Source: an uncultured Christensenella sp. (GTDB lineage: Bacteria > Bacillota > Clostridia > Christensenellales > CAG-917). Taken from it: a DNA stretch of 64,000 nucleotides. Shown in pieces: positions 1 to 64,000 of this stretch. Position 1 is the first letter of the stretch. Each line of letters starts with the position of its first letter. The stretch spans positions 15,446-79,445 of the forward strand of contig CAJTNO010000006.1 of assembly GCA_910577815.1 (NCBI GenBank), given 5' to 3'. A model generated the notes under the pieces. That model did not search any database. It was given only the letters and a program-made list of their open reading frames with translations, and had not been told where the DNA came from. A program made the position numbers and the translations under genes.

Positions 1-800
1 ATACGCAGATTATCGAGCGCAACGGCAAGCCCACCGTACCCGCCAACCCTACAAAGCCGAATTATGTATTTGTCGGCTGGTCTATTGACGGAACGAACAC
101 CGTCAACGTAAGCAATTACACCGTTACCGAAAACATAACATTTACGGCAATATTCCGTGTAGACAAATTCACGGTTACGTTCAAAAACGGCGATACTACG
201 GTAGCAACGCAAGAGGTGCAAAACGGCGGCTATGCAACTATGCCTACGTTCAACAGCGATACGTTTGTGGGCTGGACGGTTGACGGAAAAACGGTTGTAA
301 ATCTTTCAACCTACAAGATAACCGCAAACACGACTTTCACGGCAAAATTCGGAACTTGGACGCGCTTGGGCGACGATATGCTTTACGTTTACGGCGACAG
401 CACTATGAACAGCGTTGACATAGCGGTTAGCGGTCTGAAAGCGGGCGACAAAATCAAGATTACGGCGAACTATATCAAGGCGAATATACGCGACGACGGA
501 AACAACAGTTTTTGGTATAACTCGCCCGACGGCAACGGTTGCTACGGCTACGAATACGGCTATGACGGACAATGGCAACAACTGCAATACGAGGGCGACG
601 GCGGCAACGCTGGCGACAAAGAATTGACAAGCCTTGCGCCGTTCTCGGCAACGCTCGGACTTGTGGAATACGGAACGGAAAACACATTTACCATAACAAT
701 ATCTTGCAAACGCGACGGAATTTTGACTGTCGAGTGGTCGGACAATGCGGGTTTCTATATCGAGATGATGACAATGTGGGAATTGTACGTTATGAGATAA
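1..800 (+). CDS. Listeria-Bacteroides (Flg_new-type) repeat protein, 5'-partial; possible phage receptor-binding or tail-fibre protein
   Basis: Frame 3 has no stop from position 3 to 800, and the track start at 216 is an internal GTG. Two repeat units match the Flg_new pattern (…NYVFVGWSIDGTNTVNVSNYTVTENITFTAIF; …TFVGWTVDGKTVVNLSTYKITANTTFTAKF). A Gly/Tyr/Asp-rich C-terminal domain follows. Confidence 0.6.
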   Translation, partial: TQIIERNGKPTVPANPTKPNYVFVGWSIDGTNTVNVSNYTVTENITFTAIFRVDKFTVTFKNGDTTVATQEVQNGGYATMPTFNSDTFVGWTVDGKTVVNLSTYKITANTTFTAKFGTWTRLGDDMLYVYGDSTMNSVDIAVSGLKAGDKIKITANYIKANIRDDGNNSFWYNSPDGNGCYGYEYGYDGQWQQLQYEGDGGNAGDKELTSLAPFSATLGLVEYGTENTFTITISCKRDGILTVEWSDNAGFYIEMMTMWELYVMR

Positions 801-929
801 ACAAAGGCAAATCACAACTTAATTATAACGCTTGGGGTAAGCGCAAAAAGCCCCGCCATTAGCCGCTTAAAATGACGGTGCGCAACGTAGTTTACGGCGG
901 TGCAAAATAAACCTCAAAAGGAGCAAAAA

Positions 930-1295
930 ATGGAAAACTTAAACAAGGTAGTCAAGGAAATCAAGATTGTAGCAAAACCCTCGAAACGCGGCGGCAAAAA
1001 TCACTTCGTGCGCGTTGAACTCATTAACGGGCGTTCCGCAGACGTGTGGTGCGATAAAGAGGTCGTCGAACTCATTCAGACTTGCACGGAGTTGGGCGTT
1101 GAGCCTTTCAAGAGTTTTACTCTCGAAAAACGTACCAGTGAAAAGAACGGCGCGGAATATATCGCGGTTGTGCTTAAAATGTTCAACGACGACGAATACT
1201 TTTACTTTCTGCCCCGCGCAACAAATACCATTGTGGGATTGTTACTCGCAAAAGCCGCAAAGGACGAAACGCCCGCGACCGCGAAAAAGGCGTAA
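930..1295 (+). CDS. Hypothetical phage protein (121 aa from ATG 930)
   Basis: ORF 900..1295. The ATG at 930 is preceded by AAGGAG. No recognisable motif. Confidence 0.5.
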   Translation: MENLNKVVKEIKIVAKPSKRGGKNHFVRVELINGRSADVWCDKEVVELIQTCTELGVEPFKSFTLEKRTSEKNGAEYIAVVLKMFNDDEYFYFLPRATNTIVGLLLAKAAKDETPATAKKA

Positions 1296-1298
1296 TCT

Positions 1299-1730
1299 AT
1301 GGCAAACCCGAAAATACCGCAAGGCTATCAAGGAACATACGCCCGCGCCGCCGACGGCTCGGCAACTCTTATTATGGTGTCGCGTTCAGATAGCATAACG
1401 GACTATACCGAAAAAAAGGAGCATAAGCCTATGGCAAATCAACCCACGCAACAGCAAATGAATATGACGGACGGCGAACAGCCGCAAGCACGTTATACGC
1501 CTTATACTACCGAGCAGAAAAAGGAATACGCAAAGCAGTTTACCAAACGTGAAATTGCCTCGTACCGCAAAGGACAGCAAAGCGCATACGCGCATATGGG
1601 GAATATCGGCAAGCGCAATTCGTTTTTCATTTACAACAATCTGAAAAACGACGAGGCGGCAACGCCACCGCCCGCGCCGCCCGCCGACAGTAAACCCAAA
1701 GGCAACCGCCGCAATACGGGCAATAAATAA
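1299..1730 (+). CDS. Hypothetical phage protein (143 aa; alternative start 1431 with a better SD)
   Basis: ORF in the track. The internal ATG at 1431 is preceded by AAGGAG. Gln/Pro-rich with a basic C-terminus. Confidence 0.45.
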   Translation: MANPKIPQGYQGTYARAADGSATLIMVSRSDSITDYTEKKEHKPMANQPTQQQMNMTDGEQPQARYTPYTTEQKKEYAKQFTKREIASYRKGQQSAYAHMGNIGKRNSFFIYNNLKNDEAATPPPAPPADSKPKGNRRNTGNK

Positions 1731-1791
1731 CTAAATCTTACGAGGGAGCGGGCGTTTGTCCGTTCCCTTGTTTCTTTTTGCGGGGGTGCTT

Positions 1792-2667
1792 ATGGAAAAT
1801 AAAACGTATTATCTTACTTACGTTGTCGGGGAGCGCGGCGTAGGTAAAACAACATTATTAGCGCATTTTGCTTGCCGCTATATGATACCGCCGCTGTCCG
1901 TTTATGACCTATCTATTTGCAAAAAGGAAATTGAACGGCTGCGGGCTGGCGGCTGGAATAACCTTTCACTTGCGCCGCACATTCAACACCTTGTTTACGT
2001 TGTGGACGATACATTTATTGCGCGGGGGCTTGGGTATAAGCCGCGCGTTTCTATGGAATTGCAATTTGAACGAATAGGACTATACGACGGTGTTCACGAG
2101 GTTGATTATCTCTTGCCGTATGCAAAAATCTTTCTGCCCGAAATTCAAAGCAAATTAGACAGTAGAAAATCAATGACCGCCGAACGGGTTGCGGACTACT
2201 TTCTGCGTTATATCGAACGACAACGCAAGGTCGGCGTTCAGATGTGGGCTGACACGCAAATAGACGACAGCGCGGACAAACGCTTTCGTTCGCTTTCCGA
2301 TAAACTCATAGAGGTGCAGAACAAACGCGATTATTACGACCATTACGGGCGGCTTATTAAAACCGTATGGAACTGTTTGGAGTTTTCGGGCGTTCGGCAA
2401 TACGCCCGTTACAAGGACAGCGGCAACGCGAAAATAGGCGTTAAAACGGCATACGCGCACTACGGAAATATTTACGCTTGCGTTGACAGTTACAGCGGCA
2501 AAGAATATTTTTATTACGGTATGACGGGCAACTACCATACAACGCTTGCAACGCTCACGGGCAACGACAAGGCGGCTATGCTGGCGCGATGCGAACGCTA
2601 TCCGCTATTTAATCAGAACGAAAACAAGAACAATAACAGCGAGGTTACGGAACTATGGAAAAGTTAG
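1792..2667 (+). CDS. P-loop NTPase (291 aa from ATG 1792)
   Basis: Walker A GERGVGKTT lies near the N-terminus and a hydrophobic-DD stretch (LVYVVDD) is a candidate Walker B. No TM segment. The track start at 1756 is TTG. Confidence 0.55.
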   Translation: MENKTYYLTYVVGERGVGKTTLLAHFACRYMIPPLSVYDLSICKKEIERLRAGGWNNLSLAPHIQHLVYVVDDTFIARGLGYKPRVSMELQFERIGLYDGVHEVDYLLPYAKIFLPEIQSKLDSRKSMTAERVADYFLRYIERQRKVGVQMWADTQIDDSADKRFRSLSDKLIEVQNKRDYYDHYGRLIKTVWNCLEFSGVRQYARYKDSGNAKIGVKTAYAHYGNIYACVDSYSGKEYFYYGMTGNYHTTLATLTGNDKAAMLARCERYPLFNQNENKNNNSEVTELWKS

Positions 2668-2975
2668 ATTTTACGGAACTGCACAAAGAAAAGTTAGCGG
2701 TTATATTCGAGAATATAGACATACTCACGGCAATGAAAGAAAGCGACACGCAACTGCCGCCGCGCTTTTTTCGGGAAATTACGGACGACGTGATTTTGGA
2801 CTATAAAGCCAAAGTCGGCATACTCAACAAGAATACAAAGTTTGTAACAAAGGAACTTATAAAAGACTTTAAGTTACTGCGACGGGAACAGCGCAAGCGA
2901 CAAGCGGAACTACGCCGCCAGCGCAAGCGCGAAACGCTTTTATACGTTGCGCCCGCCGCGCTTATTCACTCATAA
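2655..2975 (+). CDS. Hypothetical phage protein with an Arg/Lys-rich C-terminus
   Basis: 106-aa ORF that overlaps the upstream stop by 13 nt, suggesting translational coupling. Confidence 0.45.
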   Translation: MEKLDFTELHKEKLAVIFENIDILTAMKESDTQLPPRFFREITDDVILDYKAKVGILNKNTKFVTKELIKDFKLLRREQRKRQAELRRQRKRETLLYVAPAALIHS

Positions 2976-2987
2976 TCAACACCGCAA

Positions 2988-3015
2988 CACACGGGCGGCG
3001 AACGCCGCCCGTGTG
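2988..3015 (+). repeat. Perfect GC-rich hairpin (13-bp arms) abutting the ori stem-loop
   Basis: CACACGGGCGGCG-AA-CGCCGCCCGTGTG. No T-tract follows. Confidence 0.8.
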
Positions 3016-3040
3016 CAGTAGGCTTACTATTACCCTACTG
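3016..3040 (+). other. Putative rolling-circle origin stem-loop with a CRESS-like nonanucleotide
   Basis: The stem is CAGTAGG/CCTACTG and the 11-nt loop is CTTACTATTAC. Loop positions 3025..3033 read TACTATTAC, against TAGTATTAC in circoviruses. It sits 48 nt upstream of the Rep ATG on the Rep-coding strand. Confidence 0.7.
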
Positions 3041-3046
3041 GCACTG

Positions 3047-3060
3047 CGGAACACGGAACA
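3047..3060 (+). repeat. Tandem heptamer iterons CGGAACA CGGAACA
   Basis: A perfect direct tandem repeat 6 nt 3' of the stem-loop. Circovirus Rep-binding iterons occupy the same relative position. Confidence 0.6.
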
Positions 3061-3087
3061 AGAATTTTGCATTATCGAGGTACATTT

Positions 3088-4290
3088 ATGGACGAAATCA
3101 CAAACAACAAAATAGCCGTCGAGGAAAGCCCCGCGCCCGTTACGACAATGAAAAAACGCTGGCTATTAACGATTAACAACCCGATATTTGCCGACAGCGG
3201 CTATACGGAAATTAACCCGTCTGACACCGATTTAGAGGTTAAAGAAAATCATTATGATTTGTCCGTATTGCAAGAGGACGAAAACAAAGATTTTTTCGAG
3301 TTTCGGTATATTCGATACGAGCAAGACGGAAACGCCGTTTTAATCAAACGCCCGTTTTTCAAAGACTTGGAGAGCATAGAAAAATACTTTAAGAATTTGA
3401 AAGATGTGGGCGGCTTGAAATATGCGGTGTATCAGTATGAACGGGGCGAAAACGGAACTCCGCACATACAAGGCTTTATTATCTACAAGAACAGCAAGCG
3501 TTTTGTAAATGTCAAACAAGACTTTCCGACGGCTCACATAATAGTACCGCGCGGGAGCAATTTGGAAAACCGCGACTATTGCACGAAAACCGATACGCGC
3601 ATAGCCCCGCCCGTTGAAATCGGGGAGTTTAGCGAAATGCGAACGCGCAACGATATAACGCAATTTTTCGAGGCGTTAAAACTCGGTGCTGACAACATAC
3701 TGCTGAAAAATATGTTTCCCGTTCTATACTCACAATACGGACCAGATAAAATAGAAAAGTTTAGACAAGACGAATTAAAAGCCGAATACGGAAAAAAGTT
3801 CCGCAATGTGATTGTAACATATATTTACGGAATACCCCGAACGGGCAAAACGACATACATTTACGACAATTACCCGATAGAAGATATATGCCGAATTGAC
3901 AACTACTTAAAAGGCACGTTCGAGGCATACGACCACCAAAGAATATTAGTGCTTGACGAGTTCACGGGAAAAATAGACTTGCCGTTTATGAATAACTTAT
4001 TAGACAAGTTCCCCGTTCAACTGCCCGCGCGGTTTTCAAATAGGACTGCGTGTTTCGAGCAAGTATTTATAATATCTAACTTGCCGCTTGATAGGCTCTA
4101 CAAGGACGAACAAAACACCGCGCGCGAGGTTTACAACGCTTTTATATCAAGAATACACAACATAATAAAATTTACGGCGTTGGGCGTGTGGCACTACGAA
4201 AAAAAGGACGGAAAACAAGTACCGCCGCCAAAGCAAGCCAAACTTTCCGATTTAGTACCGATAGAGGACGACGGCGACTTGCCGTTTTAA
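3088..4290 (+). CDS. rep: Rolling-circle replication initiator, circovirus-type HUH endonuclease fused to an SF3 helicase (CRESS-like Rep)
   Basis: Endonuclease motifs: I KRWLLTINNP, II GTPHIQGF, III DYCTKTD. Helicase motifs: Walker A GIPRTGKTT, Walker B ILVLDEF, motif C FIISN. By eye it aligns with porcine circovirus Rep (HKRWVFTLNNP / GRTPHLQGF / EYCSKEG). The ATG at 3088 is preceded by GAGG. Confidence 0.85.
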   Translation: MDEITNNKIAVEESPAPVTTMKKRWLLTINNPIFADSGYTEINPSDTDLEVKENHYDLSVLQEDENKDFFEFRYIRYEQDGNAVLIKRPFFKDLESIEKYFKNLKDVGGLKYAVYQYERGENGTPHIQGFIIYKNSKRFVNVKQDFPTAHIIVPRGSNLENRDYCTKTDTRIAPPVEIGEFSEMRTRNDITQFFEALKLGADNILLKNMFPVLYSQYGPDKIEKFRQDELKAEYGKKFRNVIVTYIYGIPRTGKTTYIYDNYPIEDICRIDNYLKGTFEAYDHQRILVLDEFTGKIDLPFMNNLLDKFPVQLPARFSNRTACFEQVFIISNLPLDRLYKDEQNTAREVYNAFISRIHNIIKFTALGVWHYEKKDGKQVPPPKQAKLSDLVPIEDDGDLPF

Positions 4291-4339
4291 GCACTTACGA
4301 AAAGAAAATATATTTAGGCGATAATAAGGAATTTCGTAT

Positions 4340-4525
4340 ATGCAAAACAATATGCCGCTCGGAATAACGGTTATATACTTTAACGACCAAAGCAAAAACA
4401 TTTACGCCAAACTGCCGCCCGATAAAGAGCAAGCAAAAAGGCTGTCAAAGCGTATTTATAAGGACGCTATGACAGCCATTGCAAGCGAACGGGCAAGCCG
4501 CGAGGGGTTAGCCCCTTGCGACTAA
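4340..4525 (+). CDS. Hypothetical small protein (61 aa)
   Basis: ORF with AAGGAA upstream; last + strand ORF of the module. Confidence 0.35.
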   Translation: MQNNMPLGITVIYFNDQSKNIYAKLPPDKEQAKRLSKRIYKDAMTAIASERASREGLAPCD

Positions 4526-4632
4526 CTGTTTGCCGTATAACGGGTAGTCCGACAACGGCAATTCCACCACGCAATAAAACTCACGCCGATTTACTTTGAA
4601 TATTTGGGTGTGCGTTTTTGTCGCTTTCAGTT

Positions 4633-4670
4633 CCACCACTCGAAAATGCACGTTAACATAACGTGCTTTT
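4633..4670 (+). repeat. Direct repeat copy 1, containing a terminator-like hairpin
   Basis: CCACCACTCGAAAATGCACGTTAACATAACGTGCTTTT. The hairpin is GCACGTTA-ACA-TAACGTGC (4648..4666) and is followed by a T-run. Confidence 0.75.
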
Positions 4671-4829
4671 CTTTTTTAAAAGCACAAATATGCCGCGCAC
4701 ATTTTCTCGTTGCTACCGCGCAAATGAATTTTTGCTATATACCAATGTGCCGTTGTAAACCCTCACTCCGTTTCGCAAATTCTTTTGCTTGGTGTGGCAT
4801 TGGCTTTTTTGTTGTCATAAGGCTAATAT

Positions 4830-4866
4830 CCGCCACTCAAAATGCACGTTAACATAACGTGCTTTT
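4830..4866 (+). repeat. Direct repeat copy 2, containing the identical hairpin
   Basis: CCGCCACTCAAAATGCACGTTAACATAACGTGCTTTT. The hairpin lies at 4844..4862 and is followed by T6. Confidence 0.75.
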
Positions 4867-5125
4867 TTGTTTTTATACATCATTTAAATTCTTTTTACGC
4901 CTGTAAACATCAAACTGAAAATTTCATATTATAAAGCGTTGTAACGACAATCCGACTTGCAGCGGCCTCTGTCGCGCAAACGGTTGCCGTTAAAACAGAT
5001 TAAACACAAAAATAAATTTATTGCTAAGCTTAAAGCACGCGCATAAGTCGCCGATACCATTTAAATATACCGCTATGGCTTTTGGTGTCTACTATATGCA
5101 TTAAATATATTTACAACGCAAAAAA

Positions 5126-5148
5126 ACGCACACTTATTGAGTGTGCGT
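5126..5148. terminator. Bidirectional intrinsic terminator between the convergent phage modules
   Basis: ACGCACACT-TATTG-AGTGTGCGT, flanked by an A-run upstream and a T-run downstream. Confidence 0.7.
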
Positions 5149-5196
5149 TTTTATTGCTTTTAGGCATTCTAAGCCAACAAATAATCTTATTGCCTA

Positions 5197-6228
5197 TCAA
5201 TAATACCTCTTTTCTCCGCCGCTCGACGAGGATTTAAGTGCGTTTAAAAGCTTGTCGTAATAAAGTCCTAAATAGTACTTCATATTAGGCGAAGCCGCAA
5301 GCGCGTCCGCCGCTATCTCGGGCGCAAGCGACGAATAGAAATTGAGCGCGATATTATATCGCTTTGCATAGTTATCCTGCTTCTCGCCCGTATATCCGTA
5401 CTTCTTTTCGTTCTCCTCCTGCTTCTTTATTGCCTCGAGCTTTTCTTCCTCGCGCTTTTCAAGATACTTTTCAATATCCGACTGGCGCTTGACCTGATAA
5501 TCCGCGTTCTGCTTACGCACCTGATTGTTGTAAGTTTCGTACTCCTTTACGGTCTTGTCCCTCTCCTTTTTAAGGTCCGCTATGCGCTCGTCAAGCTCCA
5601 TAGCGTATTTTAAGTCAAGCTCCTCGAGCGCGTTCGTTTTGTCGTTTTCAAGCCCCGCGATTTTGTTGTCAATCTCCGTCATCGAATTGTTAAACGAAGC
5701 CTGTAGCTGTCCCGCGCCTTCCATTCGCGCCGCGTCAAGGCTTCCGAGCTGCGTGGTCGCTATACTGCTGCGCGCAAGTCCGCGCTTCAAGACGTCGTTT
5801 TCCGTGCGCCTGCGCAGCTCGTCATACAGCTCGCTAAGCTTCTCGTAGCCCGATTTTAAATTCTCGGCAGCCTGTAGCCTGTTGCTCTCAATCTCGGATT
5901 TCTGCGTCTCGTACTTGCCCTCAAGCTTGTTTGCCGCCTGTTGCTTGTTTAAAGCGTTTTCCCTTTCCGCTCTCGAGGCTATATCCTCGTCGCTGTCCGC
6001 CTTGTATTCTATTTCCTTTAAGCCCAAATCGGTAGGAAACAGCGCGTCAAGGTCGGGTTCCTCCTCTTTAGGCAGAGAATCCTTGTACTGCTGCTCAAGC
6101 TCAGAAAGCCTGTCAAGTATCTCCTTCTCGCGCTCGAGCGCGTCCTTTATCTGATTCTGCTTTTCCTCCGCCTTTTCGGAATCCGTTTTAAACAAATCCT
6201 TAAATTCATCCCAAATGCTCTTTGCCAT
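5197..6228 (-). CDS. Coiled-coil phage structural protein (possible tail-needle or ejection-type protein)
   Basis: 343 aa, almost entirely charged heptad-like sequence. TAGGAGG precedes the ATG. It is the last gene of the morphogenesis operon, in the position that the coiled-coil gp26 holds in P22. Confidence 0.5.
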   Translation of the reverse strand: MAKSIWDEFKDLFKTDSEKAEEKQNQIKDALEREKEILDRLSELEQQYKDSLPKEEEPDLDALFPTDLGLKEIEYKADSDEDIASRAERENALNKQQAANKLEGKYETQKSEIESNRLQAAENLKSGYEKLSELYDELRRRTENDVLKRGLARSSIATTQLGSLDAARMEGAGQLQASFNNSMTEIDNKIAGLENDKTNALEELDLKYAMELDERIADLKKERDKTVKEYETYNNQVRKQNADYQVKRQSDIEKYLEKREEEKLEAIKKQEENEKKYGYTGEKQDNYAKRYNIALNFYSSLAPEIAADALAASPNMKYYLGLYYDKLLNALKSSSSGGEKRYY

Positions 6229-6236
6229 TTCGCCTC

Positions 6237-6350
6237 CTATGCGTTGTCGCTTACGCTCTTTGTCGCCGTCAGCTTAGCAAGCTTCACCTCAAGCGTCTTT
6301 ACCTTTACCACAAGCTCCTCGAGCGTTGACACTATTTCGTTTATGTTCAT
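6237..6350 (-). CDS. Small coiled-coil ORF (37 aa), absent from the ORF track
   Basis: Hand translation gives MNINEIVSTLEELVVKVKTLEVKLAKLTATKSVSDNA*. AGGAGG lies 4 nt before the ATG. The ORF fills the gap between two structural genes, and its TAG overlaps the SD of the next gene. Confidence 0.45.
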   Translation of the reverse strand: MNINEIVSTLEELVVKVKTLEVKLAKLTATKSVSDNA

Positions 6351-6358
6351 TTATCCTC

Positions 6359-7795
6359 CTATATCGCAAGCGTATCCACCGACACTATCAGCGGCGTTAC
6401 ATATGCGTGCTTCGCGGCGCAGGATATCTCAAAGCCTATCTTTCGTCCGCTTCGCTCCACGGGCACCGTTTTAAGCAGGTCGCTTCCCTTTACAGCATAC
6501 TCGTACGCCTTGCCGTCCAGCTTTACCGTAAGCATTATGTCGCTGTCCGTCTGTAGAGTCACGCTCCGCACCGTCTTTAGCGACGATGACGACAGCGCGC
6601 TTTCCGGGCTTATGTAGCTTTTTGCCGTTACCGCGCCCATTACCTCGCCGCTTCGGGACATCATTCCCAATGCGCCCTGGTTCTTGCTCTCGAATACGCA
6701 CAGCACCTGCGAGCCGTTATGTATCTTTATCGGTCGCAGTCTTTTTACCGAGTAGCCGTAAAGTATACACAGGGTTTTATCCTTTAATCCGTACCTTATC
6801 ACGGCGTTGTTTTTGGTTCCGCTGCCCTCGATTTTGCACGCCATATAATAGTAGTCGTCTATGTAAGCGCAGCTCATAAGATGCGTTCTCTCTATAGGCG
6901 GAAGCTGCTTGGCTATCCTGGTGACCTCGTAGCCGTCAAACGTAAAAAGTCCGTTGGTAGCGTAAAATATAATTTTATCGCCGCATACCTCAATCGAGTT
7001 TTTAACTATACGTCCCGTATCGGTAAACACCTTTTTCAGCATAAATTCGTTCTGCTCGCCGTATGCCGTCAGGCGGAATATCCCAAACTCGCGGAATACG
7101 TACAGGTAGTTTAAAAAGGACACAAGCTCCAACACCTCGCCGCATTCGTCCGCAAAGTTTATAAAGCCTGCCTCCGTTTCGCTGACGCTCCAGTTCTGCG
7201 GATTGAAGTCATCCGAAAACCAAATCTGATTCTGTACGCCGTTCATACAGCCGAACACCCTTTCGTTATGCACCTCTATCGACGTGAATTGCGGCGAGTC
7301 GCCCAGTATAAGCGGAGTGGTATCCTTTATCATATGAAGCTTCGCGTTCTTTGCTCCGAGCAGCAAAACGTCCTCGCCGTTATAGTTGTAGTTTACCGCC
7401 GTGACGTCCTGATTTATCATCAGCCCGGATAAGTCGTGCCACTCGTCCGTTTCATATGCCGCCGTATACATAAACTTGGCGTTTGTAAGGTGCGCTATAA
7501 GCTTATCCGCATACGTTCCGTCCGCGTTTTTGCGCCTGTATAAAAATACGTCCCTCAGCCTCTTGCCCGCAGGCAGCTCGGGATACGGGTGCCTCTCCAC
7601 GTACGGAGCGACGTAAAAGCCCTGCGCGGGGTCTATCCCTATTCCGCCCGTAAGCACTCCGTCCTCTATAACAAAGTTGTACGCCTGCTTTGCGTATGCC
7701 ATATCCAGTACGCTTTGGTCGGTATCCGTTACTATTCCCTTAAATCCTACCACTACCTTGGATTTGTTTACCCTGACGTCCTTCACGCACGCCAC
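6359..7795 (-). CDS. Phage structural protein, putative tail hub (P22 gp10-sized)
   Basis: 478 aa. Its start overlaps the stop of the upstream gene. Size and position match P22 gp10 (472 aa). I recognised no motif by eye. Confidence 0.45.
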   Translation of the reverse strand: MACVKDVRVNKSKVVVGFKGIVTDTDQSVLDMAYAKQAYNFVIEDGVLTGGIGIDPAQGFYVAPYVERHPYPELPAGKRLRDVFLYRRKNADGTYADKLIAHLTNAKFMYTAAYETDEWHDLSGLMINQDVTAVNYNYNGEDVLLLGAKNAKLHMIKDTTPLILGDSPQFTSIEVHNERVFGCMNGVQNQIWFSDDFNPQNWSVSETEAGFINFADECGEVLELVSFLNYLYVFREFGIFRLTAYGEQNEFMLKKVFTDTGRIVKNSIEVCGDKIIFYATNGLFTFDGYEVTRIAKQLPPIERTHLMSCAYIDDYYYMACKIEGSGTKNNAVIRYGLKDKTLCILYGYSVKRLRPIKIHNGSQVLCVFESKNQGALGMMSRSGEVMGAVTAKSYISPESALSSSSLKTVRSVTLQTDSDIMLTVKLDGKAYEYAVKGSDLLKTVPVERSGRKIGFEISCAAKHAYVTPLIVSVDTLAI

Positions 7796-8331
7796 CTCCT
7801 CTCCTTAAGGCGCAGACTCCTTCCCTTGTATTTCATAAGTCCGAGCTTGCTCCTGAACGACGTGTCAAAGCTCTTTGCCAAATCAAATACCTTGTTTGCA
7901 AAATAGTACTCCGCAAGCGTGCCGTCGCTCAGCGCCGACTGCGTGAGCCTTACGTCGTTTATACTGCTGTTTATGGATATAGGCATAGGCGGAGTATATG
8001 CGTATTCCAATATCGCTTCTCCGCTGAAATCCGCCGTCAGTCTGTTGGGATACGTCTTGAATGCCACCGTTTCGTCTCCGCGCTTCAGTCGTATCGGATA
8101 CAGTATGGATTTTCCAAGCTTGCTTATCATAAGCTGTCCGTCGCTGAATACTACGTTCTCCTCGGTAGTGAGCGGCAGATATTCGCAGATTATCTCTCTA
8201 TAGGCAATGTTCATCGCGCCGAGCAAGGAATTTATAAGCTCCTGCTCTCCCTCGCTGAACGTCTCATTATGTGAAAAATCCGCAAGTCCCATCTTCAAAA
8301 GACATTCGCTTATTACGTTTTTTGCGGTCAT
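7783..8331 (-). CDS. Phage head-to-tail adaptor candidate (P22 gp4-sized)
   Basis: 182 aa, translationally coupled on both sides, lying downstream of the capsid gene. Confidence 0.4.
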   Translation of the reverse strand: MTAKNVISECLLKMGLADFSHNETFSEGEQELINSLLGAMNIAYREIICEYLPLTTEENVVFSDGQLMISKLGKSILYPIRLKRGDETVAFKTYPNRLTADFSGEAILEYAYTPPMPISINSSINDVRLTQSALSDGTLAEYYFANKVFDLAKSFDTSFRSKLGLMKYKGRSLRLKERRWRA

Positions 8332-8639
8332 ATTGCTTTTTCCACCTCCGTCAAAATCCTTTCGCGCGTGCGCTTCTCCTTAGCCGCCTCCAAATCGCCG
8401 TTGTGCTTATCCATTTCCTTTACAAGGCGGTCCGCATACTCGAGTCGCGTGCTTCTTACAAGCTCCAGCGTACGCGCGTCAAGTCTGTCGAAGGGTGCCG
8501 CGAGCTGCAGCACCCCGTTTGCGTGTATTTCAAACCTGTTAAGCTTAAGATTGCGGTATAATCGGTAGCGCGAGTCTATCTCCCGCAATCTGTGCGCTAT
8601 ATCAAACAAATCCTCCCGGATTTCTCTGAGCCAGTCCAT
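8328..8639 (-). CDS. Hypothetical phage head-completion protein (103 aa from ATG 8639)
   Basis: Track ORF 8328..8723 overlaps the capsid gene by 77 nt. The internal start MDWLREIRED at 8639 lies just after the capsid stop. Confidence 0.4.
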   Translation of the reverse strand: MDWLREIREDLFDIAHRLREIDSRYRLYRNLKLNRFEIHANGVLQLAAPFDRLDARTLELVRSTRLEYADRLVKEMDKHNGDLEAAKEKRTRERILTEVEKAI

Positions 8640-8646
8640 ATCGGAT

Positions 8647-9849
8647 TTACTCGACGTCCGCGGCGGCTTCGGTCGCGGTTTTACCCGTAAAAGTGAGCTT
8701 GGCTTGGGCCATCGGACGTTCACATAACATATCCGCGTACTTCACTAAGGTCGCGCTGTAGCAAGCCTTGCCCGGCACCTGATGAAGCACGCTTCCGCTC
8801 TCGCCCTCGAGCCAGCGCCAGTCGCAAAGCTGATGGAGCTTGAAGTCCGCGCTGTTAAGCAGATACATATCTCCGTCCGCAACAAATCTGTCCGCGACGA
8901 AGGGAATTCCCGAATAGGACAACGCCTTATAACCGCCGTCCAGAGTGAGGTAATCCACGTTGGTACGCGTCTGAGAGAGATGCTCTACGTACTGTTTTCT
9001 TACATTATATGAAGCTACGATAAAGTCGACAGCTCCGCCGGACGTTCCCTCTATGGAGTCGATTGCGTCCTGTATTGCGGTTACCGTAACCTTGCCGTCC
9101 ACCGTGTTGGTGTAAGGAGTAAGGAAGGAATAATCCTTTCTCTTAAGACCGTAAATGGTTTCGCTCTGTCCGAAAATTGCCTCGAGTCCCGTAATTTCGT
9201 TGTTTTTCGAACCCTGTACGTAAAGCTTGCAGCCTGCTTCTATCTTCGCGCCCGCGCTGAGGCTGAGCGTTACAATCCTGGACGCCCTGTCAATGGTGAG
9301 AATGCGCGCGCCGGATACCGTCGCGTCCTTTGTGCCGTCCGCCTTATAAACGTCAACGGTCATACCCTCCATAAGAGCCTTGATGCTATCGACCGTAATC
9401 TGATTGTTTGCGTTGCCCGAATTGGCTACCGTGGTGGCAATCAGACCGGAGCCGTCGCCGTAAAGCATACGTCCGAAATTGAATTTACTCGCCTTAAGCA
9501 AGCCGTCCATTTCGGCGTTAAGGAGATTTACAAATGCTCCCGCGCTGTTCTGAGAGGCGCGTATAGCCTTGTCGCTGAGTTCGATTTTTCCGAAAAGGTT
9601 TTTAAGAGTGAGCGTAAATTGCGCATAGTTGTTGCTTCCGCTTGCGGGAAGATTGTCGCATTCCTCGCCAGAGCCTATTCCGCCGTTAATTCCGTAGGGA
9701 GCAAGCTTTTTGACCTCCTTGCCCCAGACGTCCGCGGAGGTCTGTCCAATTTTAGCCAGCAGAGGGTTTACGCCCACGTTGAGCTGGTCGGCGAGTACGC
9801 CGAGATAAAAGGTTTTTAAAGCCTTATCTGCATTAGAAAGTGTTACCAT
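8647..9849 (-). CDS. Major capsid protein
   Basis: 400 aa, immediately downstream of the scaffold gene, in the usual portal-scaffold-capsid order. Confidence 0.7.
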   Translation of the reverse strand: MVTLSNADKALKTFYLGVLADQLNVGVNPLLAKIGQTSADVWGKEVKKLAPYGINGGIGSGEECDNLPASGSNNYAQFTLTLKNLFGKIELSDKAIRASQNSAGAFVNLLNAEMDGLLKASKFNFGRMLYGDGSGLIATTVANSGNANNQITVDSIKALMEGMTVDVYKADGTKDATVSGARILTIDRASRIVTLSLSAGAKIEAGCKLYVQGSKNNEITGLEAIFGQSETIYGLKRKDYSFLTPYTNTVDGKVTVTAIQDAIDSIEGTSGGAVDFIVASYNVRKQYVEHLSQTRTNVDYLTLDGGYKALSYSGIPFVADRFVADGDMYLLNSADFKLHQLCDWRWLEGESGSVLHQVPGKACYSATLVKYADMLCERPMAQAKLTFTGKTATEAAADVE

Positions 9850-9863
9850 AAATTTTCTCCTGT

Positions 9864-10553
9864 TTATTTATTGTTTTTCAAGAACATAAAGCCGGCTTCT
9901 TCTATGGTTTTCGGCTTGACCTTGGGCGCGACGCACTGCATACCGCCGCCTCGGAGGGTATAGGGAGGCACTCCCTTACGCACCCCGTCGAGATAGCTTT
10001 CGATTATTGCGTTCCGCACCTCCTCGGAGCTGAAAACATAGTCGTTTAAAAATTGTCCGTCGGATATCAGCTGCTCGGGAGTACGGAATTTATCCGTAAG
10101 CACCTTAAGAAGCGCGACGTTGAGACAGTTTTCGTCCTCTCGAAGCTCCGGATTGTTGAGCAGCTCGTTTGCTATATCCTTCGCAAACGCTTTGGCGGCG
10201 GGAATCTCGTTAAAGAATTTATCCACCGCAAGCTTGAAATCGCCCTCGTCCTTTAAGGAACGCTTTCCGCTCTCAAGCTCCTTGAGCCTTTGCGAGCGGC
10301 GCGTAAATTCCTTTTCGAGCTCTCCGTACGCGCGCAGCAATTCCTGCGGGTTTTTAAATTTGCCTATTTTCTGTTCGTTGATATCGTTATCGGCGTGCTG
10401 CGGCGCGTTATCTCCGCCGCCTTCGCCGTTATTTGTGTTTTCTACGTCGACTTCTCCGCTTGCGCCGTCCGTCGTCTGTGCTTCCCCGCACTCGAGGCAA
10501 GCCTTTATTTTATCGTTTTCATTCTGCTTGGCATCATCAAATATTTTCGCCAT
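9864..10553 (-). CDS. Scaffolding protein
   Basis: 229 aa with an acidic, Gly-rich N-terminus and a helical charged core (ELLRAYGELEKEFTRRSQRLKELE). It lies between portal and capsid. Confidence 0.6.
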   Translation of the reverse strand: MAKIFDDAKQNENDKIKACLECGEAQTTDGASGEVDVENTNNGEGGGDNAPQHADNDINEQKIGKFKNPQELLRAYGELEKEFTRRSQRLKELESGKRSLKDEGDFKLAVDKFFNEIPAAKAFAKDIANELLNNPELREDENCLNVALLKVLTDKFRTPEQLISDGQFLNDYVFSSEEVRNAIIESYLDGVRKGVPPYTLRGGGMQCVAPKVKPKTIEEAGFMFLKNNK

Positions 10554-12423
10554 CCGTATTTTCCTCCGCTAATTTCCTTTCGAGCTCGTTTACTCCGCCG
10601 TTAAGTCCCGCAAGCTGAGTATGCAGCGCAATATGATTTGCAACTCTGTCGCGAAGCTCCTTATTCTTTACGCACCTTGCGGACACGCACATTTTGATAT
10701 GCTCGCCTATATGCAGGGTGTGGTTGTCATAAACGTCGGGTATAATGTCCTCGCGCGAGAAATCCATATTCTCCTTAAGCGCCTTCTTGCGATGAACCTC
10801 ATCCGAGCTTCTGCCCGCCTCCCAGTTGCCGAAGCCGAGTATCTCAAACAGCTTGGTCTTTGTTGCTTCGGGCATCTTTCCGTCGTTGTCGGTGAACAGT
10901 CCCAACCTCAACAGGTCGTACACCATAGCGCGGCGCGCGGACAGCGTGTCGTCTATATCGCTTATCGTATCGAATACGATGTCCTCGCTGTCGATGTTCT
11001 TTGCCGAGAACGAGGCAAGCTCCACCTCTCCGTTTTCGCCCGTAATGCGCTTGACGCGCGGAATCTTTGCGTACTGCCTGTAAAGCCTCAGTATCTGCTT
11101 GCTTATTCTCTTTACGCTTTCGCGCAGGCTGTCGGCTGTCAGCGATATACGCGTATCGTCCTGCTCGAGCAACAGAGAAATTGCGGTTCCCGACGCTACG
11201 TTGGACGGCACCTGCGAATAGGTAGTCACCTCGCTTACGCCGCTTATCATTACAAACTCGTTAAGCAGCTTTTCCTCCTCTCTTGAAAACTCGGAGGGTA
11301 CCTGAGTGGGATTAAGCATAATCGGCGGAGTTCCGCCCTGTCTGTACACAACAATTTTTCCGGGAGGCAAGCCCTCCTCCTCGAGCGCGTCGGTATCCAC
11401 CGAGCCGTCCTCCACTGCGAGAACGCCCACGGCAATTCTGTTCATATATTCGTGTTTTCTGTTCTTTACGGTGTTATAAGCGCGCTGTACGGGGATGATA
11501 CGCTCCACCACGCAGGAGCCGAAGAAGTTGGACAGATTGTCTATACAGGTCTGCCTTGCAAACGGATATTCGCGCGAGCCGTCCTCGCCGTTGAGATACG
11601 GAAGCTCCCCGAGATGCAACAAAGTATCTCCCGCAACGATGATTAGTCTGCCGTTCGGATAATCGGGAGTAGGTTTTTCATACTTCTCTATAACGGTAAC
11701 GCTGTTCTCCCTCTTTTCGCTTACTATCTTAGGCAGCGCCGCGGAGTAGCCGAAGCCGCCCGCTACCTGAACGCTGTCAAAGGAAAACACGTTCACCTCG
11801 CCGCCTTTGACGTCCTTATTCCAAAGCCTCTTTACTTCGTCGACGGTAAGCACCTTTGCGTGCATAATGGACGTCTGCTTTTCAAGGTCGGTAATCGCAA
11901 TATCCTCCGGGAAAATCTCAAACGGCGGACAAAGCGTTATATTTACGTCGCCCTCCTTAACCAGCCCCTCGGAATCAAGCAGCTTGCCCTTGTCCGCGTC
12001 CCAGGTAATTTTAAAGAAGGCGCTGCCCGTTATCTCGCTCCAGGTATTTGCCATAGACAGCTGAGAGGAAAAATCGTTTTCCTTACAAACCGCGTCTATC
12101 AGCTTAGTGGCAAGCGACGCGGAAGCTACGTCATCATCGTCGGACGTCGCGGGGCGCACCGTTCCCATCGCCTTCACGCGCGACAGCTTTGCAAGGCGCG
12201 TTTCCAGTATGGGAGCGATGTGGTTATAAACCTCCCTCTGCTGCCAGTAGAACTGTTTGCCTCCGTCAACGATATCGCCCTTCGGCGAAATTTCCGCAAA
12301 CTGATTGCCCATTACGAAATTCATATTCAGCCTCCAGTTCAGCTCTACGGGGCGCCGCGCTTCCTGCCGCTTTTTAAAGTCGGCTGTAACCTGCGACACA
12401 AGTTGCTTTTCAAATTCAGTCAT
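10537..12423 (-). CDS. Portal protein
   Basis: 628 aa, positioned between TerL and the scaffold gene; typical portal size. Confidence 0.7.
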   Translation of the reverse strand: MTEFEKQLVSQVTADFKKRQEARRPVELNWRLNMNFVMGNQFAEISPKGDIVDGGKQFYWQQREVYNHIAPILETRLAKLSRVKAMGTVRPATSDDDDVASASLATKLIDAVCKENDFSSQLSMANTWSEITGSAFFKITWDADKGKLLDSEGLVKEGDVNITLCPPFEIFPEDIAITDLEKQTSIMHAKVLTVDEVKRLWNKDVKGGEVNVFSFDSVQVAGGFGYSAALPKIVSEKRENSVTVIEKYEKPTPDYPNGRLIIVAGDTLLHLGELPYLNGEDGSREYPFARQTCIDNLSNFFGSCVVERIIPVQRAYNTVKNRKHEYMNRIAVGVLAVEDGSVDTDALEEEGLPPGKIVVYRQGGTPPIMLNPTQVPSEFSREEEKLLNEFVMISGVSEVTTYSQVPSNVASGTAISLLLEQDDTRISLTADSLRESVKRISKQILRLYRQYAKIPRVKRITGENGEVELASFSAKNIDSEDIVFDTISDIDDTLSARRAMVYDLLRLGLFTDNDGKMPEATKTKLFEILGFGNWEAGRSSDEVHRKKALKENMDFSREDIIPDVYDNHTLHIGEHIKMCVSARCVKNKELRDRVANHIALHTQLAGLNGGVNELERKLAEENTDGENI

Positions 12424-12541
12424 TTTACACTCCTTTGCTTATATAGGACGGCATCGCTTACGCGCAGCCGTCCGATTTTTAACTTAAATAAGGTAAATTT
12501 TAAATACGCGCCTTATCCTATTTGCGTTTCAATTTAAATTT

Positions 12542-12841
12542 TTACAAGTTTAGATTATCGTTTTTAAGTACGGGAGCTTTATATTCGTCTCTAAGCGCCG
12601 CAAGCAGTCTGTCCCTTTCTCTTTCAAGCTCCTCGTCTGTAAAATCCTCCGCCTTTCTCTCTCCGTTCAGTTCGATATAGGCTTTAAGCGCTCCGCTGTC
12701 GGGAGGACAGTACTTTTCGGTTACCTTGCGCTTGGTGAGCGCTATTTCTCCGTCCTCCTTTACGGAGTATTCCTCCTGCACCTCTTTATACGAATAACCC
12801 TTAGCCTTCTTCAGCAATCCGCTCAACAATTCTTTATCCAT
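12542..12841 (-). CDS. Hypothetical protein (weak resemblance to the C-terminal segment of a small terminase)
   Basis: 99 aa, overlapping the TerL stop by 19 nt. The stretch KRKVTEKYCPPDSGALKAYIELNG recalls the PPD segment of some TerS proteins. The evidence is weak. Confidence 0.3.
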   Translation of the reverse strand: MDKELLSGLLKKAKGYSYKEVQEEYSVKEDGEIALTKRKVTEKYCPPDSGALKAYIELNGERKAEDFTDEELERERDRLLAALRDEYKAPVLKNDNLNL

Positions 12842-14262
12842 CTCTCATTCCTTCTCACACTGCGGATAAGCCTCTCCTTATCCGTCTGAATTTCGGACTT
12901 GGGCGGCAACGGAACAGGCGCGGGCTTTGGCTGAGTCATAACAAAGTATCTCAGCTCATCCAGCGCGTGGTCGTCCGTTTTCTTAGGTCTGTCGCCCTTG
13001 CCCCACCAATAGGACTTTATTTCCCTTATCAGATTAACGCAATTTGAAAATATATAAATTCTCGGAGGTCTTTGCTCAAACAAGGACTTTATCCGCTGTA
13101 TTCCGCTATACAAATCCTTGTTTACGTCGGTATTGACCAATATACCCTTTTCACAGAACAGCTCCGCCACGCTCTTTTCCGCGGCTAAGGTACGCTGATT
13201 TGCCGCGCTGTCAATTAGCGCGTGCAGTCTGCCCTTAGCATCCCTGTGCCAGCCGAGCCTGTCCGCAATTTCAAATATCTTGCGCACGTGATAATCCACG
13301 TTCTGTCCCGCCTCGAAGTGTTCGTCTATTACGTAAATCACCCCGTCGTAATCAACCGCATAAAAGTGACAGCTTGTCGGATTTGCAAGTCCCGGGTCTA
13401 TGGATATATTCGCATACCACTCCTTCGGCACGTCAAAGGGTTTTATCAAATGGACGTTTTGATCAAATTCGGGATATACCAAGCCCTCGCCGCTTGAGAA
13501 TTTTCCAAACCGTCTTGACAGCTGCTCGCTTTTCGGAATAACCGTTTCCATCGCCTTGACCTCGTTTTTATCGAGATACGGGTTATCCTTCCACTCCATA
13601 TATTCGCACCACACCTCGGGGTCGTCGTTACAGTTCAATTCTATTTCGTCGTACACCCAGGTAAGCCCCTTAAGCGGAGTCATCGTTCCGAAAATATCTC
13701 CGCAGCGGTCGAATACGCGCATACGGCACTCGTCATAAATGTCCTTAGGCGGCTCCTCGTCAAACCATACGAAGTCCAACGATACGCCCTGAAACTTTTC
13801 CCGCCCCTGGTCGCAGGACTTAAAGCCTATTCTGCTAAGTCCTCCAAACGCGTTCTTAACGATAATGTAATCGATAATTCCGTACTCGGGAGAGGTTTGC
13901 TTTCCCTCTCGCATCACCACGTCCGAAATGTATCTCGGCGAGAGGTATTTGAGTATTTTGGCTTGAGCCACGTCTCTCTGCACCTGCTGAGACAGACTGA
14001 CTACCCATCCCGAAACGCCGTTTTTGTTTTCGCGAAACGGATGTATTCCTCTTGCAAGCCACACGCTTTCCACCGCTCCGCACTCGGTTTTACCGGAGCG
14101 GTTGCCCCCGAATACCCAGCGGTTGCGCCTGTCGCATTTATGAAACGCCATCTGCTTTTGATGCACCGAGCGAGTATTGTAGTTAGCAAGCGCGTCGCAT
14201 TTGCGGTTTTCTATTTCGCGTTCGATTTTCAGGAGTCTTAAAAGCGTATCGTTGTCCTTCAT
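12823..14262 (-). CDS. terL: Terminase large subunit
   Basis: Walker A GGNRSGKTECG, a Walker B-like FVWFDEEP, and a long C-terminal nuclease-sized domain. The track ORF starts at TTG 14298; ATG 14262 is more likely. Confidence 0.8.
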   Translation of the reverse strand: MKDNDTLLRLLKIEREIENRKCDALANYNTRSVHQKQMAFHKCDRRNRWVFGGNRSGKTECGAVESVWLARGIHPFRENKNGVSGWVVSLSQQVQRDVAQAKILKYLSPRYISDVVMREGKQTSPEYGIIDYIIVKNAFGGLSRIGFKSCDQGREKFQGVSLDFVWFDEEPPKDIYDECRMRVFDRCGDIFGTMTPLKGLTWVYDEIELNCNDDPEVWCEYMEWKDNPYLDKNEVKAMETVIPKSEQLSRRFGKFSSGEGLVYPEFDQNVHLIKPFDVPKEWYANISIDPGLANPTSCHFYAVDYDGVIYVIDEHFEAGQNVDYHVRKIFEIADRLGWHRDAKGRLHALIDSAANQRTLAAEKSVAELFCEKGILVNTDVNKDLYSGIQRIKSLFEQRPPRIYIFSNCVNLIREIKSYWWGKGDRPKKTDDHALDELRYFVMTQPKPAPVPLPPKSEIQTDKERLIRSVRRNERWIKNC

Positions 14263-14398
14263 AGCCCGAGAATAAGCCCGTAGAATACCAAAAAACAAAA
14301 ATTTATGCCAATAAAATAACAGGAATTACAAAAAATAACGCGGAAAATGGCTTGAAAGACTTTTAATTTGTCAAGTATTATAGTATTATTATTCTACT

Positions 14399-15331
14399 AT
14401 GAAAAAATCTGTTATAAAATTTTCATCAGTGATATTTGTTTGCTTCCTGATTCTGGCGGCAGGCTCTATGATATTTATTCCAAGCGAAATAGCTACGGCG
14501 GACAGCACCGTAGAGGTCATAGAAGCCGCAGTAAGCAATTTGGAAAGCAACGCAACCGCAGGCAAATCGGCTCTTAAAATAGTTTCTCCTACAAACGATA
14601 AGGCAATCTATATTCCCGAAAGCTACTTTTTACAATACGAAGGCATATACGCGGGCGACATACACAAGGTAACTTACGCAGGCGAAACCTTTTATTATCA
14701 GGGCGAGCCTACTCTGAAACAAATTACGGTAGCCGACGACGAGCTGCTTTCTCCCGACGTAACGCTGAAGTTAAAGGAGGGAGCTGACGTTAAAATTGGC
14801 ATCTTTCAATTAACCGACGAATACACGATTAAATTTTTAGGGTTTAACGAAACGGGTACCGAGATATATGTATCCGCCATTCGCGACGGCAACTCCCCTA
14901 TTCTTAACTTTATACCTGCCGACTGTGTAGAGACATTTACAATCCCCTATCAACGCAAGGCGCAGATTGCCCGCGACGAATTGCTTGCATCAAAAGAAGA
15001 CCCGCCTGTAATTGACGGCGGAAATTTTACTTCAAATACCTCGGTTGGTCTCAGAATAGTAATTATTATAGGAATAGCAATCCCTGCAATACTGATAGTG
15101 ATACTGCTTTTCAAGCCGTCCAAAAACGAGCGCAGATACTCCAAAAATTCTGTGCGCAGCGGACGCGGCAGAGATGATTTCGACTATGACGATTCCCGTT
15201 CCTACAGGCGCAGAGAGCGCGACGAAAGGGACGAGCGCGATTATGACAGACGGGATGACAGAGATTATCGAAGCGACCGTCGCGACGACCGCGACTATGA
15301 CAGGCGGTATGATGACCGTGATTACAGATAA
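14399..15331 (+). CDS. Membrane-anchored exported protein with an Arg/Asp-rich cytoplasmic tail
   Basis: N-terminal signal/TM segment (VIFVCFLILAAGSMIF) and a single TM (LRIVIIIGIAIPAILIVILLF). The tail reads …RRRERDERDERDYDRRDDRDYRSDRRDDRDYDRRYDDRDYR. Confidence 0.6.
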   Translation: MKKSVIKFSSVIFVCFLILAAGSMIFIPSEIATADSTVEVIEAAVSNLESNATAGKSALKIVSPTNDKAIYIPESYFLQYEGIYAGDIHKVTYAGETFYYQGEPTLKQITVADDELLSPDVTLKLKEGADVKIGIFQLTDEYTIKFLGFNETGTEIYVSAIRDGNSPILNFIPADCVETFTIPYQRKAQIARDELLASKEDPPVIDGGNFTSNTSVGLRIVIIIGIAIPAILIVILLFKPSKNERRYSKNSVRSGRGRDDFDYDDSRSYRRRERDERDERDYDRRDDRDYRSDRRDDRDYDRRYDDRDYR

Positions 15332-15353
15332 AGTCTAAACATAAAACAAGCGA

Positions 15354-15376
15354 AAACGCCTACAATGTAGGCGTTT
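15354..15376. terminator. Bidirectional intrinsic terminator
   Basis: AAACGCCTAC-AAT-GTAGGCGTTT with flanking A- and T-runs, between convergent genes. Confidence 0.7.
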
Positions 15377-15421
15377 TTAATTACAAAATCAAACTAAAAA
15401 ACGCCATCAAATTTTAGTTTG

Positions 15422-16003
15422 CTATTTCCAAAGCTGCAATATATCTGCGCTTCTATCTTCAACTCCATATTCACTCAATATTTCGGCTATGTCATAAATT
15501 CCCGTATGAGAAGAATTAATCGAAAAAATTATATTGTTAAAATTATCAAAGGCCACAAAACTTCTATATACGCCCACTCCGAAAGTGTGTTCAAAATAGC
15601 ATATTTCATCATAACGGAAATGCTTTGTTTTTCTAAAAAGACTAAATACGTATATGCCATTGTAATCTGCAATTACGCAGTTAAAACGCAATACAGCATA
15701 AGTTAACAAACCTATTAGTAAAAATAACATAGTAATTACGGACGTTATAATTACCTTTATAAACATTATACTATCATTTTCTTTTATGCACAAATAAGTT
15801 ATGACTGCAATACCGCAGCAAATCACTAAAAATGCAAAACAAAGTAATAAAACAGAAATTATTTTGGGAGGACGGGTTTTTATTGTTTCTGTTGAAGAAA
15901 GCTTCTTTTCTTCAAATATTTTAATAAGTCCCACAACTAAAAGAATAACAGGTACAAATGTAATAATCAGTATTGAGGTCAATATAGTTTCCCAAAATTC
16001 CAT
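15422..16003 (-). CDS. Hypothetical multi-pass membrane protein (AT-rich gene)
   Basis: 193 aa with about four hydrophobic segments and a small C-terminal soluble domain. It is visibly more AT-rich than its neighbours. Confidence 0.5.
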   Translation of the reverse strand: MEFWETILTSILIITFVPVILLVVGLIKIFEEKKLSSTETIKTRPPKIISVLLLCFAFLVICCGIAVITYLCIKENDSIMFIKVIITSVITMLFLLIGLLTYAVLRFNCVIADYNGIYVFSLFRKTKHFRYDEICYFEHTFGVGVYRSFVAFDNFNNIIFSINSSHTGIYDIAEILSEYGVEDRSADILQLWK

Positions 16004-16044
16004 AAAACACCCCCCTATTTATGATAAAAATATTCCAACATACA

Positions 16045-16443
16045 TCATTCAGATTTATTGTCGTTATTATGCTTTTCCGTCTTATCCTCTACGATTTCTG
16101 TTTTCTGTTCCAATTTATCAACGGGTTTTACGTCTGAAATTCCCACTACGTTATCAACCGGCATTGCAATAGCTATTCCCTGTCCCGGAGTATTCAAACC
16201 TACTTCTTTATAAAGAGCGTGCAAAACGTCGTCACGCAAAGCAGTAGGCACTACAATCATAACCATTTCCTTTTGCGGCTGTATGTCTATTCTGAAAAGC
16301 TGCTCCGCTTCCTTATTGGCAGTGCCTCTCGCGCTCACAACAGTTCCGCCCCTCGCTCCCACTTCGCGCGCGGTGTCCATAACAAGGTCCGAAAACCCTT
16401 CGTTTACTATACAGATTATAAGCTGATGTTCAAAAGTTTTCAT
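16045..16443 (-). CDS. P-II family signal-transduction-like protein
   Basis: 132 aa with a GlnB-like beta-alpha-beta pattern (LIICIVNEGFSDLVMDTAREVGARGGTVVSARG…). It overlaps the upstream gene by 4 nt. Confidence 0.6.
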   Translation of the reverse strand: MKTFEHQLIICIVNEGFSDLVMDTAREVGARGGTVVSARGTANKEAEQLFRIDIQPQKEMVMIVVPTALRDDVLHALYKEVGLNTPGQGIAIAMPVDNVVGISDVKPVDKLEQKTEIVEDKTEKHNNDNKSE

Positions 16444-16955
16444 TGCTTGTCCTCCTTGACGGTTTTGTCGTTGTTGCTTAAAAAGCCGTAGATGGCAACG
16501 CCTATTACGCTTGTAAGCGGAACGGTGTACGCTACGCCTCCGCCGTCCTTGATAGTTTGAAATTTAGTTTCAAGCGCGGCAAGAGCGTCGGGTATTTTAT
16601 CCTCTCTTATGATGCTGAAAATAGCTGTTTTAGGCGAATCCTCAAGACCGAGCAGAGCAAGCGTCTGAGCGCGCGCCGTGCCTCTCGCGCGGCAGGCGAG
16701 CTGCATATTCACCTCAAAGCCCTGTAGCAAATCCTGATAGAAATCCGCTTTTTTTCTGTTGACTATGGTAATAAGCAATTCCAGCTTACCGGTATGCACC
16801 TTACTGTTGGCGCTTTTTTCCGAGCGCTTAACAACTCCCTTGACCGAGGTTGCCACTCTGCGCTTTTCCGCCTTTATAGAGGTGCGGACGGCTGTTTTTT
16901 TAGCTATAGCCTTTTCCTTTAAGTTGTCGGATACATCAGACTTAACCATATCCAC
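16440..16955 (-). CDS. P-II-like protein with a Lys-rich N-terminal extension
   Basis: 171 aa with a P-II-like C-terminal half (LELLITIVNRKKADFYQDLL…ARGTARA…). It lies immediately downstream of the DUF1538 gene. Confidence 0.5.
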   Translation of the reverse strand: MDMVKSDVSDNLKEKAIAKKTAVRTSIKAEKRRVATSVKGVVKRSEKSANSKVHTGKLELLITIVNRKKADFYQDLLQGFEVNMQLACRARGTARAQTLALLGLEDSPKTAIFSIIREDKIPDALAALETKFQTIKDGGGVAYTVPLTSVIGVAIYGFLSNNDKTVKEDKQ

Positions 16956-16956
16956 C

Positions 16957-18744
16957 TCACATAAATTCGATTACCTGCTCGTCGTCCGCGTCTACGATGC
17001 GCTTTATGTTTATCTTAGCCTTGACCTTTGCGCTTGCTATCGCTCTGAAGCCCAAAATCTGAATAGTAATAAGCGGCGTCATTGCAACCATTGCAACTAT
17101 TCCGAATGCAAGCTCGAGCACCTTAGATTCTCCGCCTAACACGCTGCACGCGCCGGTAGCAAACGGCAGAATAAAGCTTGCGGTAAGCGGTCCGCTTGCA
17201 ACTCCGCCCGAGTCAAACGCGATAGCCGTATAAAGCTTAGGCACAAAGAGCGAAAGCCCCAACGAGATTATATAACCGGGGATAAGATAGTAAAGTATAG
17301 AAAAATCAAATACTATCCTTATAACAGACAGTCCGATAGACAGTCCGACGCCAAGCGACAGCGCAATGAGCATCGACCTTTTTTTAACGGCTCCGTCCGT
17401 AATCTGCTCAACCTGATTGTTGAGTACGTGCACTGCAGGCTCCGCAAGAACGACAACGCAGCCGATAATAAAGCTGAATATTACAAGCAGCGGCTTACTG
17501 AAGTTAGCAAGCTCCTGCCCGATTTTAAAGCCTATGGGCATAAAACCGAGATGAACCGCCGTAAAGAAAATCAACAGACCTACAAAGGTATATATAATGC
17601 CTATGGCAATCTGAAGTATGCGGCGTTTTGGCAATTTCAGTGCGGTAATCTGCAACACAACAAAAAATCCTACAATCAGCGCAAGCGCGATGACTACGTC
17701 CTTGGCGGTTACTCCCAACGTAGCGGCAAGCTTTGCACCTAAATCGCTACTGAAAAAGTAATCGTCCGGCAAACTGTAATTCAAATCGCCCTTCATAAAC
17801 AGCGACAGAATAAACACAGCAATCATCGGACCTATAGAGCAAAGCGCGATAAGACCGAAGCTGTTCTCCTGCGACTTTCTTCCTCCGATTGTGGACGCGA
17901 CGCCTACGCCCAGCGCCATTATAAACGGAACGGTTATCGGACCTGTGGTAACGCCGCCCGAGTCAAATGCAATCGGCAAAAACATACCCTTTCCGTTTTC
18001 CACAAGTATTGCGCACACGGCAAACAGCACAAGATAGAAAAACATCAAAAGCATTGACAGGTTCTTTTTGAAAACTACCTTTATAATGGACAACAGCAAA
18101 AACAAACCGACTCCGATACCCACAACGGCTATAAGCACCGTTTTGTTCATAACCGCGCTTACCTGGTCGGCGAGTACGGTCAAATCGGGTTCCGCAACGG
18201 TGATAAGCAAGCCCATAACAAAGCTTACAAACAGCAGTAGAGGCAATCTTCTGGTTTTGGTGAGTCCCGAGCCTATATGCTCGCCCATAGGAGTCATAGC
18301 AAGGTCCGCGCCCAGATTAAACAGTCCGATACCCAAAACAAGGAATATTGCCGAAACCACAAACGTAACAATCTCGCGCGGCGTAGCCTTTACCACCGGC
18401 GTCAAGCACATAATCAAAACAATGATTGTGACAGGCACAACCGAAATCAGCGATTCCTTAAGCTTGGAAAGCAATCCTTTACCAAGCATTTTCGCACTAA
18501 ACGACACGTCTATGCGCTTCTGAGCCTTCTTAAGCTCCTTGCCGTCTATTCCCTTCAAATTTTCCGCTGTCTTCTTTTCGTCTGCGAAAGCTGCCTCGGT
18601 TGCAGATGCGCCGCTTACAGTAGTATCCTCTGTAACAGAGATTTTTTCCACGCTTAAACCCGAACCTCCCTCTACAGATTCGGCAACGCTTTCCTCTCTT
18701 GCGTTTAGCGCATTCTTATTCAGTTCAAAATCCTTGTCGTCCAT
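16957..18744 (-). CDS. DUF1538-family membrane protein (duplicated domain)
   Basis: 595 aa and polytopic. There are two internal repeats, each with an AEP motif (ITVAEPDLTVLA, VVLAEPAVHVLN). Pairing with P-II-like genes is a recurrent arrangement. Confidence 0.6.
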   Translation of the reverse strand: MDDKDFELNKNALNAREESVAESVEGGSGLSVEKISVTEDTTVSGASATEAAFADEKKTAENLKGIDGKELKKAQKRIDVSFSAKMLGKGLLSKLKESLISVVPVTIIVLIMCLTPVVKATPREIVTFVVSAIFLVLGIGLFNLGADLAMTPMGEHIGSGLTKTRRLPLLLFVSFVMGLLITVAEPDLTVLADQVSAVMNKTVLIAVVGIGVGLFLLLSIIKVVFKKNLSMLLMFFYLVLFAVCAILVENGKGMFLPIAFDSGGVTTGPITVPFIMALGVGVASTIGGRKSQENSFGLIALCSIGPMIAVFILSLFMKGDLNYSLPDDYFFSSDLGAKLAATLGVTAKDVVIALALIVGFFVVLQITALKLPKRRILQIAIGIIYTFVGLLIFFTAVHLGFMPIGFKIGQELANFSKPLLVIFSFIIGCVVVLAEPAVHVLNNQVEQITDGAVKKRSMLIALSLGVGLSIGLSVIRIVFDFSILYYLIPGYIISLGLSLFVPKLYTAIAFDSGGVASGPLTASFILPFATGACSVLGGESKVLELAFGIVAMVAMTPLITIQILGFRAIASAKVKAKINIKRIVDADDEQVIEFM

Positions 18745-19100
18745 ATCCCGATAAAACTCTGCAATGTGCTTAAACCGTTATAATCTTGGCAATCTTAGAG
18801 ATTAAATAATATAACAAGTTTACTTATTGTAAAAGTATGCCATAAACTATCGATTTTGTCAATCGCGACATACAGTGTGCGACAATAAATCGACATAATA
18901 AAAAAACTATGATTTTATAGCGGTAGATATACGGTTTTTACAATTTTTGGTTATAATTACGCCAAAAAAACAAACTATTTGTAATTGCATATTTTTCCAA
19001 GCGGAAAAATAATGAAATCGCTTGACTTTTAATGTAAAAATTTCATATCTTATTGGTAGTGTACGCGACGCGCGCACGGGAGATATAAGAGGAATATAAT

Positions 19101-20258
19101 ATGGAAAACGAAATACTTAAAGATGACTCCGCTACGGAACTCGACTTAATCACCGCGGACACTGTTGCCGAGCCTGAAACCGAGGTCGCAGCTGCCGCCG
19201 TCAAAGCTCCCGTAGCAGTGGACGCTCAAGATGAAAATTTCTTTAAACGCGGCAAAAAACAAGTACCTATCAAGCACTATAAAGTAGGAAAACTGGAATT
19301 TACCAATCAAGGCGCGCATAATTTTCTTAAATATGCCCTTTTGCTGATTTTACTTGCAAGCATTAGGTCGTTGACAACTTATATCTTTATAGTTCCAAAC
19401 GGCTTTGCTCCCGGCGGAGTAAGCGGTATATCCTCTATAATCTACAACATAGTAGTTTTGCTCGAGCCTGAAAATCAGATGCTGCTGACAATATTCGACC
19501 CCGGTCTTACTATGCTTGTGTTAAACCTTCCGTTTATCATAGTAGCGTTTTTCGTACTAAGTAAAAAGTTTGCCATAAACACATTTTTTGTTGTAGCCGT
19601 TTATTCGGGACTTATGTTTTTGCTCGGAGCGGTAAAATGCCCGCAGTTCTACGTCCTCGACAATCCGGGACTTCAGATACTTGCGGCGCTCGCTGGCGGC
19701 GTTTGCACAGGCTTCTGCCTCGGCATTATGCTCCGTCACGATATGAGTATGGCGGGTACAGACATTGTGGGTAAAATCATACACAAGCACAATCCCTCTA
19801 CAGGCGCGCAGTGGTGGATACTCATCTGCGACTGCATCGTTGCAACCTGCTCGGGCGTCCTTGGTATCATCAAGCTTGACTTTACAACCGTAACGGGAAA
19901 TGCGGCGCTTGTTGCTATACTCTCGCCGATATTTTTCTCGTTCATATCGCTTGTAACGGGCTCGCTTACGGCGGACGTATTGCAGGCAGGCTTCCAGTCG
20001 TCTATAGTATTCAACATCATTACGGACAAATCGGACGAGATTTCACGCGCTATCAGCGAAAAGCTCCGCCGAGGCGTAACAATGTCAACCGCAATCGGCT
20101 ACTACACCAAAACCGAGCATAAGATATTGACCTGCGTAGTAAGCAAACGCCAGATAAGCACAGTAAAGGATATAATAAAGGAATGCGACCCGCTTGCATT
20201 CACATATATCACAAAGGCTCACGAGGTTGCGGGCAAGGGATTCCGCTCGGCCGGCTGA
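19101..20258 (+). CDS. YitT-family membrane protein (DUF2179 C-terminal domain)
   Basis: 385 aa, polytopic, with GGVSGIS and GTDI motifs and a C-terminal soluble domain. The N-terminal extension is acidic. Confidence 0.65.
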   Translation: MENEILKDDSATELDLITADTVAEPETEVAAAAVKAPVAVDAQDENFFKRGKKQVPIKHYKVGKLEFTNQGAHNFLKYALLLILLASIRSLTTYIFIVPNGFAPGGVSGISSIIYNIVVLLEPENQMLLTIFDPGLTMLVLNLPFIIVAFFVLSKKFAINTFFVVAVYSGLMFLLGAVKCPQFYVLDNPGLQILAALAGGVCTGFCLGIMLRHDMSMAGTDIVGKIIHKHNPSTGAQWWILICDCIVATCSGVLGIIKLDFTTVTGNAALVAILSPIFFSFISLVTGSLTADVLQAGFQSSIVFNIITDKSDEISRAISEKLRRGVTMSTAIGYYTKTEHKILTCVVSKRQISTVKDIIKECDPLAFTYITKAHEVAGKGFRSAG

Positions 20259-20300
20259 TATAAGCGCAATCACAAATTAAAAAAATTATTAAGTTATTTA

Positions 20301-20322
20301 AAAACGCCCTTTCGGGCGTTTT
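20301..20322. terminator. Bidirectional intrinsic terminator
   Basis: AAAACGCCC-TTTC-GGGCGTTTT between convergent genes. Confidence 0.75.
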
Positions 20323-20324
20323 TA

Positions 20325-21065
20325 TTATTTATCGTAGACCTGAAAAATTCTTTCATTCATCATATACTGATTCATTTCCGAAAGGTCGTTGCCCTCGAAG
20401 TTTCTTTTTCTCATCGGCTTTGCGGGAATACCCCCTACAAGCGTAAACTCATCCACGTTCTTTGTAACAATCGCGCCCGTAGCCACAATAGCTCCCGTGC
20501 CAAGCGTAACGCCGGGCAAAATAGTAGCGGAGGTATACACCTTAGCATAATCTCCTATAACAACGGGCTTATATTCGCGCACCATATGGTCCCATTCGCT
20601 ATGCGAATGCGTAAAAATCTTAACGTACTCTGTTAGCATAGAATGGTCTCCAAGCTTAATTCCGCCCTTTGCGTCAAGATAACATCCCGCATTCCAGGAT
20701 ACGTTTTTGCCGATTTCGATATTGTTGGCGAAATTAAATCTACAGCCCTCGTTTGCTACAAAGCCGTCGCCGCAGCTTTTAAATAGCTTTTTAGCTATTA
20801 TCTGCCTGAACGGAATAGCAAACGCACAGTTTATGCCAAGCGGAACTCTGTCAACGCTCTCCCACAAAATGTGCAGATTGCGCCTATACTCGTCATACTG
20901 AAGCTCAAGCGGCATATAGTCGTTCCAAAGCCTGAAGCTTTTAACGGCAGCTTCGTCATAACCGTCTATGCCGATTATACCAAGCGCTCTGACGGTGTTT
21001 TTTGCACTCATTCCGTCGCCGACTAATTTTTGAATTTCATTAAGCTTATTATCTAAAATATTCAT
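20325..21065 (-). CDS. Left-handed beta-helix (hexapeptide-repeat) acyl/acetyltransferase
   Basis: Hexapeptide-repeat C-terminal half (…IGDYAKVYTSATILPGVTLGTGAIVATGAIVTKNV…GGIPAKP). Confidence 0.7.
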   Translation of the reverse strand: MNILDNKLNEIQKLVGDGMSAKNTVRALGIIGIDGYDEAAVKSFRLWNDYMPLELQYDEYRRNLHILWESVDRVPLGINCAFAIPFRQIIAKKLFKSCGDGFVANEGCRFNFANNIEIGKNVSWNAGCYLDAKGGIKLGDHSMLTEYVKIFTHSHSEWDHMVREYKPVVIGDYAKVYTSATILPGVTLGTGAIVATGAIVTKNVDEFTLVGGIPAKPMRKRNFEGNDLSEMNQYMMNERIFQVYDK

Positions 21066-21132
21066 AAAACCACCTTTAACTCAACGTTTTTATCATATTA
21101 ACTCTTATTTATGTCATTTATTATAAGTTTTC

Positions 21133-22158
21133 TCATTTGCAGCTAAACGCATATGTAGTAACCGAGCTGTACTTTTCACCTGCTTTCAAAACGATACCTT
21201 CAAATTCGGGAATATTGCAGGCATTGGGATAGCCTTGAGTTTCCATACAGAATGCCGATTGATACGGATAGACTGTTTTTCCCTTAAAGGCGTCAAGAAA
21301 ATTGCCGGAATATAACTGCATACAGGGCTTATCCGTATAAACGCTCATAAGTATTCCGCTATCGCTTGAATATGCGGTGGCAACGGGCTCTTTTCCGTCA
21401 TTATTTAAAACATAGTTGATGTCGTAGCCGCCGCGCGCATTCTTAAGCAAAACATCATCCGCGGCGATGTCCTTGCCAAGCGGCTTAACCGTTGTAAAAT
21501 CAAACGGAGTGTTTTGCACTCGCATAATTTGCCCGTTGGGTATAAGCTCGCTGTCGACAACGGTAACGGCGTCCGCATTTATGAAAATATCGTGGTCTAG
21601 CGCGCTTATAAAGCGTCCGTCAAGATTAAAATACGTGTGATTGGTAAGCGAGCAAAGCGTGTCGCTGTCGCTTTCCGCCTCGTAATATATCTCAAGCGCA
21701 TTATCCTCGCTAAGCTTATAGGTTACGCAGACATTGAGATTGCCGGGATAACCCTCCTCTTTATCTCGCGAAAGATAGCTTAGCTTAATGCTTGCATCCC
21801 CGCAGTCTAATACAGTCCAAAGCTTTTTATCAAAGCCCTCCTTTCCGCCGTGAAGATGATTGTTTCCGTCATTATTAAAAAGCTTATAACTCTCGCCGTT
21901 TAGCGAAAACTCCGCGCCGCCTATCCTGTTTGCCACCCTTCCTACCGCAGCTCCAAAATAAGTTCCGCGGTCATTTCTGTACTCCTCCGCATCATCGAAG
22001 CCTGCGACAACGTCTATCGGATTGCCGTTTCTGTCATTGACAAACAACTTTTGTATGCGCGCGCCGTAGGTTATCACCTGCGCCTTCATTCCGTTGCCGT
22101 TTTCAAGCAAATACGTTTCTATACCCGTTTCGGATTTTTCTATAAGCCTTGTTTGCAT
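21133..22158 (-). CDS. galM: Aldose 1-epimerase (galactose mutarotase)
   Basis: Signatures NHLHGG and TNHTYFNL, and overall mutarotase length. The likely start is MQTRLIEK at 22158; the track ORF extends to 22218. Confidence 0.8.
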   Translation of the reverse strand: MQTRLIEKSETGIETYLLENGNGMKAQVITYGARIQKLFVNDRNGNPIDVVAGFDDAEEYRNDRGTYFGAAVGRVANRIGGAEFSLNGESYKLFNNDGNNHLHGGKEGFDKKLWTVLDCGDASIKLSYLSRDKEEGYPGNLNVCVTYKLSEDNALEIYYEAESDSDTLCSLTNHTYFNLDGRFISALDHDIFINADAVTVVDSELIPNGQIMRVQNTPFDFTTVKPLGKDIAADDVLLKNARGGYDINYVLNNDGKEPVATAYSSDSGILMSVYTDKPCMQLYSGNFLDAFKGKTVYPYQSAFCMETQGYPNACNIPEFEGIVLKAGEKYSSVTTYAFSCK

Positions 22159-22379
22159 AAAACACCTCTTATGAAATATTTTAACATAAATTTTAAAGCT
22201 GTGAATACAAATTTGCAAATTAAGCTTTATTTTATTATTTAAATAATTTAAACCCGTTTATGTGCAAAATTCTTATTTGAAAATCTTTCAATATAAAAGC
22301 AAAAGCGCTTTTGCAAGCCGTAAGATATTTATTCTACGTTTAGCAAAGCGCTTTAACTTAACAATATAAATATTTCTGA

Positions 22380-23801
22380 TTATTTTAATACAGACAGCGC
22401 GTCGGATATTGTCTTTTCGTACGCTTCCCTGCCGTATTTATCAACCTCGGCTTTATTCTTTTCGCCGTGAGTAAGACAGCCCGCTCCGCCGATACAGCCG
22501 CCTACGCAAGCCATTCCCTCTATAAAGTTGGCGTCAAGCACATTCTTGCTCTTTTTAAGCAATGCGATACGGCACTCCTCTATTCCGTCGCAGGAGCAAG
22601 CCTTAAGGTCGAAATCCAAGTTCTGTTCCTTTAAGCCCTGAGCTACCGCGTCCGCAAGTCCGCCGCTGCGCGCAAATATTCTTCCGAAATACGAGGCGTT
22701 GTCAAGAACCCCCTCCTCAAGCGCAGTCAAGTCTATATCGCGGCTGTCAATCAGCGCCTGCAACTCCTCAAAGGTCATCACGGCGTCAACGTACTGCTTG
22801 ACCTCCTCGCGCTGAACCTCCATCTTCTTTGCCGTGCAGGGACCGATAAACACAATCTTGCAGTCGGGCTCCTTGTCCTTAAGATACTTGGATATCGTTG
22901 CCATAGGCGAAAGATTGCCCGAGATGTACTTTTCAAGGTCGGGGAAATTCTTTTGGATATAGTTTACAAACGCAGGACAGCAGGAGCTGGTAAGGAATCC
23001 GTGTTCCGCAAGCTCCTTAGACTCTGCCTTGGCAACCATATCCGCGCCGAGAGCCGCCTCGATTACCGTAAAGAAGCCGAGTCTTTTGATACCAGTAATT
23101 ACCTGTCCGAGCTTGGCATAGGTGAACTGACTGGAAATAGACGGAGCAACTATAGCATAAGTCTTATATTTCGTATTGCCGATACTGCCCTTAAGCATAT
23201 CGATTATTTGCAGAATATACGACTTATCGGTTATCGCGCCGAAGGGACACTGATATACGCACGCTCCGCAGGCTATACATTTATCGTTGTCTATATGTGC
23301 CGCCTTGGACTCGTCCATACTTATTGCCTTGACCTTGCAGGCGCGCTCGCAGGGACGAATATAATTGTGTATCGCGCTGTACGGGCAAACCTTGGCGCAC
23401 ATACCGCACTCGACGCATTTGCTCTTGTCAATGTGCGCTACGTGATTGTGGTCGAAGGAGATAGCTCCGCGCTTGCACACGTCCTCGCAACGGTGAGCAA
23501 GACAGCCGCGGCACGCGCTTGTTACCTCGTAACCGCCCATAGGACACTCGTCGCAGGCTATATCTATAACCTGAATGACGTTCTCGTTGCGCGGGTCTCC
23601 GCCCATAGCGATTTTTACACGCTCGCCGAGAATGGCGCGTTCCTTATAAACGCAGCAGCGCATAGTAGGCTGAGTGCCGGGAACAATGGTTTTAGGGATG
23701 TCGAAGGCAGTCTGGGGAAGTCTGCCCGCCCAAGCCTCGCGCGCGACCTCGCGCAAAACCTTATATTTGAGATATTGTACCTTTGTATCAAACTTTTTCA
23801 T
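22380..23801 (-). CDS. [FeFe]-hydrogenase-family protein (ferredoxin-like 4Fe-4S domains plus an H-cluster domain)
   Basis: Multiple CxxCxxCxxxCP motifs and H-cluster motifs SSCCPAFV, GPCTAKKME and EGMACVGGCIGG. Confidence 0.8.
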   Translation of the reverse strand: MKKFDTKVQYLKYKVLREVAREAWAGRLPQTAFDIPKTIVPGTQPTMRCCVYKERAILGERVKIAMGGDPRNENVIQVIDIACDECPMGGYEVTSACRGCLAHRCEDVCKRGAISFDHNHVAHIDKSKCVECGMCAKVCPYSAIHNYIRPCERACKVKAISMDESKAAHIDNDKCIACGACVYQCPFGAITDKSYILQIIDMLKGSIGNTKYKTYAIVAPSISSQFTYAKLGQVITGIKRLGFFTVIEAALGADMVAKAESKELAEHGFLTSSCCPAFVNYIQKNFPDLEKYISGNLSPMATISKYLKDKEPDCKIVFIGPCTAKKMEVQREEVKQYVDAVMTFEELQALIDSRDIDLTALEEGVLDNASYFGRIFARSGGLADAVAQGLKEQNLDFDLKACSCDGIEECRIALLKKSKNVLDANFIEGMACVGGCIGGAGCLTHGEKNKAEVDKYGREAYEKTISDALSVLK

Positions 23802-23810
23802 AGTACACCT

Positions 23811-24983
23811 TTAGAAATAGCTGACCTTGATTCGCTTGCCCATCTGCTTTAAGCACTCGGACAGCTCCTGAACAAGGTTCATCTTGATATTGAAATTTAT
23901 AGGAAGTTCGGGATTCTGATGCGCGGGGTTTACGGCGCGTCCGACATAGAAGTTTATGTCCGTCGCTTCCTCGAAGAGCAGTCTGCAAATCAGCGACGCT
24001 CCGTCGCGCTTGAAGCTCCACTGCTCGTAGGTTTCGTTATCCGCAAGATAATCCTTGGCGTATTGCAAAACCTTATTTATCGTAATAACACCCTCGGTAA
24101 CCAAGTCAACGCCCTCTATCGTTGCGATAGGCGGAACGTCGGACTGCTCGAAATTAAGGCTTGCCCTGAGCGGCTTGCCGAGGTACTTTGCCGCAATGGA
24201 AGCCGTCGTGCCGCCGCACACTATGTGCTTGCCCTCCTTTGAGAAGAACAGCGACATCATATTGTTGCCGTCGTTGCGGTTGGACGGAGGTCCGAACATC
24301 AGGTTCATAGGCTCGCGCTTGCGTATCTTTACCACGCACGCCGTAGCGTCGTCGCCGGGCTTGCCTCCGTAAAGCTCGTCGCACTTGTCCACAAGAATTG
24401 TGGACATAGTTTTTGCGGTATATCCGCCTGCTGCGACCGTTTCCATAAAATCGACAATCTGGTCGCGCTTCCAACCGAAATTATACGAGGTCCCGAGCCC
24501 TGCGTGCGGACAACCGTCGCTCATAGCAACAATTATATCGCCCTCGCGCAGCTTGATATTTGATTTATATATTCGCTTGCCTCCGATGTTCATCTCGCGC
24601 GTCGGATACTCGTAATTGCTTCCGTCGCGTATAAAAATTGCAAGCGGATTGTCAAACTGAATTAGCTCGGCAATATCGTTTTCGATGAGATGCACTATCG
24701 TAAACGTAGAATACGCAATTCCTCTCACCGAGCAAATCGGCAAGGTCTGCGCAATCGTTTCCACGCAATCCTCGACGGAAAGCCCCTCGGCGAGCATAGT
24801 GGACAAAATCTTAGATGTGAGCGTAGACAAAATACTTGCCTTAACACCGCTTCCAAGACCGTCCGCAAGCACGATTACAGAGGAATTTTCGCCCTGCTCC
24901 ACGATTTCCACGTGGTCGCCGCAAAGCTGCTCTCCTACGTGATTTATACTTTTATAGCCGATATCGGCAAACAAATCATTCAT
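23811..24983 (-). CDS. PP2C/SpoIIE-family serine phosphatase
   Basis: N-terminal half with GDHVEIV…LADGLGSGVKAS…AMSDG, the typical SpoIIE/RsbU pattern. Overlaps the HydS-like gene by 8 nt. Confidence 0.75.
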   Translation of the reverse strand: MNDLFADIGYKSINHVGEQLCGDHVEIVEQGENSSVIVLADGLGSGVKASILSTLTSKILSTMLAEGLSVEDCVETIAQTLPICSVRGIAYSTFTIVHLIENDIAELIQFDNPLAIFIRDGSNYEYPTREMNIGGKRIYKSNIKLREGDIIVAMSDGCPHAGLGTSYNFGWKRDQIVDFMETVAAGGYTAKTMSTILVDKCDELYGGKPGDDATACVVKIRKREPMNLMFGPPSNRNDGNNMMSLFFSKEGKHIVCGGTTASIAAKYLGKPLRASLNFEQSDVPPIATIEGVDLVTEGVITINKVLQYAKDYLADNETYEQWSFKRDGASLICRLLFEEATDINFYVGRAVNPAHQNPELPINFNIKMNLVQELSECLKQMGKRIKVSYF

Positions 24984-26646
24984 TTTGTATAGAATCCTTC
25001 AGCTTAGTAAGCGCGATTTTGGTTTCCGCTGCAGTTTCGCCGAGCAGCGAAGCAATCTCCTGAACTATACGCATCTGCTTATCCACGACCTTGTCGGCAG
25101 TTTCAACGGTACGGCGGTTGATTTCCTCCTTCTCGCCTCGCACCTTCTCCTCCTCGGTCACGTCGCGCATAATGCAAATTATCAGCTTGGACGCGGCGTC
25201 ATACACAACGGTCTGCTCCACATAACGCTTATACTCGATAAGATACACTCTTTGATTGTGTACGCTTCTGCCCGATTGCAAAACCTGCATAAACACCTGC
25301 GGATTTAGTATACGCACAACCTGCTCGCCGAGAATATCCATTTCCGACCTGAGGTTTGTTATCTGCATAGCCGCGCGGTTAATCTGCTGAACCTCGAGCT
25401 TATCGTTAAGCACTATTATTCCGTTGGGAGTGTTGTTTACAATGCTGTCGGAAAAGCTCTCCGCCTTATCCTTGAGGAAGGGCAGACACATAGATATTTC
25501 CGCCTTGCCCTGTAGGATAGCGATTGCCTTTTCGCGGCAGGTATTGTATCCGCAGGAGCCGCAGTTAAGCTCGTCCTCTCTACGGTTTTTGCCCATCTGT
25601 CTTAGTACGCTTGAAATCTCCGTTTCGGTAGGAGCAACCACGTGCCTGTCGATAACGCCGAACAGCTTACGAATATCCTGAGCCGCCGGCTGAGCGACGT
25701 CAAAATCCTTTTTACCCGCATACTCGGAAATAACCGTATAATCCTTGATAGGCGAGCGCGCCTCCATAGCGGGACCGCCTATACAGCTTCCTACGCAAGC
25801 GGACATCTCTATAAAGCATTTATGTATTTTTCCGCTTTCTATATCCTTAAGCGCGGCAATACAGTTATCCACACCGTCCAACGCTATATAGGAATAGCCT
25901 TCGGCGTTCTGCGCCATAGTTTTGAGCACTCCGCCCGTTGTCGGGAAAAATCTTGCCCTGCTCTCCTCCGATTTGTCGGAGACGGCTTCAACCTCGATAT
26001 GCTCGTCCTTAAGCCACTGCGAAAGCTCCTCGAAGGTAAGCACCGCGTCAACCAAGTCCTCGTATTTCTGAGCCTCGTCCTTTTTGGATACGCAGGGACC
26101 GATAAATACCGTCTTTGCGTTGGGAGCCTTCTTTTTCAGCTCCGTGCAATGCGCCTGCATAGGAGAAAGCACGTCCGCAAGATACTTAAGCGACGACGGG
26201 AAGTATTTTTGAATGAGCAAATTGACAGAGTGACAGCAGGAGGAAATGACTATATCGCGCTTTTCCTCGTTAAGCAGTCTGTCATACTCGCGCTTTACTA
26301 TCGTAGCTCCTATAGCGGTCTCCTCAACGTCCTTGAAGCCGAGCTTCTTGATGGCGGTGCGCATAGCCTCTATGCCCGCTCCGCCGTAGTTGGCGATAAA
26401 GGACGGCGCAAGGCTGACGTACACGGGGTCGCCGGACTGGATAAGCACCTTTGCCTTTTCCCTCTCGCTGTTTATCTCCTTGGCGTTTTGAGGACAGACG
26501 ACGAGGCAGTGTCCGCAGAGAATGCACTCGTCCGAAATAATATGCGCCTGATTTGCCGAAAATCTGATAGATTTTACGGGACAGTGGCGAATACATTTAT
26601 AGCAGTTTTTGCAATTAGATTTTTTTAAAGTAAGGCAGTCGGACAT
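24976..26646 (-). CDS. hydS: Sensory [FeFe]-hydrogenase-like protein (HydS type) with a C-terminal PAS domain
   Basis: The order is a 4Fe-4S dicluster N-terminus, an H-domain (SSCCHSV, GPCVSKKDE, EMSACVGSCIGGP), an extra Cys motif (CGSCGYNTC…C), and a PAS-like segment. Confidence 0.75.
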   Translation of the reverse strand: MSDCLTLKKSNCKNCYKCIRHCPVKSIRFSANQAHIISDECILCGHCLVVCPQNAKEINSEREKAKVLIQSGDPVYVSLAPSFIANYGGAGIEAMRTAIKKLGFKDVEETAIGATIVKREYDRLLNEEKRDIVISSCCHSVNLLIQKYFPSSLKYLADVLSPMQAHCTELKKKAPNAKTVFIGPCVSKKDEAQKYEDLVDAVLTFEELSQWLKDEHIEVEAVSDKSEESRARFFPTTGGVLKTMAQNAEGYSYIALDGVDNCIAALKDIESGKIHKCFIEMSACVGSCIGGPAMEARSPIKDYTVISEYAGKKDFDVAQPAAQDIRKLFGVIDRHVVAPTETEISSVLRQMGKNRREDELNCGSCGYNTCREKAIAILQGKAEISMCLPFLKDKAESFSDSIVNNTPNGIIVLNDKLEVQQINRAAMQITNLRSEMDILGEQVVRILNPQVFMQVLQSGRSVHNQRVYLIEYKRYVEQTVVYDAASKLIICIMRDVTEEEKVRGEKEEINRRTVETADKVVDKQMRIVQEIASLLGETAAETKIALTKLKDSIQNE

Positions 26647-26648
26647 AT

Positions 26649-26912
26649 TTAAACCTCCGAATTTTTAATAGCCGTCATTATCGTATTTTCAAAGAAATCG
26701 CGGAAATTATCGCGGGTAATACCCGTATAAACCTCCTCGTCCACCTTGACCGAAACGCCTACGCGGTTGCACTTGCCGCAGCAAAAGCACCCCGAAAGCA
26801 CCACTTCGTCCTCAAGATGATGCTTTTCAACCTCTTTCTGAATAAGCTCTACAATTTCGGGCGCGCCGGTCAGATGACAGGAGCTGCCCACGCATACGTC
26901 TATGAACACCAT
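26649..26912 (-). CDS. Thioredoxin-like [2Fe-2S] ferredoxin
   Basis: 87 aa with Cys ligand spacing (GSSCH…CFCCGKC). Paralogue of the adjacent gene. Confidence 0.65.
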   Translation of the reverse strand: MVFIDVCVGSSCHLTGAPEIVELIQKEVEKHHLEDEVVLSGCFCCGKCNRVGVSVKVDEEVYTGITRDNFRDFFENTIMTAIKNSEV

Positions 26913-26914
26913 AA

Positions 26915-27154
26915 TTATAACGCTCCGAGTACGTAAGTGTCAAAGAATTCGCCGACGGAATCCGGCTTTACCGAATGGAACTCTCCGTCCACGGTTACGC
27001 AAACTCCCTCGCGGCATCTGCCCATACAGAAGGTGCTTGCAAGCTCCACCTTATCCTGAAGCCCGTTATCCTCTACAAGCTGCTGTATCTGCTCGACAAC
27101 AGGACGCGAGCCGTGTACGTGACAGGAGCTTCCTATACAAATGGTAATTTTCAT
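26915..27154 (-). CDS. Thioredoxin-like [2Fe-2S] ferredoxin
   Basis: 79 aa (GSSCH…CMGRC). First gene of the operon. Confidence 0.65.
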   Translation of the reverse strand: MKITICIGSSCHVHGSRPVVEQIQQLVEDNGLQDKVELASTFCMGRCREGVCVTVDGEFHSVKPDSVGEFFDTYVLGAL

Positions 27155-27179
27155 AATAATCCTCTCTCAGTAAACTTGT

Positions 27180-27215
27180 AAGATAAATTATAATTTATCT
27201 TGCCTAAAAAATCAA
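27180..27215 (-). promoter_or_regulatory. Promoter of the ferredoxin/HydS/PP2C/hydrogenase operon, overlapped by a perfect 22-bp palindrome
   Basis: On the - strand: TTGATT (27215..27210), a 17-nt spacer, then TATAAT (27192..27187). The palindrome AAGATAAATTA|TAATTTATCTT (27180..27201) is centred on the -10. Confidence 0.55.
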
Positions 27216-27241
27216 TAGGCGTGTATTTCTACACGCCTATT
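27214..27241 (-). terminator. Intrinsic terminator of adhE
   Basis: AATAGGCGTGTA-TTTC-TACACGCCTATT, followed on the - strand by GATTTTTT. Confidence 0.75.
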
Positions 27242-27252
27242 ATGTTTTGTAC

Positions 27253-29862
27253 TTATTTGCCGTAATAGGCGTTTAGATACATCTGCTTGATTTCGCTCAT
27301 CAACGGATATCTCGGATTCGCGCCTGTGCACTGGTCGTCGAACGCCTGCTCTACCATATCGTCGAGGGAGTCGAGGAACACCTTTTCGTCGATGCCGTAA
27401 TCCTTGATGCAGGGCTTGATACCTACCTTAGCTTTGAGCTTATCGAGCTCGGCGATAAGGTTCTCAAGCTTTTCGGAGTCGTTCTTGCCGGTAATTCCAA
27501 GATAATCTGCAACCTCTGCGTATCTTGCGAGAGTGTGCGGATGGTCGTACTGCGGGAACGTACCCATCTTTGCGGGGACCTCCGAAGCGTTGAAGCGAAG
27601 CACCTCGTCAATCATAAGCGCGTTGGCTACGCCGTGCGGCAGATGATGGAATGCGCCAAGCTTGTGAGCCATAGAGTGGCAGACTCCGAGGAAGGCGTTT
27701 GCAAAAGCCATACCCGCCATAGTTGCGGCGTTGCCCATCTTCTCTCTTGCGATGGGGTCGTTGGGACCGTTGTCGTAAGCTCTGGGCAGGAACTCGAATA
27801 TCATCTTAAGTGCGCGCAGCGCGATACCGTCGGTATAATCCGTTGCAAGCATAGAAGCGTAAGCCTCGAGAGCGTGAGTTACCGCGTCGATACCGGACGC
27901 CGCCGTAAGTCCCTTAGGCGCGTTCATCATCAAATCGGGGTCTACGATTGCGATGTTAGGCATAAGCTCGTAGTCGGCAAGAGGATACTTGACGCCCGTC
28001 TGCTCGTCGGTGATAACCGCAAACGGAGTCACCTCGCTTCCCGTACCCGCAGAGGTAGGAATTGCAATAAATGTAGCCTTGTCGCCCATCTTGGGGAAGG
28101 TATAAACTCTTTTTCTGATATCGATAAAGCGCATAGCGAGGTCGAGGAAGTTTACTTCGGGATGCTCGTAGAGAACCCACATAATCTTACCTGCGTCCAT
28201 AGCGGAGCCGCCGCCGACTGCGATGATGACGTCGGGGTTGAATGCGCGCATAGCCTCGGCACCCTCCTTGGCGCAAGCGAGCGTCGGGTCGGGAGCTACG
28301 TTGAAGAACGTGCTGTGCGTAATACCCATCTCGTCAAGCTTGTCGGTGATTGCCTTGGTATAGCCGTTGTTGTAAAGGAAGCTGTCGGTTACGACAAACG
28401 CCTTTTTCTTGTTATATACTGCGCTAAGCTCGCTGAGTGCAACGGGCAGGCAGCCTTTTTTGAAGTATACTTTCTGCGGCGCTCTGAACCACAACATATT
28501 CTCTCTCCTCTCCGCGACGGTTTTGATGTTCAAAAGATGTTTAACGCCTACGTTTTCGCTGACGCTGTTACCGCCCCAGCTTCCGCAACCGAGCGTAAGC
28601 GAAGGCAGAAGCTTAAAGTTGTACAAGTCGCCGATACCGCCCTGGGACGACGGCGTGTTGATGAGCATACGGCAGGTTTTCATAGCCGTCTCCCACTTGT
28701 CCATCTTTTCCGTTTGAGTGAGTTGATTGATATAGAGGCTGGACGTATGACCGTAACCGCCGTCTGCAATGAGCTTTTCAGCCTTAGCCACTGCGTCGTC
28801 GAAATCCTCCGCCTTGTACATAGCAAGCACGGGAGAAAGCTTCTCGTGAGCAAATTCCTCCTCGAGCTCTACGCTTTCTACCTCGCCGATAAGCACCTTG
28901 GTCGCCTTGGGAACCTTGACGCCTGCCATTTCGGCTATTGTATGCGCCTTCTGTCCTACGATTTTTGCGTTGAGCGCGCCGTTGATAAGAATGGTCTTGC
29001 GCACCTTATCGGTCTCCTCCGCATTGAGGAAGTAAGCGCCCCTTGCCTTAATCTCTTTCTTGAATTTGTCGTATACGCCCTTGAGTACGATAACGGACTG
29101 CTCGCTTGCGCAAATCATACCGTTGTCGAAGGTCTTGGAGTGGAGTATCGAGGACGCGGCAAGCACGATATCCGCGCTGTCGTCAACGATTGCGGGAGTG
29201 TTGCCCGCGCCTACGCCCACAGCGGGCTTACCGCTGGAGTAAGCGGATTTAACCATACCGGGACCGCCCGTAGCAAGGATGAGGTCCGCCTCGCCCATAA
29301 GCTGTGCGGAAAGAGGAACGGTGGGCTGGTCAATCCAACCTACGATATTTTCGGGAGCGCCGGCCTTGACCGCCGCCTCGTAAACAATTTTTGCAGCCTC
29401 TATCGTGCAGCCCTTCGCGCGGGGATGCGGCGAGAAGATGATGCCGTTACGTGTTTTAAGAGCAATAAGCGCCTTGAAGATAGCGGTTGACGTGGGGTTT
29501 GTCGTAGGAACGACAGCCGCGATTACGCCGACGGGCTCGGCAATCTTTTTGATGCCGTAGGCCTTGTCCTCCTCTATCACTCCGCAGGTCTTGGTTGTGC
29601 GGAAGGCATTGTAAATATACTCGGACGCATAGTGGTTTTTGATAACCTTATCTTCGACGATACCCATACCGGTCTCCTCGACAGCCATCTTGGCAAGAGG
29701 AATTCTCGCCTGGTTGGCGGCCATAGAAGCCTCGAAGAAAATCTTATCCACCTGCTCTTGCGTGAAAGTGGCAAATTGACGTTGCGCTTCTCTGACCTTG
29801 GCAATCAGTTCGCGCAAGCTCTCTTCGCTGTTGACAATAGAAAGATTTTTTTTCATACCCAT
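27253..29862 (-). CDS. adhE: Bifunctional acetaldehyde-CoA / alcohol dehydrogenase
   Basis: 869 aa with an N-terminal ALDH domain and a C-terminal iron-ADH domain (GGGSAMDAGK; HSMAHKLGAFHHLPHG). Confidence 0.95.
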   Translation of the reverse strand: MGMKKNLSIVNSEESLRELIAKVREAQRQFATFTQEQVDKIFFEASMAANQARIPLAKMAVEETGMGIVEDKVIKNHYASEYIYNAFRTTKTCGVIEEDKAYGIKKIAEPVGVIAAVVPTTNPTSTAIFKALIALKTRNGIIFSPHPRAKGCTIEAAKIVYEAAVKAGAPENIVGWIDQPTVPLSAQLMGEADLILATGGPGMVKSAYSSGKPAVGVGAGNTPAIVDDSADIVLAASSILHSKTFDNGMICASEQSVIVLKGVYDKFKKEIKARGAYFLNAEETDKVRKTILINGALNAKIVGQKAHTIAEMAGVKVPKATKVLIGEVESVELEEEFAHEKLSPVLAMYKAEDFDDAVAKAEKLIADGGYGHTSSLYINQLTQTEKMDKWETAMKTCRMLINTPSSQGGIGDLYNFKLLPSLTLGCGSWGGNSVSENVGVKHLLNIKTVAERRENMLWFRAPQKVYFKKGCLPVALSELSAVYNKKKAFVVTDSFLYNNGYTKAITDKLDEMGITHSTFFNVAPDPTLACAKEGAEAMRAFNPDVIIAVGGGSAMDAGKIMWVLYEHPEVNFLDLAMRFIDIRKRVYTFPKMGDKATFIAIPTSAGTGSEVTPFAVITDEQTGVKYPLADYELMPNIAIVDPDLMMNAPKGLTAASGIDAVTHALEAYASMLATDYTDGIALRALKMIFEFLPRAYDNGPNDPIAREKMGNAATMAGMAFANAFLGVCHSMAHKLGAFHHLPHGVANALMIDEVLRFNASEVPAKMGTFPQYDHPHTLARYAEVADYLGITGKNDSEKLENLIAELDKLKAKVGIKPCIKDYGIDEKVFLDSLDDMVEQAFDDQCTGANPRYPLMSEIKQMYLNAYYGK

Positions 29863-29893
29863 ATTTCCTTATTATTTATTTACCGAATTTAAT

Positions 29894-29944
29894 TCGATAA
29901 GTTTTTATCGATATCATTTTACTTTTATAATCGTATTTTGTCAA
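29894..29944 (-). promoter_or_regulatory. adhE promoter with a downstream inverted-repeat operator candidate
   Basis: On the - strand: TTGACA (29944..29939), a 17-nt spacer, then TAAAAT (29921..29916). The palindrome TCGATAA-GTTT-TTATCGA (29894..29911) lies between the -10 and the RBS. Confidence 0.55.
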
Positions 29945-29963
29945 CAAATTTCCTATAAAAATA

Positions 29964-29990
29964 TTCGGAACACACATTTCGTGTTCCGAA
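29964..29990 (-). terminator. Intrinsic terminator after the M28-like gene
   Basis: TTCGGAACAC-ACATTTC-GTGTTCCGAA. A T-rich run follows on the - strand. Confidence 0.65.
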
Positions 29991-30015
29991 TAGCTTAAAA
30001 CTCAGATATGCGCGC

Positions 30016-31317
30016 TTAGTTATCCGCCTCCGCGCTCTGCTCCGGAACGCTATCCCGTATCATTTCAGCCGGCTCCTGCTCGGAAATACAGGAAATATCG
30101 ATATCCTCGCCGCTATATCTCTTAACTATTTCCATAGTAAGCGCAAATCCCTCTGCTATGCAATCCCTGCTGAGATTTTCATAAGAATCGTATCTGGTAT
30201 AAAAGTAATCGGGCAAGCGCGAATTGACCGCGCAAAATCCCGAGCTTTTAAAGCCGCCTTGCGTAAACGCCGCGCTGTCGCTTGCTTCAAAGGGAATTCT
30301 ATGATTGGAGCATTTAAGCCCGAGCGCATTCGCGCTGTCAAGGATGAGGCTTGTAACCTCCCTGTCGCATTTAACAAGTCCCGTCATTTCGCTGCTATTG
30401 GCGTTAAGACTACCAAGCTCGCGCAAGGACGCAAGCGAAATAAACGCGGTATTTTCTCTATCTATTTCATTTCCGTGCTTTTCGCACCAGACCTTAGCGC
30501 CTCTGAGACCTACCGCTCCGCTGCCTGTAAGAATTACGCCGACCTCGGTATTTTCAAGCTGAACATCCTTCAACGCTCCAAGCATTCTGGCGGCTATAAA
30601 GCAGCCCGTAAGATTGTTGTTTGCACCGTTTACTATAACCTTTGTGCTTACTGTAAAGTAGGTTGAAAACAGTATGGGAGCAAATATCAAGCCCGCCGCG
30701 CCCGCATAAAGCATAGCGCCGCTTGCAATTCCCGCGCCCACGCCGCCAATAAGCACCCAACGCGCAACCGAAAGAGCCGCAAAATATATAACGCCTATAA
30801 TGTCTGCAACAACTATCGCTACAGACATAATACCTCCGAAGCGGTATTTAAGGCTGTTCTCAAAGCACGCGTCCATATTAGCTACAAAATAAATTCTCTT
30901 TTTTGCTTCGCCCGAGCATCTTTTTATTGCCGTGACGTTTTGGGAGGTCATTTCGGGATAAAGAGGGTCCAGCATTCTCTTAAACATTACGTACTCGAAC
31001 AGAAACGGAATGCACCCTACCACAAACAGCAGCAACGCAACCAGGGATGAAAAAAAGTAAGATACTATTCCAAGCATAAAGCAACTCACGCTTAACGGTA
31101 TCCAACCCGTAAACGCGGCAGGATTCACCTTAAACTCCTCTTTTTTCACTTCGTCGGCGCAAGCGGACAGCTCCTCGTAAAAGTACTCCGCGGTCTGTCT
31201 TTCGCCCTCGCCTCCCGCATTTCTGCTGCCGAAGCTCTTACAGATATGCTTTATATCTGCGCATATCTTGCCCGCTACCTCGTGTTTATCGGTTATCATC
31301 ATTATCCTCTCCTTCAC
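30016..31317 (-). CDS. Membrane protein with an M28-peptidase-like domain
   Basis: 433 aa with an N-terminal M28-like start (SRNAGGEGERQTAEYF), several TM segments inserted, and a C-terminal half (TGSGAVGLRGAKVW) that resembles a degenerate M28 active-site region. Confidence 0.4.
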   Translation of the reverse strand: MKERIMMITDKHEVAGKICADIKHICKSFGSRNAGGEGERQTAEYFYEELSACADEVKKEEFKVNPAAFTGWIPLSVSCFMLGIVSYFFSSLVALLLFVVGCIPFLFEYVMFKRMLDPLYPEMTSQNVTAIKRCSGEAKKRIYFVANMDACFENSLKYRFGGIMSVAIVVADIIGVIYFAALSVARWVLIGGVGAGIASGAMLYAGAAGLIFAPILFSTYFTVSTKVIVNGANNNLTGCFIAARMLGALKDVQLENTEVGVILTGSGAVGLRGAKVWCEKHGNEIDRENTAFISLASLRELGSLNANSSEMTGLVKCDREVTSLILDSANALGLKCSNHRIPFEASDSAAFTQGGFKSSGFCAVNSRLPDYFYTRYDSYENLSRDCIAEGFALTMEIVKRYSGEDIDISCISEQEPAEMIRDSVPEQSAEADN

Positions 31318-31738
31318 CTGCGCTAAGATTTTTAATGATTATTTCCAACATCAATCCGGTTATTTCAAGAGCCTTATCCTCTGTACCCCGAGTAGCCAAT
31401 CTGTAAAAACGATTGTTAGCCTCGTCGATAATTGCGGCGACCTCGAGTCCCTTATCCGTAAGCTTTAAATCCTGTTCACGCTTATCAACTGCGGATATGG
31501 AAATTTCTATAAGCCCCTTATCCTTCAGCGACTTTACGCTGCGCGACACCAAAGCCTTGGACACGTCCGCGTCCTTTGCAATCGCGCTTGCAGTGGATAC
31601 GGTTTGCAAGCCGTCCAAAACCGCCACCTCGTTAGGAGACAGCGAATAATCGCTCACGCACCCCGTAATATAATCGTTATAGGCGCGCATAAGCGTTCTG
31701 AAGGAAGCGAACATATTTTTACACTGCTTTAAATTCAT
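31286..31738 (-). CDS. MarR-family transcriptional regulator
   Basis: 150 aa with a winged-HTH pattern (LSPNEVAVLDGL…ASAIAKDADVSKALVSRSVKSLKDKGLI…DKREQDLKLTDKG). Confidence 0.8.
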   Translation of the reverse strand: MNLKQCKNMFASFRTLMRAYNDYITGCVSDYSLSPNEVAVLDGLQTVSTASAIAKDADVSKALVSRSVKSLKDKGLIEISISAVDKREQDLKLTDKGLEVAAIIDEANNRFYRLATRGTEDKALEITGLMLEIIIKNLSAGEGEDNDDNR

Positions 31739-31807
31739 AATCCCAAATTTACAATAAACCGCCGTGCAGTCGAATTAAATCGACGGCGCGACGGTTTAAA
31801 TCCTTAT

Positions 31808-33712
31808 TTATTCTTTATCCTCGGGTATCTCGGTCTGAGCCGAAGCCTCCGACCGTTCTGCGCAATTCTCTCTTTCTTCTATGGGAATTGCAACGCCGTC
31901 CTCGTTGGGGAATATCTCAAGCGGCGCAAACCCGTGAGCCGCCTTATCTATACTGCCGGCACTGTCTGTTGCAAGCGCAGCGTTATCCCCTCCTGCGAGA
32001 GCCGCTTTCCTGCGGTTGATTTCTTCCTTTGCCTCCTGCTGCTGTTTCTCGTTAAACTTGTAGAAGAACAGCGGAATAATGGTAAGGAAGAATGATATCG
32101 CCGCAATGAGAACAAGCATAATCCACATAGTATCCTTGCCCTGCGCAGTAACCGCGCTCGCATTGCCGGCCTCAACGCCTGCCATATAGTAAGCGAGAAC
32201 ACCGACGAATGCGCCGACAGCCATAGCTATTTTATTTATAAGAGTCTGCATTGCAAAGCAGATGCCCTCCGCGCGCTCGCCCGTTTTAAGCTCGAGATAC
32301 TCAACCGTATCGCCTATCATTGCATAGGTCAGAATATTTCCGAAGCCCTGCGGTATTCCGCTTATAACCAATGCGATAATCAGTACAACCGTAGTAACCA
32401 TACTTGAGTAGTTGCCGTGGTCGAAGGCTATACCTACGATAAACGCTATAAGCATTGCCACGCCGCCGATGACGTGAGACCAGATATAAGTGTTGCGTTT
32501 GCCGAACTTTTTGGTGAAAAACGGAACGAGAAGCGACGCTATAAGTCCGCCGGGAACTATCGCCATTGTAAAGAGCGAATACATCGACTCCTTATTCATA
32601 ATATACTTAGCAAAATACAAGCCGCCCGTATATGTAAACAGCATTCTTGCCGCTCCACCGATACCGGACAGAACGATAAGCATAAGCGGTTTATTTTTAA
32701 ACAAAAGCTTGAGATTGTGTTTTAAGGACGGCGGCTTTTCAAAGGACTGATTTCTTTCGGTGGTATTTTTATATCCGAGGAAGAAAAGCGGAAGCGCGAT
32801 AACGCAGCAAACAATGGCAATGATAAAGTAAGTAAATCTTAAATCTTGCATCATACTTGCGCTTGCGCTCTGCTTAATCTGAAGGAGCGCCGCGCCGCTT
32901 TGATTGATATTCAAACCGAGATTGCCGAAGGTTTTCGTAATAGACGCAAGCTTATCCGCGGAAAGCAGGTTTTGTATGTACGCGCCTACGTTTTCTATTC
33001 CGCTGAACATCGCAAAGAACGCGGAATTGGAAGCCACAACCTCCTCTCCTCCGTTTATTGCATTCATAAGCGATTGAATTGCCGATACAACAGAGTTATC
33101 CGCCGAGGTTATTGCCTGCGTTATAATAGGAGTAAATACTGTGACTATTCCCGCGCCGGCCGTACAGAACAAACGCGCGATAGTAAGCAGATTGCCTCTG
33201 CGGTAGGTATCGTTTGACATTGCGGTGGAAAGTCCCCAATAAGGCACGTCCGCAACAGTATAGATAACTCCCCACACTATGTACAATATAGACAGAGCCG
33301 CAAATCCGCCGTCCGTATTCGGATAAAACGGCAAAAAGCACACGACGGTCATCGCCGCAATCGGGAAAGCCATCCATTTCATATAAGGACGGCACTTGCC
33401 CCATTTGGTACGCGTTCTGTCAACTATCGAGCCCATAATCGGGTCGTTAAGCGCGTCGAAGATTCGGGCGCCAAGCATTAAGAGCGCAACCGCTAAAGCG
33501 GGAAATCCTATAGCGTCCGTCATAAACACTGTAAGATACGAGCCTATAACTGTACAGATAAGATTTTGCCCGAAGCCGCAAAGAGAATAACTCAAGCCCT
33601 CTTTAGGTTGCATTTCCCCGTCGCCCGGCGTAGAGCCGAATAAAGTGTGTAAAAACGGCTTTTTATTGCCGTCTACAACAGCGTTTTCTTTTTTACCCAT
33701 AATTTCTCCCAA
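31808..33712 (-). CDS. MFS/GPH-family (glycoside-pentoside-hexuronide:cation symporter-like) transporter with a central insertion
   Basis: 634 aa and polytopic. GPH-like N-terminal motifs (GARIFDALNDPIMGSIVDRTRTKWGKCRP) and a soluble insertion of about 100 aa in the middle. Confidence 0.7.
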   Translation of the reverse strand: MGEIMGKKENAVVDGNKKPFLHTLFGSTPGDGEMQPKEGLSYSLCGFGQNLICTVIGSYLTVFMTDAIGFPALAVALLMLGARIFDALNDPIMGSIVDRTRTKWGKCRPYMKWMAFPIAAMTVVCFLPFYPNTDGGFAALSILYIVWGVIYTVADVPYWGLSTAMSNDTYRRGNLLTIARLFCTAGAGIVTVFTPIITQAITSADNSVVSAIQSLMNAINGGEEVVASNSAFFAMFSGIENVGAYIQNLLSADKLASITKTFGNLGLNINQSGAALLQIKQSASASMMQDLRFTYFIIAIVCCVIALPLFFLGYKNTTERNQSFEKPPSLKHNLKLLFKNKPLMLIVLSGIGGAARMLFTYTGGLYFAKYIMNKESMYSLFTMAIVPGGLIASLLVPFFTKKFGKRNTYIWSHVIGGVAMLIAFIVGIAFDHGNYSSMVTTVVLIIALVISGIPQGFGNILTYAMIGDTVEYLELKTGERAEGICFAMQTLINKIAMAVGAFVGVLAYYMAGVEAGNASAVTAQGKDTMWIMLVLIAAISFFLTIIPLFFYKFNEKQQQEAKEEINRRKAALAGGDNAALATDSAGSIDKAAHGFAPLEIFPNEDGVAIPIEERENCAERSEASAQTEIPEDKE

Positions 33713-33907
33713 ACCTTATATTTGCACTAAAATCGCGCAATTCTACAGATATAATTATTCTATCAATATTTATATCAACAATCAACCCCTATTTTGTAAT
33801 TTTCATTTAATTTTAATAAACTAAATGCAAATTATTAAAGTATATGCGCCTAAATACGTATAACTATGCTTCCGACAAAAAATCCCACTAAATACTTGCA
33901 CAAAAAA

Positions 33908-33924
33908 AACGGCTGATAGCCGTT
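33908..33924. terminator. Bidirectional intrinsic terminator
   Basis: AACGGCT-GAT-AGCCGTT, flanked by A8 and a T-rich run. Confidence 0.65.
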
Positions 33925-33961
33925 TCTTTATTTTAAAGCGTATTTTAGTTTATTGATTAAA

Positions 33962-34588
33962 TCAATCTTTGATAAAATTAGTCCTTATCTTCGCCCTCGT
34001 TTCGGGCACGGGGATTCCGTTTGTCTTTGCGCAATCGATACATTTCAACAGCCAGGACATATTCTCCCCCAGATTTCGCATAGTCTGCAAACCCTCCTCG
34101 TCTTTAAAAATATCCTCTGGCTTGCTTCCAAACGCCATATTCCAGTAGGTGGACGATACAAGCGGCATTTCCGCTATCGTAGCGTATTTGTTTAATGTAT
34201 CTATTGCGGCTGTAGTTCCAGCGCGGCGCGCAACCGCCAACATTGCGGCAGGCTTATGCGAAAACCATCTTTTTCCCGCATAAAACGCTCTGTCCAAAAA
34301 ACACAATATCCTTCCGTCGGCGTGAGCGTAATAGGTCGGCGAGCCGAACACAAACCCGTCCGCCTGCTTTGCCTTGTCTATAAACTCGTTTACAGCGTCG
34401 TCGTCAAATATACATCTGTACTTGTCGGCGCACTGTCCGCAGCCGATACAGTCGCGCACGGGATTTGCTCCAATCTGAAAAATTTCGGTCTCTATGCCGT
34501 TATTTTCAAGCACCTTTGCAACCTCCGTCAGCGCGGTAAAAGTACTTCCGTTTGCTTTGCAGCTTCCATTTAATAGTAAAACCTTCAT
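33962..34588 (-). CDS. Flavodoxin-like fold FMN reductase / iron-sulfur flavoprotein-like protein
   Basis: MKVLLLNGS… followed by a Cys cluster (CIGCGQC) and GSPTYY. GGAG lies before the ATG at 34588; the track ORF starts at 34609. Confidence 0.7.
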   Translation of the reverse strand: MKVLLLNGSCKANGSTFTALTEVAKVLENNGIETEIFQIGANPVRDCIGCGQCADKYRCIFDDDAVNEFIDKAKQADGFVFGSPTYYAHADGRILCFLDRAFYAGKRWFSHKPAAMLAVARRAGTTAAIDTLNKYATIAEMPLVSSTYWNMAFGSKPEDIFKDEEGLQTMRNLGENMSWLLKCIDCAKTNGIPVPETRAKIRTNFIKD

Positions 34589-34879
34589 ATTCACTCCGAT
34601 TATGCGCATATACGCAAGTCAATATATGTTCATTTGTTCCTATATTACAACAAACCCGTTGCAATATCAATATCGAATATCAATATATGTACCTATGTGT
34701 ATTTTTGCAATCATATTAAAGCTATATCCATATAATTATAATAGAATTATACATCTAATATAACCCAAAATAAAAATTCACCAGTTGAACTGGTGGTTTT
34801 TAATTTGAGGGTAAAACCCTCTGTTATTAGCATAGCGAAATCGCTTACCCGTAGTCCGCCTTTTGCGTTCGCTAACCTC

Positions 34880-35119
34880 CTACTTCTTGAATGGGTCTAC
34901 CAACTCCGTTATCGTCATTTGTTCTACCTCTTTATCTTCTTTCAGTTGGTTAGCGATATACTCCTTTATCTTCGCCGTATTCTTCCCAACTGTGTCTACA
35001 TAATATCCTCTACACCAAAACTCTCTGTTGCGGTACTTGAATTTCATATTTGCCCATTTCTGATAAATCAGCAACGAACTTTTCCCCTTCAAAAATCCCA
35101 TAAAACTCACAGTCTGCAA
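34880..35119 (-). pseudogene. tnpA: IS200/IS605-family tnpA remnant (C-terminal half only)
   Basis: VSFMGFLKGKSSLLIYQKWANMKFKYRNREFWCRGYYVDTVGKNTAKIKEYIANQLKEDKE closely matches the C-terminal ~80 aa of IS200 TnpA. The N-terminal ~70 aa, which includes the HUH motif, is absent. The hairpin GAGGGTAAAACCCTC and a terminator-like CACCAGTTGAACTGGTG lie downstream (34781..34830). Confidence 0.85.
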
Positions 35120-35218
35120 GACTGTTTGTTTTACCTCGCGTTCGTTTCCCTTTCCCTATAAAAAATATCCGCACAACTACGTTGTACGGATGCTTTTTGG
35201 TACCCCCATAGGGAATCG
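35109..35218 (-). repeat. Direct repeat copy A: the last 21 nt of tRNA-Glu plus ~90 nt of its 3' flank
   Basis: Near-identical to 35316..35427, differing by one substitution and a T-run length. It includes the tRNA terminator hairpin and the hairpin CAGTCTGCAAGACTG. Confidence 0.85.
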
Positions 35219-35315
35219 CTCCGCTTGACATTCTATATCTCACCCGCCATACACAGGTTGACATCATCCTCGCCTATGCTCTCCGTTGTCTGCGCTATCA
35301 CGCCTGCTCGGACAA

Positions 35316-35427
35316 ACAGTCTGCAAGACTGTTTGTTTTACCTCGCGTTCGTTTCCCTTTCCCTATAAAAAATATCCGCACAACTACGTTGTACGGATGT
35401 TTTTTTGGTACCCCCATAGGGAATCGA
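35316..35427 (-). repeat. Direct repeat copy B (the authentic tRNA-Glu 3' end and flank)
   Basis: See copy A. Identity begins inside the T-loop (CGATTCCCTATGGGGGTACCA). Confidence 0.85.
35374..35398 (-). terminator. Intrinsic terminator of tRNA-Glu
   Basis: Hairpin ATCCGCACAAC-TAC-GTTGTACGGAT, with one wobble on the - strand, followed by a T-run on the - strand. Confidence 0.6.
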
Positions 35428-35482
35428 ACCCTAGTTTCCGCCGTGAGAGGGCGACGTCTTGAACCGCTTGACCATGAGGGCG
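35407..35482 (-). tRNA. trnE: tRNA-Glu (anticodon CUC), CCA encoded
   Basis: Hand-folded. The acceptor is GCCCUCA/UGGGGGU, the D-arm GUCAAGCGGUUCAAGAC, the anticodon stem-loop UCGCC-CUCUCAC-GGCGG, and the T-arm UAGGG-UUCGAUU-CCCUA. It closely resembles Bacillus tRNA-Glu. Confidence 0.85.
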
Positions 35483-35719
35483 TTTTTAAATGTATTGTGA
35501 TAATACCATACTTTAAAAAATTACGCAACTGATTTTTTGTATTTTTACGGCATTGCTTAAAATTTATATTCTATACGCAAATATCCTACACATTGTATGA
35601 AAAATAAATAAACATTTGTAAAAAATGTCAGGACTTGTATATTGAATTTATATTTTAATTATATTACAATTATATAAATAATATATGACTAAGGCTTGAC
35701 CTGTCATTAAGGAGGACTT

Positions 35720-38700
35720 ATGAGAACAAAAACCAAAAGCTTCGCGTCTGTAGCGCTGATGCTCGTTTTGGCTATAGTGCTCATATCCGCTATGAGCTAC
35801 TCCCTTACACCGGGAGTTTCGTTTGCAGCGGCTGACGGCACTATAACATCGATAGACGAAATCGGCGTCGGGCATATGAGCGACATACACTACTTCCCGT
35901 TGTCGCACTGCTATCAGGACGCATACGGTCCTACATACAAGGACAGCGAATTTTATCATTCCACAACCGGCGATACAAAGCTGGTGCTTGAAAGCGGAAT
36001 GGTGCTTAACGCAACGATTAAGCAGATTATAGCGGACGGAATTGCAAAAAAAGCTCCGCAATATCTGATTGCATCGGGCGACCTATCCAAAAACGGCGAG
36101 CGCGTCGCGCTTATTGACGTTGCAAACTCTCTGCGCTATTTGCAGAATGAAATGCGCAAGCTCGATGGATATGAAAACTTCCAAGTATTCGCCACTGTAG
36201 GCAACCACGACCTTTACAACCATAACGGCGCGCTGTACTCGCAGGAGGACGGAAAGTCAAGACCTGCGGATATGATTACCGCTATGCAGTTTGCAATGAT
36301 ATTTGCGGGACTCGGTTTTCCCGAGGTTTCTCTCGACACCGCCGAGGAAGGCAGACTGACTCTTACCGACTATTTGCCTGCCGAATACTGGTATTCAAAC
36401 TATACGAGCGGTTACGTTGCTTCCGATAACGCTCAAAATCTGGAAATAGCATACTATTCCCCTGCTCTCGCTCAAATCGCCAATAAAAAAACGTCCTCCG
36501 AAATCCTTGATTGCTATTTCAATGTCGGCGACGGTCTAAATCAACTCACTTATTTTGCAAGCCTTACGGATAAGACAGGTTATTCCTTTGCTATAATCGA
36601 TTCCTCCGACCGCGAGGAAACCGACTCGGGCGCGCTCGTGCGTATCAGTCAAAAGGAATTCGACAAGATGCCTGCAAGCTCACAGCCTAAGACCGTCTAC
36701 CTCGACAACGGCAACAGCAACGTCGAAATAGATTTGGCAAATCCCCAAAATCCGGGCGAGGCGTTCAATCAAACGGAAAAGGCGGTTTATCGCCGTACTC
36801 CCGTGCAGCACATCACAGGCGGTCGCATCACTACCGAGTGCCTCGATTGGGTGGAAATACAGTGCAATAAGCAAAATACCGCAAATATGGAGGAAACTAT
36901 AATATCAAGCTTCCACCATAACGTGCTCCCCCACTTCGAGCAGGAGGATGATATCCTTAAGGACTTCACCCTCTACAACTGGGAATACACCGCCAAGCGC
37001 TTCCTCGATATGGGTATCCGCTACTCCCTCACGGGACATATGCACGCGTCCGACGCTATGTCTTATACCGACGTGGAAGGTCGCACCCTCTACGATTTCG
37101 AAACAGGCTCTACAATCAGCTACTCCTCGCCCCGCCGCTATCTCACCTTTGAGCGCAATAACTGCGACGGAAAGCTCGGAGAACAGCTCACATCAGAGGT
37201 TCACGTTCTCGGAAATATTAAGGAAATAGCAAGCGACAATATCGCAAACGCTCCCGTCTGGAACGACGCAAGCTATCAAGCTGCGATTGCCAATTACAAG
37301 TCCATCCCCGAAACAAACGTAGAAGAACGTGCTCAGGCGTGGCAGAATGTTGTAAAGACTAACCCCGATTATCTTACCTATATCATAAGATACGACGAGT
37401 TTGCAAAGCTTACCAACCCCGACACGATGTATAACGACTTTATCAGCCAGGACATCTACTGCATTATCGTGGACAGAATGGTTGACCACTTTATCAATCA
37501 AAGCACCATAGACGGATTACTCGACACCGCACACGAATTCATCCTCGGATTAGACAAAAATCCGTCCTTCACTGTAAAAATGGTATTGAACGCTCTCGGC
37601 GTCAACGGCGTTATCCTTGACAAAGCCGCAGATTATATGATTGATACCATCCTCTACAACCTTTACGGCAATAAAGGCTATCCTGATAATAAGAGCAATT
37701 CAACGCTTGAGTATGTACTTTCCATAGTAAACGGAATACTCGACCTTGAATACGGCGACGCAACCGTAGGCACCGAGAGTTCAAATCCCAACAAAACCAA
37801 TGTCGGAAAGCTCAAGGTTCGCGAGCTTGCAAGCTTCATTATGATGTCGCATTCCGCAGGCAACGAAATTTCCTTTGACGAAACATATGCTTCAATAGAC
37901 GCTAAATTCGGTCATAACGACGCAGATTACGGAGATAATCACTATCGCTATAAACAACCTACCAATCCCGTTTTCCGCAAACGTATGCTCGCTGCCTTAA
38001 AGGATTTCGACAAACAGCTCAAGAACGGTGAGGTTGTAAAGGTTCTTATCGATTCCATTCTCGACCCCCTGTTTAATAACGAGGATTCTATCCTGAAAAC
38101 ATTGTTGAATTATAAGTTCGATTTCAGCAAAGCCGATTTAACTCCCGAGGAGTTCAAAAAAGTCGAAGAATTGTTTGGAACAAAACTGAAAAACTTAGGT
38201 GAATTAGCGGGAATGATAGGCATTAAACTACCTGAAAACGTGTCTTTGTCATATGATGCAAAATCCGTTAGCCTAAATGATATCCTAACCGACCTATTTC
38301 CCGTTGCCAAGCCTCTTATCGGCAGTATGCTCGGCTTCAATATGGTTGGCGACAATATTATAGAGGTTGTGGAAAATTTCCTTAACGACTACCTCACCCA
38401 AAGCTTCTACGTAGGTCTCGGCGGAATTGCAAGCAATATAGTAACGGCATTTGCAACCGATATTTATCCCGACTTAGCCGACCAGCTCAATCCCGCGACT
38501 CCGTTTGCTATTCAGCCCTTCGGCGAATACACGTATGCGGGCGAAAAGATGTCCTATGTGGGCAGCAAAAACATAGTATCGTCCGTAAACGCTTCATTTA
38601 ACGCCGCAACGCAGGATAACGGCAGAGTTCCAAGCCGCGTCACTGCCAACTTCGATACTATAAACAGCACAACGGCATTTACCGTCAAGTTCTACACCGC

Positions 38701-40423
38701 AGAAGAAGTCTACGGCACGTTTAAGTATAAGACCTCCGTGGACGAAGCTTGGACAACCGTTTCGACATCCAAAGAGAAAGCGGACTCGGATGCAGACTAT
38801 TTTGATTCGTCCAACTCCCTCACCTCAAACGGAATAACCGTTGAAATGCTCACTCAGACCAAGCCCGTATACCTCCCGCTCATCGACCTCGGTCTGCTTT
38901 GCCTTACCCACGCGGAGGTAGATTATGAAAAGGAAGTAAACGGTGAAACCGTGGATGTCCCCTATAAGTACGGCGAACGTGACAACGCTCATAAAAACAG
39001 CATTGTTTACTGGAACGTAACCACAGTTACGGTAACCGGACTTTCTCCCGATACCACCTATTATTATGATATCGAGGGTATTTACGAAAGCGATACCGCA
39101 ACCGCAAGCTTCTCATTTGTAGAGTACAATAAAACGCTCGGCTATGACAGAGATTACTTCACCTTTAAAACAGCAAAGAGCGCGGACTCCGATAAATTCG
39201 AGTTCCTCACCATCGCCGACATTCAGGGAATGATACAAGGAATGTACTCCGATAGCTTTAACGCCGTAAAAGCTCTGCTTGCAAACGACGCTACAAAGAA
39301 TTTCGATTTCATCCTTAACGCAGGCGATATGTGCGACAACGGCAAGAACTTCAACCAGTGGGCAATGGCTCTTAATACCTATCAGACGCTGTTTGCCAAC
39401 ACCTCTATGTTCTTTGCCGCAGGAAACCACGAAAGCGGCTCAAATGCGCTTACAAACTACTTCAACTATTCTATGGAAGAAGGTCAGACTACCGCCGACG
39501 GCGCATATTATTCCTTCGATTATGCAAACGCTCACTTCGTTGTACTCAATACCAACGATGCCGACAACAACGGACTCGGTCAGGCTCAGCTCGCTTGGCT
39601 AACCGAGGACCTGAAAAACTCCGACAGCAAATGGAAGTTTGTCCTTATGCACAAGAGCCTTTACAGCGGCGGTTCTCACTCCACCGACTCCGAGGTAGTC
39701 GCAATGCGCGCGCAGCTCCAAAAGCTATTTGCCGAAACAGGCGTAACAATCGTATTCGGAGGTCACGACCACACCTATACATCTACCTATCTCGTAGACC
39801 AAAACGGTAACGTCATCGACAAGAGCAATGACGCCGAAATCAAGTCGTCGGGCGACGGCGTGCTGTATATCACTCTCGGCACTATGGGTACCAAGTTCTA
39901 CACCTACAAGCCAAACGACGATATTTCCGGAAACTTCGATGAGGACAACAGCATACTCGATACGCTCTCGTCTCAGACCTTCGGCAAAGTAGTCGTAGAA
40001 GGCGACGTTCTCACCTACACCGGTTATCAGTACGACAGCAAAACAAATACTATCAAAACTATAGGCGAAAGCACCAAACTCAAAGCAATCTCTAAAGAAA
40101 CAACGGGATTGTCCCTCGGTGCAAAAATAGCCATAGGCGTGGTGGTTCCCGTCGTAATCTTGGCTGTTGCCGCAGTAGTAATAATTATAGTTGTCAAAAA
40201 ACAGCAGGAAAAAAAGAGATTGGAAGCTCTGCGCAGAAAGAAAATAGCGGCGCTTAAGCGTGCAAAATTGGAGGCTATGGCTCGCGAGGCTAAAGAATGC
40301 GGAATTGAAACGGATTCGGAAAGCACGTCAGAACAAACAGAGCAGCCCGCGTCCGAGCAACCGTCCGATGACGTTGCAACGGCAGATAATTCCGATTCTC
40401 CCAATCAAACACAAACCGAATAA
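35720..40423 (+). CDS. Giant secreted, membrane-anchored protein with two calcineurin-like metallophosphoesterase domains
   Basis: 1567 aa with a signal peptide. Metallophosphoesterase motif sets are GDLSKNGE/GNHD/GHMH near the N-terminus and AGDMCDNG/AAGNHE/GGHDHTY near the C-terminus. A C-terminal TM is followed by a Lys/Arg/Glu-rich tail. Confidence 0.75.
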   Translation: MRTKTKSFASVALMLVLAIVLISAMSYSLTPGVSFAAADGTITSIDEIGVGHMSDIHYFPLSHCYQDAYGPTYKDSEFYHSTTGDTKLVLESGMVLNATIKQIIADGIAKKAPQYLIASGDLSKNGERVALIDVANSLRYLQNEMRKLDGYENFQVFATVGNHDLYNHNGALYSQEDGKSRPADMITAMQFAMIFAGLGFPEVSLDTAEEGRLTLTDYLPAEYWYSNYTSGYVASDNAQNLEIAYYSPALAQIANKKTSSEILDCYFNVGDGLNQLTYFASLTDKTGYSFAIIDSSDREETDSGALVRISQKEFDKMPASSQPKTVYLDNGNSNVEIDLANPQNPGEAFNQTEKAVYRRTPVQHITGGRITTECLDWVEIQCNKQNTANMEETIISSFHHNVLPHFEQEDDILKDFTLYNWEYTAKRFLDMGIRYSLTGHMHASDAMSYTDVEGRTLYDFETGSTISYSSPRRYLTFERNNCDGKLGEQLTSEVHVLGNIKEIASDNIANAPVWNDASYQAAIANYKSIPETNVEERAQAWQNVVKTNPDYLTYIIRYDEFAKLTNPDTMYNDFISQDIYCIIVDRMVDHFINQSTIDGLLDTAHEFILGLDKNPSFTVKMVLNALGVNGVILDKAADYMIDTILYNLYGNKGYPDNKSNSTLEYVLSIVNGILDLEYGDATVGTESSNPNKTNVGKLKVRELASFIMMSHSAGNEISFDETYASIDAKFGHNDADYGDNHYRYKQPTNPVFRKRMLAALKDFDKQLKNGEVVKVLIDSILDPLFNNEDSILKTLLNYKFDFSKADLTPEEFKKVEELFGTKLKNLGELAGMIGIKLPENVSLSYDAKSVSLNDILTDLFPVAKPLIGSMLGFNMVGDNIIEVVENFLNDYLTQSFYVGLGGIASNIVTAFATDIYPDLADQLNPATPFAIQPFGEYTYAGEKMSYVGSKNIVSSVNASFNAATQDNGRVPSRVTANFDTINSTTAFTVKFYTAEEVYGTFKYKTSVDEAWTTVSTSKEKADSDADYFDSSNSLTSNGITVEMLTQTKPVYLPLIDLGLLCLTHAEVDYEKEVNGETVDVPYKYGERDNAHKNSIVYWNVTTVTVTGLSPDTTYYYDIEGIYESDTATASFSFVEYNKTLGYDRDYFTFKTAKSADSDKFEFLTIADIQGMIQGMYSDSFNAVKALLANDATKNFDFILNAGDMCDNGKNFNQWAMALNTYQTLFANTSMFFAAGNHESGSNALTNYFNYSMEEGQTTADGAYYSFDYANAHFVVLNTNDADNNGLGQAQLAWLTEDLKNSDSKWKFVLMHKSLYSGGSHSTDSEVVAMRAQLQKLFAETGVTIVFGGHDHTYTSTYLVDQNGNVIDKSNDAEIKSSGDGVLYITLGTMGTKFYTYKPNDDISGNFDEDNSILDTLSSQTFGKVVVEGDVLTYTGYQYDSKTNTIKTIGESTKLKAISKETTGLSLGAKIAIGVVVPVVILAVAAVVIIIVVKKQQEKKRLEALRRKKIAALKRAKLEAMAREAKECGIETDSESTSEQTEQPASEQPSDDVATADNSDSPNQTQTE

Positions 40424-40503
40424 GTCCTTCTAATCGGATAAAAAATCTACTCGCGCTTAGCGAGTGGATTTTTATTATACGCTTTAATACATAAATACAA
40501 ATT

Positions 40504-41028
40504 TTATTTTGAATACAATTCCCTTATGCATTCCAACAGTAGCTTTTGCCCGTTTCTGTCATAAACCACCGCACAATACGGCTTGCCGTTTGTCCCCTCT
40601 CTTTCCACATATGATATGCCGCACTTTTTGCCGTCGTCAGTCGGCATCTTTGTATTTTTACCTTCGTTATCAGTACATACATATAGATAACCTTTCTCTA
40701 CAAGCCAATCCCATATTTTATTCGCGCTCGGTCCTAAGCCTTTGTTAGAATACTTTATGTTTTTTATAAACGTAGTCAAACTGCTTGGTCTATCCAAAAT
40801 ATATTTACTTAAATCGGATTCTTTATCAATCTCGAAGGTATCGCTTTTAGTCTTTACGGGAGCCGCTTTATAGCTTTGCAATATATCTCTTACAAAAAAC
40901 AAACATCTGATAATTTCAGGTTCATCAAAAACCGTTTCAAACAGTTCTTCCCCTGTCAAAGGATTTAATCCGTTTGCCAAGCTTTCTATATACTCTCTCG
41001 CTTTATCTATTTTATTTACATCGCTCAT
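40504..41028 (-). CDS. Hypothetical protein (AT-rich orphan gene)
   Basis: 174 aa, monocistronic, flanked by terminators and a 270-bp AT-rich upstream region. No motif recognised. Confidence 0.5.
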   Translation of the reverse strand: MSDVNKIDKAREYIESLANGLNPLTGEELFETVFDEPEIIRCLFFVRDILQSYKAAPVKTKSDTFEIDKESDLSKYILDRPSSLTTFIKNIKYSNKGLGPSANKIWDWLVEKGYLYVCTDNEGKNTKMPTDDGKKCGISYVEREGTNGKPYCAVVYDRNGQKLLLECIRELYSK

Positions 41029-41260
41029 ATTATTTTCCTCCGTATTTTAATTAGTCAGTTAAACAAATAAAACGCAATATTTAATTACTTATATCAACAA
41101 ATAAACTCATTAAATATTGTCATATTAAATTTCGATTTATTTAAATATAGTATAGCAGAAATTAGGATATTTTCCTATTATAAAGTTGCAAATATTTATT
41201 TTTTTCATAAACGATATTTTAATGACGCTAATACGCAAGCATAAAAATTGTTTTTATTAA

Positions 41261-41293
41261 AAGCAAACTCCGCATATAAGCGGAGTTTGCTTT
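41261..41293 (-). terminator. Intrinsic terminator of the 1564-aa gene
   Basis: GCAAACTCCGC-ATATAA-GCGGAGTTTGC with A/T extensions. Confidence 0.75.
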
Positions 41294-41301
41294 ACTGTTT
41301 A

Positions 41302-44300
41302 TCAAACCTTATTTATTTTTATAGCCCTGCCGCCCGTAAGCGTTATCATCTTAACCGCAGGTAACGTAAAGTCGTTGGCTACTATTATAAGCGGCTTTGT
41401 TAGGCGTTGTCCTGCAGTCACTGTGTAGCCCGTGCACTCCTCGCTTACAAGTCCCATTTTCTTAAGCTTTTCAAGCGTTACCCTGTTTCCGTCCTGGAAC
41501 TTTGCGTCTATATCGTCAAGCTTCAGCGTTTCTATATAGCTTTCGTCGATACTCTCCACGTTCTTACTCTCTATGCACTTCTCCGCAAGCTCGTCGGATA
41601 GGACGTCGCAGTCGTGTACGTGCATTACCTCGCACAGCAAGCCCTTATTCTGCTTATTCGTCAATAGCTTGTTGTGCTTAAGCGTGAATATAAGCTCCTG
41701 TATGCTTCTGTCGTTGTAACGCTTCCTCGCTTCCATATTCAGTTCCTGGAATAAGGCGAGTATCAGCTCCTGCGCTCTCGTCAAGGCTCTGTCCGAGGAC
41801 ACGCGTACATACATAGGCACGTCTACAAATCTCGGCTTATCCGATACGTCCTTATGGTGATAACGGCGAGCGTCATATTCATAGGGCTTGAGTGCAAGCC
41901 ACAGCTTGATTGAACGCTTCGCTATGCCTATTACCGCTATTACCTGTCCTTGATAACGTATCTTTTCTACGCGCTTGTATACGCGATAGGTTACGCCCTT
42001 TTGCGAGCAGAACAGATTTTTAACAGCGGCATACCACTCTCTGTTTTTATCCGAGCTTTGCTTTAAGCGCATACGGAAGTTGGGATATGTCTTTTTGACA
42101 GTTCCGTCCTCCTCGATTATGACGGCTTCTACAAAATCGTCGTCATCCTCGTCGAGTATGCTGTCCCATTCCTCCTCGTCATCGTCTATATCGTCGTCAT
42201 CCTCGCGCTCGGCGGCGACATAAACGTTATTGGAGCTTTGCGACATCAACAGTAATTGCTGTTGTAAATCGTCTATTTTAGATACGAGCGAATTATATTT
42301 GTCATCCTGCTCGCCCGGAGCGGTAAGGTATGCGGTAGTTTCAGGCACAATCTGCTGTACTGCGGGCAACAACCTTTCAAATACCTTGTCTGCAATAAGG
42401 TCGGTATCGTCCATACTCGCATAAGACATATTATCCGACTGCTGTCTGCCCATAAGGTTTGCAAGCATAATTTTCATTGCTTCGTCGCGCTTTGCCTGCT
42501 CCTCGCGCAACGCCGCCATCTCCTCGCGGTGACGTTCTTCTTCCTGTCTGCGTCTTTCTTCCATTTCAAGCAGACGCTGTTCAAATATTTCGCTGTCACC
42601 AGACCTTGCCGCCTGAGTTATGCTCTCCTGGAATGCCAGCTGTCTTGCCTCCTGCGCTTCCTCGCGTGCAATTCTTTCCTGCTTCTCCGCCTCGCGCTCC
42701 TGTTTTTCGGCTGTAAGCTTGCGCTGTTCGCTCTCCTCTATAGCCGTTTCCTTGGCAAGCTCCGCCTGCTTCCAACCTCTGCGCGTTAGCAAAGCTATTA
42801 AGAACATCAACAGCATCACTCCGCACAGCGAGAACGCTATTATGCTCCATACCATATTGGACAGGTTAAGCCATACTATGTCTGTTGCAAATATCGGCAA
42901 TAACCCTGCCGCATAGGTCTTGGCGTTATACTTCTTTGCCTCGCCCTTTGCTTTCTTCTTGCGGTTGCCGTACTGTATCGCCTTTATCATAAAGATTAAG
43001 GTAAACAATAATGCCACGCAGGACGTTATCACCTGCCACAGCGGGAAATGACTTTCTATAAGCTTTTCAAAGAATTCCTTTATCTTATCTATAAAGCTTC
43101 CGCCGTCTCCCGGTTTTTCCGGTGGCGTGGGATTGGGATTGTTCGGGTCCTCCACAACGCTGAACGTCAGCGTTATCGCGTCGCGTGTGCCGTCCTCCCA
43201 GACGTAGTTAGCTCCGTCTCTGAATCGGATTACTATTGTGTATTCACCCTTATCCGTTACTGTCAATGAACCCGAAGCTATCGCCATTATGCTGTCGTCA
43301 AAGCCGTCCAGCTCGAAGGTAAGCGTACTTGCAGTATAGAACTTGCTGTCCTCCTTCAACGTCGGCTTTGCTATCGGTGTTGCGGGATTTAACGGGTCCG
43401 CAGGCGTTGTAAACTCCGCATAGTCGTTTACTCCGTCGCTATACTCTATGCGTACGTTATCTCCGTACTTGCTTTCTACCTTTACCCTGAACGTAGTGTT
43501 GTACGTATTCATTACGTCCTCGTACGTCACGGTAGCTCCGTTAAGGTCCGAATATACTCTGTTTATAAAATCTCTGTCGTTTGCATCGTCTACCTGTATA
43601 TTGGGTATGCCTGATGACGTCCAGCCGTTTACCTTTATCACCCTCGGCACTATCTTAACCGTTATGCTTACAAACGTAATGTCCTCGGGGTCGTCCGGAT
43701 TATCCCATACTACGTTGCCCACTCCAAGCTCGGGCTTAAAGCGGAATACAAGCACATAATCGCCTATCTCCTTCGCCGTGTAATCGGTATAAGCCAATCC
43801 GTTTTTCTTGATGTCTATAGTAAGGTAATTAGCCCAGTCCTGCGGCACGCCCAACAGAGATATAAAATCCACGTCTCGGTTATTAAATACTATTTCGTCT
43901 CCCGAGTATGCAGGCTTTGTAACCTTGTGCGTGTTTATGCTCCAATCCAGGGTAAATTCTCTGTCATAGGCGTCAAATGTATCGTCGAGATTTACAAGTC
44001 TTACCTTTGCAACATAGTTACTGCTTACATTGACTTCTATAACGTTACCGCTATATCCCTGTATCTTAACGCCCTTATCCGCAAGAGACGCGCCGTCCGA
44101 TGTGTATTCGGATACGGTAATGGTATATCCTCCGGGTAACCAGGGTAACGCAAATGAGGACGGAACGTTATCGTTTGCCTGCCAAATCAAATCGTCCGCG
44201 GTTATCGTAACCGCTCCGCGTATGTCAAAATTTACGTATTTAGACGCGGTTGCGTCATTCAGTTCATAGTTACAGGTTGAAGGATTGTTGATAACAACTC

Positions 44301-45996
44301 TGACCTTATATTTACCCGCCGCAGTCGGCAAGGTATCAAACTCCGCCCCGCCCGATTGCAGACTGAATTTAAGCACAAGGTCGGGAGCGCGCGCCGTTCC
44401 GTTGTCGGAGGCAAATACGCCCTGAATATTAGTTACTCCGTTTTGGTCGAAGGTAACGCCGATTTTACGCTTGATTATATTAAAGTTGAAGGTACGTTCC
44501 TTGGCGGCACTGCTTGTGGTGGGATTTTTAAAGGAATACTCCGCAGCGGAGCTTTTAATTTTAGCCTTGACAGCTTTAGTACCCGCATTTGTCATATCCG
44601 CAGGATACTCAATATCTAAAATGCTCGCGTCATACCAAGCTTTATCCGCAGGCGCAACGTCGTCCATAGACAACGCATTGCCGGTATACTCTATTGAAAC
44701 ATCTGTCGGTTGATTTATTTCTCTTATCCAATTTTTAGAGGCTTGTGTTAAATTAAGGTGTAAAGCAGGACGTAATACAAAATCCTGACCATCAGAAGTA
44801 GGATAGCTTCTATCACCCGTAGCTGTTAGCGCATATACAGATGCAACATTATAATCACTGCTTCGCATTGCTTGCGTTCCAGTCGAACTTAATATTGCGT
44901 GTCTATTAGGAATGCCCCACAAACTCGTACCATAATCATTCTCAGACTTATAACAACCAGTTTCAGTAATACTTGGCAACCAAAGCCAATCGCTTTTCCA
45001 ATCATAGTACTGCGGCTTAGCTATAAACTGATTTGCATCACTAATATTTGCAGAAGGTCCCGAATACCAACCACCAACACCACCTATTCCTTTTAAACTT
45101 GTATCAGGTCCTGTAATACCATCTGTACCATTACCCCAAGCTTCATTAGGTAGCATCTTCAAATGTGGAGCAACACTTATGTACATACTCCAAACCCAAT
45201 TTTCCGCACGTTGATACACCGCGCTTTCTGGCTGTGCTAAATACTGAGTTAAACTCCTTTTGCCAACTGACGTAGACGATGACATTGTAAATGCTGAAAA
45301 AGGATGATTTATTCTGTCCCCTTGTGTACCCGTAAGTGAGGTTAAACTTTTAGCATACATCGCGCCTGCGTCACCGCCACCGTTTAAAGTAGCTACACGA
45401 ATTTTACTTGTAGAATACATAGAACCAGGATATGGACTACTTGTATTTGAACTTGAATACTCGTTCCACTGATAAGTTCCATCGCATTTTTCGCTCATCC
45501 AAAGCGTTACAATCAAATCGCCTGCTTTGGTATTCCCGTCCGAACCGTCAAGAGTATTGGTTGTTGCATAAACAACATTCCATTTATATCCCCCGAATTC
45601 TACAGTAATTGCGTTGCCACCATTAATATCCTTAAAACCCATTGAATGGGCTTGAGTATTAGTATTTTGCCCTGTACTTGTAGAACCTATAGTTACGCTT
45701 TGATGCGAGTTAACGGCATTATATAAATCAGTATAAGTTGTCTTGCTTGTTGTACCAAGAATTGCAGAATATAACTTATCTAAAACATCACCGTCAAATA
45801 CTTTTCCGTCGACTCGCGTAGCATAATCACTAAGTGTTAATGAGCCAATCGAAGCAGGAGCTACACCTGCAGTATAAGCATTGCTATTTGATAAAGATTG
45901 ACCGTTAAAAGCAAAAATTGCGCTTGTTAAAACAAACGCAAATATTAGTGCGATTATTGCAAAGAATTTTCTATTTCTTTTGCGCGTCAACTCCAT
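41302..45996 (-). CDS. Giant membrane protein: extracellular N-terminal ~980 aa, a TM cluster, then a cytoplasmic Glu/Arg coiled coil, an acidic linker and a uL15-like C-terminal domain
   Basis: 1564 aa. It has an N-terminal signal anchor and three hydrophobic segments near aa 990-1075. After these come EQRKLTAEKQEREAEKQERIAREEAQEARQ…, a poly-Asp/Glu stretch, and a C-terminal ~70 aa that aligns by eye with the ribosomal protein uL15 C-terminus. Confidence 0.7.
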   Translation of the reverse strand: MELTRKRNRKFFAIIALIFAFVLTSAIFAFNGQSLSNSNAYTAGVAPASIGSLTLSDYATRVDGKVFDGDVLDKLYSAILGTTSKTTYTDLYNAVNSHQSVTIGSTSTGQNTNTQAHSMGFKDINGGNAITVEFGGYKWNVVYATTNTLDGSDGNTKAGDLIVTLWMSEKCDGTYQWNEYSSSNTSSPYPGSMYSTSKIRVATLNGGGDAGAMYAKSLTSLTGTQGDRINHPFSAFTMSSSTSVGKRSLTQYLAQPESAVYQRAENWVWSMYISVAPHLKMLPNEAWGNGTDGITGPDTSLKGIGGVGGWYSGPSANISDANQFIAKPQYYDWKSDWLWLPSITETGCYKSENDYGTSLWGIPNRHAILSSTGTQAMRSSDYNVASVYALTATGDRSYPTSDGQDFVLRPALHLNLTQASKNWIREINQPTDVSIEYTGNALSMDDVAPADKAWYDASILDIEYPADMTNAGTKAVKAKIKSSAAEYSFKNPTTSSAAKERTFNFNIIKRKIGVTFDQNGVTNIQGVFASDNGTARAPDLVLKFSLQSGGAEFDTLPTAAGKYKVRVVINNPSTCNYELNDATASKYVNFDIRGAVTITADDLIWQANDNVPSSFALPWLPGGYTITVSEYTSDGASLADKGVKIQGYSGNVIEVNVSSNYVAKVRLVNLDDTFDAYDREFTLDWSINTHKVTKPAYSGDEIVFNNRDVDFISLLGVPQDWANYLTIDIKKNGLAYTDYTAKEIGDYVLVFRFKPELGVGNVVWDNPDDPEDITFVSITVKIVPRVIKVNGWTSSGIPNIQVDDANDRDFINRVYSDLNGATVTYEDVMNTYNTTFRVKVESKYGDNVRIEYSDGVNDYAEFTTPADPLNPATPIAKPTLKEDSKFYTASTLTFELDGFDDSIMAIASGSLTVTDKGEYTIVIRFRDGANYVWEDGTRDAITLTFSVVEDPNNPNPTPPEKPGDGGSFIDKIKEFFEKLIESHFPLWQVITSCVALLFTLIFMIKAIQYGNRKKKAKGEAKKYNAKTYAAGLLPIFATDIVWLNLSNMVWSIIAFSLCGVMLLMFLIALLTRRGWKQAELAKETAIEESEQRKLTAEKQEREAEKQERIAREEAQEARQLAFQESITQAARSGDSEIFEQRLLEMEERRRQEEERHREEMAALREEQAKRDEAMKIMLANLMGRQQSDNMSYASMDDTDLIADKVFERLLPAVQQIVPETTAYLTAPGEQDDKYNSLVSKIDDLQQQLLLMSQSSNNVYVAAEREDDDDIDDDEEEWDSILDEDDDDFVEAVIIEEDGTVKKTYPNFRMRLKQSSDKNREWYAAVKNLFCSQKGVTYRVYKRVEKIRYQGQVIAVIGIAKRSIKLWLALKPYEYDARRYHHKDVSDKPRFVDVPMYVRVSSDRALTRAQELILALFQELNMEARKRYNDRSIQELIFTLKHNKLLTNKQNKGLLCEVMHVHDCDVLSDELAEKCIESKNVESIDESYIETLKLDDIDAKFQDGNRVTLEKLKKMGLVSEECTGYTVTAGQRLTKPLIIVANDFTLPAVKMITLTGGRAIKINKV

Positions 45997-46031
45997 ACCC
46001 CCGTAGTATTATTCCCGCAAATAAAATTATG

Positions 46032-46054
46032 CATAGAATATACTGTTCTATGTA
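46032..46054. repeat. Left inverted repeat (lox-like site) of the putative invertible promoter
   Basis: CATAGAA-TATACTG-TTCTATG-TA. It is the exact reverse complement of 46198..46220. Confidence 0.85.
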
Positions 46055-46144
46055 TATCAAAGGTAAATTGAGGAAAAACAATGGTTAAAATTACTCGGAT
46101 ACGGCTTAAAAAGTACGGAAAAATGCGTATTTATGCGAAATATA

Positions 46145-46173
46145 TTGACAAATAATGTAGCTTTAAATAGAAT
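46145..46173 (+). promoter_or_regulatory. Near-consensus sigma-70-type promoter inside the IR-flanked segment, currently pointing away from the 1564-aa gene
   Basis: TTGACA (46145..46150), a 17-nt spacer, then TAGAAT (46168..46173) on the + strand. Confidence 0.6.
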
Positions 46174-46197
46174 TATACTACTAATAAAAAAAGTACG

Positions 46198-46220
46198 TAC
46201 ATAGAACAGTATATTCTATG
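46198..46220. repeat. Right inverted repeat (lox-like site)
   Basis: TA-CATAGAA-CAGTATA-TTCTATG. The arms extend to 10 bp (GTACATAGAA/TTCTATGTAC). Confidence 0.85.
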
Positions 46221-46266
46221 TACATAGCATTAGAAAAATCTACCAATTATCTTATACTTTCATAAA

Positions 46267-46304
46267 ATAAAACCGTTTGCCGGAGTATTTGCAAACGGTT
46301 TTAT
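46267..46304. terminator. Hairpin terminator (14-bp stem), usable on both strands
   Basis: ATAAAACCGTTTGC-N10-GCAAACGGTTTTAT. Confidence 0.65.
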
Positions 46305-46350
46305 TTGTTATTTATTATATATATTTACTCATTATTTATATATTATCATT

Positions 46351-46380
46351 AAAAAAGCAAACCCTTCGGCTTGCTTTTTT
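46351..46380 (-). terminator. Intrinsic terminator of the 787-aa lipoprotein gene
   Basis: AAAAAAGCAA-ACCCTTCGGC-TTGCTTTTTT, directly after the stop at 46387. Confidence 0.7.
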
Positions 46381-46386
46381 ATGTCT

Positions 46387-48750
46387 TTACGCCTGTAAAG
46401 TATAGGTTGCTTGAAGTTCGTCTGGTCCGTTCCAATCGTCATAAATCTTTAAGGTATTTCCGTTGTCGGATAATACTATCCAACAAGCCGAACCGGTAGG
46501 ATTGCTTGAATTATATTTGAAATTTCCGTCCTTTGTTTCCGTTACGCTCGGAGTCATAGTATTGCCATTCTTCAAATAAAATACAACTTCTCCGGTTTCA
46601 GTATTAAATTCAATATAATCGACATTTAATGCACTGCCTACATAGGTCTTGACTGCTGAAGCCGTTTGATTTTCAAACTTGGCTTCAATGGATGCGTCAG
46701 CCGTCATAACCTCGCTGAGCACAAACTCTGTATTTGTACCTGCAAGCACCCACTTGGAGAACACCTGTCCGGCAGGAGCCGCAGGAGTTTGAATTTTGTC
46801 TGCGTTGGGAGCGGAACCGCTGTTGACAATCTGATTTAAAACTCCGTTTACAGTCAGTGTGAAATATGTTCCCTTTTCAAAGGTTACTGCGGCGGGAGAT
46901 TTTTCCGCTACGCAGAAATAACCCGTAAGATTATTGTCGCCTTGCTTCATAATATGCACATAGGGATTTTCAAATACTTCATAGTACAGAACAACATATT
47001 CTCCTATAACGTTGACGGTAGCCTTTGACAAATTCAGTCCGTAATATGCTCCTGCTTCGGTTATAACCCATTGCTGCGAGCCCTTAATCCATTTGCCGAC
47101 AAAATCCGAAATCTGCTTTTTAACTAAAGTGTCCTTAGTATCAAGCACTATAGCCGCCGCATTCTCGTTATACAAATCAGTAAGCGTAAGCGCGCTGCCG
47201 TTTGAGGTAAGACCGTAAGCCGAATTGTAATCCAGGCTTGTAGCAAACAGCTCGCCTTCGCTTATTATAACGTTATAAGCAACACCGTCCAAAACCGCAT
47301 AGCCCAATGTTATACTATCAACAGTTGCCGCAGCATCCGCAACAATCTGGAATTCGTGTCCCTCTACGTTCCACTTACCCTCCATAGCAATAACAGGATT
47401 TACAAAGGCAGGATGCTCGGAATTCTCCCATATTGCATACAACGTAAGCTTATCGTCGCTCGATACGAGAGGCTCGACCAATTTGGTACCGTTTGCAAGC
47501 ACGCTGCCGTTGGGCGTATTGGACCAACCTGCAAATTCCATACCCGCAGGAGCGGTAAATTTGCAGTCGAAGGCGCTTGTGGTCAATGCCAAATTTGTAG
47601 CATAATCTTTTTTGACTATAGACATCGTGCCTGTTCCGCCGTTTGCGTCAAAGGATATTTCAACCTTATTTTTAGTCCATACAGGCACTATTCTGATATT
47701 TTTTGCAAGCATAACAATCGGTTCGTCAACATTATAGGTTGCTTCCGTTGCCCAGTACGGGTCGCCGCCGCCCTCCTGCGAAGTGGGTATATGCAAATAC
47801 TGCACTCTCCACTTAGTCTGAGTATAATGAGCCAGGCTCAGAGTTGCAGGCACGGTAAAGGTTTCGCCCGCAGCTTTATTTTCTATTACGGGAACTTCGC
47901 CTTTAACGTCGCTTTCGTTTATAGAATAACTATCAGTTTTAATGACGGTTACCGTATAAGTAACACCCGCGTCCTTCCATATCGCGCGCAGAGTATGATT
48001 TTTATTTCCTATAAATTTTTCGCCTGCGGCATAATCCGTCGTGCCGTCCGTCCAGCCGTCAAATACCTTACCGGGATTTGTCAGGCTGTTTCCGTTTGGA
48101 AGCTCAATGGGGCTTACCCATTTTTCCACCCAAATAGGAGCTATACTACCGCTTGCGCCGTTTGCGTCAAAGGTAACCTTCCAGCTGAAAAGTGCGGTTA
48201 TTTCCATATCGGAAGTTACAGGAGCTTCGAAGTTATACTCCTCTCCCGTCGCCTCGTTTACCCAATAGCGGAATATTTTTCCGTCGCTGTTTACGGGGTC
48301 GTCGGCAGGCTTTGCAACCTTTTTACCGCTCTCCACGTTTACGGTCTGGCTCTCGGCGCCGTTATTGGGATTAAATACCACCTTATAAACGGTGGGCTGC
48401 TCCTCTCCGCCGCCCTGGTTCAATGTCCATACTGCGGCAAACTCAACAGCCTTTGCGGGCATTGTAAACTCCGCGCCCGCCGCATAGGTTTTGCCGTCGT
48501 ATGACCATCCTCCAAACGTATGGTCCGCCTTTGTCAGCTCTCCTGCGTCGGGAAGCGTAATTTTAGCTCCCTCCGCATACTCCCCGCCACTCGGAGCAGT
48601 ACCTGTCGCGCCCGCACCGCCCACATACGTCACTGCGTATTTATCGGAATCGGTTTCATTGCCCTGGCTATCATTGCAAGCAACCGCAAGCAGGCTCAAC
48701 ACAAGCAACATCACAATTACGAAAAACACCTTGGAAATCTTGTGTTTCAT
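46387..48750 (-). CDS. Surface lipoprotein with Listeria-Bacteroides (Flg_new) repeats
   Basis: 787 aa with a signal peptide and lipobox-like LLAVAC. Several Flg_new units are present (…HTFGGWSYDGKTYAAGAEFTMPAKAVEFAAVW; …FRYWVNEATGEEYNFEAPVTSDMEITALF). Confidence 0.75.
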   Translation of the reverse strand: MKHKISKVFFVIVMLLVLSLLAVACNDSQGNETDSDKYAVTYVGGAGATGTAPSGGEYAEGAKITLPDAGELTKADHTFGGWSYDGKTYAAGAEFTMPAKAVEFAAVWTLNQGGGEEQPTVYKVVFNPNNGAESQTVNVESGKKVAKPADDPVNSDGKIFRYWVNEATGEEYNFEAPVTSDMEITALFSWKVTFDANGASGSIAPIWVEKWVSPIELPNGNSLTNPGKVFDGWTDGTTDYAAGEKFIGNKNHTLRAIWKDAGVTYTVTVIKTDSYSINESDVKGEVPVIENKAAGETFTVPATLSLAHYTQTKWRVQYLHIPTSQEGGGDPYWATEATYNVDEPIVMLAKNIRIVPVWTKNKVEISFDANGGTGTMSIVKKDYATNLALTTSAFDCKFTAPAGMEFAGWSNTPNGSVLANGTKLVEPLVSSDDKLTLYAIWENSEHPAFVNPVIAMEGKWNVEGHEFQIVADAAATVDSITLGYAVLDGVAYNVIISEGELFATSLDYNSAYGLTSNGSALTLTDLYNENAAAIVLDTKDTLVKKQISDFVGKWIKGSQQWVITEAGAYYGLNLSKATVNVIGEYVVLYYEVFENPYVHIMKQGDNNLTGYFCVAEKSPAAVTFEKGTYFTLTVNGVLNQIVNSGSAPNADKIQTPAAPAGQVFSKWVLAGTNTEFVLSEVMTADASIEAKFENQTASAVKTYVGSALNVDYIEFNTETGEVVFYLKNGNTMTPSVTETKDGNFKYNSSNPTGSACWIVLSDNGNTLKIYDDWNGPDELQATYTLQA

Positions 48751-48824
48751 AAATCTATCTCCTTTTATTTAGAATACTAATAAACGTCTTTTGTATTATC
48801 CGTAGCAGTAGCGCACAACTTCGC

Positions 48825-51800
48825 TTATGCCACGCTCGTCTGCGAATAGGTATAGGTAAACGTAGTTTTATCGGCAGAAAGCACAATGGTAATTATAAAT
48901 TTCTTATCCTTATAAATTCTCTCGAACGTGTACGAATTGCCGTTAATATCGGTAGCATAAACGCCGTAGTCGCCGTTATCGGGCATCATAATATCGTTGC
49001 CCTTATCGTCCTGACCTACTACGATATTGAGCTTTCCGTAGATATAGGTAAAGTTCGGAGTATTGTGCAAAGTGAGCGAGCTTCCGTCCGCCGCGCTAAC
49101 CGTAAGTCTTATTTCGGCGGCGGTCTTTTTGTATTCGAGCGTAGTGCCCACGATTGAGAAATTAAAATCATAGTATTTTCCGTCGCTGTCGAGGAACATA
49201 CTGATTTTCTTAATTCCGTAGCCTGAAATATACATCTTTGCGGGAGTTCCGTTTAAGGTCACGTCGGCATAGCCCGCATATCCGTTATCCTCGTAGGTTT
49301 CGGGAAGCAGGTCCACGGGATTGCACTTAAGCGTATAATTTCCGTCTGCGGACCTATAAGTCATCTCGCCCGTAACCTTTATAAATTCATACGTAGTCGA
49401 GCCTATCGTAACGGTGATTATGCCGTCCTTGATAGTACCCTCCACCTGATAATAGCGTGCGGTTTCCAGGTCGTACTCATAGAAGGTTATCGTTTCGCCG
49501 TCGATTTTGTACATCATCACGTAGGTGGACAGCAAAAACGCCCTTCCGTCCAGCTCGAGCGGGTCGGTTCCGTCAAGATACAGTCCCTTTTCGTCGCCCG
49601 ATTCTATATACAAATGTCTGTTATAAGCGGCAAAGGTAGACTCCTCGAAGCATTTTATTGCAACGTTAATATCGTTTACCTTTATACGGGTGGCAATATT
49701 TCCGCTAAAGACCTTTTCTCCCATAATCGGCGCATTTTCTCCCAAAAGCTCTATAAACAGCGGTCCGTGTTCAAGCTGCATATTGGTTTCCATAAACGCC
49801 GCCGCGCCTATTTTCTTTATATTCGCGCCTATCCTTACTCGCAGAAGCCCGTAACAGCTCTGGAATGCGCCTATTCCTATTTCTTCGACAGAATTCAGCT
49901 CAATTACTCCGTCCGTCGCCGTTGACAGCTTTTCGCAACCGGCAAACGCTCCGTCGCCAATAACAGTCACGTTTGTAAATATAACGCTCTCGAGATTTAC
50001 GCAAAGCTCAAACGCACCCTCGCCTATCGTCATAACTCTGTTAAGGTCTACGCTCTTAAGCTCGGCAAGTCCCCTGAATACGTTTTCCGCAATAGCGGTA
50101 ACCTCGTTGGGAATGACAAGCTCGAGTGCCTCGGGCGCGTCGGGCTGCACGTTATAACGCACAAGCACTCCGTCAACTATTTCAAATTCGGGCAACAGAG
50201 TTACCTCCACCGAGCCCTTTATCGTGTAAGGACAATCCGTCCAAGCATTTTTATAAGCGTCCTGGAAGCCCTCGGGAACGACAATAATTGTACCCGCGCC
50301 GCCCCACCTGAACGGGTCATTCTCCTTGGACCAATCTATTTCTATAGGAGTTTCGGACATAAACACTACGCGCCTCAACGTGTATTCGTTTTGGAAAGCG
50401 CGGCTGCCTATGCTTGTAACGCTCGACGGAATGACAACGGACAGAATTGAAACATCCGTATTGACATAATTGAACACGTTATCCGCAATAGCGGTAACTC
50501 CGTCGGGAATGACTATGATTTTTGATTCCCCCTGATAAGACACAAGCGTAGTTCCGTCGAGGATATAGCCCGTAGTGCTTACGGTAAAGGTTTTATCCGT
50601 CCAATCGACGTTAAAGAACATTTTTCCGCCCGCTGTAACCGTCTCGTCCGGACCTTCTGCATAAGGAACATAAGTAAGAAGATTTCCCGTACTGCTAAGA
50701 GTAAAATAACCCACGTAGCTCATTCCGCCCGCAGCAGAATACTGCGCGCTGCCATAGCCGTCGAGATACAGCGCGGAGCCGTCAGCACCCGTAAGCGTGA
50801 GGTTCATATCGGCGTTATACTCGATGTATACGGGGACGTTGCCCGAAGTCGGGTCCTGTATCATATTGATAATAAAATTAAATCTCTCGCTATTGTCCGA
50901 AGCTACAAATGTCCACTCGCCATACTCGCTCTCGTACTTATCCGTACCGAAATACTCTCCCGTAGCAATCAGCGAGGTAACGTCGTTAACCGCGTCGTAG
51001 GAATACCACTTGGCAAGTCCGTAGCCGTTGAGGTCGAGGCGGTAATTGAGAAGCTCGCCGTTGTCGTACCACAAATATGAGCCGCTCTCCATACCCAAAA
51101 AGGTAAAGCAGCCTATAAACTGATTATCCTCCATATTCACGTCGGGCGCGCCAAGCTCTATGGACATTATGCTCTGCATCGGCTTATCGCCGTCGGGGAT
51201 GTCCTCGCCGGTATCGGGATTGACGTACGTAAACGTGTAATCGCCGTATTTGGAATCATACACATAGCGACCGTAGCTGACCGTCTTTATCTGGTCGTAA
51301 ATGACCTGCGACACTATAGCCTCGCCGAAGCCGTCCGCGGTAAGCACGTAAGTATCATAGGATTTTGTAACGTAATCGTAATACAGGAATGACCCCTTAA
51401 GTCCGTCGCTGAAGGCATATGTATTATCGTCGTACAAACGACCGTTTACAACGCCCACAACGCCGTAGTCGTCCTCCTCGCCGAAGTAAAACTCGAACTC
51501 ATAATAATCGTCGGAGGCATCTGCCCTCTGCGACACAAAACCGAGCTTATTGGGCTTGCCCTCTCGCACAAGTATAATCGCGCCGTTTCCCTTGCCTATA
51601 TACTCGAAATACAGATAGAGCTTATCCGTACTTTGCTCGCGGGCGTCGGTCACCTCGAAAGCCCATTGCGCATATAGGGTAATATCCTTATCACCGAGAA
51701 CAAGCGAATCGCCTGCAAGATACTGTCCGTCGATTTTATTTCCGAACTGCGAAACAAGTCCGTCCTTACTTGTGGACCAGCCGATAAACAACCATCCCTC

Positions 51801-52241
51801 GGCATTGTACGCCCTTCCGTCCTTCACGGTAATCGTATCGCCGGGCTCGCCGTGCGAAGGAGAAAGCTCACCCGTATGAGAAGCGGTGGGCAGATTAAAA
51901 TCGTAATAAACCTTAATAGAACCCATCGGCTCCGAGAATTTAGCATAGTATGTAACATTTTTTGCCGGCATCACGGTAGGCAGCTGCACAGGCTCGCCCT
52001 CAAACTTAGCGTTGTCAAACCAGCCCTCGAAGGTGCAGTTTTCCTTTACGGGGTCGGACGGCGGAGTGATTTGCGCACCCGCCTCCGCCACAATGGTCGC
52101 TATATCAACACCCTCCGCTACAAAAGACATCGTATACGTTTGCGTTTGATTGCACGCGACTGCCGTAACAGTCATAAACAGTGCCAAAACAAACACGCAT
52201 CCCAATTTAATAAATCTGTTAGCTTTCAACATTTTTTTCAT
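48825..52241 (-). CDS. Surface lipoprotein with a Flg_new repeat and BspA-type leucine-rich repeats
   Basis: 1138 aa with a signal peptide and lipobox-like VTAVAC. One Flg_new unit (CTFEGWFDNAKFEGEPVQLPTVMPAKNVTYYAKF) and LRR_5/BspA-like units (IPDGVTAIADNVF…VVIPSSVTSIGSRAFQN…; IPNEVTAIAENVFRG…). Confidence 0.75.
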   Translation of the reverse strand: MKKMLKANRFIKLGCVFVLALFMTVTAVACNQTQTYTMSFVAEGVDIATIVAEAGAQITPPSDPVKENCTFEGWFDNAKFEGEPVQLPTVMPAKNVTYYAKFSEPMGSIKVYYDFNLPTASHTGELSPSHGEPGDTITVKDGRAYNAEGWLFIGWSTSKDGLVSQFGNKIDGQYLAGDSLVLGDKDITLYAQWAFEVTDAREQSTDKLYLYFEYIGKGNGAIILVREGKPNKLGFVSQRADASDDYYEFEFYFGEEDDYGVVGVVNGRLYDDNTYAFSDGLKGSFLYYDYVTKSYDTYVLTADGFGEAIVSQVIYDQIKTVSYGRYVYDSKYGDYTFTYVNPDTGEDIPDGDKPMQSIMSIELGAPDVNMEDNQFIGCFTFLGMESGSYLWYDNGELLNYRLDLNGYGLAKWYSYDAVNDVTSLIATGEYFGTDKYESEYGEWTFVASDNSERFNFIINMIQDPTSGNVPVYIEYNADMNLTLTGADGSALYLDGYGSAQYSAAGGMSYVGYFTLSSTGNLLTYVPYAEGPDETVTAGGKMFFNVDWTDKTFTVSTTGYILDGTTLVSYQGESKIIVIPDGVTAIADNVFNYVNTDVSILSVVIPSSVTSIGSRAFQNEYTLRRVVFMSETPIEIDWSKENDPFRWGGAGTIIVVPEGFQDAYKNAWTDCPYTIKGSVEVTLLPEFEIVDGVLVRYNVQPDAPEALELVIPNEVTAIAENVFRGLAELKSVDLNRVMTIGEGAFELCVNLESVIFTNVTVIGDGAFAGCEKLSTATDGVIELNSVEEIGIGAFQSCYGLLRVRIGANIKKIGAAAFMETNMQLEHGPLFIELLGENAPIMGEKVFSGNIATRIKVNDINVAIKCFEESTFAAYNRHLYIESGDEKGLYLDGTDPLELDGRAFLLSTYVMMYKIDGETITFYEYDLETARYYQVEGTIKDGIITVTIGSTTYEFIKVTGEMTYRSADGNYTLKCNPVDLLPETYEDNGYAGYADVTLNGTPAKMYISGYGIKKISMFLDSDGKYYDFNFSIVGTTLEYKKTAAEIRLTVSAADGSSLTLHNTPNFTYIYGKLNIVVGQDDKGNDIMMPDNGDYGVYATDINGNSYTFERIYKDKKFIITIVLSADKTTFTYTYSQTSVA

Positions 52242-52306
52242 ACTTTATCTCCCGCTGACTGCGCAAACCTGCATAACTCAACGAATAAACTATATTTATT
52301 TCTAAA

Positions 52307-52335
52307 AGTATACCCCCCCCCTATACGATTGTCAA
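52307..52335 (-). promoter_or_regulatory. Promoter of the lipoprotein operon with a G9 homopolymer (C9 on the + strand) in the spacer
   Basis: The - strand reads TTGACA (52335..52330), ATCGTATA, GGGGGGGGG, TATACT (52312..52307). The spacer is exactly 17 nt, 9 of them the G-tract (52313..52321). The ATG lies 66 nt downstream. Confidence 0.6.
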
Positions 52336-52595
52336 CAAAATTATCCACATTTTATACGAAGTTATGCATATTTTTTAAGAATACAATTTTAAAAAATATC
52401 AAGATTCCAAGAATATATTCGAATATATTTATATTAAAGTGATATTTATAGCAATGATAATTAAATAAAAACAAAAGCAACAAAAAAAGCGCTCCGTACG
52501 GAACGCATAAATTCACAAAATTTGTATAATTATTCACAAATATATTTAAATTCAAAAAACAGACAAACTTAAAATTCTAATAGAAAATCATACTT

Positions 52596-54341
52596 TTAAA
52601 GCTTAACGCCGACTTTATTGTATTCGGTTTCATCAAAATAACTGCGATATTTTTTTGAAGTCCCTCTATAACAAAACATCATTTTAAAGAAATATCCAAA
52701 CACCTTAAAGCACGCCTTTACAAACGGTGCTTTTTTTATCTCGGTAACAAAGCCTTTTCCGGTTATCGGGTTAAACTGTAATACTTTTTTTCTCATAAAA
52801 AAGCCGTCTACGTTGAAAACAGCCATATTGACCTTGGACATTTCTTTTTTATAAAAACATTTGGGGATTAAATATCCGTTTAAAGTAACAATGTGTTTAA
52901 GCTTTATACCCTTATTGGCAACCGCAGACAAATTTATATAATCATTTGCTTCCTTAATGCTATATTCGGCAGATAGCTCCTCTTCGGAAAGAAAAACAGG
53001 AAAGTTACGACGTATATCCTTATGATTTTTTTCTCCGTTTAAATTGAAAACAAAATCCGGACCTTTAAAAAAATCCTCATATGCCCTGAATATCAAATCA
53101 ACAGCGTAATATCTTTGCATAACAAGCTGTCTTCCTACGCGTACAAGAAGCTTTATATAATTGGCAAACGCTCCCTTCCCTTTAGGAAAATATGAATTGA
53201 ATATAAGCTCGTTTCTGTTATTGTAGTACTCTATTCCGGGAACATATTTAACATCGAAATCCTCGTGCCAAACCGATATTCCCGACATAGAAATCCAATG
53301 CTCGGCTGCTCTCAAGCCGTATTCCATATCGTCGCACTTGATAAAGAGAGGCAGAGGATAACCGTACTTATCAATAGTGCTTACGGGCATACAGGTATAA
53401 AACCAACCGTTATAATCGTATGCGCTATCCGCCTCGTTTTCGACAATCTCCCGAGCATTTCTCACGTCAACGCGCTTGCGGTGCGGAAACAGTTTAACTC
53501 CGTTCCAATCCGCGCCCATCTCCATCTGAATATGAGGGCTGTTAGCCAGTAGCATAGCTCCGCCAATCGAAGCGTTTTTATATTCATCGTTTAACAGGCA
53601 AAGCAAGGCATAAGTACGCCAAATTGTGTTGACGTCAAATACAATATCGTCGTCCATCAGCAGAAAATGCGTATATTCCCCCAACCTACGGACTTCTTGC
53701 ATCCCTCGTGTAAAGCCTCCGCTTCCGCCTGTGTTTTCGTTTGGAATGACCGTAATTCCGTCGCCGAAATCTTCATCCAGCGTTTGTCCGTTGTCCACCG
53801 CAAAAACGTCAAAAAAACGCTCCTGCAAGCCATTCCTAAACTCGACTAAGCTGCGGATATTACGCTTCACGTACTCCTCTCGCTTATAGGTGCATATTAC
53901 AATGCCTATTCGCACGTCGTTGCCATCCGCGTCGCCGTACCAACCTCCCGAGCGCAATACGCAGTCTTCCTTCGCTTTGATAGCAAAGTATACTATTCCC
54001 TTTTCGTCCAAATCGGAAAGCTTCAGACAAATCTCATCGTTTTCAGTAAACTCTTTTTCCGCAAGCAGCTTATGCTCCGCGCCGTCATACAGATATAAGG
54101 ATATATCTGCCCTACCTTCCAAATCGAGCTTCAGCGTAACCTCGTTTACTATCGTATACTTTGAATATTTGGTATGTGAAAAACAGTTGAAAAAAGTATC
54201 GAAGGTAACTGTCTCTCCCTTTTTAACAGATAATCCGCCGCCGCAAAGCTCTCCGCCTCGGAAATAGAGCCGGTTATCGACGCAAAAGTCATTTTTAGGA
54301 AACGTAATATTATACAGCAGCATTTTTTTCTTCTCCGACAA
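52596..54341 (-). CDS. Family-2 (GT-A) glycosyltransferase, putative galactofuranosyltransferase
   Basis: 581 aa. The GT-A core starts at IGIVICTYKREEY and carries the DxD motif LLMDDDIVF. An N-terminal extra domain of about 140 aa is present. The start overlaps the glf stop by 32 nt. Confidence 0.65.
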   Translation of the reverse strand: MSEKKKMLLYNITFPKNDFCVDNRLYFRGGELCGGGLSVKKGETVTFDTFFNCFSHTKYSKYTIVNEVTLKLDLEGRADISLYLYDGAEHKLLAEKEFTENDEICLKLSDLDEKGIVYFAIKAKEDCVLRSGGWYGDADGNDVRIGIVICTYKREEYVKRNIRSLVEFRNGLQERFFDVFAVDNGQTLDEDFGDGITVIPNENTGGSGGFTRGMQEVRRLGEYTHFLLMDDDIVFDVNTIWRTYALLCLLNDEYKNASIGGAMLLANSPHIQMEMGADWNGVKLFPHRKRVDVRNAREIVENEADSAYDYNGWFYTCMPVSTIDKYGYPLPLFIKCDDMEYGLRAAEHWISMSGISVWHEDFDVKYVPGIEYYNNRNELIFNSYFPKGKGAFANYIKLLVRVGRQLVMQRYYAVDLIFRAYEDFFKGPDFVFNLNGEKNHKDIRRNFPVFLSEEELSAEYSIKEANDYINLSAVANKGIKLKHIVTLNGYLIPKCFYKKEMSKVNMAVFNVDGFFMRKKVLQFNPITGKGFVTEIKKAPFVKACFKVFGYFFKMMFCYRGTSKKYRSYFDETEYNKVGVKL

Positions 54342-55419
54342 GCTCGAGCGCGCGCTCGATTACTCTGTCCATATCGTAATATCTGTACTCTCCCAATCTG
54401 CCGCCCATAATGATTTCCGGTCTGTCTTTAAGCTTCGCGCGATATTTTTCGTAAAGCGCGCCGTTTTTATCGTCGTTTATAGGATAGTACGCCTCCGCGC
54501 CCTCCGTCCACTCGAGAGGATATTCATAACTGATAACAGTCTTATCGGATTTCACCGAAGTAAAATGCTTATGCTCTATAATTCTTGTATACGGAGTCTC
54601 CCTATCCGTGTAATTTACCACGGCATTGCCCTGAAAATCATTGATATCCAAGGTTTTTTCCTCAAGCAGTACCGTTCTATACTCAAGCCGTCCTTCGCTA
54701 TAGCCAAAAAATTCGTCAATCTTGCCCGTATAAAGTATTTTACCGAAGCTGTCCTTCCCGTCGGCTACAAGGTCGAAATAATCGGTATTCAATCTTACTT
54801 CAATACCGCTCAGCATATTTTCCGCCATAGCGGTATAACCGTCTATCGGGATACCCTGATATTTTGCGTTAAAATAGTTATTGTCGTACTCGAAGCGCAG
54901 AGGAAGTCTTTTTATTATAAATGACGGAAGCTCCTTGCAATCTCTGCCCCACTGCTTTTCCGTGTAACCCTTGATTAGCTTGATATAAATATCCTTACCT
55001 ACCATTTTCAAGGCCTGCTCCTCGAGATTTTTAGGCTCGTCTATATTTAAATCCGCAATCTGCTCCGCAATTTTTGCCTTCGCCTGCTCAGGAGTTTTAA
55101 CACCCCACATCTGCTCAAAGGTATTCATATTAAATGGAAGATTATATCTTTCTCCCTTATAATCCGCAATAGGACTGTTTATAAACGAATTGAACTCTGC
55201 AAACCTGCAAACGTACTGCCATACCCTGTCGCTGTTGGTATGAAAGATATGCGCGCCGTATCTGTGTACGTCAATCCCTTCCACCTTTTCGGTATAAATA
55301 TTGCCTGCAATATGCCCGCGCTTGTCTATTACAAGACAGCGTTTACCCGCGTCAGTCATCTCTCTTGCAAAGACGGCTCCGGTCAGCCCCGCGCCGACAA
55401 CAAGATAATCGTAAAACAT
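54310..55419 (-). CDS. glf: UDP-galactopyranose mutase
   Basis: 369 aa with the FAD-binding motif VVGAGLTGAV, plus HRYGAHIFHT and overall Glf length and pattern. Confidence 0.9.
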   Translation of the reverse strand: MFYDYLVVGAGLTGAVFAREMTDAGKRCLVIDKRGHIAGNIYTEKVEGIDVHRYGAHIFHTNSDRVWQYVCRFAEFNSFINSPIADYKGERYNLPFNMNTFEQMWGVKTPEQAKAKIAEQIADLNIDEPKNLEEQALKMVGKDIYIKLIKGYTEKQWGRDCKELPSFIIKRLPLRFEYDNNYFNAKYQGIPIDGYTAMAENMLSGIEVRLNTDYFDLVADGKDSFGKILYTGKIDEFFGYSEGRLEYRTVLLEEKTLDINDFQGNAVVNYTDRETPYTRIIEHKHFTSVKSDKTVISYEYPLEWTEGAEAYYPINDDKNGALYEKYRAKLKDRPEIIMGGRLGEYRYYDMDRVIERALELVGEEKNAAV

Positions 55420-55509
55420 AGAAAACCTCTGATTTATAGCTTATCATAAATGATAACACGCGTACTACATTAAGTCAAATTTAACAATTATGATTATCTT
55501 TGTCAAAAA

Positions 55510-56412
55510 TCAATCGTTATTTGCAACGTCGCACAAATCAGAGCAGACTGTTAGCTTTAATTCTCCGTCGATTTCGGCAGCAACTTCCAAAACATCGTCT
55601 GATATTTCATTTGAAATAATCGGCGGAGCATCAACCGCATTATTTACCAACTGCGGAATGAGCCCTCTGAAAAGAATTTTCTTCTTATGCCAATCTATCG
55701 CTATGGCGACAAAATATATTATAGCCCCCAAAAAGCAAACCGCCATATCTTCTATCGTATCAATCAAACCGATATCAAGATAGCCGTCTATAGTAATAGA
55801 CTTTCCACTGCCGAAATAAATTACAGTCTGAGTAATTCCGTCAATGTTAAAAGTTTCGCTGTGAGTTCCCGAAAGCAGATAGGAATTAAAACCGTTAACA
55901 ATCGTATCCTCCTGCATATCCAGACCGAAAAGCGCGGTTCCTAAATATTCAAACAATTCCCAGACAAGTCCTATCGCAAGACTAAGTGCAAATCCAAACA
56001 ATAAGCAAGCCCAGAACGGTTTTTTATTTTTAGCCTCGCCGACCGCCAATTGAAAAAGCCCGAAACCGAGACAGGCAAATACAAAGCCGGACAAAACGTG
56101 CAATTTATATCGAAAAACGGCACCAAAGTATATAAATTGTATCCGACACCCATAATACTACCCATTGCGATAAACAGCGTAATTGCCAACGTAGGCGCAG
56201 GGAACTTCAATTTAAGCCATTTTTCCACGGCATAGATAAGCGGAATAAAAAATCCGAACATAAATGACATTATCGCGCTTATAACCTCGTTTACAACAAG
56301 AAAATAGATAAACAATGCCAGGCAGAATTCCGCAAACATAACAATGATTGTCAAAAACAGTTTACTGTCTTTGTTTCTTTGAGCTATATATAAAGTACGC
56401 AGGTCGTCGCAT
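55510..56412 (-). pseudogene. Polytopic membrane protein gene interrupted by at least one frameshift (or homopolymer assembly errors)
   Basis: Two overlapping ORFs in different frames (55971..56354 and 55510..56103). Both are hydrophobic until the overlap, where the upstream frame turns to non-membrane junk after …LVPFFDI at a T5 run (A5 on the + strand, 56113..56117). The only good SD+ATG (GGGAGG, ATG at 56412) is in a third frame and stops after 16 codons. Confidence 0.55.
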
Positions 56413-56625
56413 ATACACCTCCCTAAATAAAACTATAATTGTTTTTAGGATTTTAAGTTAAAATGATTTAAAAAACATTAAATTTGTAAAAAATGCCATC
56501 AAGAACCACCACTAACAAACCTTTTATGAGTTGTATATTTACAAATATTCTTATAATTCATCTTTGGGCTTACTACTTTTAAAACTCCGCTTATGTATGA
56601 ACATTGTACATTGTATGCTCAAAAG

Positions 56626-57963
56626 TTATCTGAATTTTTTGTATAATGCTACGAGCGTCTCGACATTACTCGTCTGCGGAAACATATCGTATGGCTGAAT
56701 ACTGCCAATTTCAAAGCTTTTCGACAAAATATTCAAGTCCCGCGCAAGCGTCTGAGGATTGCAGGAAATATAAACTATTTTGTCAAACCCTGTCGCACTC
56801 TCTAAAACCTCTCTGTCGCAGCCCCTGCGCGGAGGGTCCAGAATGAGCGCGCGACCATTACCCTCTATATCCTTGCAAAACAGCTTTGCGTCCGAACAAA
56901 CACATTTCACTCTGCCTGAGATACCCAACGAGCGCATCAGCTTTTCCGCGTCGCAGCTTGCTGATTTCTCTATTTCAACCGATATTATGCTCGCCTTGGG
57001 CATACGCAACGCAAGCTGAGCCGTAAGAAGTCCTACGCCCGAGTATAGCTCGACAATATCTCCGCTAAAGCCTTCAAGCGCCTTTGCCACCCCATCGTAC
57101 AAAGCGTCGCGCACGGCGTTATTCACCTGCAAAAATGATTTAGGAGAAACAACGGCTTTAAATTTTCCAAGGCTCTGCGCTTCCTCCGTTCCGCTTACAA
57201 GACGAACTGAATCTCCCATTATCACATTATCGGCGCGGGTATTGGACGAAATATACAATGCAAATTTTCCGAATGTACTTGTCAGTCTTTCCGTTAATTC
57301 GGCAAAGTGCGGCAATTTATCTCCGTTTATTACAATCGTCAGCGACAAAGTATCGAGCATACGCGCAACGGCGTGGCGCAAAAGACCTTTACGGCTGTTT
57401 TCGTCATAAACGGAAATTTCAAATTGGTTCGCCCAATCCGTAAGAACCGCAATCAGCTCTGCCGCCCACTCGCCGTGTAGAGGACACCATTTCATAGGCA
57501 CCGCTTTATGCGAACGCTTTTCATAGAAGCCCAGCGACACTCTTTTACTGCGCGCATTGTAAGCAAACGGCAAAGAAAGCTTATTGCGATATTCCCAATC
57601 GTTAAGTCTGACGGGAGTAGGCACATCCAAATTTAAGCCTGCAAATTTTTTTATCGCGCGCCTTACGCTCTCTCTTTTTATTTCAAGCTGATGCGCAGTA
57701 TCGGCGTGCTGAAGGTCGCAGCCTCCGCACTTGCCGAAATACGGACAACGCGGCTTAACCCTTGAGGACGACGGCTTTATAATTTTAGTAACTTCGCCGA
57801 AAGCGCAATCCTTTTTAACATATACGATACGTGCGCAGACCTCCTCGCCGACTAAAGCGCAAGGCACAAATACGGGATAGCCGTCAAGCTTTATTACTCC
57901 CTCTCCGTCGCTACCGAAATCCGTAACGGTACCGTCTATGATGTCGCCCGCAATCAAATCCAA
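56626..57963 (-). CDS. TRAM-domain 23S rRNA (uracil-5-)-methyltransferase, RumA/RlmD family
   Basis: 445 aa with an N-terminal TRAM-like domain, the Cys cluster CPYFGKCGGCDLQH, and a SAM-MTase C-terminal half (ILDPPRRGC…YISCNPQTLARD). Confidence 0.85.
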   Translation of the reverse strand: MDLIAGDIIDGTVTDFGSDGEGVIKLDGYPVFVPCALVGEEVCARIVYVKKDCAFGEVTKIIKPSSSRVKPRCPYFGKCGGCDLQHADTAHQLEIKRESVRRAIKKFAGLNLDVPTPVRLNDWEYRNKLSLPFAYNARSKRVSLGFYEKRSHKAVPMKWCPLHGEWAAELIAVLTDWANQFEISVYDENSRKGLLRHAVARMLDTLSLTIVINGDKLPHFAELTERLTSTFGKFALYISSNTRADNVIMGDSVRLVSGTEEAQSLGKFKAVVSPKSFLQVNNAVRDALYDGVAKALEGFSGDIVELYSGVGLLTAQLALRMPKASIISVEIEKSASCDAEKLMRSLGISGRVKCVCSDAKLFCKDIEGNGRALILDPPRRGCDREVLESATGFDKIVYISCNPQTLARDLNILSKSFEIGSIQPYDMFPQTSNVETLVALYKKFR

Positions 57964-58093
57964 ATCACACCTTTATCAAGCTAAAATAACAGTATTAACC
58001 TCTATTTTTGCATAATATTATTAAAAGCTTTATATCACATATTATAGCAAAACCCAAGACGCGCTTGGGTTTTGCTATTTTTAAAATTGATAA

Positions 58094-59341
58094 TTACAGA
58101 GTTGCAAACACTTTTTTAAGCTGTGCAAATCTCGGCAAACCGTCCTCGAGCGGAGCCTTTGCGTCGCCCTGAATAAGGGGCAAAGCGTACTCGATAAACT
58201 CATCGCCGACATAAGACCCGTCCTGAGTAATCCACTCAAGCGGAACTTTCTTTTCGGTATTGGCGGCAAGCTCAAGAGGCATTAGCACGTTTTTACAAAC
58301 GTAATTTCCGTTTTCGTCGGCAGTTCTCTCAAAAATAACCATCTTGTCGGTTTCGCCCTCTATCGCGCTTCTTACCGCAAACGCGCCCGCGTTAAACGCT
58401 TCCTCGACGTCGGTCCTGGACGCGAGGTGTGCGCCGCAGCGTTGCATAAGGCTAAGCTCTATAGCACGCACCTTAACGCCGAGTCTTTCCTTAACAATGT
58501 TGGCAAGCAGTTGAGCAAGACCGCCCAACTGAGCGTGTCCGAAGGTGTCGTTCTGCGAAACGGAGCACTCCGCCACATATTTACCCTCCGCATTCTTCAA
58601 GCCCTCGGAAACGGCTACAATACACTTATTGTCATTCCTTTCGCAAACGCTTTTTACGGATTCTACAAACTTATCCACGTCAAACGGAACCTCGGGCAGA
58701 TAAATCAAATCGGCGCCGAGTCCCTTGTATCCTGCGAGCGCGGCGGCTGCGGTGAGCCAGCCTGCGTTTCTTCCCATAATTTCGATGATACAAACCTGTC
58801 CGAAATTATAAACCTTGGCGTCCAGATTACATTCCATAATGGTATTTGCAATATACTTTGCCGCGCTGGCGTAGCCCGGGCAGTGGTCGGTGCCGAAAAG
58901 GTCGTTATCGATGGTCTTAGGCACGCCGATTACGTTGCACTCATAGCCTACCGACTGAAGATACTTGCTGACCTTGTTGCAGGTATCCATACTGTCGTTG
59001 CCGCCGTTATAGAAAAAGTAGCGGATATTATACTTTTCAAAAACCTCGAGTATGCGCTTGTAATCCGTATCGTCAACATCCGCGTCCTTAAGCTTATAAC
59101 GCGCCGAGCCGAGCGCCGAGGACGGAGTGTATTTAAGCAGCTCCAGTTCCTTGGGGTCTTCTTTGGATATATCGAAAAACTTCTCGTTAAGGATGCCGAC
59201 TATTCCGTGTTCCGCGCCGTAGACCGCCGTTATATTGCCCTGCTTTAACGCCTCTGTAAATACGCCCGCGGCACTGCTGTTGATGACGGAGGTAGGACCT
59301 CCGCTCTGACCGAACATACACGCGCCAACCAAATTTTTCAT
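58094..59341 (-). CDS. pfp: Pyrophosphate-dependent 6-phosphofructokinase (long-form PFK)
   Basis: 415 aa with GGPTSVINSS. GGNDS has Asp at the position of E. coli Gly104, and PKTIDND has Lys at the position of Gly124. Both are classic signatures of PPi-PFK rather than ATP-PFK. Confidence 0.8.
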   Translation of the reverse strand: MKNLVGACMFGQSGGPTSVINSSAAGVFTEALKQGNITAVYGAEHGIVGILNEKFFDISKEDPKELELLKYTPSSALGSARYKLKDADVDDTDYKRILEVFEKYNIRYFFYNGGNDSMDTCNKVSKYLQSVGYECNVIGVPKTIDNDLFGTDHCPGYASAAKYIANTIMECNLDAKVYNFGQVCIIEIMGRNAGWLTAAAALAGYKGLGADLIYLPEVPFDVDKFVESVKSVCERNDNKCIVAVSEGLKNAEGKYVAECSVSQNDTFGHAQLGGLAQLLANIVKERLGVKVRAIELSLMQRCGAHLASRTDVEEAFNAGAFAVRSAIEGETDKMVIFERTADENGNYVCKNVLMPLELAANTEKKVPLEWITQDGSYVGDEFIEYALPLIQGDAKAPLEDGLPRFAQLKKVFATL

Positions 59342-59527
59342 AAATTAACTCCTTTGCAAATTGGGATATAATGCTATTTAGCTATACTATGATAATATAT
59401 TTACTTTCATTTTACAAGCAAATTTTAAGGCTTGGACAATCACGCTTTTGATTTTATATCATCAAGCTACATACAAGCACCGACGCTAAGCGTTTTACGG
59501 TTTAACATACAAAAAGCAAAACAACTA

Positions 59528-59551
59528 AAACCGCGCTTTATTGCGCGGTTT
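59528..59551 (-). terminator. Intrinsic terminator after pfkA
   Basis: AAACCGCGC-TTTATT-GCGCGGTTT. Confidence 0.6.
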
Positions 59552-59579
59552 CAATCGAATTAAATACTTATTTTGCAAA

Positions 59580-60563
59580 TTACTTGCTTATAGTAATAGC
59601 AAGATTATAAAGCTGCTCGTCGAACTCCTTGGGAATTTTGAGTGCCTCGAGCACCGTCGTATCGTAAATATCGCCGCCGCGGACACCTACGACTCTGCCC
59701 GACTGTCCGCACTCGATAAGGTCAACCGCACGCTGAGCCATACGCGCCGCAAGCACGCGGTCCGCCATAGTGGGAATACCGCCGCGCTGCATATAGCCGA
59801 GCGCCATATGGTTTACTCTGCGGTTTGTTGCGTCCGCCACCTTTTTTACAAGCTCGTCCTTAAGCTCGTTCTTTCCCTCGGCAAGCAGAATGATAGTGGA
59901 GGTCTTACCCTTGTCAAAGCCGCGCTTTACGCTCTTTGCAATTTCGTCGACGTCTGCGGGTGCTTCGGGAACGATAACGTACTCCGCGCCGCCCGCGACA
60001 GCGGAGTTGAGCGCGATATTTCCGCTCATTCTTCCCATAACCTCCAAAATCATAATGCGGTCGTGCGAGGTAATGGTATCGCGCAGCTTGAGTATAGCGT
60101 CTATAACCGTGTTGCACGCCGTATCGTAGCCGATTGTGGAATCGGTATAGCCCATATCGTTGTCTATAGTGCCGGGGATACCTATAACGCTAAGCTCGGT
60201 ATTTTCGTGCAAGTCCTCCACGCCCCTGAAGGAGCCGTCGCCGCCGATGACGATAAGATTGTCGATGCCGCGTCTTAAAAGATTTTCCGCCGCCTTCATC
60301 ATAACGTCCTTTTCTTTGAACTCGAGGCAGCGCGCGGAACGGAGAATAGTGCCTCCCGCGTGAACGCTGTTGGAAACGGAGCTGTAATCCATCGGGAAAA
60401 TCTCGTCGTTAACCAAGCCCTTATAGCCGTGTCTGACTCCGTACATTTCAAAGCCGTGGCTTAAGCCGTAGCGCACAACTGTACGGATGCAGGCGTTCAT
60501 ACCCGAAGCGTCGCCGCCGCTTGTAAGCACGGCGAGCTTTTTATTTACACATTTTTTTGCCAT
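59580..60563 (-). CDS. pfkA: ATP-dependent 6-phosphofructokinase
   Basis: 327 aa with TSGGDASGMNA, GGDGS, PGTIDND and VMGRMSG (ATP-type residues). Confidence 0.9.
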   Translation of the reverse strand: MAKKCVNKKLAVLTSGGDASGMNACIRTVVRYGLSHGFEMYGVRHGYKGLVNDEIFPMDYSSVSNSVHAGGTILRSARCLEFKEKDVMMKAAENLLRRGIDNLIVIGGDGSFRGVEDLHENTELSVIGIPGTIDNDMGYTDSTIGYDTACNTVIDAILKLRDTITSHDRIMILEVMGRMSGNIALNSAVAGGAEYVIVPEAPADVDEIAKSVKRGFDKGKTSTIILLAEGKNELKDELVKKVADATNRRVNHMALGYMQRGGIPTMADRVLAARMAQRAVDLIECGQSGRVVGVRGGDIYDTTVLEALKIPKEFDEQLYNLAITISK

Positions 60564-60662
60564 ATATATGCCTCACAAAATTTATTTCGAATTAGAAAAT
60601 ATGATATCACCGCAAAAATATACGCGCAAGCGATTTGAGCATACATTTTCCGCGTTAATATT

Positions 60663-63600
60663 TTATTTTTTACGCACGTAGCGAACCCGATTGGAGCCGA
60701 GCAGGTCGCCAAGGCGCGCAAGCAGCTCGTCGCAGATACGCACGGTCTGCGGATATTCCATAAGCCTCGGCTTGCCGTCGTAGGTAATCTGCGCCTGACA
60801 GGGTGTGTTGCCCTCGTACATCTTAAGCACTTCGGCAACCGTTCCGCGCTCGTCCGCGCTGTTTACAAGCACGTAAAGTATCCCTTCCGCCTCGCTTCTT
60901 GCGGGCTTTGACACAGCTTGCGCCGCGGCGTTATTATTCCAAAGCTCCGCGCCGTCGATATTTATCTTAGGCTCGCTCTCGTCGCGCAGGTCTATCTTTC
61001 CCGTAACCTTTATGGGTTTGTCGCCGGCAAGCAGCTCCGCGTATTTCTCATACGTGCGCGCATACATCGTAAACGCAATGGAGCCCGCTCTGTCCTCCAG
61101 TCTGCCCACCGCAAACTTCTGCTGCTGTTTAGTAGTCTTGACCTCGTATGACGCAACGATACATCCGAATCTCACCGATTTGCCCGACAACTGCTGGTCG
61201 ATAACCATATTCACGTTTCCGTCCTCGTCCGCCTGCTCCGTAAACAGCATTCCCGTATCGAAGTTAAACTCTCCCGCCGCCTCTCTGTAGTCGTCAAGGG
61301 GATGCCCCGAAAGATACATTCCGAGAACCTCTTTTTCAAGCGACAGTCTTTGGAGCTTCGGATATTCCTCCAAAACGCTGTACGTATCTTTATATTCGAC
61401 CATTTCGTCAAAGAGTGACATCTGCGCGGACATCCTGTTCTTTTTTGACTTAACGACGTCGTCCATAATGCGCTCGTAGGACGCCATAAGCGTAGACCTC
61501 GTAAGGTTAAAGCAGTCGAGCGCGCCGCCCTTGATAAGACTTTCAAGCATACGCTTGTTTATCTGCTCGGAGCATCTTTCAAGCAGGTCGCGCAAATCCT
61601 TAAACTCTCCGCCCGCGTTGCGCTCGGCTATAATAAATTCCGTCGCCGCCTCTCCCACGTTCTTGATGCCCGACAAGCCGTAACGCACGTTTTCGCCGTC
61701 TATGGAGAAAAGCTTTTCGGAGCGGTTTATATCGGGCTGCAATATCTTCACTCCCGTACGCTTGAGGTAATTCATATAGTGTTTTACCTCGTCCGCATTG
61801 GTTATGCGGTTATTGACAACCGCAACAATAAAGTGCGTGGGATAGTAGCACTTAAGATATGCGGTCTGATACGTCAAAAACGTATATGCCGCGGCGTGCG
61901 ATTTATTAAACGCGTATTCGGCAAACTTCATAATCTGGTCGAAAAGATGGTTTGCAATCTCCTCGTCCACGCCGTTTGCAACCGCGCCGCAGTTCTGTTT
62001 TTGCGTAGCGTCGCCTTTCAGCACGCCGCCGTGCAGGAATACGTCGCGCATAGAAAGCAGTACGTCCGCCTTTTTCTTGGACATTGCCCTGCGCATAATA
62101 TCCGCGCCTCCGAAGGAGAAGCCCGCCATTTTCTGCGCAATCTGCATAACCTGCTCCTGATACACGATACAGCCGTAGGTATTACCGAGCACCTCCTTAA
62201 GAATAGGATGCGCGTATTGGACTTGGTCGGGATGCTTTTTACCCTCTATAAAGTCGTCTACAAACTGCATAGGACCGGGACGGTAAAGCGAAATACCCGC
62301 TATGACGTCCTCGAGCGAGTCGGGCTGAAGCCTTGCCATAAATCGCTTCATACCGCCCGATTCCAACTGAAATACCGCTTCGCAGTCGCCTGAGGATATA
62401 AGCTCGTAAACCTTCGGGTCCTCGTAACCGAGCTTATCGAAGTCAAGCTCTACACCCTTATCCTTTTTAATGAGTTTAAGCGCCTCGTTGATATCCGTAA
62501 GCGTTTTAAGCCCGAGGAAGTCCATTTTGAGAAGTCCTACGTCCTCGATTATGTTTTTATCGAACTGAGTGGTTATAACCGAATCGCTGCCCGAGCCGTT
62601 TCTCGATAGCGCGCAATAGTTCTCTACGGGGTCGCGGCAGATAACCACGCCCGCGGCGTGCATCGAGGTCTGTCGCGGCATACCCTCGAGCTGCATAGCC
62701 AAATCTATCGCCTGTCTGGCGGCGGGACTGGAATCGTAAATGCGCTTGAAATCGGGGCTGAAGAAGCTGCTGCCCTCCATAAGCACCTGCGGCAGCAGAA
62801 CCTTGCCTACGGGTATTTCCTTTACCCAAAGCGCCGCCTCCGCATAAGGAACGTCAAGCACTCGGGCTACGTCCTTTACAACTGCCTTCGCGCTCATCGT
62901 AGAGTACGCGATTATCTGCGACACGTTATCCTTGCCGTACTTGCGAATACAGTAATCTATTACCTCCTGCCGTCTTACAAAGCAGAAGTCCACGTCAAAG
63001 TCGGGCATCGTAACGCGCTCCTGCGACAAAAATCTTTCAAACAGAAGCTGATATTTCAAGGGGTCTATATCGGTAATTCCTATAGAATACGCAACGATGC
63101 TGCCGCAGCCGCTTCCGCGCCCGGGACCTACCGGAATACCCATTTTTTTTGCGGCGTTGACGTAGTCCCATACTATTAGAAAGTATCCGTCGAAGCCGCA
63201 CTTGTTTATGATACCGAGCTCGTAATCTATACGCTCCTTCATATCGGGAGTTATCTCGTCGTATCTTTTCCTTAGTCCCTCCCAGGCTATATCGTGAAGA
63301 TACTGCTTTTCGTCTCTGTCGCCCATTTCCTCGTTGCGGTATACGGGAATAATCGGCTTGCGCTTTAGCACAAAAAAGTCCTCTATCTTATCCGCAATCT
63401 CGCGCGTAGCGGAAATAGCCTCCGGACACCAATCGAAAAGCTCCGCCATTTCGTCGCCGGATTTTAGATAAAACTCGTCGTTGCTGAAGCGCGCCGAATT
63501 TGTTTTATCGTCGGATTTCTTACAGCCGAGCGTGATACACATCATAGTATCCTGCATATCGGCGTCCTCGCGCTTGAGATAATGGACGTCGTTTGTAGCC

Positions 63601-64000
63601 ACAACCTTTACGCCTATCTCCCTTGCGATTTTGACAAGCTGATTGTTGACAATCGCGTCCTCGGGCAAATGGTGGTCCTGAAGCTCTATGTAAAAATCTC
63701 CCTCGTCAAACATATCGCGCATACGGATAGCGTACTGCTTCGCCTCCTCGTACTTGCCCGCAAGTATTAAACGGGGTATCTTTCCCGCAAGACACGCCGA
63801 AAGACATATAAGTCCCTCGCTGTGCTCAGCAATATGCTCGAGGTCGATACGCGGACGCATATAAAAGCCGTCTACAAACGCCTTTGAGGACAGCTTCATA
63901 AGATTTTCATAGCCCTTAAGGTTTTTAGCAAGCAAAATCAGATGATAACGTTGCTTAAGAACTTCGGGAGTTTTAACATACAAATCCTCGGCAACGTAAA
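60663..64000 (-). CDS. dnaE: DNA polymerase III alpha subunit, N-terminus truncated by the window edge
   Basis: More than 1106 aa with the Pol IIIα motifs GPGRGSGCGSIVAY and MPDFDVDFC and an OB-fold C-terminus. The frame stays open to position 64000. Confidence 0.95.
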   Translation of the reverse strand, partial: YVAEDLYVKTPEVLKQRYHLILLAKNLKGYENLMKLSSKAFVDGFYMRPRIDLEHIAEHSEGLICLSACLAGKIPRLILAGKYEEAKQYAIRMRDMFDEGDFYIELQDHHLPEDAIVNNQLVKIAREIGVKVVATNDVHYLKREDADMQDTMMCITLGCKKSDDKTNSARFSNDEFYLKSGDEMAELFDWCPEAISATREIADKIEDFFVLKRKPIIPVYRNEEMGDRDEKQYLHDIAWEGLRKRYDEITPDMKERIDYELGIINKCGFDGYFLIVWDYVNAAKKMGIPVGPGRGSGCGSIVAYSIGITDIDPLKYQLLFERFLSQERVTMPDFDVDFCFVRRQEVIDYCIRKYGKDNVSQIIAYSTMSAKAVVKDVARVLDVPYAEAALWVKEIPVGKVLLPQVLMEGSSFFSPDFKRIYDSSPAARQAIDLAMQLEGMPRQTSMHAAGVVICRDPVENYCALSRNGSGSDSVITTQFDKNIIEDVGLLKMDFLGLKTLTDINEALKLIKKDKGVELDFDKLGYEDPKVYELISSGDCEAVFQLESGGMKRFMARLQPDSLEDVIAGISLYRPGPMQFVDDFIEGKKHPDQVQYAHPILKEVLGNTYGCIVYQEQVMQIAQKMAGFSFGGADIMRRAMSKKKADVLLSMRDVFLHGGVLKGDATQKQNCGAVANGVDEEIANHLFDQIMKFAEYAFNKSHAAAYTFLTYQTAYLKCYYPTHFIVAVVNNRITNADEVKHYMNYLKRTGVKILQPDINRSEKLFSIDGENVRYGLSGIKNVGEAATEFIIAERNAGGEFKDLRDLLERCSEQINKRMLESLIKGGALDCFNLTRSTLMASYERIMDDVVKSKKNRMSAQMSLFDEMVEYKDTYSVLEEYPKLQRLSLEKEVLGMYLSGHPLDDYREAAGEFNFDTGMLFTEQADEDGNVNMVIDQQLSGKSVRFGCIVASYEVKTTKQQQKFAVGRLEDRAGSIAFTMYARTYEKYAELLAGDKPIKVTGKIDLRDESEPKINIDGAELWNNNAAAQAVSKPARSEAEGILYVLVNSADERGTVAEVLKMYEGNTPCQAQITYDGKPRLMEYPQTVRICDELLARLGDLLGSNRVRYVRKK

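Follow-up and report, generated by a model that had tools for sequence, protein, structure and literature searches.

The stretch between positions 2988 and 4290 is very probably a rolling-circle replication module of the circovirus/nanovirus type that makes up the final functional unit of a separate integrative element of a mouse-gut Clostridia bacterium and does not belong to the tailed phage encoded beside it. The window, by which we mean the whole 64-kb stretch of DNA that was analyzed, had been interpreted in a sequence-only reading as containing a circovirus-type replicon (stem-loop with a nonanucleotide, tandem iterons, and an HUH+SF3 Rep) serving a terminase- and portal-encoding phage. 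All the origin features listed in that reading, the Rep protein, and the Rep motifs (KRWLLTINNP, GTPHIQGF, DYCTKTD, GIPRTGKTT, ILVLDEF, and FIISN in the translation) were found at the positions given for them. The tailed-phage headline fails, and the premise of novelty is outdated: the Rep/origin element is of a kind already known from the 2019 literature, which describes CRESS-like Reps on elements integrated in bacterial genomes (pCRESS1-9; Kazlauskas, Varsani, Koonin, Krupovic 2019, PMC6668415) and an inovirus Rep family with HUH+S3H (iPF_00203; Roux et al. 2019, PMC6813254). The features discussed below are collected in Table 1.

Table 1 Features of the replication module, of the element carrying it, and of the adjacent phage block (window positions)
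Feature	Position	Strand	Description
724-aa coiled-coil/Flg_new-repeat protein, 3' part	3-800	+	N-terminally membrane-anchored; gene cut by window start
p121	930-1295	+	Conserved small protein; syntenic in relatives
p143	1299-1730	+	Conserved low-complexity basic protein; syntenic in relatives
Zot/pI-like P-loop ATPase, 291 aa	1792-2667	+	ATG at 1792; ORF opens with TTG at 1756
p106	2655-2975	+	Small conserved protein directly upstream of origin
GC-rich hairpin	2988-3015	+	CACACGGGCGGCG-AA-CGCCGCCCGTGTG, complementary arms of 13 nt; abuts origin stem-loop
Origin stem-loop	3016-3040	+	Stem CAGTAGG (3016-3022)/CCTACTG (3034-3040)
Origin loop CTTACTATTAC	3023-3033	+	Holds nonamer TACTATTAC at 3025-3033
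CACTG spacer	3042-3046	+	Conserved; precedes iterons
Two tandem heptamers CGGAACA	3047-3060	+	Predicted Rep-binding iterons
Rep, 400 aa	3088-4290	+	HUH endonuclease and SF3 helicase, from Pfam, PDB sequence matches, and homolog alignments
Acidic C-terminal tip of Rep, EDDGDLPF	4264-4287	+	Like the bacterial SSB C-terminal tip
p61	4340-4525	+	Small protein; last gene of the element
Right terminus of the Rep element	4626-4638	+	...GTCGCT TTCAGTTCCACCA; alignments with 18 other contigs end here
Podovirus-like prophage head block	4829-14298	-	Outside the replicon; Pfam and PHROG matches
DUF7934	5197-6228	-	Phage head block
Virion protein	6359-7795	-	Phage head block
Major head protein	8647-9849	-	Phage head block
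Portal	10537-12423	-	Phage head block
TerL	12823-14298	-	Phage head block

Rep and its origin

The rep gene opens with an ATG at 3088, 7 nt downstream of a GAGGT ribosome-binding site, and its stop codon ends at 4290. Two Pfam families had been suggested for the product in the sequence-only reading. The match to Viral_Rep (PF02407) was clear (E 4e-16, 59.3 bits, cut-off 26), and that to RNA_helicase (PF00910) stayed below threshold (17.3 bits, cut-off 21.5); however, a precomputed PF00910 match is recorded for many Rep homologs, and some homologs pair the same helicase with a PF01719 nuclease. Among solved structures, those of nanovirus and circovirus Reps are the nearest by sequence, namely 6h8o (nanovirus, E 1.5e-10), 2hw0, and 7lar, the last of these being a PCV2 Rep chain that aligns over Rep residues 113-338. 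The HUH motifs lie at residues 28-32 (TINNP), 126-128 (HIQ), and 164-167 (YCTK), in that order, and the SF3 motifs at 248-255 (Walker A), 287-292 (Walker B), and 328-331 (motif C). The motif residues are invariant in alignments of 37 and of 21 homologs. Nuclease residues T28, N30, H126, Q128, Y164, and K167 and helicase residues G248, G253, K254, E291, S330, and N331 were invariant among the 37 homologs aligned. The Viral_Rep score, the nanovirus and PCV2 matches in the PDB, and the invariant motifs thus agree with the earlier assignment, and on these sequence grounds Rep is a CRESS-type HUH+SF3 initiator.

Within the CRESS-like Reps, a BLASTP ranking against two pCRESS2, two pCRESS3, and one pCRESS1 sequences gave pCRESS2 as the best match (33-38% identity, E 4e-52), followed by pCRESS3 (E 1e-34) and pCRESS1 (E 1e-13); by sequence, Rep appears pCRESS2-like. 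Its sole PHROGs match, to a small terminase (E 0.006), was spurious and that identity was rejected, and PADLOC returned nothing significant for it. The protein ends in DDGDLPF and in this resembles the tip of bacterial SSB (DDDIPF or DDDLPF). A terminal [LIMV]PF is found in 36 of the 120 Rep homologs listed, and DDIF or LDIF ends others.

The circovirus-like layout upstream of rep that had been noticed from the sequence is real, as the stem-loop, the TATTAC end of its loop, and the iterons are kept in relatives. When both strands of the 64-kb window were searched for perfect stems of 7 bp or more that enclose a loop of 8-13 nt ending in TATTAC, the origin site was the single match, compared with 0.025 expected per window from Markov shuffles of the window. 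Folded as single-stranded DNA, positions 2980-3066 reached -27 kcal/mol, against -11.7 ± 2.2 kcal/mol for shuffled sequences (z = -7.0), and 0 of 200 shuffles was as low. The stem is longer than 7 bp: GTG/CAC is added past a one-base bulge, which makes it equal to the 10-bp stems of relatives. An Rfam scan returned nothing besides a tRNA.

Eighteen relatives with Rep identities of 50-97% were scanned. In 14 of them the loop ends in TATTAC (TACTAC in one) ahead of the 3' arm, with eight different stem sequences. Stem covariation was judged from per-sequence hairpin calls, as differences in loop length and bulges shift the stems out of register in a MAFFT alignment. In distant relatives the loop reads xAGTATTAC and tandem repeats follow the stem there too; at 30-38% Rep identity the same origin design carries TAGTATTAC-type nonamers, including in two GenBank inoviruses. 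The position of the iterons and their 7-nt period are constant in relatives, and their sequence is lineage-specific (CGGAACA, CGTCGCG, CGATACA, CGTAACN, or TGTAACC). Judged by comparison, the origin is functional, with a stem that covaries, a fixed TATTAC loop end, and repeats that vary by lineage. The GC-rich hairpin is also kept in relatives, with compensatory changes and a loop that is often of the GCGAAGC type; since no T-run follows it, it is not a typical terminator. Homology of one contig (L003) to the window starts inside this hairpin, at 2993.

By analogy with circovirus and nanovirus biochemistry, and with a deletion junction in one relative taken into account, the nick is predicted between T3031 and A3032 (nonamer positions 7/8). 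The relative in question, L115, carries a deletion that ends at the predicted nick site, with the junction CTATT/AC.

In the mechanism that we propose, Rep would bind the two CGGAACA repeats beside the stem-loop. Extrusion of the stem-loop would follow Rep binding, whereupon Tyr164 of YCTK would cut the plus strand within the loop nonamer (TACTATT^AC), leaving a 3'-OH for the host polymerase while Rep remains on the 5' end. The C-terminal SF3 helicase would unwind the duplex, and after one round Rep would cut and rejoin at the regenerated nonamer. Through its acidic DLPF tip, Rep probably attracts a host factor whose usual docking site is SSB; known clients of the SSB tip, such as PriA, RecQ/RecJ, and DnaE, are candidates. 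The SSB-like tip thereby suggests how such a Rep plugs into the bacterial replisome.

The integrated element and its ATPase

The element that carries Rep is about 9-13 kb in size, integrated in bacterial chromosomes, and common across mouse-gut Christensenellales. Its genes run from a serine recombinase through variable cargo (with a Shedu defense gene in some copies), a sigma-like regulator, an HTH protein, and three membrane-anchored proteins to p121, p143, the Zot/pI-like ATPase, p106, the origin, Rep, and p61. Synteny around Rep is kept down to 49% Rep identity; p106 is syntenic with Rep down to 56%, and p61 lies downstream of Rep in all close relatives. The 724-aa protein, which has an N-terminal hydrophobic segment, is 100% identical by tblastn to a full gene in L011, and the full protein matches Flg_new in Pfam (E 2e-27). 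On the right, most alignments run through ...TTCAGTTCCACCA to window position 4638, and those of the L003 type already stop at 4625, 13 nt short of it. Beyond the element end, at least 12 unrelated right flanks were found; 11 share one junction nucleotide, and in the L003 type the junction lies 13 nt before it. L028 was examined for a circular junction; the right end of the element there adjoins a recombinase fragment only.

Neither p106 (Pfam, PHROG) nor p61 had a family match, and p143 had no Pfam match and a single weak PHROG match (phrog_12487, E 0.0011). The AF2 model of p121 (pLDDT 84) has a repeated beta-beta-beta-alpha fold; when p121 was considered as a gene-V-like ssDNA-binding protein, its best PDB match was Pur-alpha, at a nonsignificant E of 0.05. 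No SSB was recognizable in the element by Pfam, PHROG, or the structure match of p121, and Pfam and PHROG gave no capsid homolog. Besides the 435-, 175-, and 724-aa proteins, the coding strand of the element has no coat-like ORF, defined as an ATG-started frame of at least 25 aa with a hydrophobic segment.

For the ATPase, Foldseek against the PDB gave the Zot N-terminal domain as the top match (2r2a, E 2.4e-8, TMt 0.59), the top named matches in BFVD were Inoviridae Zot proteins and an Acholeplasma phage L2 protein, and hhalign paired it with Zot-like proteins of inovirus contigs that have related Reps (97.1% probability, E 5e-11). These model and profile comparisons show that the ATPase is homologous to Zot. 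It has no transmembrane segment, and none of the 22 members of its family matched Pfam Zot. PADLOC returned a P-loop match (E 0.0034) and nothing significant. The nearest relatives of Rep in virus collections (IMG/VR, GenBank) are encoded on Zot-encoding genomes of 5-10 kb.

The neighboring phage and alternative readings

A sharp border at window 4638-4829 separates the Rep block from the phage head block. According to the earlier claim, the terminase/portal phage replicates by means of Rep and the origin, with rolling-circle concatemers supplied to TerL as with P2 gpA; we consider this reading very improbable. The blocks are physically adjacent in the window and in L011, L012, L014, and L016, and the phage block of the window shows no replication genes of its own; however, each block occurs without the other. 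At 99% identity, with homology from window 4829 or 4933, the head block is found without Rep in L010, L013, L015, and L017, accompanied by its own YqaJ/RecT/Lin1244_N/SSB module in L010 and by a DGR and a serine recombinase in L013 and L015. Conversely, a 100% identical Rep with the same upstream genes is present on phage-free contigs (L003-L009, L020-L027, and L109), the shared terminus at 4638 adjoins the many unrelated flanks described above, and head genes are missing near Rep in all the diverged relatives. Comparison of these contigs shows that the two blocks are inherited independently of each other. This distribution also makes it scarcely credible that the element is a satellite parasitizing the capsids of the neighboring phage: it is small, adjoins the head-gene block, and itself encodes replication and integration functions, but most of its copies lie away from this phage, no small terminase, capsid-remodeling, or cos/pac-like feature was found in it, and it has a morphogenesis-type ATPase of its own.

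That the element is an integrated, pCRESS2-type plasmid forming no virion strikes us as possible, if rather doubtful. Rep would then only maintain or amplify the circle after excision, and partition, exclusion, or other plasmid functions would fall to the ATPase and the membrane proteins. Such elements are called integrated plasmids, without known viral structural proteins, in PMC6668415, and both the lack of a coat-like ORF and the variable cargo, Shedu included, agree with this. The ATPase, however, is homologous to the inovirus morphogenesis ATPase, unlike those of pCRESS1-3 elements, which are reported to be FtsK-like (PMC6668415), and the Zot-encoding genomes that carry the nearest Rep relatives come from virus collections. 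Because the Zot-type ATPase is tied to this Rep type across distant relatives, GenBank inoviruses among them, an inovirus-related, non-tailed temperate element is likelier than a simple plasmid. We regard it as improbable that Rep is a relaxase and the stem-loop an oriT, which would make this an integrative mobilizable element using a borrowed conjugative pore. Replication and transfer share HUH nicking chemistry, an integrase (the serine recombinase) is present, and PF02407 proteins are listed as a putative relaxase family of streptococcal IMEs (Rel_PF02407; Coluzzi et al. 2017, PMC5357655), but the relaxase role was assumed there from context. In addition, no coupling protein of the TcpA, FtsK, or VirD4 type was detected in the element, its sole ATPase matches Zot, RecA, and viral packaging ATPases and not coupling proteins, and it is replication initiators that typically come with iterons and an SF3 helicase.

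The 48-bp repeat at 4632-4678/4829-4876 was considered as an att site shared by the two blocks. It is confined to phage-adjacent contigs and, being absent at other ends of the Rep element, was rejected as a general att site. The 1979-aa protein encoded downstream of Rep in L003, L007, and L009 was compared with the 2123-aa protein of the phage and has no similarity to it. Searching GenBank phages with window 1-15500 by megablast gave no match to a near-identical phage. A 315-kb contig, ena:ERZ27269789:k119_107222, is identical to positions 1-16000 of the window. The element could be inserted in a larger prophage, with the remaining genes of the latter to the left of the window.

That the element is inovirus-related, non-tailed, and temperate, and not a simple plasmid, is moderately supported by these comparisons, and it may form virions. 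The support is only moderate because there is no coat-like ORF and the ATPase has neither a transmembrane segment nor a Pfam Zot match. Quite tentatively, the element might stand for a still unclassified group of temperate viruses without tails in gut Clostridia, with an anchor-less Zot-type ATPase, three membrane-anchored proteins replacing the small helical coat, integration by a serine recombinase, and a complete circovirus-type Rep and origin adapted to bacteria by an SSB-tip mimic. Should this be true, the lineage would be the prokaryotic viral equivalent of those plasmids from which the replication module of CRESS-DNA viruses has been proposed to descend, and the whole cis/trans origin design, beyond Rep alone, would be older than the eukaryotic viruses.

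Comparison with known systems

Bacterial relatives of CRESS Reps keep the whole origin grammar of circoviruses and nanoviruses, from 97% to about 30% Rep identity and including Zot-encoding inovirus-like genomes, which strengthens the link from plasmids or phages to CRESS viruses at the level of the cis elements. The predicted nick sites and the iteron/Rep pairs could serve for tests or for HUH-tag engineering.

Like gpA of P2, the Rep described here is an HUH nicking initiator of rolling-circle replication; gpA, however, has two catalytic tyrosines, lacks an SF3 helicase, and falls in another HUH cluster, and the present initiator is not part of a tailed phage. With the Rel_PF02407 IMEs the element shares a PF02407 protein in an integrated element with a recombinase, the relaxase role being putative in both, and it differs from them in that no coupling protein was detected.

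The closest plasmid-like system is pCRESS2. The likenesses comprise the HUH and SF3 order, HxQ in motif II, the asparagine of motif C, the Walker B glutamate (LDEF here), a Firmicutes host, and site-specific chromosomal integration. Unlike pCRESS2, the present Rep has about 70 extra residues between motifs I and II and an SSB-like C-terminal tip. The gene set of the pCRESS2 element includes a tyrosine integrase, an FtsK-like ATPase, and an SSB (PMC6668415), whereas the element here has a serine recombinase, a Zot-like ATPase, no recognizable SSB, and three membrane-anchored proteins. The origin of the pCRESS elements is undescribed in PMC6668415, in which the word 'nonanucleotide' occurs 0 times.

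Inoviruses with HUH+S3H Reps (iPF_00203 of PMC6813254 and the GenBank 'bajarodino virus' genomes PQ006121 and PQ006165) have a homologous Rep (32-35% identity, E 1e-32 to 1e-36), the same origin type, and, encoded nearby, a Zot-like ATPase homologous to the one here, on genomes of 5-10 kb. The criteria for inovirus pI demand a transmembrane segment in the ATPase (PMC6813254), whereas the ATPase here has neither such a segment nor a Pfam Zot match. In further contrast to inoviruses, no small (30-90 aa) hydrophobic helical major coat protein was found here, and the element has large membrane-anchored proteins and a sigma-like regulator.

Members of Cressdnaviricota have a circular ssDNA genome of about 2-6 kb with a capsid gene, and an integrated element of about 9-13 kb lies outside that definition. 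Compared with circoviruses and nanoviruses in particular, the replicon here is about 10 kb, integrated, bacterial, and without a jelly-roll capsid gene; its repeats are 7 nt long, it has an additional conserved GC hairpin upstream, and its nonamer TACTATTAC has C in place of the G at position 3 of their TAGTATTAC, a nonamer that distant relatives do carry. The likeness lies in the origin and the nuclease: the rep-coding strand has stem-loop, iterons, and rep in that order, with TATTAC at the end of the loop and short tandem repeats right after the 3' arm, and the Rep nuclease domains are homologous (6h8o, 2hw0, 7lar).

Two abutting mobile blocks

Rep and its origin had been read from sequence alone as the replication module of the tailed phage that follows them in the window. 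This assignment is withdrawn, as the two blocks occur separately. Because the Rep side has a shared end, beyond which different contigs continue with at least 12 unrelated flanks, we conclude that two mobile blocks abut in the window and that Rep is not the replication module of the phage. The terminus reads ...GTCGCT-TTCAGTTCCACCA at 4638; in the type represented by contig L003, it lies 13 nt earlier, at 4625. In an exact-sequence look-up, over 1500 blocks in the collection matched this Rep. In L003-L009, contigs with homologous blocks, identity or 96% identity to the window ends at 4625-4643, and no terminase or portal gene was found.

A reverse look-up with DUF7934, the phage gene at the boundary, showed that the block from TerL to DUF7934 has a fixed place in the chromosome, adjoining a P-II gene, and is continued in three ways. 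The block continues in L010 into Fic, YqaJ, DUF1351, RecT, Lin1244_N, SSB and methylases (two DNA methylases); in L013 and L015 into Fic, then a 2123-aa protein next to a DGR (RVT_1 reverse transcriptase plus bAvd), and a serine recombinase, the region with the DGR lying at 12.5-21 kb of both contigs; and in L011, L012, L014, L016 and the window into the Rep element in inverted orientation. Homology of the Rep-less phage contigs to the window begins at 4829 or 4933. The Rep element may either split an otherwise intact prophage or sit beside what remains of one. The 48-bp repeat at the junction contains a terminator-like hairpin (GCACGTTAACATAACGTGC followed by a T-run) and was found only in phage-adjacent contigs, with one copy in L014-L017 and two in the window.

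Coordinates of features in the window
Feature	Position	Strand	Size	Remark
GC hairpin	2988-3015		13-nt arms
Stem CAGTAGG/CCTACTG	3016-3022 / 3034-3040
Loop CTTACTATTAC			11 nt	includes nonamer TACTATTAC at 3025-3033
Tandem heptamers CGGAACA-CGGAACA	3047-3060
Rep ORF	ATG 3088, stop codon end 4290	+	400 aa	GAGGT ribosome-binding site upstream
Rep C-terminal tip EDDGDLPF	4264-4287		residues 393-400	likeness to bacterial SSB tip
Direct repeat	4632-4678 and 4829-4876		48 bp	flanks 150-bp stretch between the two mobile blocks
tRNA-Glu(CTC)	35406-35481			chromosomal part
Very large ORF	35720-40423		1567 aa	chromosomal part
Very large ORF	41302-45996		1564 aa	chromosomal part
Very large ORF	48825-52241		1138 aa	chromosomal part
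Very large ORF	60663-63983		1106 aa	chromosomal part

The origin upstream of Rep

The GC hairpin, stem, nonamer-bearing loop and tandem heptamers described in the sequence-only reading were all present at the positions given there. The origin features exceed chance. The two strands of the window hold a single perfect stem of 7 bp or more whose loop ends in TATTAC, that of the origin, versus 0.025 in shuffled windows. As single-stranded DNA, the origin region has a folding energy of -27 kcal/mol, which beats shuffles by 7 standard deviations.

The region upstream of each rep was compared in relatives from genomes and metagenomes. Of 18 relatives with Rep identities of 50-97%, 14 share the order GC hairpin, stem-loop, CACTG and two tandem heptamers. 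In these 14, the stem is 7-14 bp and the loop 10-11 nt, and the final six loop bases are TATTAC (TACTAC in one). Stem variants carry compensatory changes (CAGTAGG, CAGTGGG, GTGCCGGAGG, GCCGGTAGG, GTGCCGGTAG, GTGACGGTAG, GCAGTGACATAAGG, ACAGGAGG). The heptamers are lineage-specific (CGGAACA, CGTCGCG, CGATACA, CGTAACN, TGTAACC) with constant position and period, as would be expected of the predicted Rep-specific iterons. The upstream GC hairpin and its equivalents also show compensatory changes, often with the loop GCGAAGC, a sequence that forms a DNA mini-hairpin of unusual stability; the hairpin is not followed by a T-run, and in contig L120 the hairpin is located inside the nonamer loop.

The same design extends to relatives with no more than 30-38% Rep identity, among them contigs from human gut, 5-9 kb contigs from IMG/VR and a pair of inoviruses in GenBank, with a canonical (T/C/A)AGTATTAC followed by tandem repeats. 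Two inovirus-like IMG/VR contigs, L055 (195, 5939) and L056 (570, 6145), carry two stem-loop/nonamer/iteron origins each, ~5.6-5.7 kb apart, and could be concatemeric assemblies or genuinely have two origins.

In contig L115 (6730-6770), a natural deletion has taken out the small protein gene p106 together with half of the origin on its 5' side, so that the Zot-like ATPase gene now runs directly into the remaining 3' half, ...CTATT|AC-CTACCGGCACTG. The junction coincides exactly with the predicted Rep nick site, the circovirus-type cut position. The deletion fits aberrant Rep-mediated termination at a pseudo-site, and microhomology alone could also have produced the junction.

Rep and its relatives

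All Rep motifs and the ORF coordinates reported earlier were found in the 400-aa translation. The proposed Viral_Rep match was significant (59.3 bits, cut-off 26), and that to RNA_helicase fell slightly under its cut-off (17.3 bits, cut-off 21.5). Among solved structures, Rep is closest in sequence to the Rep nuclease of the nanovirus FBNYV (6h8o, 2hwt; E ~1e-10) and to that of porcine circovirus 2, whose 7lar alignment spans both Rep domains (residues 113-338). Two alignments, one of 37 and one of 21 homologues, show no variation at the catalytic and nucleotide-binding residues. The molecular interpretation of Rep and its origin is supported, and the comparison of relatives strengthens it. 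Comparison with sequences taken from the Kazlauskas et al. 2019 supplement (PMC6668415) places Rep closest to pCRESS2 (33-38% identity, E ~1e-52), followed by pCRESS3 (1e-34), GasCSV (5e-24) and pCRESS1 (1e-13).

Two features distinguish the subfamily: ~95 residues between motifs I and II, the Pfam and pCRESS2 alignments starting only at ~residue 105, and an acidic C-terminus ending (D/E)(L/I/M)PF. The Rep terminus resembles the bacterial SSB tip (DDDIPF/DDDLPF), a docking site for replication and repair proteins. Among 120 listed homologues, 36 end in [LIMV]PF and others in DDIF/LDIF. The SSB-like tail also occurs in homologues with a PF01719 nuclease domain instead of PF02407; in some, this nuclease is joined to the helicase and tail of the window Rep type, a combination suggestive of domain swapping. 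A second, different HUH+SF3 Rep often lies near the element in the same genomes (L006 20717-21203; L020 4115-4630; L130 360-1229), that of L006 being a PF01719 Rep_OBD plus RNA_helicase protein ~9.5 kb downstream.

Gene content and affinities of the Rep element

The element recurs with a fixed gene order: a sigma-70 region-4-like protein, a small HTH protein, 435-, 175- and 724-aa proteins, the small proteins p121 and p143, a P-loop ATPase of 291-303 aa, p106, the origin, Rep and the small protein p61. The 435-, 175- and 724-aa proteins have one N-terminal hydrophobic segment each, the last additionally a coiled coil and Flg_new repeats. Further left of the sigma-like gene lie a large serine recombinase and variable cargo. 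Relatives at 49-67% Rep identity keep this order and have no head genes. The hosts are mouse-gut Christensenellales/Borkfalkiaceae MAGs, with more distant relatives in other metagenomes and the human gut.

Between Rep and p61, L021 (8829-9917; also L023 and L027) carries a 1.17-kb insertion encoding the anti-phage nuclease Shedu (SduA; PADLOC E 3e-131; Pfam SduA_N and SduA_C), whose product ends NDDDLPF, giving this element another tail that is SSB-tip-like. In L003 (12055-20008; also L007 and L009), the element is followed by 1979-, 177- and 480-aa proteins and an IS3-type transposase; apart from a weak DUF2971 match of the 480-aa protein, this three-protein block has no family matches, and an 84-bp repeat brackets the L003 block (11544-11627 and 20014-20097).

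Pfam gave only generic P-loop matches among 22 members of the ATPase family. Among PDB structures, its AlphaFold model (pLDDT 73) best matches 2r2a (E 2.4e-8), the Zot N-terminal domain of a filamentous prophage of Neisseria, with the runners-up more than 3 orders of magnitude weaker in E-value; the best named viral matches are Inoviridae Zot proteins and an Acholeplasma phage L2 protein. Since Zot-like proteins are also encoded by the IMG/VR and GenBank genomes in which the closest relatives of Rep occur, and their profile matches that of the window ATPase family (97% probability, E 5e-11), the association between this Rep type and a Zot-type ATPase is old. An inovirus-related, non-tailed temperate element is a reading to which we give roughly even chances. 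Against it, the element has no small hydrophobic coat-like ORF, and its ATPase lacks the transmembrane segment that serves as the ATPase criterion for inoviruses in Roux et al. 2019 (PMC6813254). An integrated plasmid without a virion is the less probable account, and we consider it rather unlikely.

No description of the nonamer/iteron origin of these bacterial elements was found in the literature searched, which does not exclude that one exists. The new points are modest. Bacterial elements share a conserved origin grammar of the circovirus type, Rep has an SSB-like tip, and one element family combines this Rep with a Zot-type ATPase while lacking any recognisable coat protein. Among known systems, bacterial HUH+SF3 Reps form nine groups, nearly all in site-specifically integrated elements (Kazlauskas et al. 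2019), inoviruses include a Rep family with an S3H domain, iPF_00203 (Roux et al. 2019), and PF02407 proteins have been listed as putative relaxases of streptococcal IMEs (Coluzzi et al. 2017, PMC5357655).

Follow-up and report, generated by a model that had tools for sequence, protein, structure and literature searches.

The window analysed here, meaning the whole stretch of 64,000 nucleotides, comes from an uncultured Christensenella sp. Between two minus-strand genes for large predicted surface proteins, it carries a short intergenic region with the layout of a promoter switch. In this text, OFF denotes the orientation in which the promoter of this region points away from the 1564-aa gene, and ON denotes the orientation in which it points towards it. 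The features of the locus are as follows:

41302..45996, minus strand: putative controlled gene, 1564 aa, characterized by uL15 matches and hydropathy
45997..46031, minus strand: fixed part of the 5' leader with a ribosome-binding site (GGGGG), between the proximal site and the start codon
46032..46054: putative gene-proximal recombination site IR-L, tgCATAGAA-TATACTG-TTCTATGTA, two inverted arms and an asymmetric 7-nt spacer
46055..46197: predicted invertible segment, 143 bp, in the OFF orientation in the window, inverted in another assembly (L018) and homologous to the inner segments of nine other distinct invertons
46145..46173, plus strand: predicted promoter TTGACA-17-TAGAAT inside the invertible segment, directed away from the target gene, scoring 11/12
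46184..46226, minus strand: OFF-state hairpin and U7 run, 15 pairs formed by the palindrome of the distal site, -16.4 kcal/mol, z -4.5
46198..46220: putative distal recombination site IR-R, TACATAGAA-CAGTATA-TTCTATG(TA), the exact reverse complement of IR-L
46265..46306, both strands: bidirectional intrinsic terminator with a 16-bp perfect stem and T-runs on both strands, -19.2 (plus) and -19.3 (minus) kcal/mol
46350..46381, both strands: second bidirectional terminator, the primary terminator of the 787-aa gene, -12.2 (plus) and -18.0 (minus) kcal/mol
46387..48750, minus strand: upstream gene, encoding a 787-aa Flg_new-repeat surface protein

The 1564-aa protein is predicted to carry a positive charge at its N-terminus and then a helix serving as signal or anchor, followed by an ectodomain of ~950 aa and two to three transmembrane helices (983-1075). 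Beyond these helices, a charged cytoplasmic coiled-coil region and, at the C-terminus, a uL15-like domain are predicted. The C-terminal ~70 aa (41302-42000) match ribosomal uL15/L27A in Pfam with an E value of 1e-8, and the same C-terminus matches PDB uL15 chains with an E value of about 1e-3. Homologs P0001-P0018, which are closer (57-97% identity where aligned), retain this match, and none is recorded for the distant P0019-P0042. The gene also has a mosaic look. In the ectodomain, its product is similar to P0001-5 (80-88% identity along the full length), and the last ~39% of the protein is 97% identical to P0007-9, which bear a different, longer ectodomain at the same locus. Such a composition is suggestive of ectodomain exchange between alleles.

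The gap between the proximal site and the ATG is only 35 nt, too short to accommodate a fixed promoter. Orthologs and paralogs alike retain the leader sequence GCGGGAAT(A/T)ATACTACGGGGGTATG. The start codon proposed by the earlier note, ATG 45996, stands in so far as some gene callers choose it, while the real start may be TTG 45990, two codons further on. This TTG has the GGGGG ribosome-binding site 7 nt upstream, a better spacing, and the gene callers used on orthologs pick either codon.

The neighbouring genes encode further large surface proteins with LRR_5 and Flg_new domains, as well as galactofuranose enzymes. Positions 3067-14298 of the window resemble a prophage, with genes for Viral_Rep, DUF7934, a major head protein, a P22-like portal, and a large terminase; an integrase for this block was not seen within the window. 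The surface-protein cluster also contains a C9 tract at 52313-52321 (G9 on the coding strand); no other run of C or G in the 64 kb reaches 8 nt. The G9 sits in the 17-nt spacer of an 11/12 promoter, TTGACA-17-TATACT (52307-52335, minus strand), located ~65 nt upstream of the gene for a 1138-aa LRR_5/Flg_new surface protein (ATG 52241). Its layout is that of a classic slipped-strand phase-variable promoter, and the cluster would then contain another switch, of a different type.

The two sites bordering the 143-bp segment form a perfect inverted repeat. An inverted-repeat search recovered 46032-46054 and 46198-46220 as arms of 23 nt, 100% complementary, with 143 nt between them, which confirms the exact reverse-complement pair first described in the earlier note. 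Across the whole 64 kb, this pair is the sole non-hairpin perfect inverted repeat of at least 16 nt within 1.5 kb; given the local base composition, the chance expectation for perfect 23-nt inverted repeats within 300 nt is ~2e-5 in 64 kb. The full IR-L sequence at 46032-46054 is CATAGAATATACTGTTCTATGTA, and it is identical at all orthologous loci examined. Each copy has the layout CATAGAA-TATACTG-TTCTATG, that is, inverted arms around an asymmetric 7-nt spacer, so the palindromic arms and the cores TATACTG and CAGTATA are present just as they had been read before. At IR-R, the palindrome reaches across 46194-46226. The motif CATAGAA-N7-TTCTATG occurs only twice in the window, both times at the switch, with two or fewer mismatches tolerated, and neither the motif search nor the inverted-repeat search found further site copies in the 64 kb. 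Upstream of the other big surface genes of the window (35.5-35.7 kb and 52.2-52.6 kb), no inverton was found.

The segment enclosed by these repeats is short and intergenic, between the 787-aa and 1564-aa genes, and its promoter is the top consensus match of the region (11/12). The best intergenic minus-strand match reaches 9/12 and is not conserved in relatives. Consensus and conservation together predict an internal promoter that faces the gene in one orientation only. This agrees with the initial description of a near-consensus TTGACA-17-TAGAAT pointing away from the gene into two hairpins, with no comparable minus-strand promoter in the assembled orientation. The OFF junctions at the locus are GCTATGTACATAGAATATACTGTTCTATGTACGTACTTTT and CCTTTGATATACATAGAACAGTATATTCTATGCATAATTT, and the ON junctions are GCTATGTACATAGAATATACTGTTCTATGTATATCAAAGG and AAAGTACGTACATAGAACAGTATATTCTATGCATAATTTT. 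With the segment flipped, the -10 hexamer lies 82 nt from the ATG, in keeping with the ON leader of ~75 nt estimated previously, and this leader has no significant structure (z -1.1). An Rfam scan of the window detected no riboswitch or leader family at the switch, its sole match being a tRNA at 35409-35481. A 24-aa open reading frame with a ribosome-binding site inside the cassette (46082-46156) was considered as a gene and rejected: its ATG is lost in L015, L016, L018, and L019, and the frame is not conserved. In most family members, the -10 region (window 46163-46176) reads TTTACATAGAAT and contains the recombinase half-site TACATAGAA; this copy could be a third binding site overlapping the promoter, or it could be chance.

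Distal to the segment, both terminator hairpins reported earlier proved stable on both strands by folding (folding z about -5.5 to -6.4), and the two terminators insulate transcription of the 787-aa gene from the switch. A terminator-like site running from 46226 to 46194 plus CTTTTTTTAT was also detected on the minus strand. Since its U-run belongs to the invertible segment, this terminator-like hairpin exists in the OFF orientation only, and it may be incidental because the T-run is not conserved in paralogs. Hairpin-like inverted repeats, judged by eye and unscored, lie just beyond the distal site in most paralogs. These structures bear on a static reading of the locus, according to which the palindromes are operators of a dimeric regulator, or terminators, that flank a divergent promoter, and any contig in the ON arrangement is an assembly artefact. 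Each site is indeed self-palindromic, the distal site with its U7 run scores as a minus-strand terminator, and short-read assemblers can mis-thread repeats shorter than k.

Exact-protein look-ups with the upstream gene and the target orthologs yielded the orthologous locus in 10 further assemblies. Eight of them (L001-L003, L015-L017, L019, and L020) are co-linear with the window, which corresponds to OFF. L021 is also OFF, belongs to the same locus by downstream synteny, and carries another ectodomain allele. In the remaining assembly, L018 (ENA ERZ17908446, contig ERR899286_1814), the locus is ON: TTGACA-17-TAGAAT faces the gene and lies 82 nt from its ATG. The inverted arrangement aimed at the gene, which the earlier note had predicted, was thus found at the same locus. 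The L018 inner segment is identical to that of the window at 138 of 143 positions when flipped and at 74 of 149 when unflipped. Its flanks are as in the window, comprising the distal flank with the terminator and the proximal leader, and the cassette retains locus-specific features such as the AATAAAAAAAGTACG end. Because the inverted copy holds the locus-specific version of the cassette, L018 represents an in-situ inversion and not a new insertion. Both orientations therefore occur at one locus, with L018 ON against the window and nine others OFF, in a comparison made between assemblies. The ON share at this exact locus is 1/10 assemblies, a figure to be read with the caveat that the OFF assemblies may include repeated assemblies of one sample.

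Contig ends cluster at invertons (L004, L020, L023, L028, and six MAG contigs), which repeats would also produce. The end of the Logan contig L004 was considered as a sign of within-sample heterogeneity and set aside as ambiguous: the break falls 3 nt past the edge of the inverted repeat, a position that misfits both an inversion branch point and a clean paralog branch. Paralogous repeats could explain this break equally well.

A search for further copies of the site beyond the window, which the earlier note had proposed as a follow-up, uncovered a multi-copy family in a related MAG and in metagenome contigs. The 21-mer site is present on six contigs of the MAG Bacillota bacterium NALB_7823_24 (JAMPEA01). 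All six copies lie beside a contig end and are joined to a homologous promoter cassette, and L006 contains a full copy. In total, the family comprises 11 distinct invertons, with at least six copies in one related MAG, and both orientations are represented among the relatives. L013, L022/L023 (two assemblies), and L027/L028 (two assemblies) are ON, and L006, L011/L012, L014, L021, and L029 are OFF. The ON order in L013 is promoter, site, leader, and signal-peptide gene; in the OFF locus of L014, the promoter runs into a terminator. Three viral-contig matches to the 18-mer were dismissed as chance, being single sites in coding regions of unrelated phage contigs.

Aligning 10 distinct cassettes revealed little or no variation in TTGACAAA, in TA(G/A)AAT, in their position, or in the site arms, while the rest diverges. 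Across 22 sites from the 11 invertons, the arms of 9-10 nt follow the consensus (G/A)TACATAGAA - N7 - TTCTATGTA(C/T). The 7-nt spacers fall into four classes, namely TATACTG, TATGTTA (L022 6516-6700), TATTATG (L027), and TAATATG (L014 1803-1976), and they are exact reverse complements within the pair in 11/11 pairs. Site-to-site spacing is mostly 167-170 bp, with 157-158 bp in L014 #2 and L021. The element at L014 1803-1976 has the same arms around its TAATATG spacer and lacks TTGACA in its interior; a consensus promoter is located beyond it (~2060) and points through the inverton to a 331-aa gene. This arrangement suggests a cwpV-like leader inversion that would use the same recombinase family.

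The family-wide data are difficult to reconcile with static palindromes. The ON arrangement requires junction k-mers longer than 23 nt, which are absent from any OFF-only sample; ON was also found at three other loci, in two assemblies for two of these; and operators need no reverse-complement 7-nt centres, yet every one of the 11 pairs has them. A fixed operator or terminator arrangement with an artefactual ON contig is therefore considered extremely improbable. The multi-copy character of the family also raises the question of whether the 189-bp unit might be a mobile element carrying a promoter, similar to a MITE and with terminal inverted repeats, whose orientations stem from independent insertions. 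The unit is small, intergenic, bounded by terminal inverted repeats, and present at least six times in one MAG, and the window lacks at 52.2-52.6 kb the inverton that MAG contig L007 bears in the syntenic region. However, no target-site duplication lies beside the element, and the L018 ON copy has exactly the same junctions and contains the locus-specific inner sequence rather than that of a paralog. Furthermore, the proximal site has an outer arm whose sequence changes together with the flank (ATGCATAGAA, GCGCAGAA), as would be expected of fixed DNA, and an arm-spacer-arm organization with spacer classes is that of a recombinase core site, not of a transposase terminal repeat. We regard independent insertion as a very unlikely source of the two orientations.

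Taken as a whole, the locus is very probably an inverton, that is, an ON/OFF switch operated by site-specific recombination. What the comparisons show directly is its anatomy, both orientations at one locus in different assemblies, the multi-copy family, and the covarying spacers; reversibility within one clone, the class of the recombinase, and the activity and transcription start of the promoter are predictions.

Gain and loss of such elements can be followed among relatives. Contig L007 (1-5880) is syntenic with window 52242-57963 (Glft2-like glycosyltransferase, UDP-galactopyranose mutase, TRAM methyltransferase) and, in place of the G9 promoter of the window, has an inverton end and a tRNA gene; this difference implies that invertons are gained or lost between related strains. 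The distant homolog P0024 (35% identity) is without an inverton and has a fixed TTGACA-17-TAGAAT promoter, from which it follows that the switch is confined to closer relatives. In the distant homolog on L030, an inverton is lacking and the TTGACA-17-TAGAAT promoter is fixed. Diversity-generating-retroelement genes (RVT_1 reverse transcriptase and bAvd) adjoin target homologs at L017 6481-7761, L030 401-2009, and L013 1862-2689, and no reverse transcriptase gene was found in the window itself.

The enzyme acting on these sites would have to be encoded elsewhere. Consistent with the initial assessment, Pfam, PHROGs, and NCBIfam detected no recombinase in the 64-kb window (non-shadow open reading frames of at least 150 aa), and for five related invertons, Pfam annotation of the genes up to 10 kb away revealed no convincing recombinase. 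The one match, a 522-aa large serine recombinase ~10 kb from L027, looks like a mobile-element integrase.

The architecture of the sites is informative about the class of this enzyme. Conserved arms with a free but partner-matched centre, as in Cre/lox, FLP/FRT, and lambda att cores, are expected of a tyrosine recombinase. The sites of serine invertases have an even length, in which a 2-bp crossover separates two half-sites of 12-13 bp. Inverted arms with an asymmetric overlap in the 6-8-bp range are found in all 22 sites of the 11 invertons, and the overlap is matched within each pair (11/11) and variable between pairs (4 classes). The dyad is centred on one base within a non-palindromic 7-nt stretch that varies between invertons; neither an even dyad with a 2-bp crossover nor conserved 12-13-bp half-sites were observed. 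The lox/FRT-like reading of the earlier note thus gains support from the conserved arms and the partner-matched variable spacers across the family. Within the inverton model, a trans-acting tyrosine recombinase is reasonably likely, because the arms are conserved around a free, partner-matched 7-bp centre.

It could also be that the switch is real and is flipped by a small serine invertase of the Hin/Gin/Mpi type, since the best-known multi-locus inverton regulon, that of Bacteroides fragilis Mpi, uses a serine recombinase (work cited in PMC11602134). A serine invertase is disfavoured because the dyad is odd-length, with 9-10-nt arms around a 7-nt spacer of variable sequence. In addition, the entire spacer varies yet the pairs match, which is the behaviour of a tyrosine overlap and not of a helix-turn-helix half-site. 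This option is judged unlikely, although less remote than the static and mobile-element readings.

Under the inverton model with a tyrosine recombinase, the 143-bp cassette places a near-consensus sigma-70-type promoter between two identical 23-25-bp inverted sites. A recombinase encoded elsewhere would bind the arms, exchange strands across the matched spacers, and flip the cassette. In the OFF state of the window, the promoter would transcribe ~130 nt of the plus strand and stop at the 46265-46306 terminator, leaving the 1564-aa gene without a good promoter. The two terminators would halt read-through from the 787-aa gene, and the OFF-specific hairpin with its U7 run may help. In the ON state, the flipped promoter would drive the 1564-aa gene through a ~75-nt leader that crosses the proximal site.

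The comparison with fimS, the Bacteroides capsule promoters, and the C. difficile switches made by the earlier note holds, in that the present locus is the same kind of device. The RecV switches of C. difficile (flgB, cwpV) consist of segments of ~150-200 bp with inverted repeats of ~21 bp, and their tyrosine recombinase is encoded elsewhere and acts on several loci. As in those switches, a short segment flanked by inverted repeats lies upstream of a surface-structure gene in a member of the Bacillota. The inverted repeat is unrelated, and unlike RecV targets, which share little consensus, the sites described here are nearly identical between loci and have a clear arm-spacer-arm symmetry. Moreover, the promoter is inside the segment here, whereas it is outside in cwpV, and regulation of flgB is post-initiation. 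The fimS element of E. coli is a single locus of 314 bp with 9-bp inverted repeats, and its tyrosine recombinases FimB and FimE are encoded adjacent to it. Both systems carry the promoter on the invertible element and would exert ON/OFF control over a surface structure, but the present one has a 143-bp segment, 23-bp inverted repeats, multiple copies, and no adjacent recombinase.

Mpi of Bacteroides fragilis, a serine recombinase, controls in trans the capsular-polysaccharide promoters of many loci with a common inverted-repeat motif, generating combinatorial surface variation. The family reported here resembles this regulon in its many loci, common motif, and conserved promoter inside the segment. 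It differs in the motif itself, in a sigma-70 promoter (TTGACA/TAnAAT) versus the Bacteroidota type, in targets that are giant proteins rather than polysaccharide operons, and in a site architecture that points to a tyrosine recombinase. Cre/loxP and FLP/FRT share with these sites the inverted arms and the asymmetric, orientation-setting spacer, variable but matched between partners. Their arms are 13 nt instead of 9-10 and their spacers 8 instead of 7, and the likeness is architectural only, without sequence relation.

Catalogues of invertons run to thousands of entries, sorted by inverted-repeat motif, and groups from Clostridia have been linked to tyrosine recombinases (PMC11892184, PMC11602134). 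Such groups are defined by inverted-repeat homology (PMC11892184). No paper in the searchable literature contains the sequence of the present inverted repeat, which is also absent from the searched supplements of the hCom2 inverton paper. The finding is a new inverted-repeat family in a well-known kind of device, and it leaves the understanding of how invertons work unchanged.

Since the arms and the promoter cassette recur before many large surface proteins, phase-variable surface proteins in this genome probably form a regulon under the control of a recombinase. A more specific proposal, which we consider somewhat doubtful, is that a single trans-acting tyrosine recombinase runs this regulon genome-wide, acting on at least 6-7 nearly identical cassettes before giant surface proteins, with the spacer classes forming orthogonal, lox-like sets that do not cross-recombine. 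If this were true, equal spacers at different loci could drive larger chromosomal inversions or promoter swapping. The compact 25-bp site with its natural spacer variants is also of value for the genetic toolbox.

For the organism, these comparisons suggest that, in an uncultured lineage of gut Clostridia, a reusable promoter cassette makes a family of very large surface proteins with membrane anchors phase-variable. Most assemblies show the gene OFF, so its presence in a metagenome does not mean that it is expressed. Variable surface proteins of this kind are likely targets in the interaction of these bacteria with their host and with phages.

Follow-up and report, generated by a model that had tools for sequence, protein, structure and literature searches.

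A poly-G tract in the promoter spacer of a surface-lipoprotein operon as a probable slippage-based switch in an uncultured gut Christensenella

Background

Promoter switches based on homopolymers are textbook examples for a few pathogens, namely Neisseria, Treponema pallidum, and the mycoplasmas. In Mycoplasma hyorhinis, for instance, the vlp genes encoding variable lipoproteins carry a poly-A run in each promoter spacer. Phase variation in gut commensals, in turn, has been studied mostly through invertons and epigenetic switches. In T. pallidum, the gene tp0126 has a poly-G run between its -35 and -10 elements, and variants with 7–11 G coexist in vivo (PMC7864442). Transcription of tp0126 and of Neisseria meningitidis porA is best when the poly-G run produces a 17-nt spacer (PMC7864442). 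In Candidatus Mycoplasma girerdii, simple repeats switch BspA-like proteins as well as restriction–modification methylases, and the variation was read from metagenomic data (PMC5476646). A full-text literature search returned no paper that ties Christensenellales to repeat-mediated phase variation.

The window analyzed here is a stretch of 64,000 nucleotides from an uncultured Christensenella sp., represented by a 1.58-Mb, 46% G+C metagenome-assembled genome (MAG) of 22 contigs from the mouse gut. Within it, a run of nine G occupies the spacer of a promoter that precedes a lipoprotein operon. The mechanism proposed for this tract matches the known porA/tp0126/vlp type and appears well supported at this locus.

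Going by the account of porA in PMC7864442, the likeness to that gene lies in a G homopolymer within the sigma-70-type spacer of a surface-protein gene, where a change of one G would grade expression around 17 nt. The two systems differ in their hosts, which are a monoderm, uncultured Clostridia commensal of the gut here and a proteobacterial pathogen for porA. They also differ in the position of the tract, which here abuts the -10 hexamer directly, and in the target, which is not a porin but a two-gene Flg_new operon led by a BspA-LRR lipoprotein. The tp0126 gene, encoding an OmpW homologue, and tprL likewise have a poly-G run within the promoter (PMC7864442); in T. pallidum, however, variation was measured within isolates and accompanied by reporter assays, whereas the present data consist of consensus lengths compared between samples.

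With the vlp system, the locus shares the principle of spacer homopolymers that control surface lipoproteins, and three related genomes (G079, G080, and G114) contain paralogues with tracts of their own. In contrast to vlp, where each paralogue has a tract-bearing promoter, the genome of the window has a single promoter-type tract, its other lipoprotein switches act on the coding frame, and the repeated base is G rather than A. Ca. M. girerdii offers the same kinds of targets, BspA-type LRR surface proteins and a DNA methyltransferase (PMC5476646). Its repeats, however, are mostly dinucleotides located inside ORFs that act by frameshift, whereas the switch considered here would be transcriptional (PMC5476646).

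Promoter architecture and use

On the minus strand, positions 52335..52307 read TTGACA-ATCGTATA-G9-TATACT. The -35 hexamer TTGACA (52330..52335) is a perfect consensus and the -10 hexamer TATACT (52307..52312) agrees with the consensus at five of six positions; both are the same in the orthologous promoters of two sister species, G062 and G068. The spacer of 17 nt begins with a non-repetitive portion, ATCGTATA (52322..52329), for which no change was reported in any of the 20 sequencing runs surveyed. Its 3' half is the variable element, the G9 homopolymer GGGGGGGGG (52313..52321; C9 on the plus strand), so that the last nine bases of the spacer are all G. Direct reading of the minus strand thus confirms the arrangement of hexamers, spacer, and G run that the initial annotation had described. 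Further downstream, a Shine–Dalgarno sequence, GGGAG (52249..52253, minus strand), lies 7 nt before the ATG at 52241.

In a consensus scan of 9 kb, the site was one of only three 11/12 matches. Weaker promoter-like matches numbered 18, against 19.4 expected from shuffled sequences. Since such weak matches are no more common than in shuffles, the hexamers alone prove little, and the use of the promoter was assessed from RNA.

The RNA set compared with the promoter region consists of assembled RNA-seq contigs from two transcriptomic RNA-Seq runs (X26 and X27) and two metatranscriptomic runs (X28 and X29). Transcription is predicted to start at approximately 52300, within a start zone spanning 52277..52302 on the minus strand. 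The 5' ends of the RNA contigs covering the lipoprotein gene lie at 52290 (X29), 52284 (X26), 52283 (X27), and 52277 (X28), and an Illumina adapter is joined directly to the contig end at 52284 in X26 and at 52277 in X28. These ends are located 10–23 nt inside the predicted start, and shortening by such lengths is the usual loss at the ends of RNA-seq and k-mer contigs. Between 52290 and the tract there is no room for another promoter, and RNA is absent from 52291-52584 in all four runs.

The upstream gene, which encodes a glycosyltransferase, is represented by separate contigs, and the RNA depth of the operon is 3–10 times that of this neighbor. The 9-kb scan also located a terminator-like hairpin of the glycosyltransferase gene at 52489..52506 on the minus strand, with no RNA between the hairpin and the promoter. 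This hairpin insulates the operon from upstream read-through, and read-through as a source of the operon RNA is excluded because the 300-bp intergenic region is devoid of RNA. The tract-bearing promoter is the promoter in use. The proposal that it drives the gene for the 1138-aa LRR lipoprotein is borne out by RNA 5' ends falling at 52277-52290, with the upstream DNA silent as far as the neighboring gene. Expression of the operon was strong in each of the five RNA runs analyzed. As the transcripts begin downstream of the tract, they carry no information on how many G it contains.

The count of nine G in the window is not a slip of assembly, as G9 is also found in an ENA scaffold and in an independent Logan contig of word depth 37 from X1, the probable source sample. 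The scaffold was obtained by an exact-protein look-up of the lipoprotein, which returned only the same strain, in the form of this scaffold with an identical protein. The corresponding look-up of the upstream glycosyltransferase gave no match, nor did an exact scan of JGI metagenome contigs for the promoter with its left flank.

Two-gene lipoprotein operon

The first gene (48825..52241, minus strand) encodes the 1138-aa lipoprotein, which has Flg_new and BspA-type LRR_5 domains and a lipobox TAVAC/N (the slash marking the cleavage site). The second gene (46387..48750, minus strand) is co-transcribed with the first; its product of 787 aa, which the initial annotation classed as a lipoprotein, has a hydrophobic N-terminus and contains Flg_new and Flg_new_2 domains. 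The lipobox and the Flg_new/LRR_5 domains of the first product, together with the Flg_new domains of the second, identify the controlled function as one of the cell surface.

An intrinsic terminator, AAGCAAGCC-GAAG-GGTTTGCTT followed by a T run (46351..46376, minus strand), sits directly 3' of the stop codon of the 787-aa ORF; its predicted stability is -18 kcal/mol, with a z-score of -5.1 relative to shuffles. Single RNA contigs of 5925 nt (X26) and 5926 nt (X28), with adapters at both ends, span both genes and run from 52284 to 46405 and from 52277 to 46393, respectively, and RNA contigs in general end at 46390-46410. Across the 74-bp gap between the genes (48751-48824) the RNA is continuous. 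The gap contains an AAGGAG ribosome-binding site, and no hairpin was found in it. The initial annotation had considered it probable that the promoter also drives the 787-aa gene, because only 74 bp and no visible terminator separate the two; the 5.9-kb contigs, which cross the gap and end at the terminator, bear this out. The complete transcription unit thus comprises the promoter, a 59-nt leader, the first gene, the second gene, and the terminator.

The operon RNA stops at approximately 46390, roughly 170 bp before a putative invertible promoter at 46032-46220, which lies 6 kb from the G tract, and only small unrelated contigs lie between them. A contig piece from a further RNA run, X30, spans 46194-46223 and passes into unrelated sequence at 46223, which is the edge of the putative invertible segment. 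Such a junction may have arisen from the segment in its opposite orientation. Downstream of the putative inverton, a 1564-aa ORF (41302-45996, minus strand) contains a Pfam Ribosomal_L27A (uL15-like) match at residues 1491-1558 (E = 1e-8).

Tract length across gut samples

Tract length was surveyed in the Logan contigs of 20 public runs, which are assembled and provide one consensus per sample. The tract is G9 in six of the 20 runs (X1, X7, X8, X9, X10, and X20), G10 in ten (X2, X3, X4, X5, X6, X11, X14, X17, X18, and X19), as well as in one contig of X16, and G11 in one (X12). X17 and X18, which are listed as one sample, give identical results. In the three remaining runs (X13, X15, and X16), the contigs break exactly at the tract, and the two contigs overlap only within it or beside it. 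A de Bruijn assembler is expected to break where two lengths coexist, and the breaks suggest mixed lengths within these samples.

The length of the tract varies by single units, from 9 to 10 to 11 G across the 20 runs, and it does so independently of the flanks. The flanking haplotype 52233A/52397C/52406A occurs with G9 in X7, X8, X9, and X20 and with G10 in X11, X14, X16, and X17, where identity of haplotype refers to 250–800 bp of flanking sequence and does not prove identity of strain. Within a single study, P11, X14 has G10 and X20 has G9. Other intergenic indels (52417, and an inserted AAT at 52463) are consistent within strains. As different lengths are found on the same haplotype and within the same study, the tract changes faster than its flanks. 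The comparison of samples that had been suggested along with the switch hypothesis thus yielded 9, 10, and 11 G, even with identical flanks or within one study.

A second tract provides a control. It is a G10 run at C1:188528-188537 (L156 5529-5538) in the coding region of a paralogous gene for a 1238-aa LRR_5/Flg_new lipoprotein, which is ON in this assembly. In the 11-kb stretch examined around it, X4 and X6 have a tract of 10 bases and X9 and X5 one of 11, and with 11 the protein is truncated at residue 107. No indel in the 3.7-kb ORF shifts the frame other than the one at this C tract. An A8 run located 2 kb from it does not vary, unlike another A8 run in a more distant divergent spacer. 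The promoter and coding tracts vary independently of each other, the combinations being G9/G11 in X9, G10/G11 in X5, and G10/G10 in X4 and X6.

The most serious alternative to a rapidly slipping tract is that the lengths are stable alleles of strains, which either tune promoter strength slowly or have no effect. Each Logan assembly reports one consensus length per sample, the three runs of study P6 are all G9, and the flanking SNP haplotypes differ among runs, so that several strains are represented, all of which would suit such alleles. They are nevertheless an unlikely explanation, given that one flanking haplotype is found with both 9 and 10 G, that the two P11 runs differ by one G, that three assemblies break at the very position where mixed lengths would make them break, and that the second genomic tract follows a course of its own in X9, X4, X6, and X5. 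A slippage-prone tract agrees better with these observations, and changes in length would then be frequent and reversible within a lineage or clone.

Orthologous promoters in sister species

A DNA search for the intergenic region in 40 relatives found no orthologous spacer, its only match being the conserved core of the promoter in front of a non-orthologous G006 gene; the orthologues themselves came from pattern and protein searches. The operon is present in only two of the 51 other genomes of the genus, namely G062 (63% identity over 1135 aa) and G068 (62% over the first 400 aa). Between TTGACA and TATACT, the spacer is ATCGTATAGGGGGGGGG in the genome of the window, ATCAGATACGGAGGGGA in G062, and ATATTCCGACGCAGAGT in G068. 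The spacers of the two sister species are exactly 17 nt long and lack a homopolymer, and the window's own spacer is three substitutions away from that of G062.

The retention of both hexamers and of a 17-nt distance, while the sequence of the spacer drifts, indicates that the spacing is under selection and that 17 nt, corresponding to G9, is the selected value. From this it follows that G10 and G11 are departures from the optimum. G9 thus represents the canonical spacing, and the homopolymer is a derived feature of the window's species.

The leaders also differ. In the orthologous loci L161 and L163, the -10 hexamer is separated from the conserved TTTTA of the leader by an additional 20 bases (AAATCAATTAATATCATAGT-like). 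The window's species lacks these bases, and the leaders are distinguished by a clean 20-nt indel at the start region.

Long G/C tracts elsewhere in the genome

Runs of G or C with lengths of 3, 4, 5, 6, and 7 number 18365, 2426, 345, 30, and 1 in the genome, a drop of about 11-fold per added base. Extrapolation of this trend predicts 0.18 runs of at least 8 bases; six are seen (G8, two G9, two G10, and C13), about 35 times more. An excess of long runs over plain base composition was also considered and provides a weak argument, as about four runs of at least 9 are expected from base frequencies. Consequently, the case against chance rests on the bimodal distribution of run lengths. The promoter tract is not a chance feature.

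Most runs of at least 8 lie in or before genes for Flg_new/LRR lipoproteins or in a DNA methylase gene. The suggested check of other surface-protein promoters of the genome for G/C tracts thus yielded runs in or before lipoprotein genes. Besides the control tract described above, a G8 run at C1:439730 lies in the gene for a 936-aa Flg_new lipoprotein, which is ON in this assembly. The C13 run (C1:327073-327085; L158 2074-2086) comes directly after the lipobox MAKLKYYLSATILTVFVTLLFSAC/D (…LLFSAC/D) of a lipoprotein signal peptide. At 13 C, translation would end about 46 codons into the frame, the OFF state; 11 or 14 C would join the frame to a body of ~350 aa and turn it ON. The gene that follows encodes a 653-aa Flg_new lipoprotein.

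The methylase locus (C1:37540-38816; L157 1041-2317) contains a 184-aa N-terminal ORF without a Pfam match and an N6_N4_Mtase domain. A G10 run at C1:38282 splits the two, leaving the methylase OFF at 10; with 8 or 11 G, a protein of ~424 aa would result. A G9 run at C1:38946 lies 130 nt upstream of the gene. The arrangement makes the methylase a candidate phase-variable methyltransferase.

Loss of mismatch repair as a source of hypermutability was ruled out, since genes for MutS and MutL are present, as is one for MutS2. The tracts are accordingly hypermutable despite mismatch repair, and the tracts of Neisseria are likewise hypermutable in its presence.

Recurrence of the design in the family

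In the 108 genomes of the family, the pattern TTGAC-N(1-12)-G(7 or more)-TAnAMT has 26 matches in 19 genomes, and the reversed control pattern has none. The spacers of these matches measure 13 nt (1 match), 14 nt (1), 15 nt (4), 16 nt (9), 17 nt (6), and 18 nt (5). The family contains 418 tracts of at least G9, about 3.9 per genome, of which 24 have promoter geometry; about 0.01–0.03 would be expected by chance. Among GTDB species representatives, a stricter G9 pattern occurs in at least 120 stretches, many from MAGs of gut Clostridia, and the matches listed also include Treponema, Saccharibacteria, Streptococcus pneumoniae, Moraxella, and Helicobacter.

About half of the poly-G promoters in the family precede genes for lipoproteins or membrane-anchored LRR proteins. 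The downstream genes encode six BspA-LRR-like lipoproteins or membrane-anchored proteins, two substrate-binding lipoproteins, four other lipoproteins, two membrane proteins, four ABC ATPases, and a few cytoplasmic proteins. In five species of the genus (G055, G056, G058, G019, and G001, at loci L012, L013, L014, L016, and L021), the same membrane-protein gene (MEREQKNQ…) is preceded by TTGACA-[AG]AAACGC-Gn-TAGAAT. The tract is G9, with a 16-nt spacer, in four of these species and G11, with an 18-nt spacer, in one; it has been maintained across species while its length varies. In G079, G080, and G114, paralogous lipoprotein genes (4, 3, and 2, respectively) have near-identical promoters and signal peptides, and each has its own tract.

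A DnaA-box-like 9-mer, TGTGGATAA (52341..52349, minus strand), the reverse complement of the DnaA box TTATCCACA, lies 5 nt upstream of the -35 hexamer in the window. The same distance is kept in the orthologous promoter of G062 and in a poly-G promoter of G006 that is not orthologous, with the motif located at L002 1500-1515 and L161 838-846; it lies 12 nt upstream in two G114 promoters, and G070 has variants of it. The promoter cores of the window's genome (G000) and G006 are 83% identical, and the genes that they drive share only LRR repeats, at 23–27% identity. Across the family, the motif combined with the promoter pattern has 7 matches, compared with 1 for the control. The motif is absent from the orthologous promoter of G068, which weakens the idea of an essential DnaA box.

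The genome and family comparisons bear on the possibility that the tract is a neutral hotspot, one that slips while the promoter performs equally at 16–19 nt or while the operon is controlled mainly elsewhere. That G10, with its 18-nt spacer, is the commonest length and that expression is strong in every RNA run examined would be natural under neutrality. This explanation is nonetheless improbable, as the genome purges G/C runs elsewhere and keeps long ones at lipoprotein genes and the methylase gene, the orthologous spacers are held at exactly 17 nt despite drift in their sequence, and the design is enriched more than 1000-fold over chance among the 418 long tracts of the family.

Proposed mechanism

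In the preferred reading, which is regarded as probable, the G9 run is a slippage-prone tract in the spacer of a sigma-A (sigma-70 type) promoter that tunes a bicistronic surface-protein operon. With nine G, the -35 and -10 hexamers are 17 nt apart, a distance that the orthologues in the sister species share. Slippage during replication would add or remove a G, giving spacers of 18 or 19 nt (G10 and G11) and presumably of 16 nt (G8). The altered spacing would misalign the hexamers for RNA polymerase and reduce transcription of both genes, so that one G more or less is expected to change expression. In this way, a gut commensal would dim a surface structure, or switch it ON and OFF, in a heritable, reversible, and stochastic manner.

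Many sigma-A promoters tolerate the 18-nt spacing that corresponds to G10. With most samples being G10, the effect of length may be modest rather than ON/OFF, and the predominance of this length points to a dimmer that is often turned down, not to a strict ON/OFF switch.

An origin of the length differences in sequencing or assembly errors is highly improbable: although homopolymers are error-prone in short reads and many runs have a depth of only 5–10x, calls are consistent at depths of 21–37 (G9 in X1, G10 in X5 and X6), the two runs X17 and X18 of one sample agree, the remaining regional indels are strain-consistent, and the control ORF shifts frame at its C tract alone, with the A8 run 2 kb off unchanged.

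Beyond the slippage switch at this operon, a broader interpretation is put forward tentatively, as somewhat less than an even chance. Poly-G runs placed directly against the -10 hexamer of sigma-A promoters that otherwise fit the consensus might constitute a recurrent, independently evolving class of contingency switches in uncultured gut Clostridia with small genomes, the birth of one of which would have been caught here. Together with the frame-shifting tracts and the putative inverton, they might make up a 'phasome' of several layers, with Flg_new/BspA-LRR surface lipoproteins and a DNA methylase as its targets, and the conserved DnaA-box-like motif ahead of several such promoters might add trans-acting control.

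Significance

For an uncultured commensal, the in-silico evidence at this locus is unusually complete: it combines a promoter verified by RNA, an operon followed from end to end, a tract that is polymorphic in gut populations, and orthologues that show the ancestral, non-switching state. When MAGs differ by a single base at such a tract, the difference may be biological and should not simply be put down to faulty assembly. In bacteria of this kind, the set of surface proteins can vary from cell to cell and from host to host while gene content stays the same, which bears on the interpretation of host–microbe and phage–microbe relationships.
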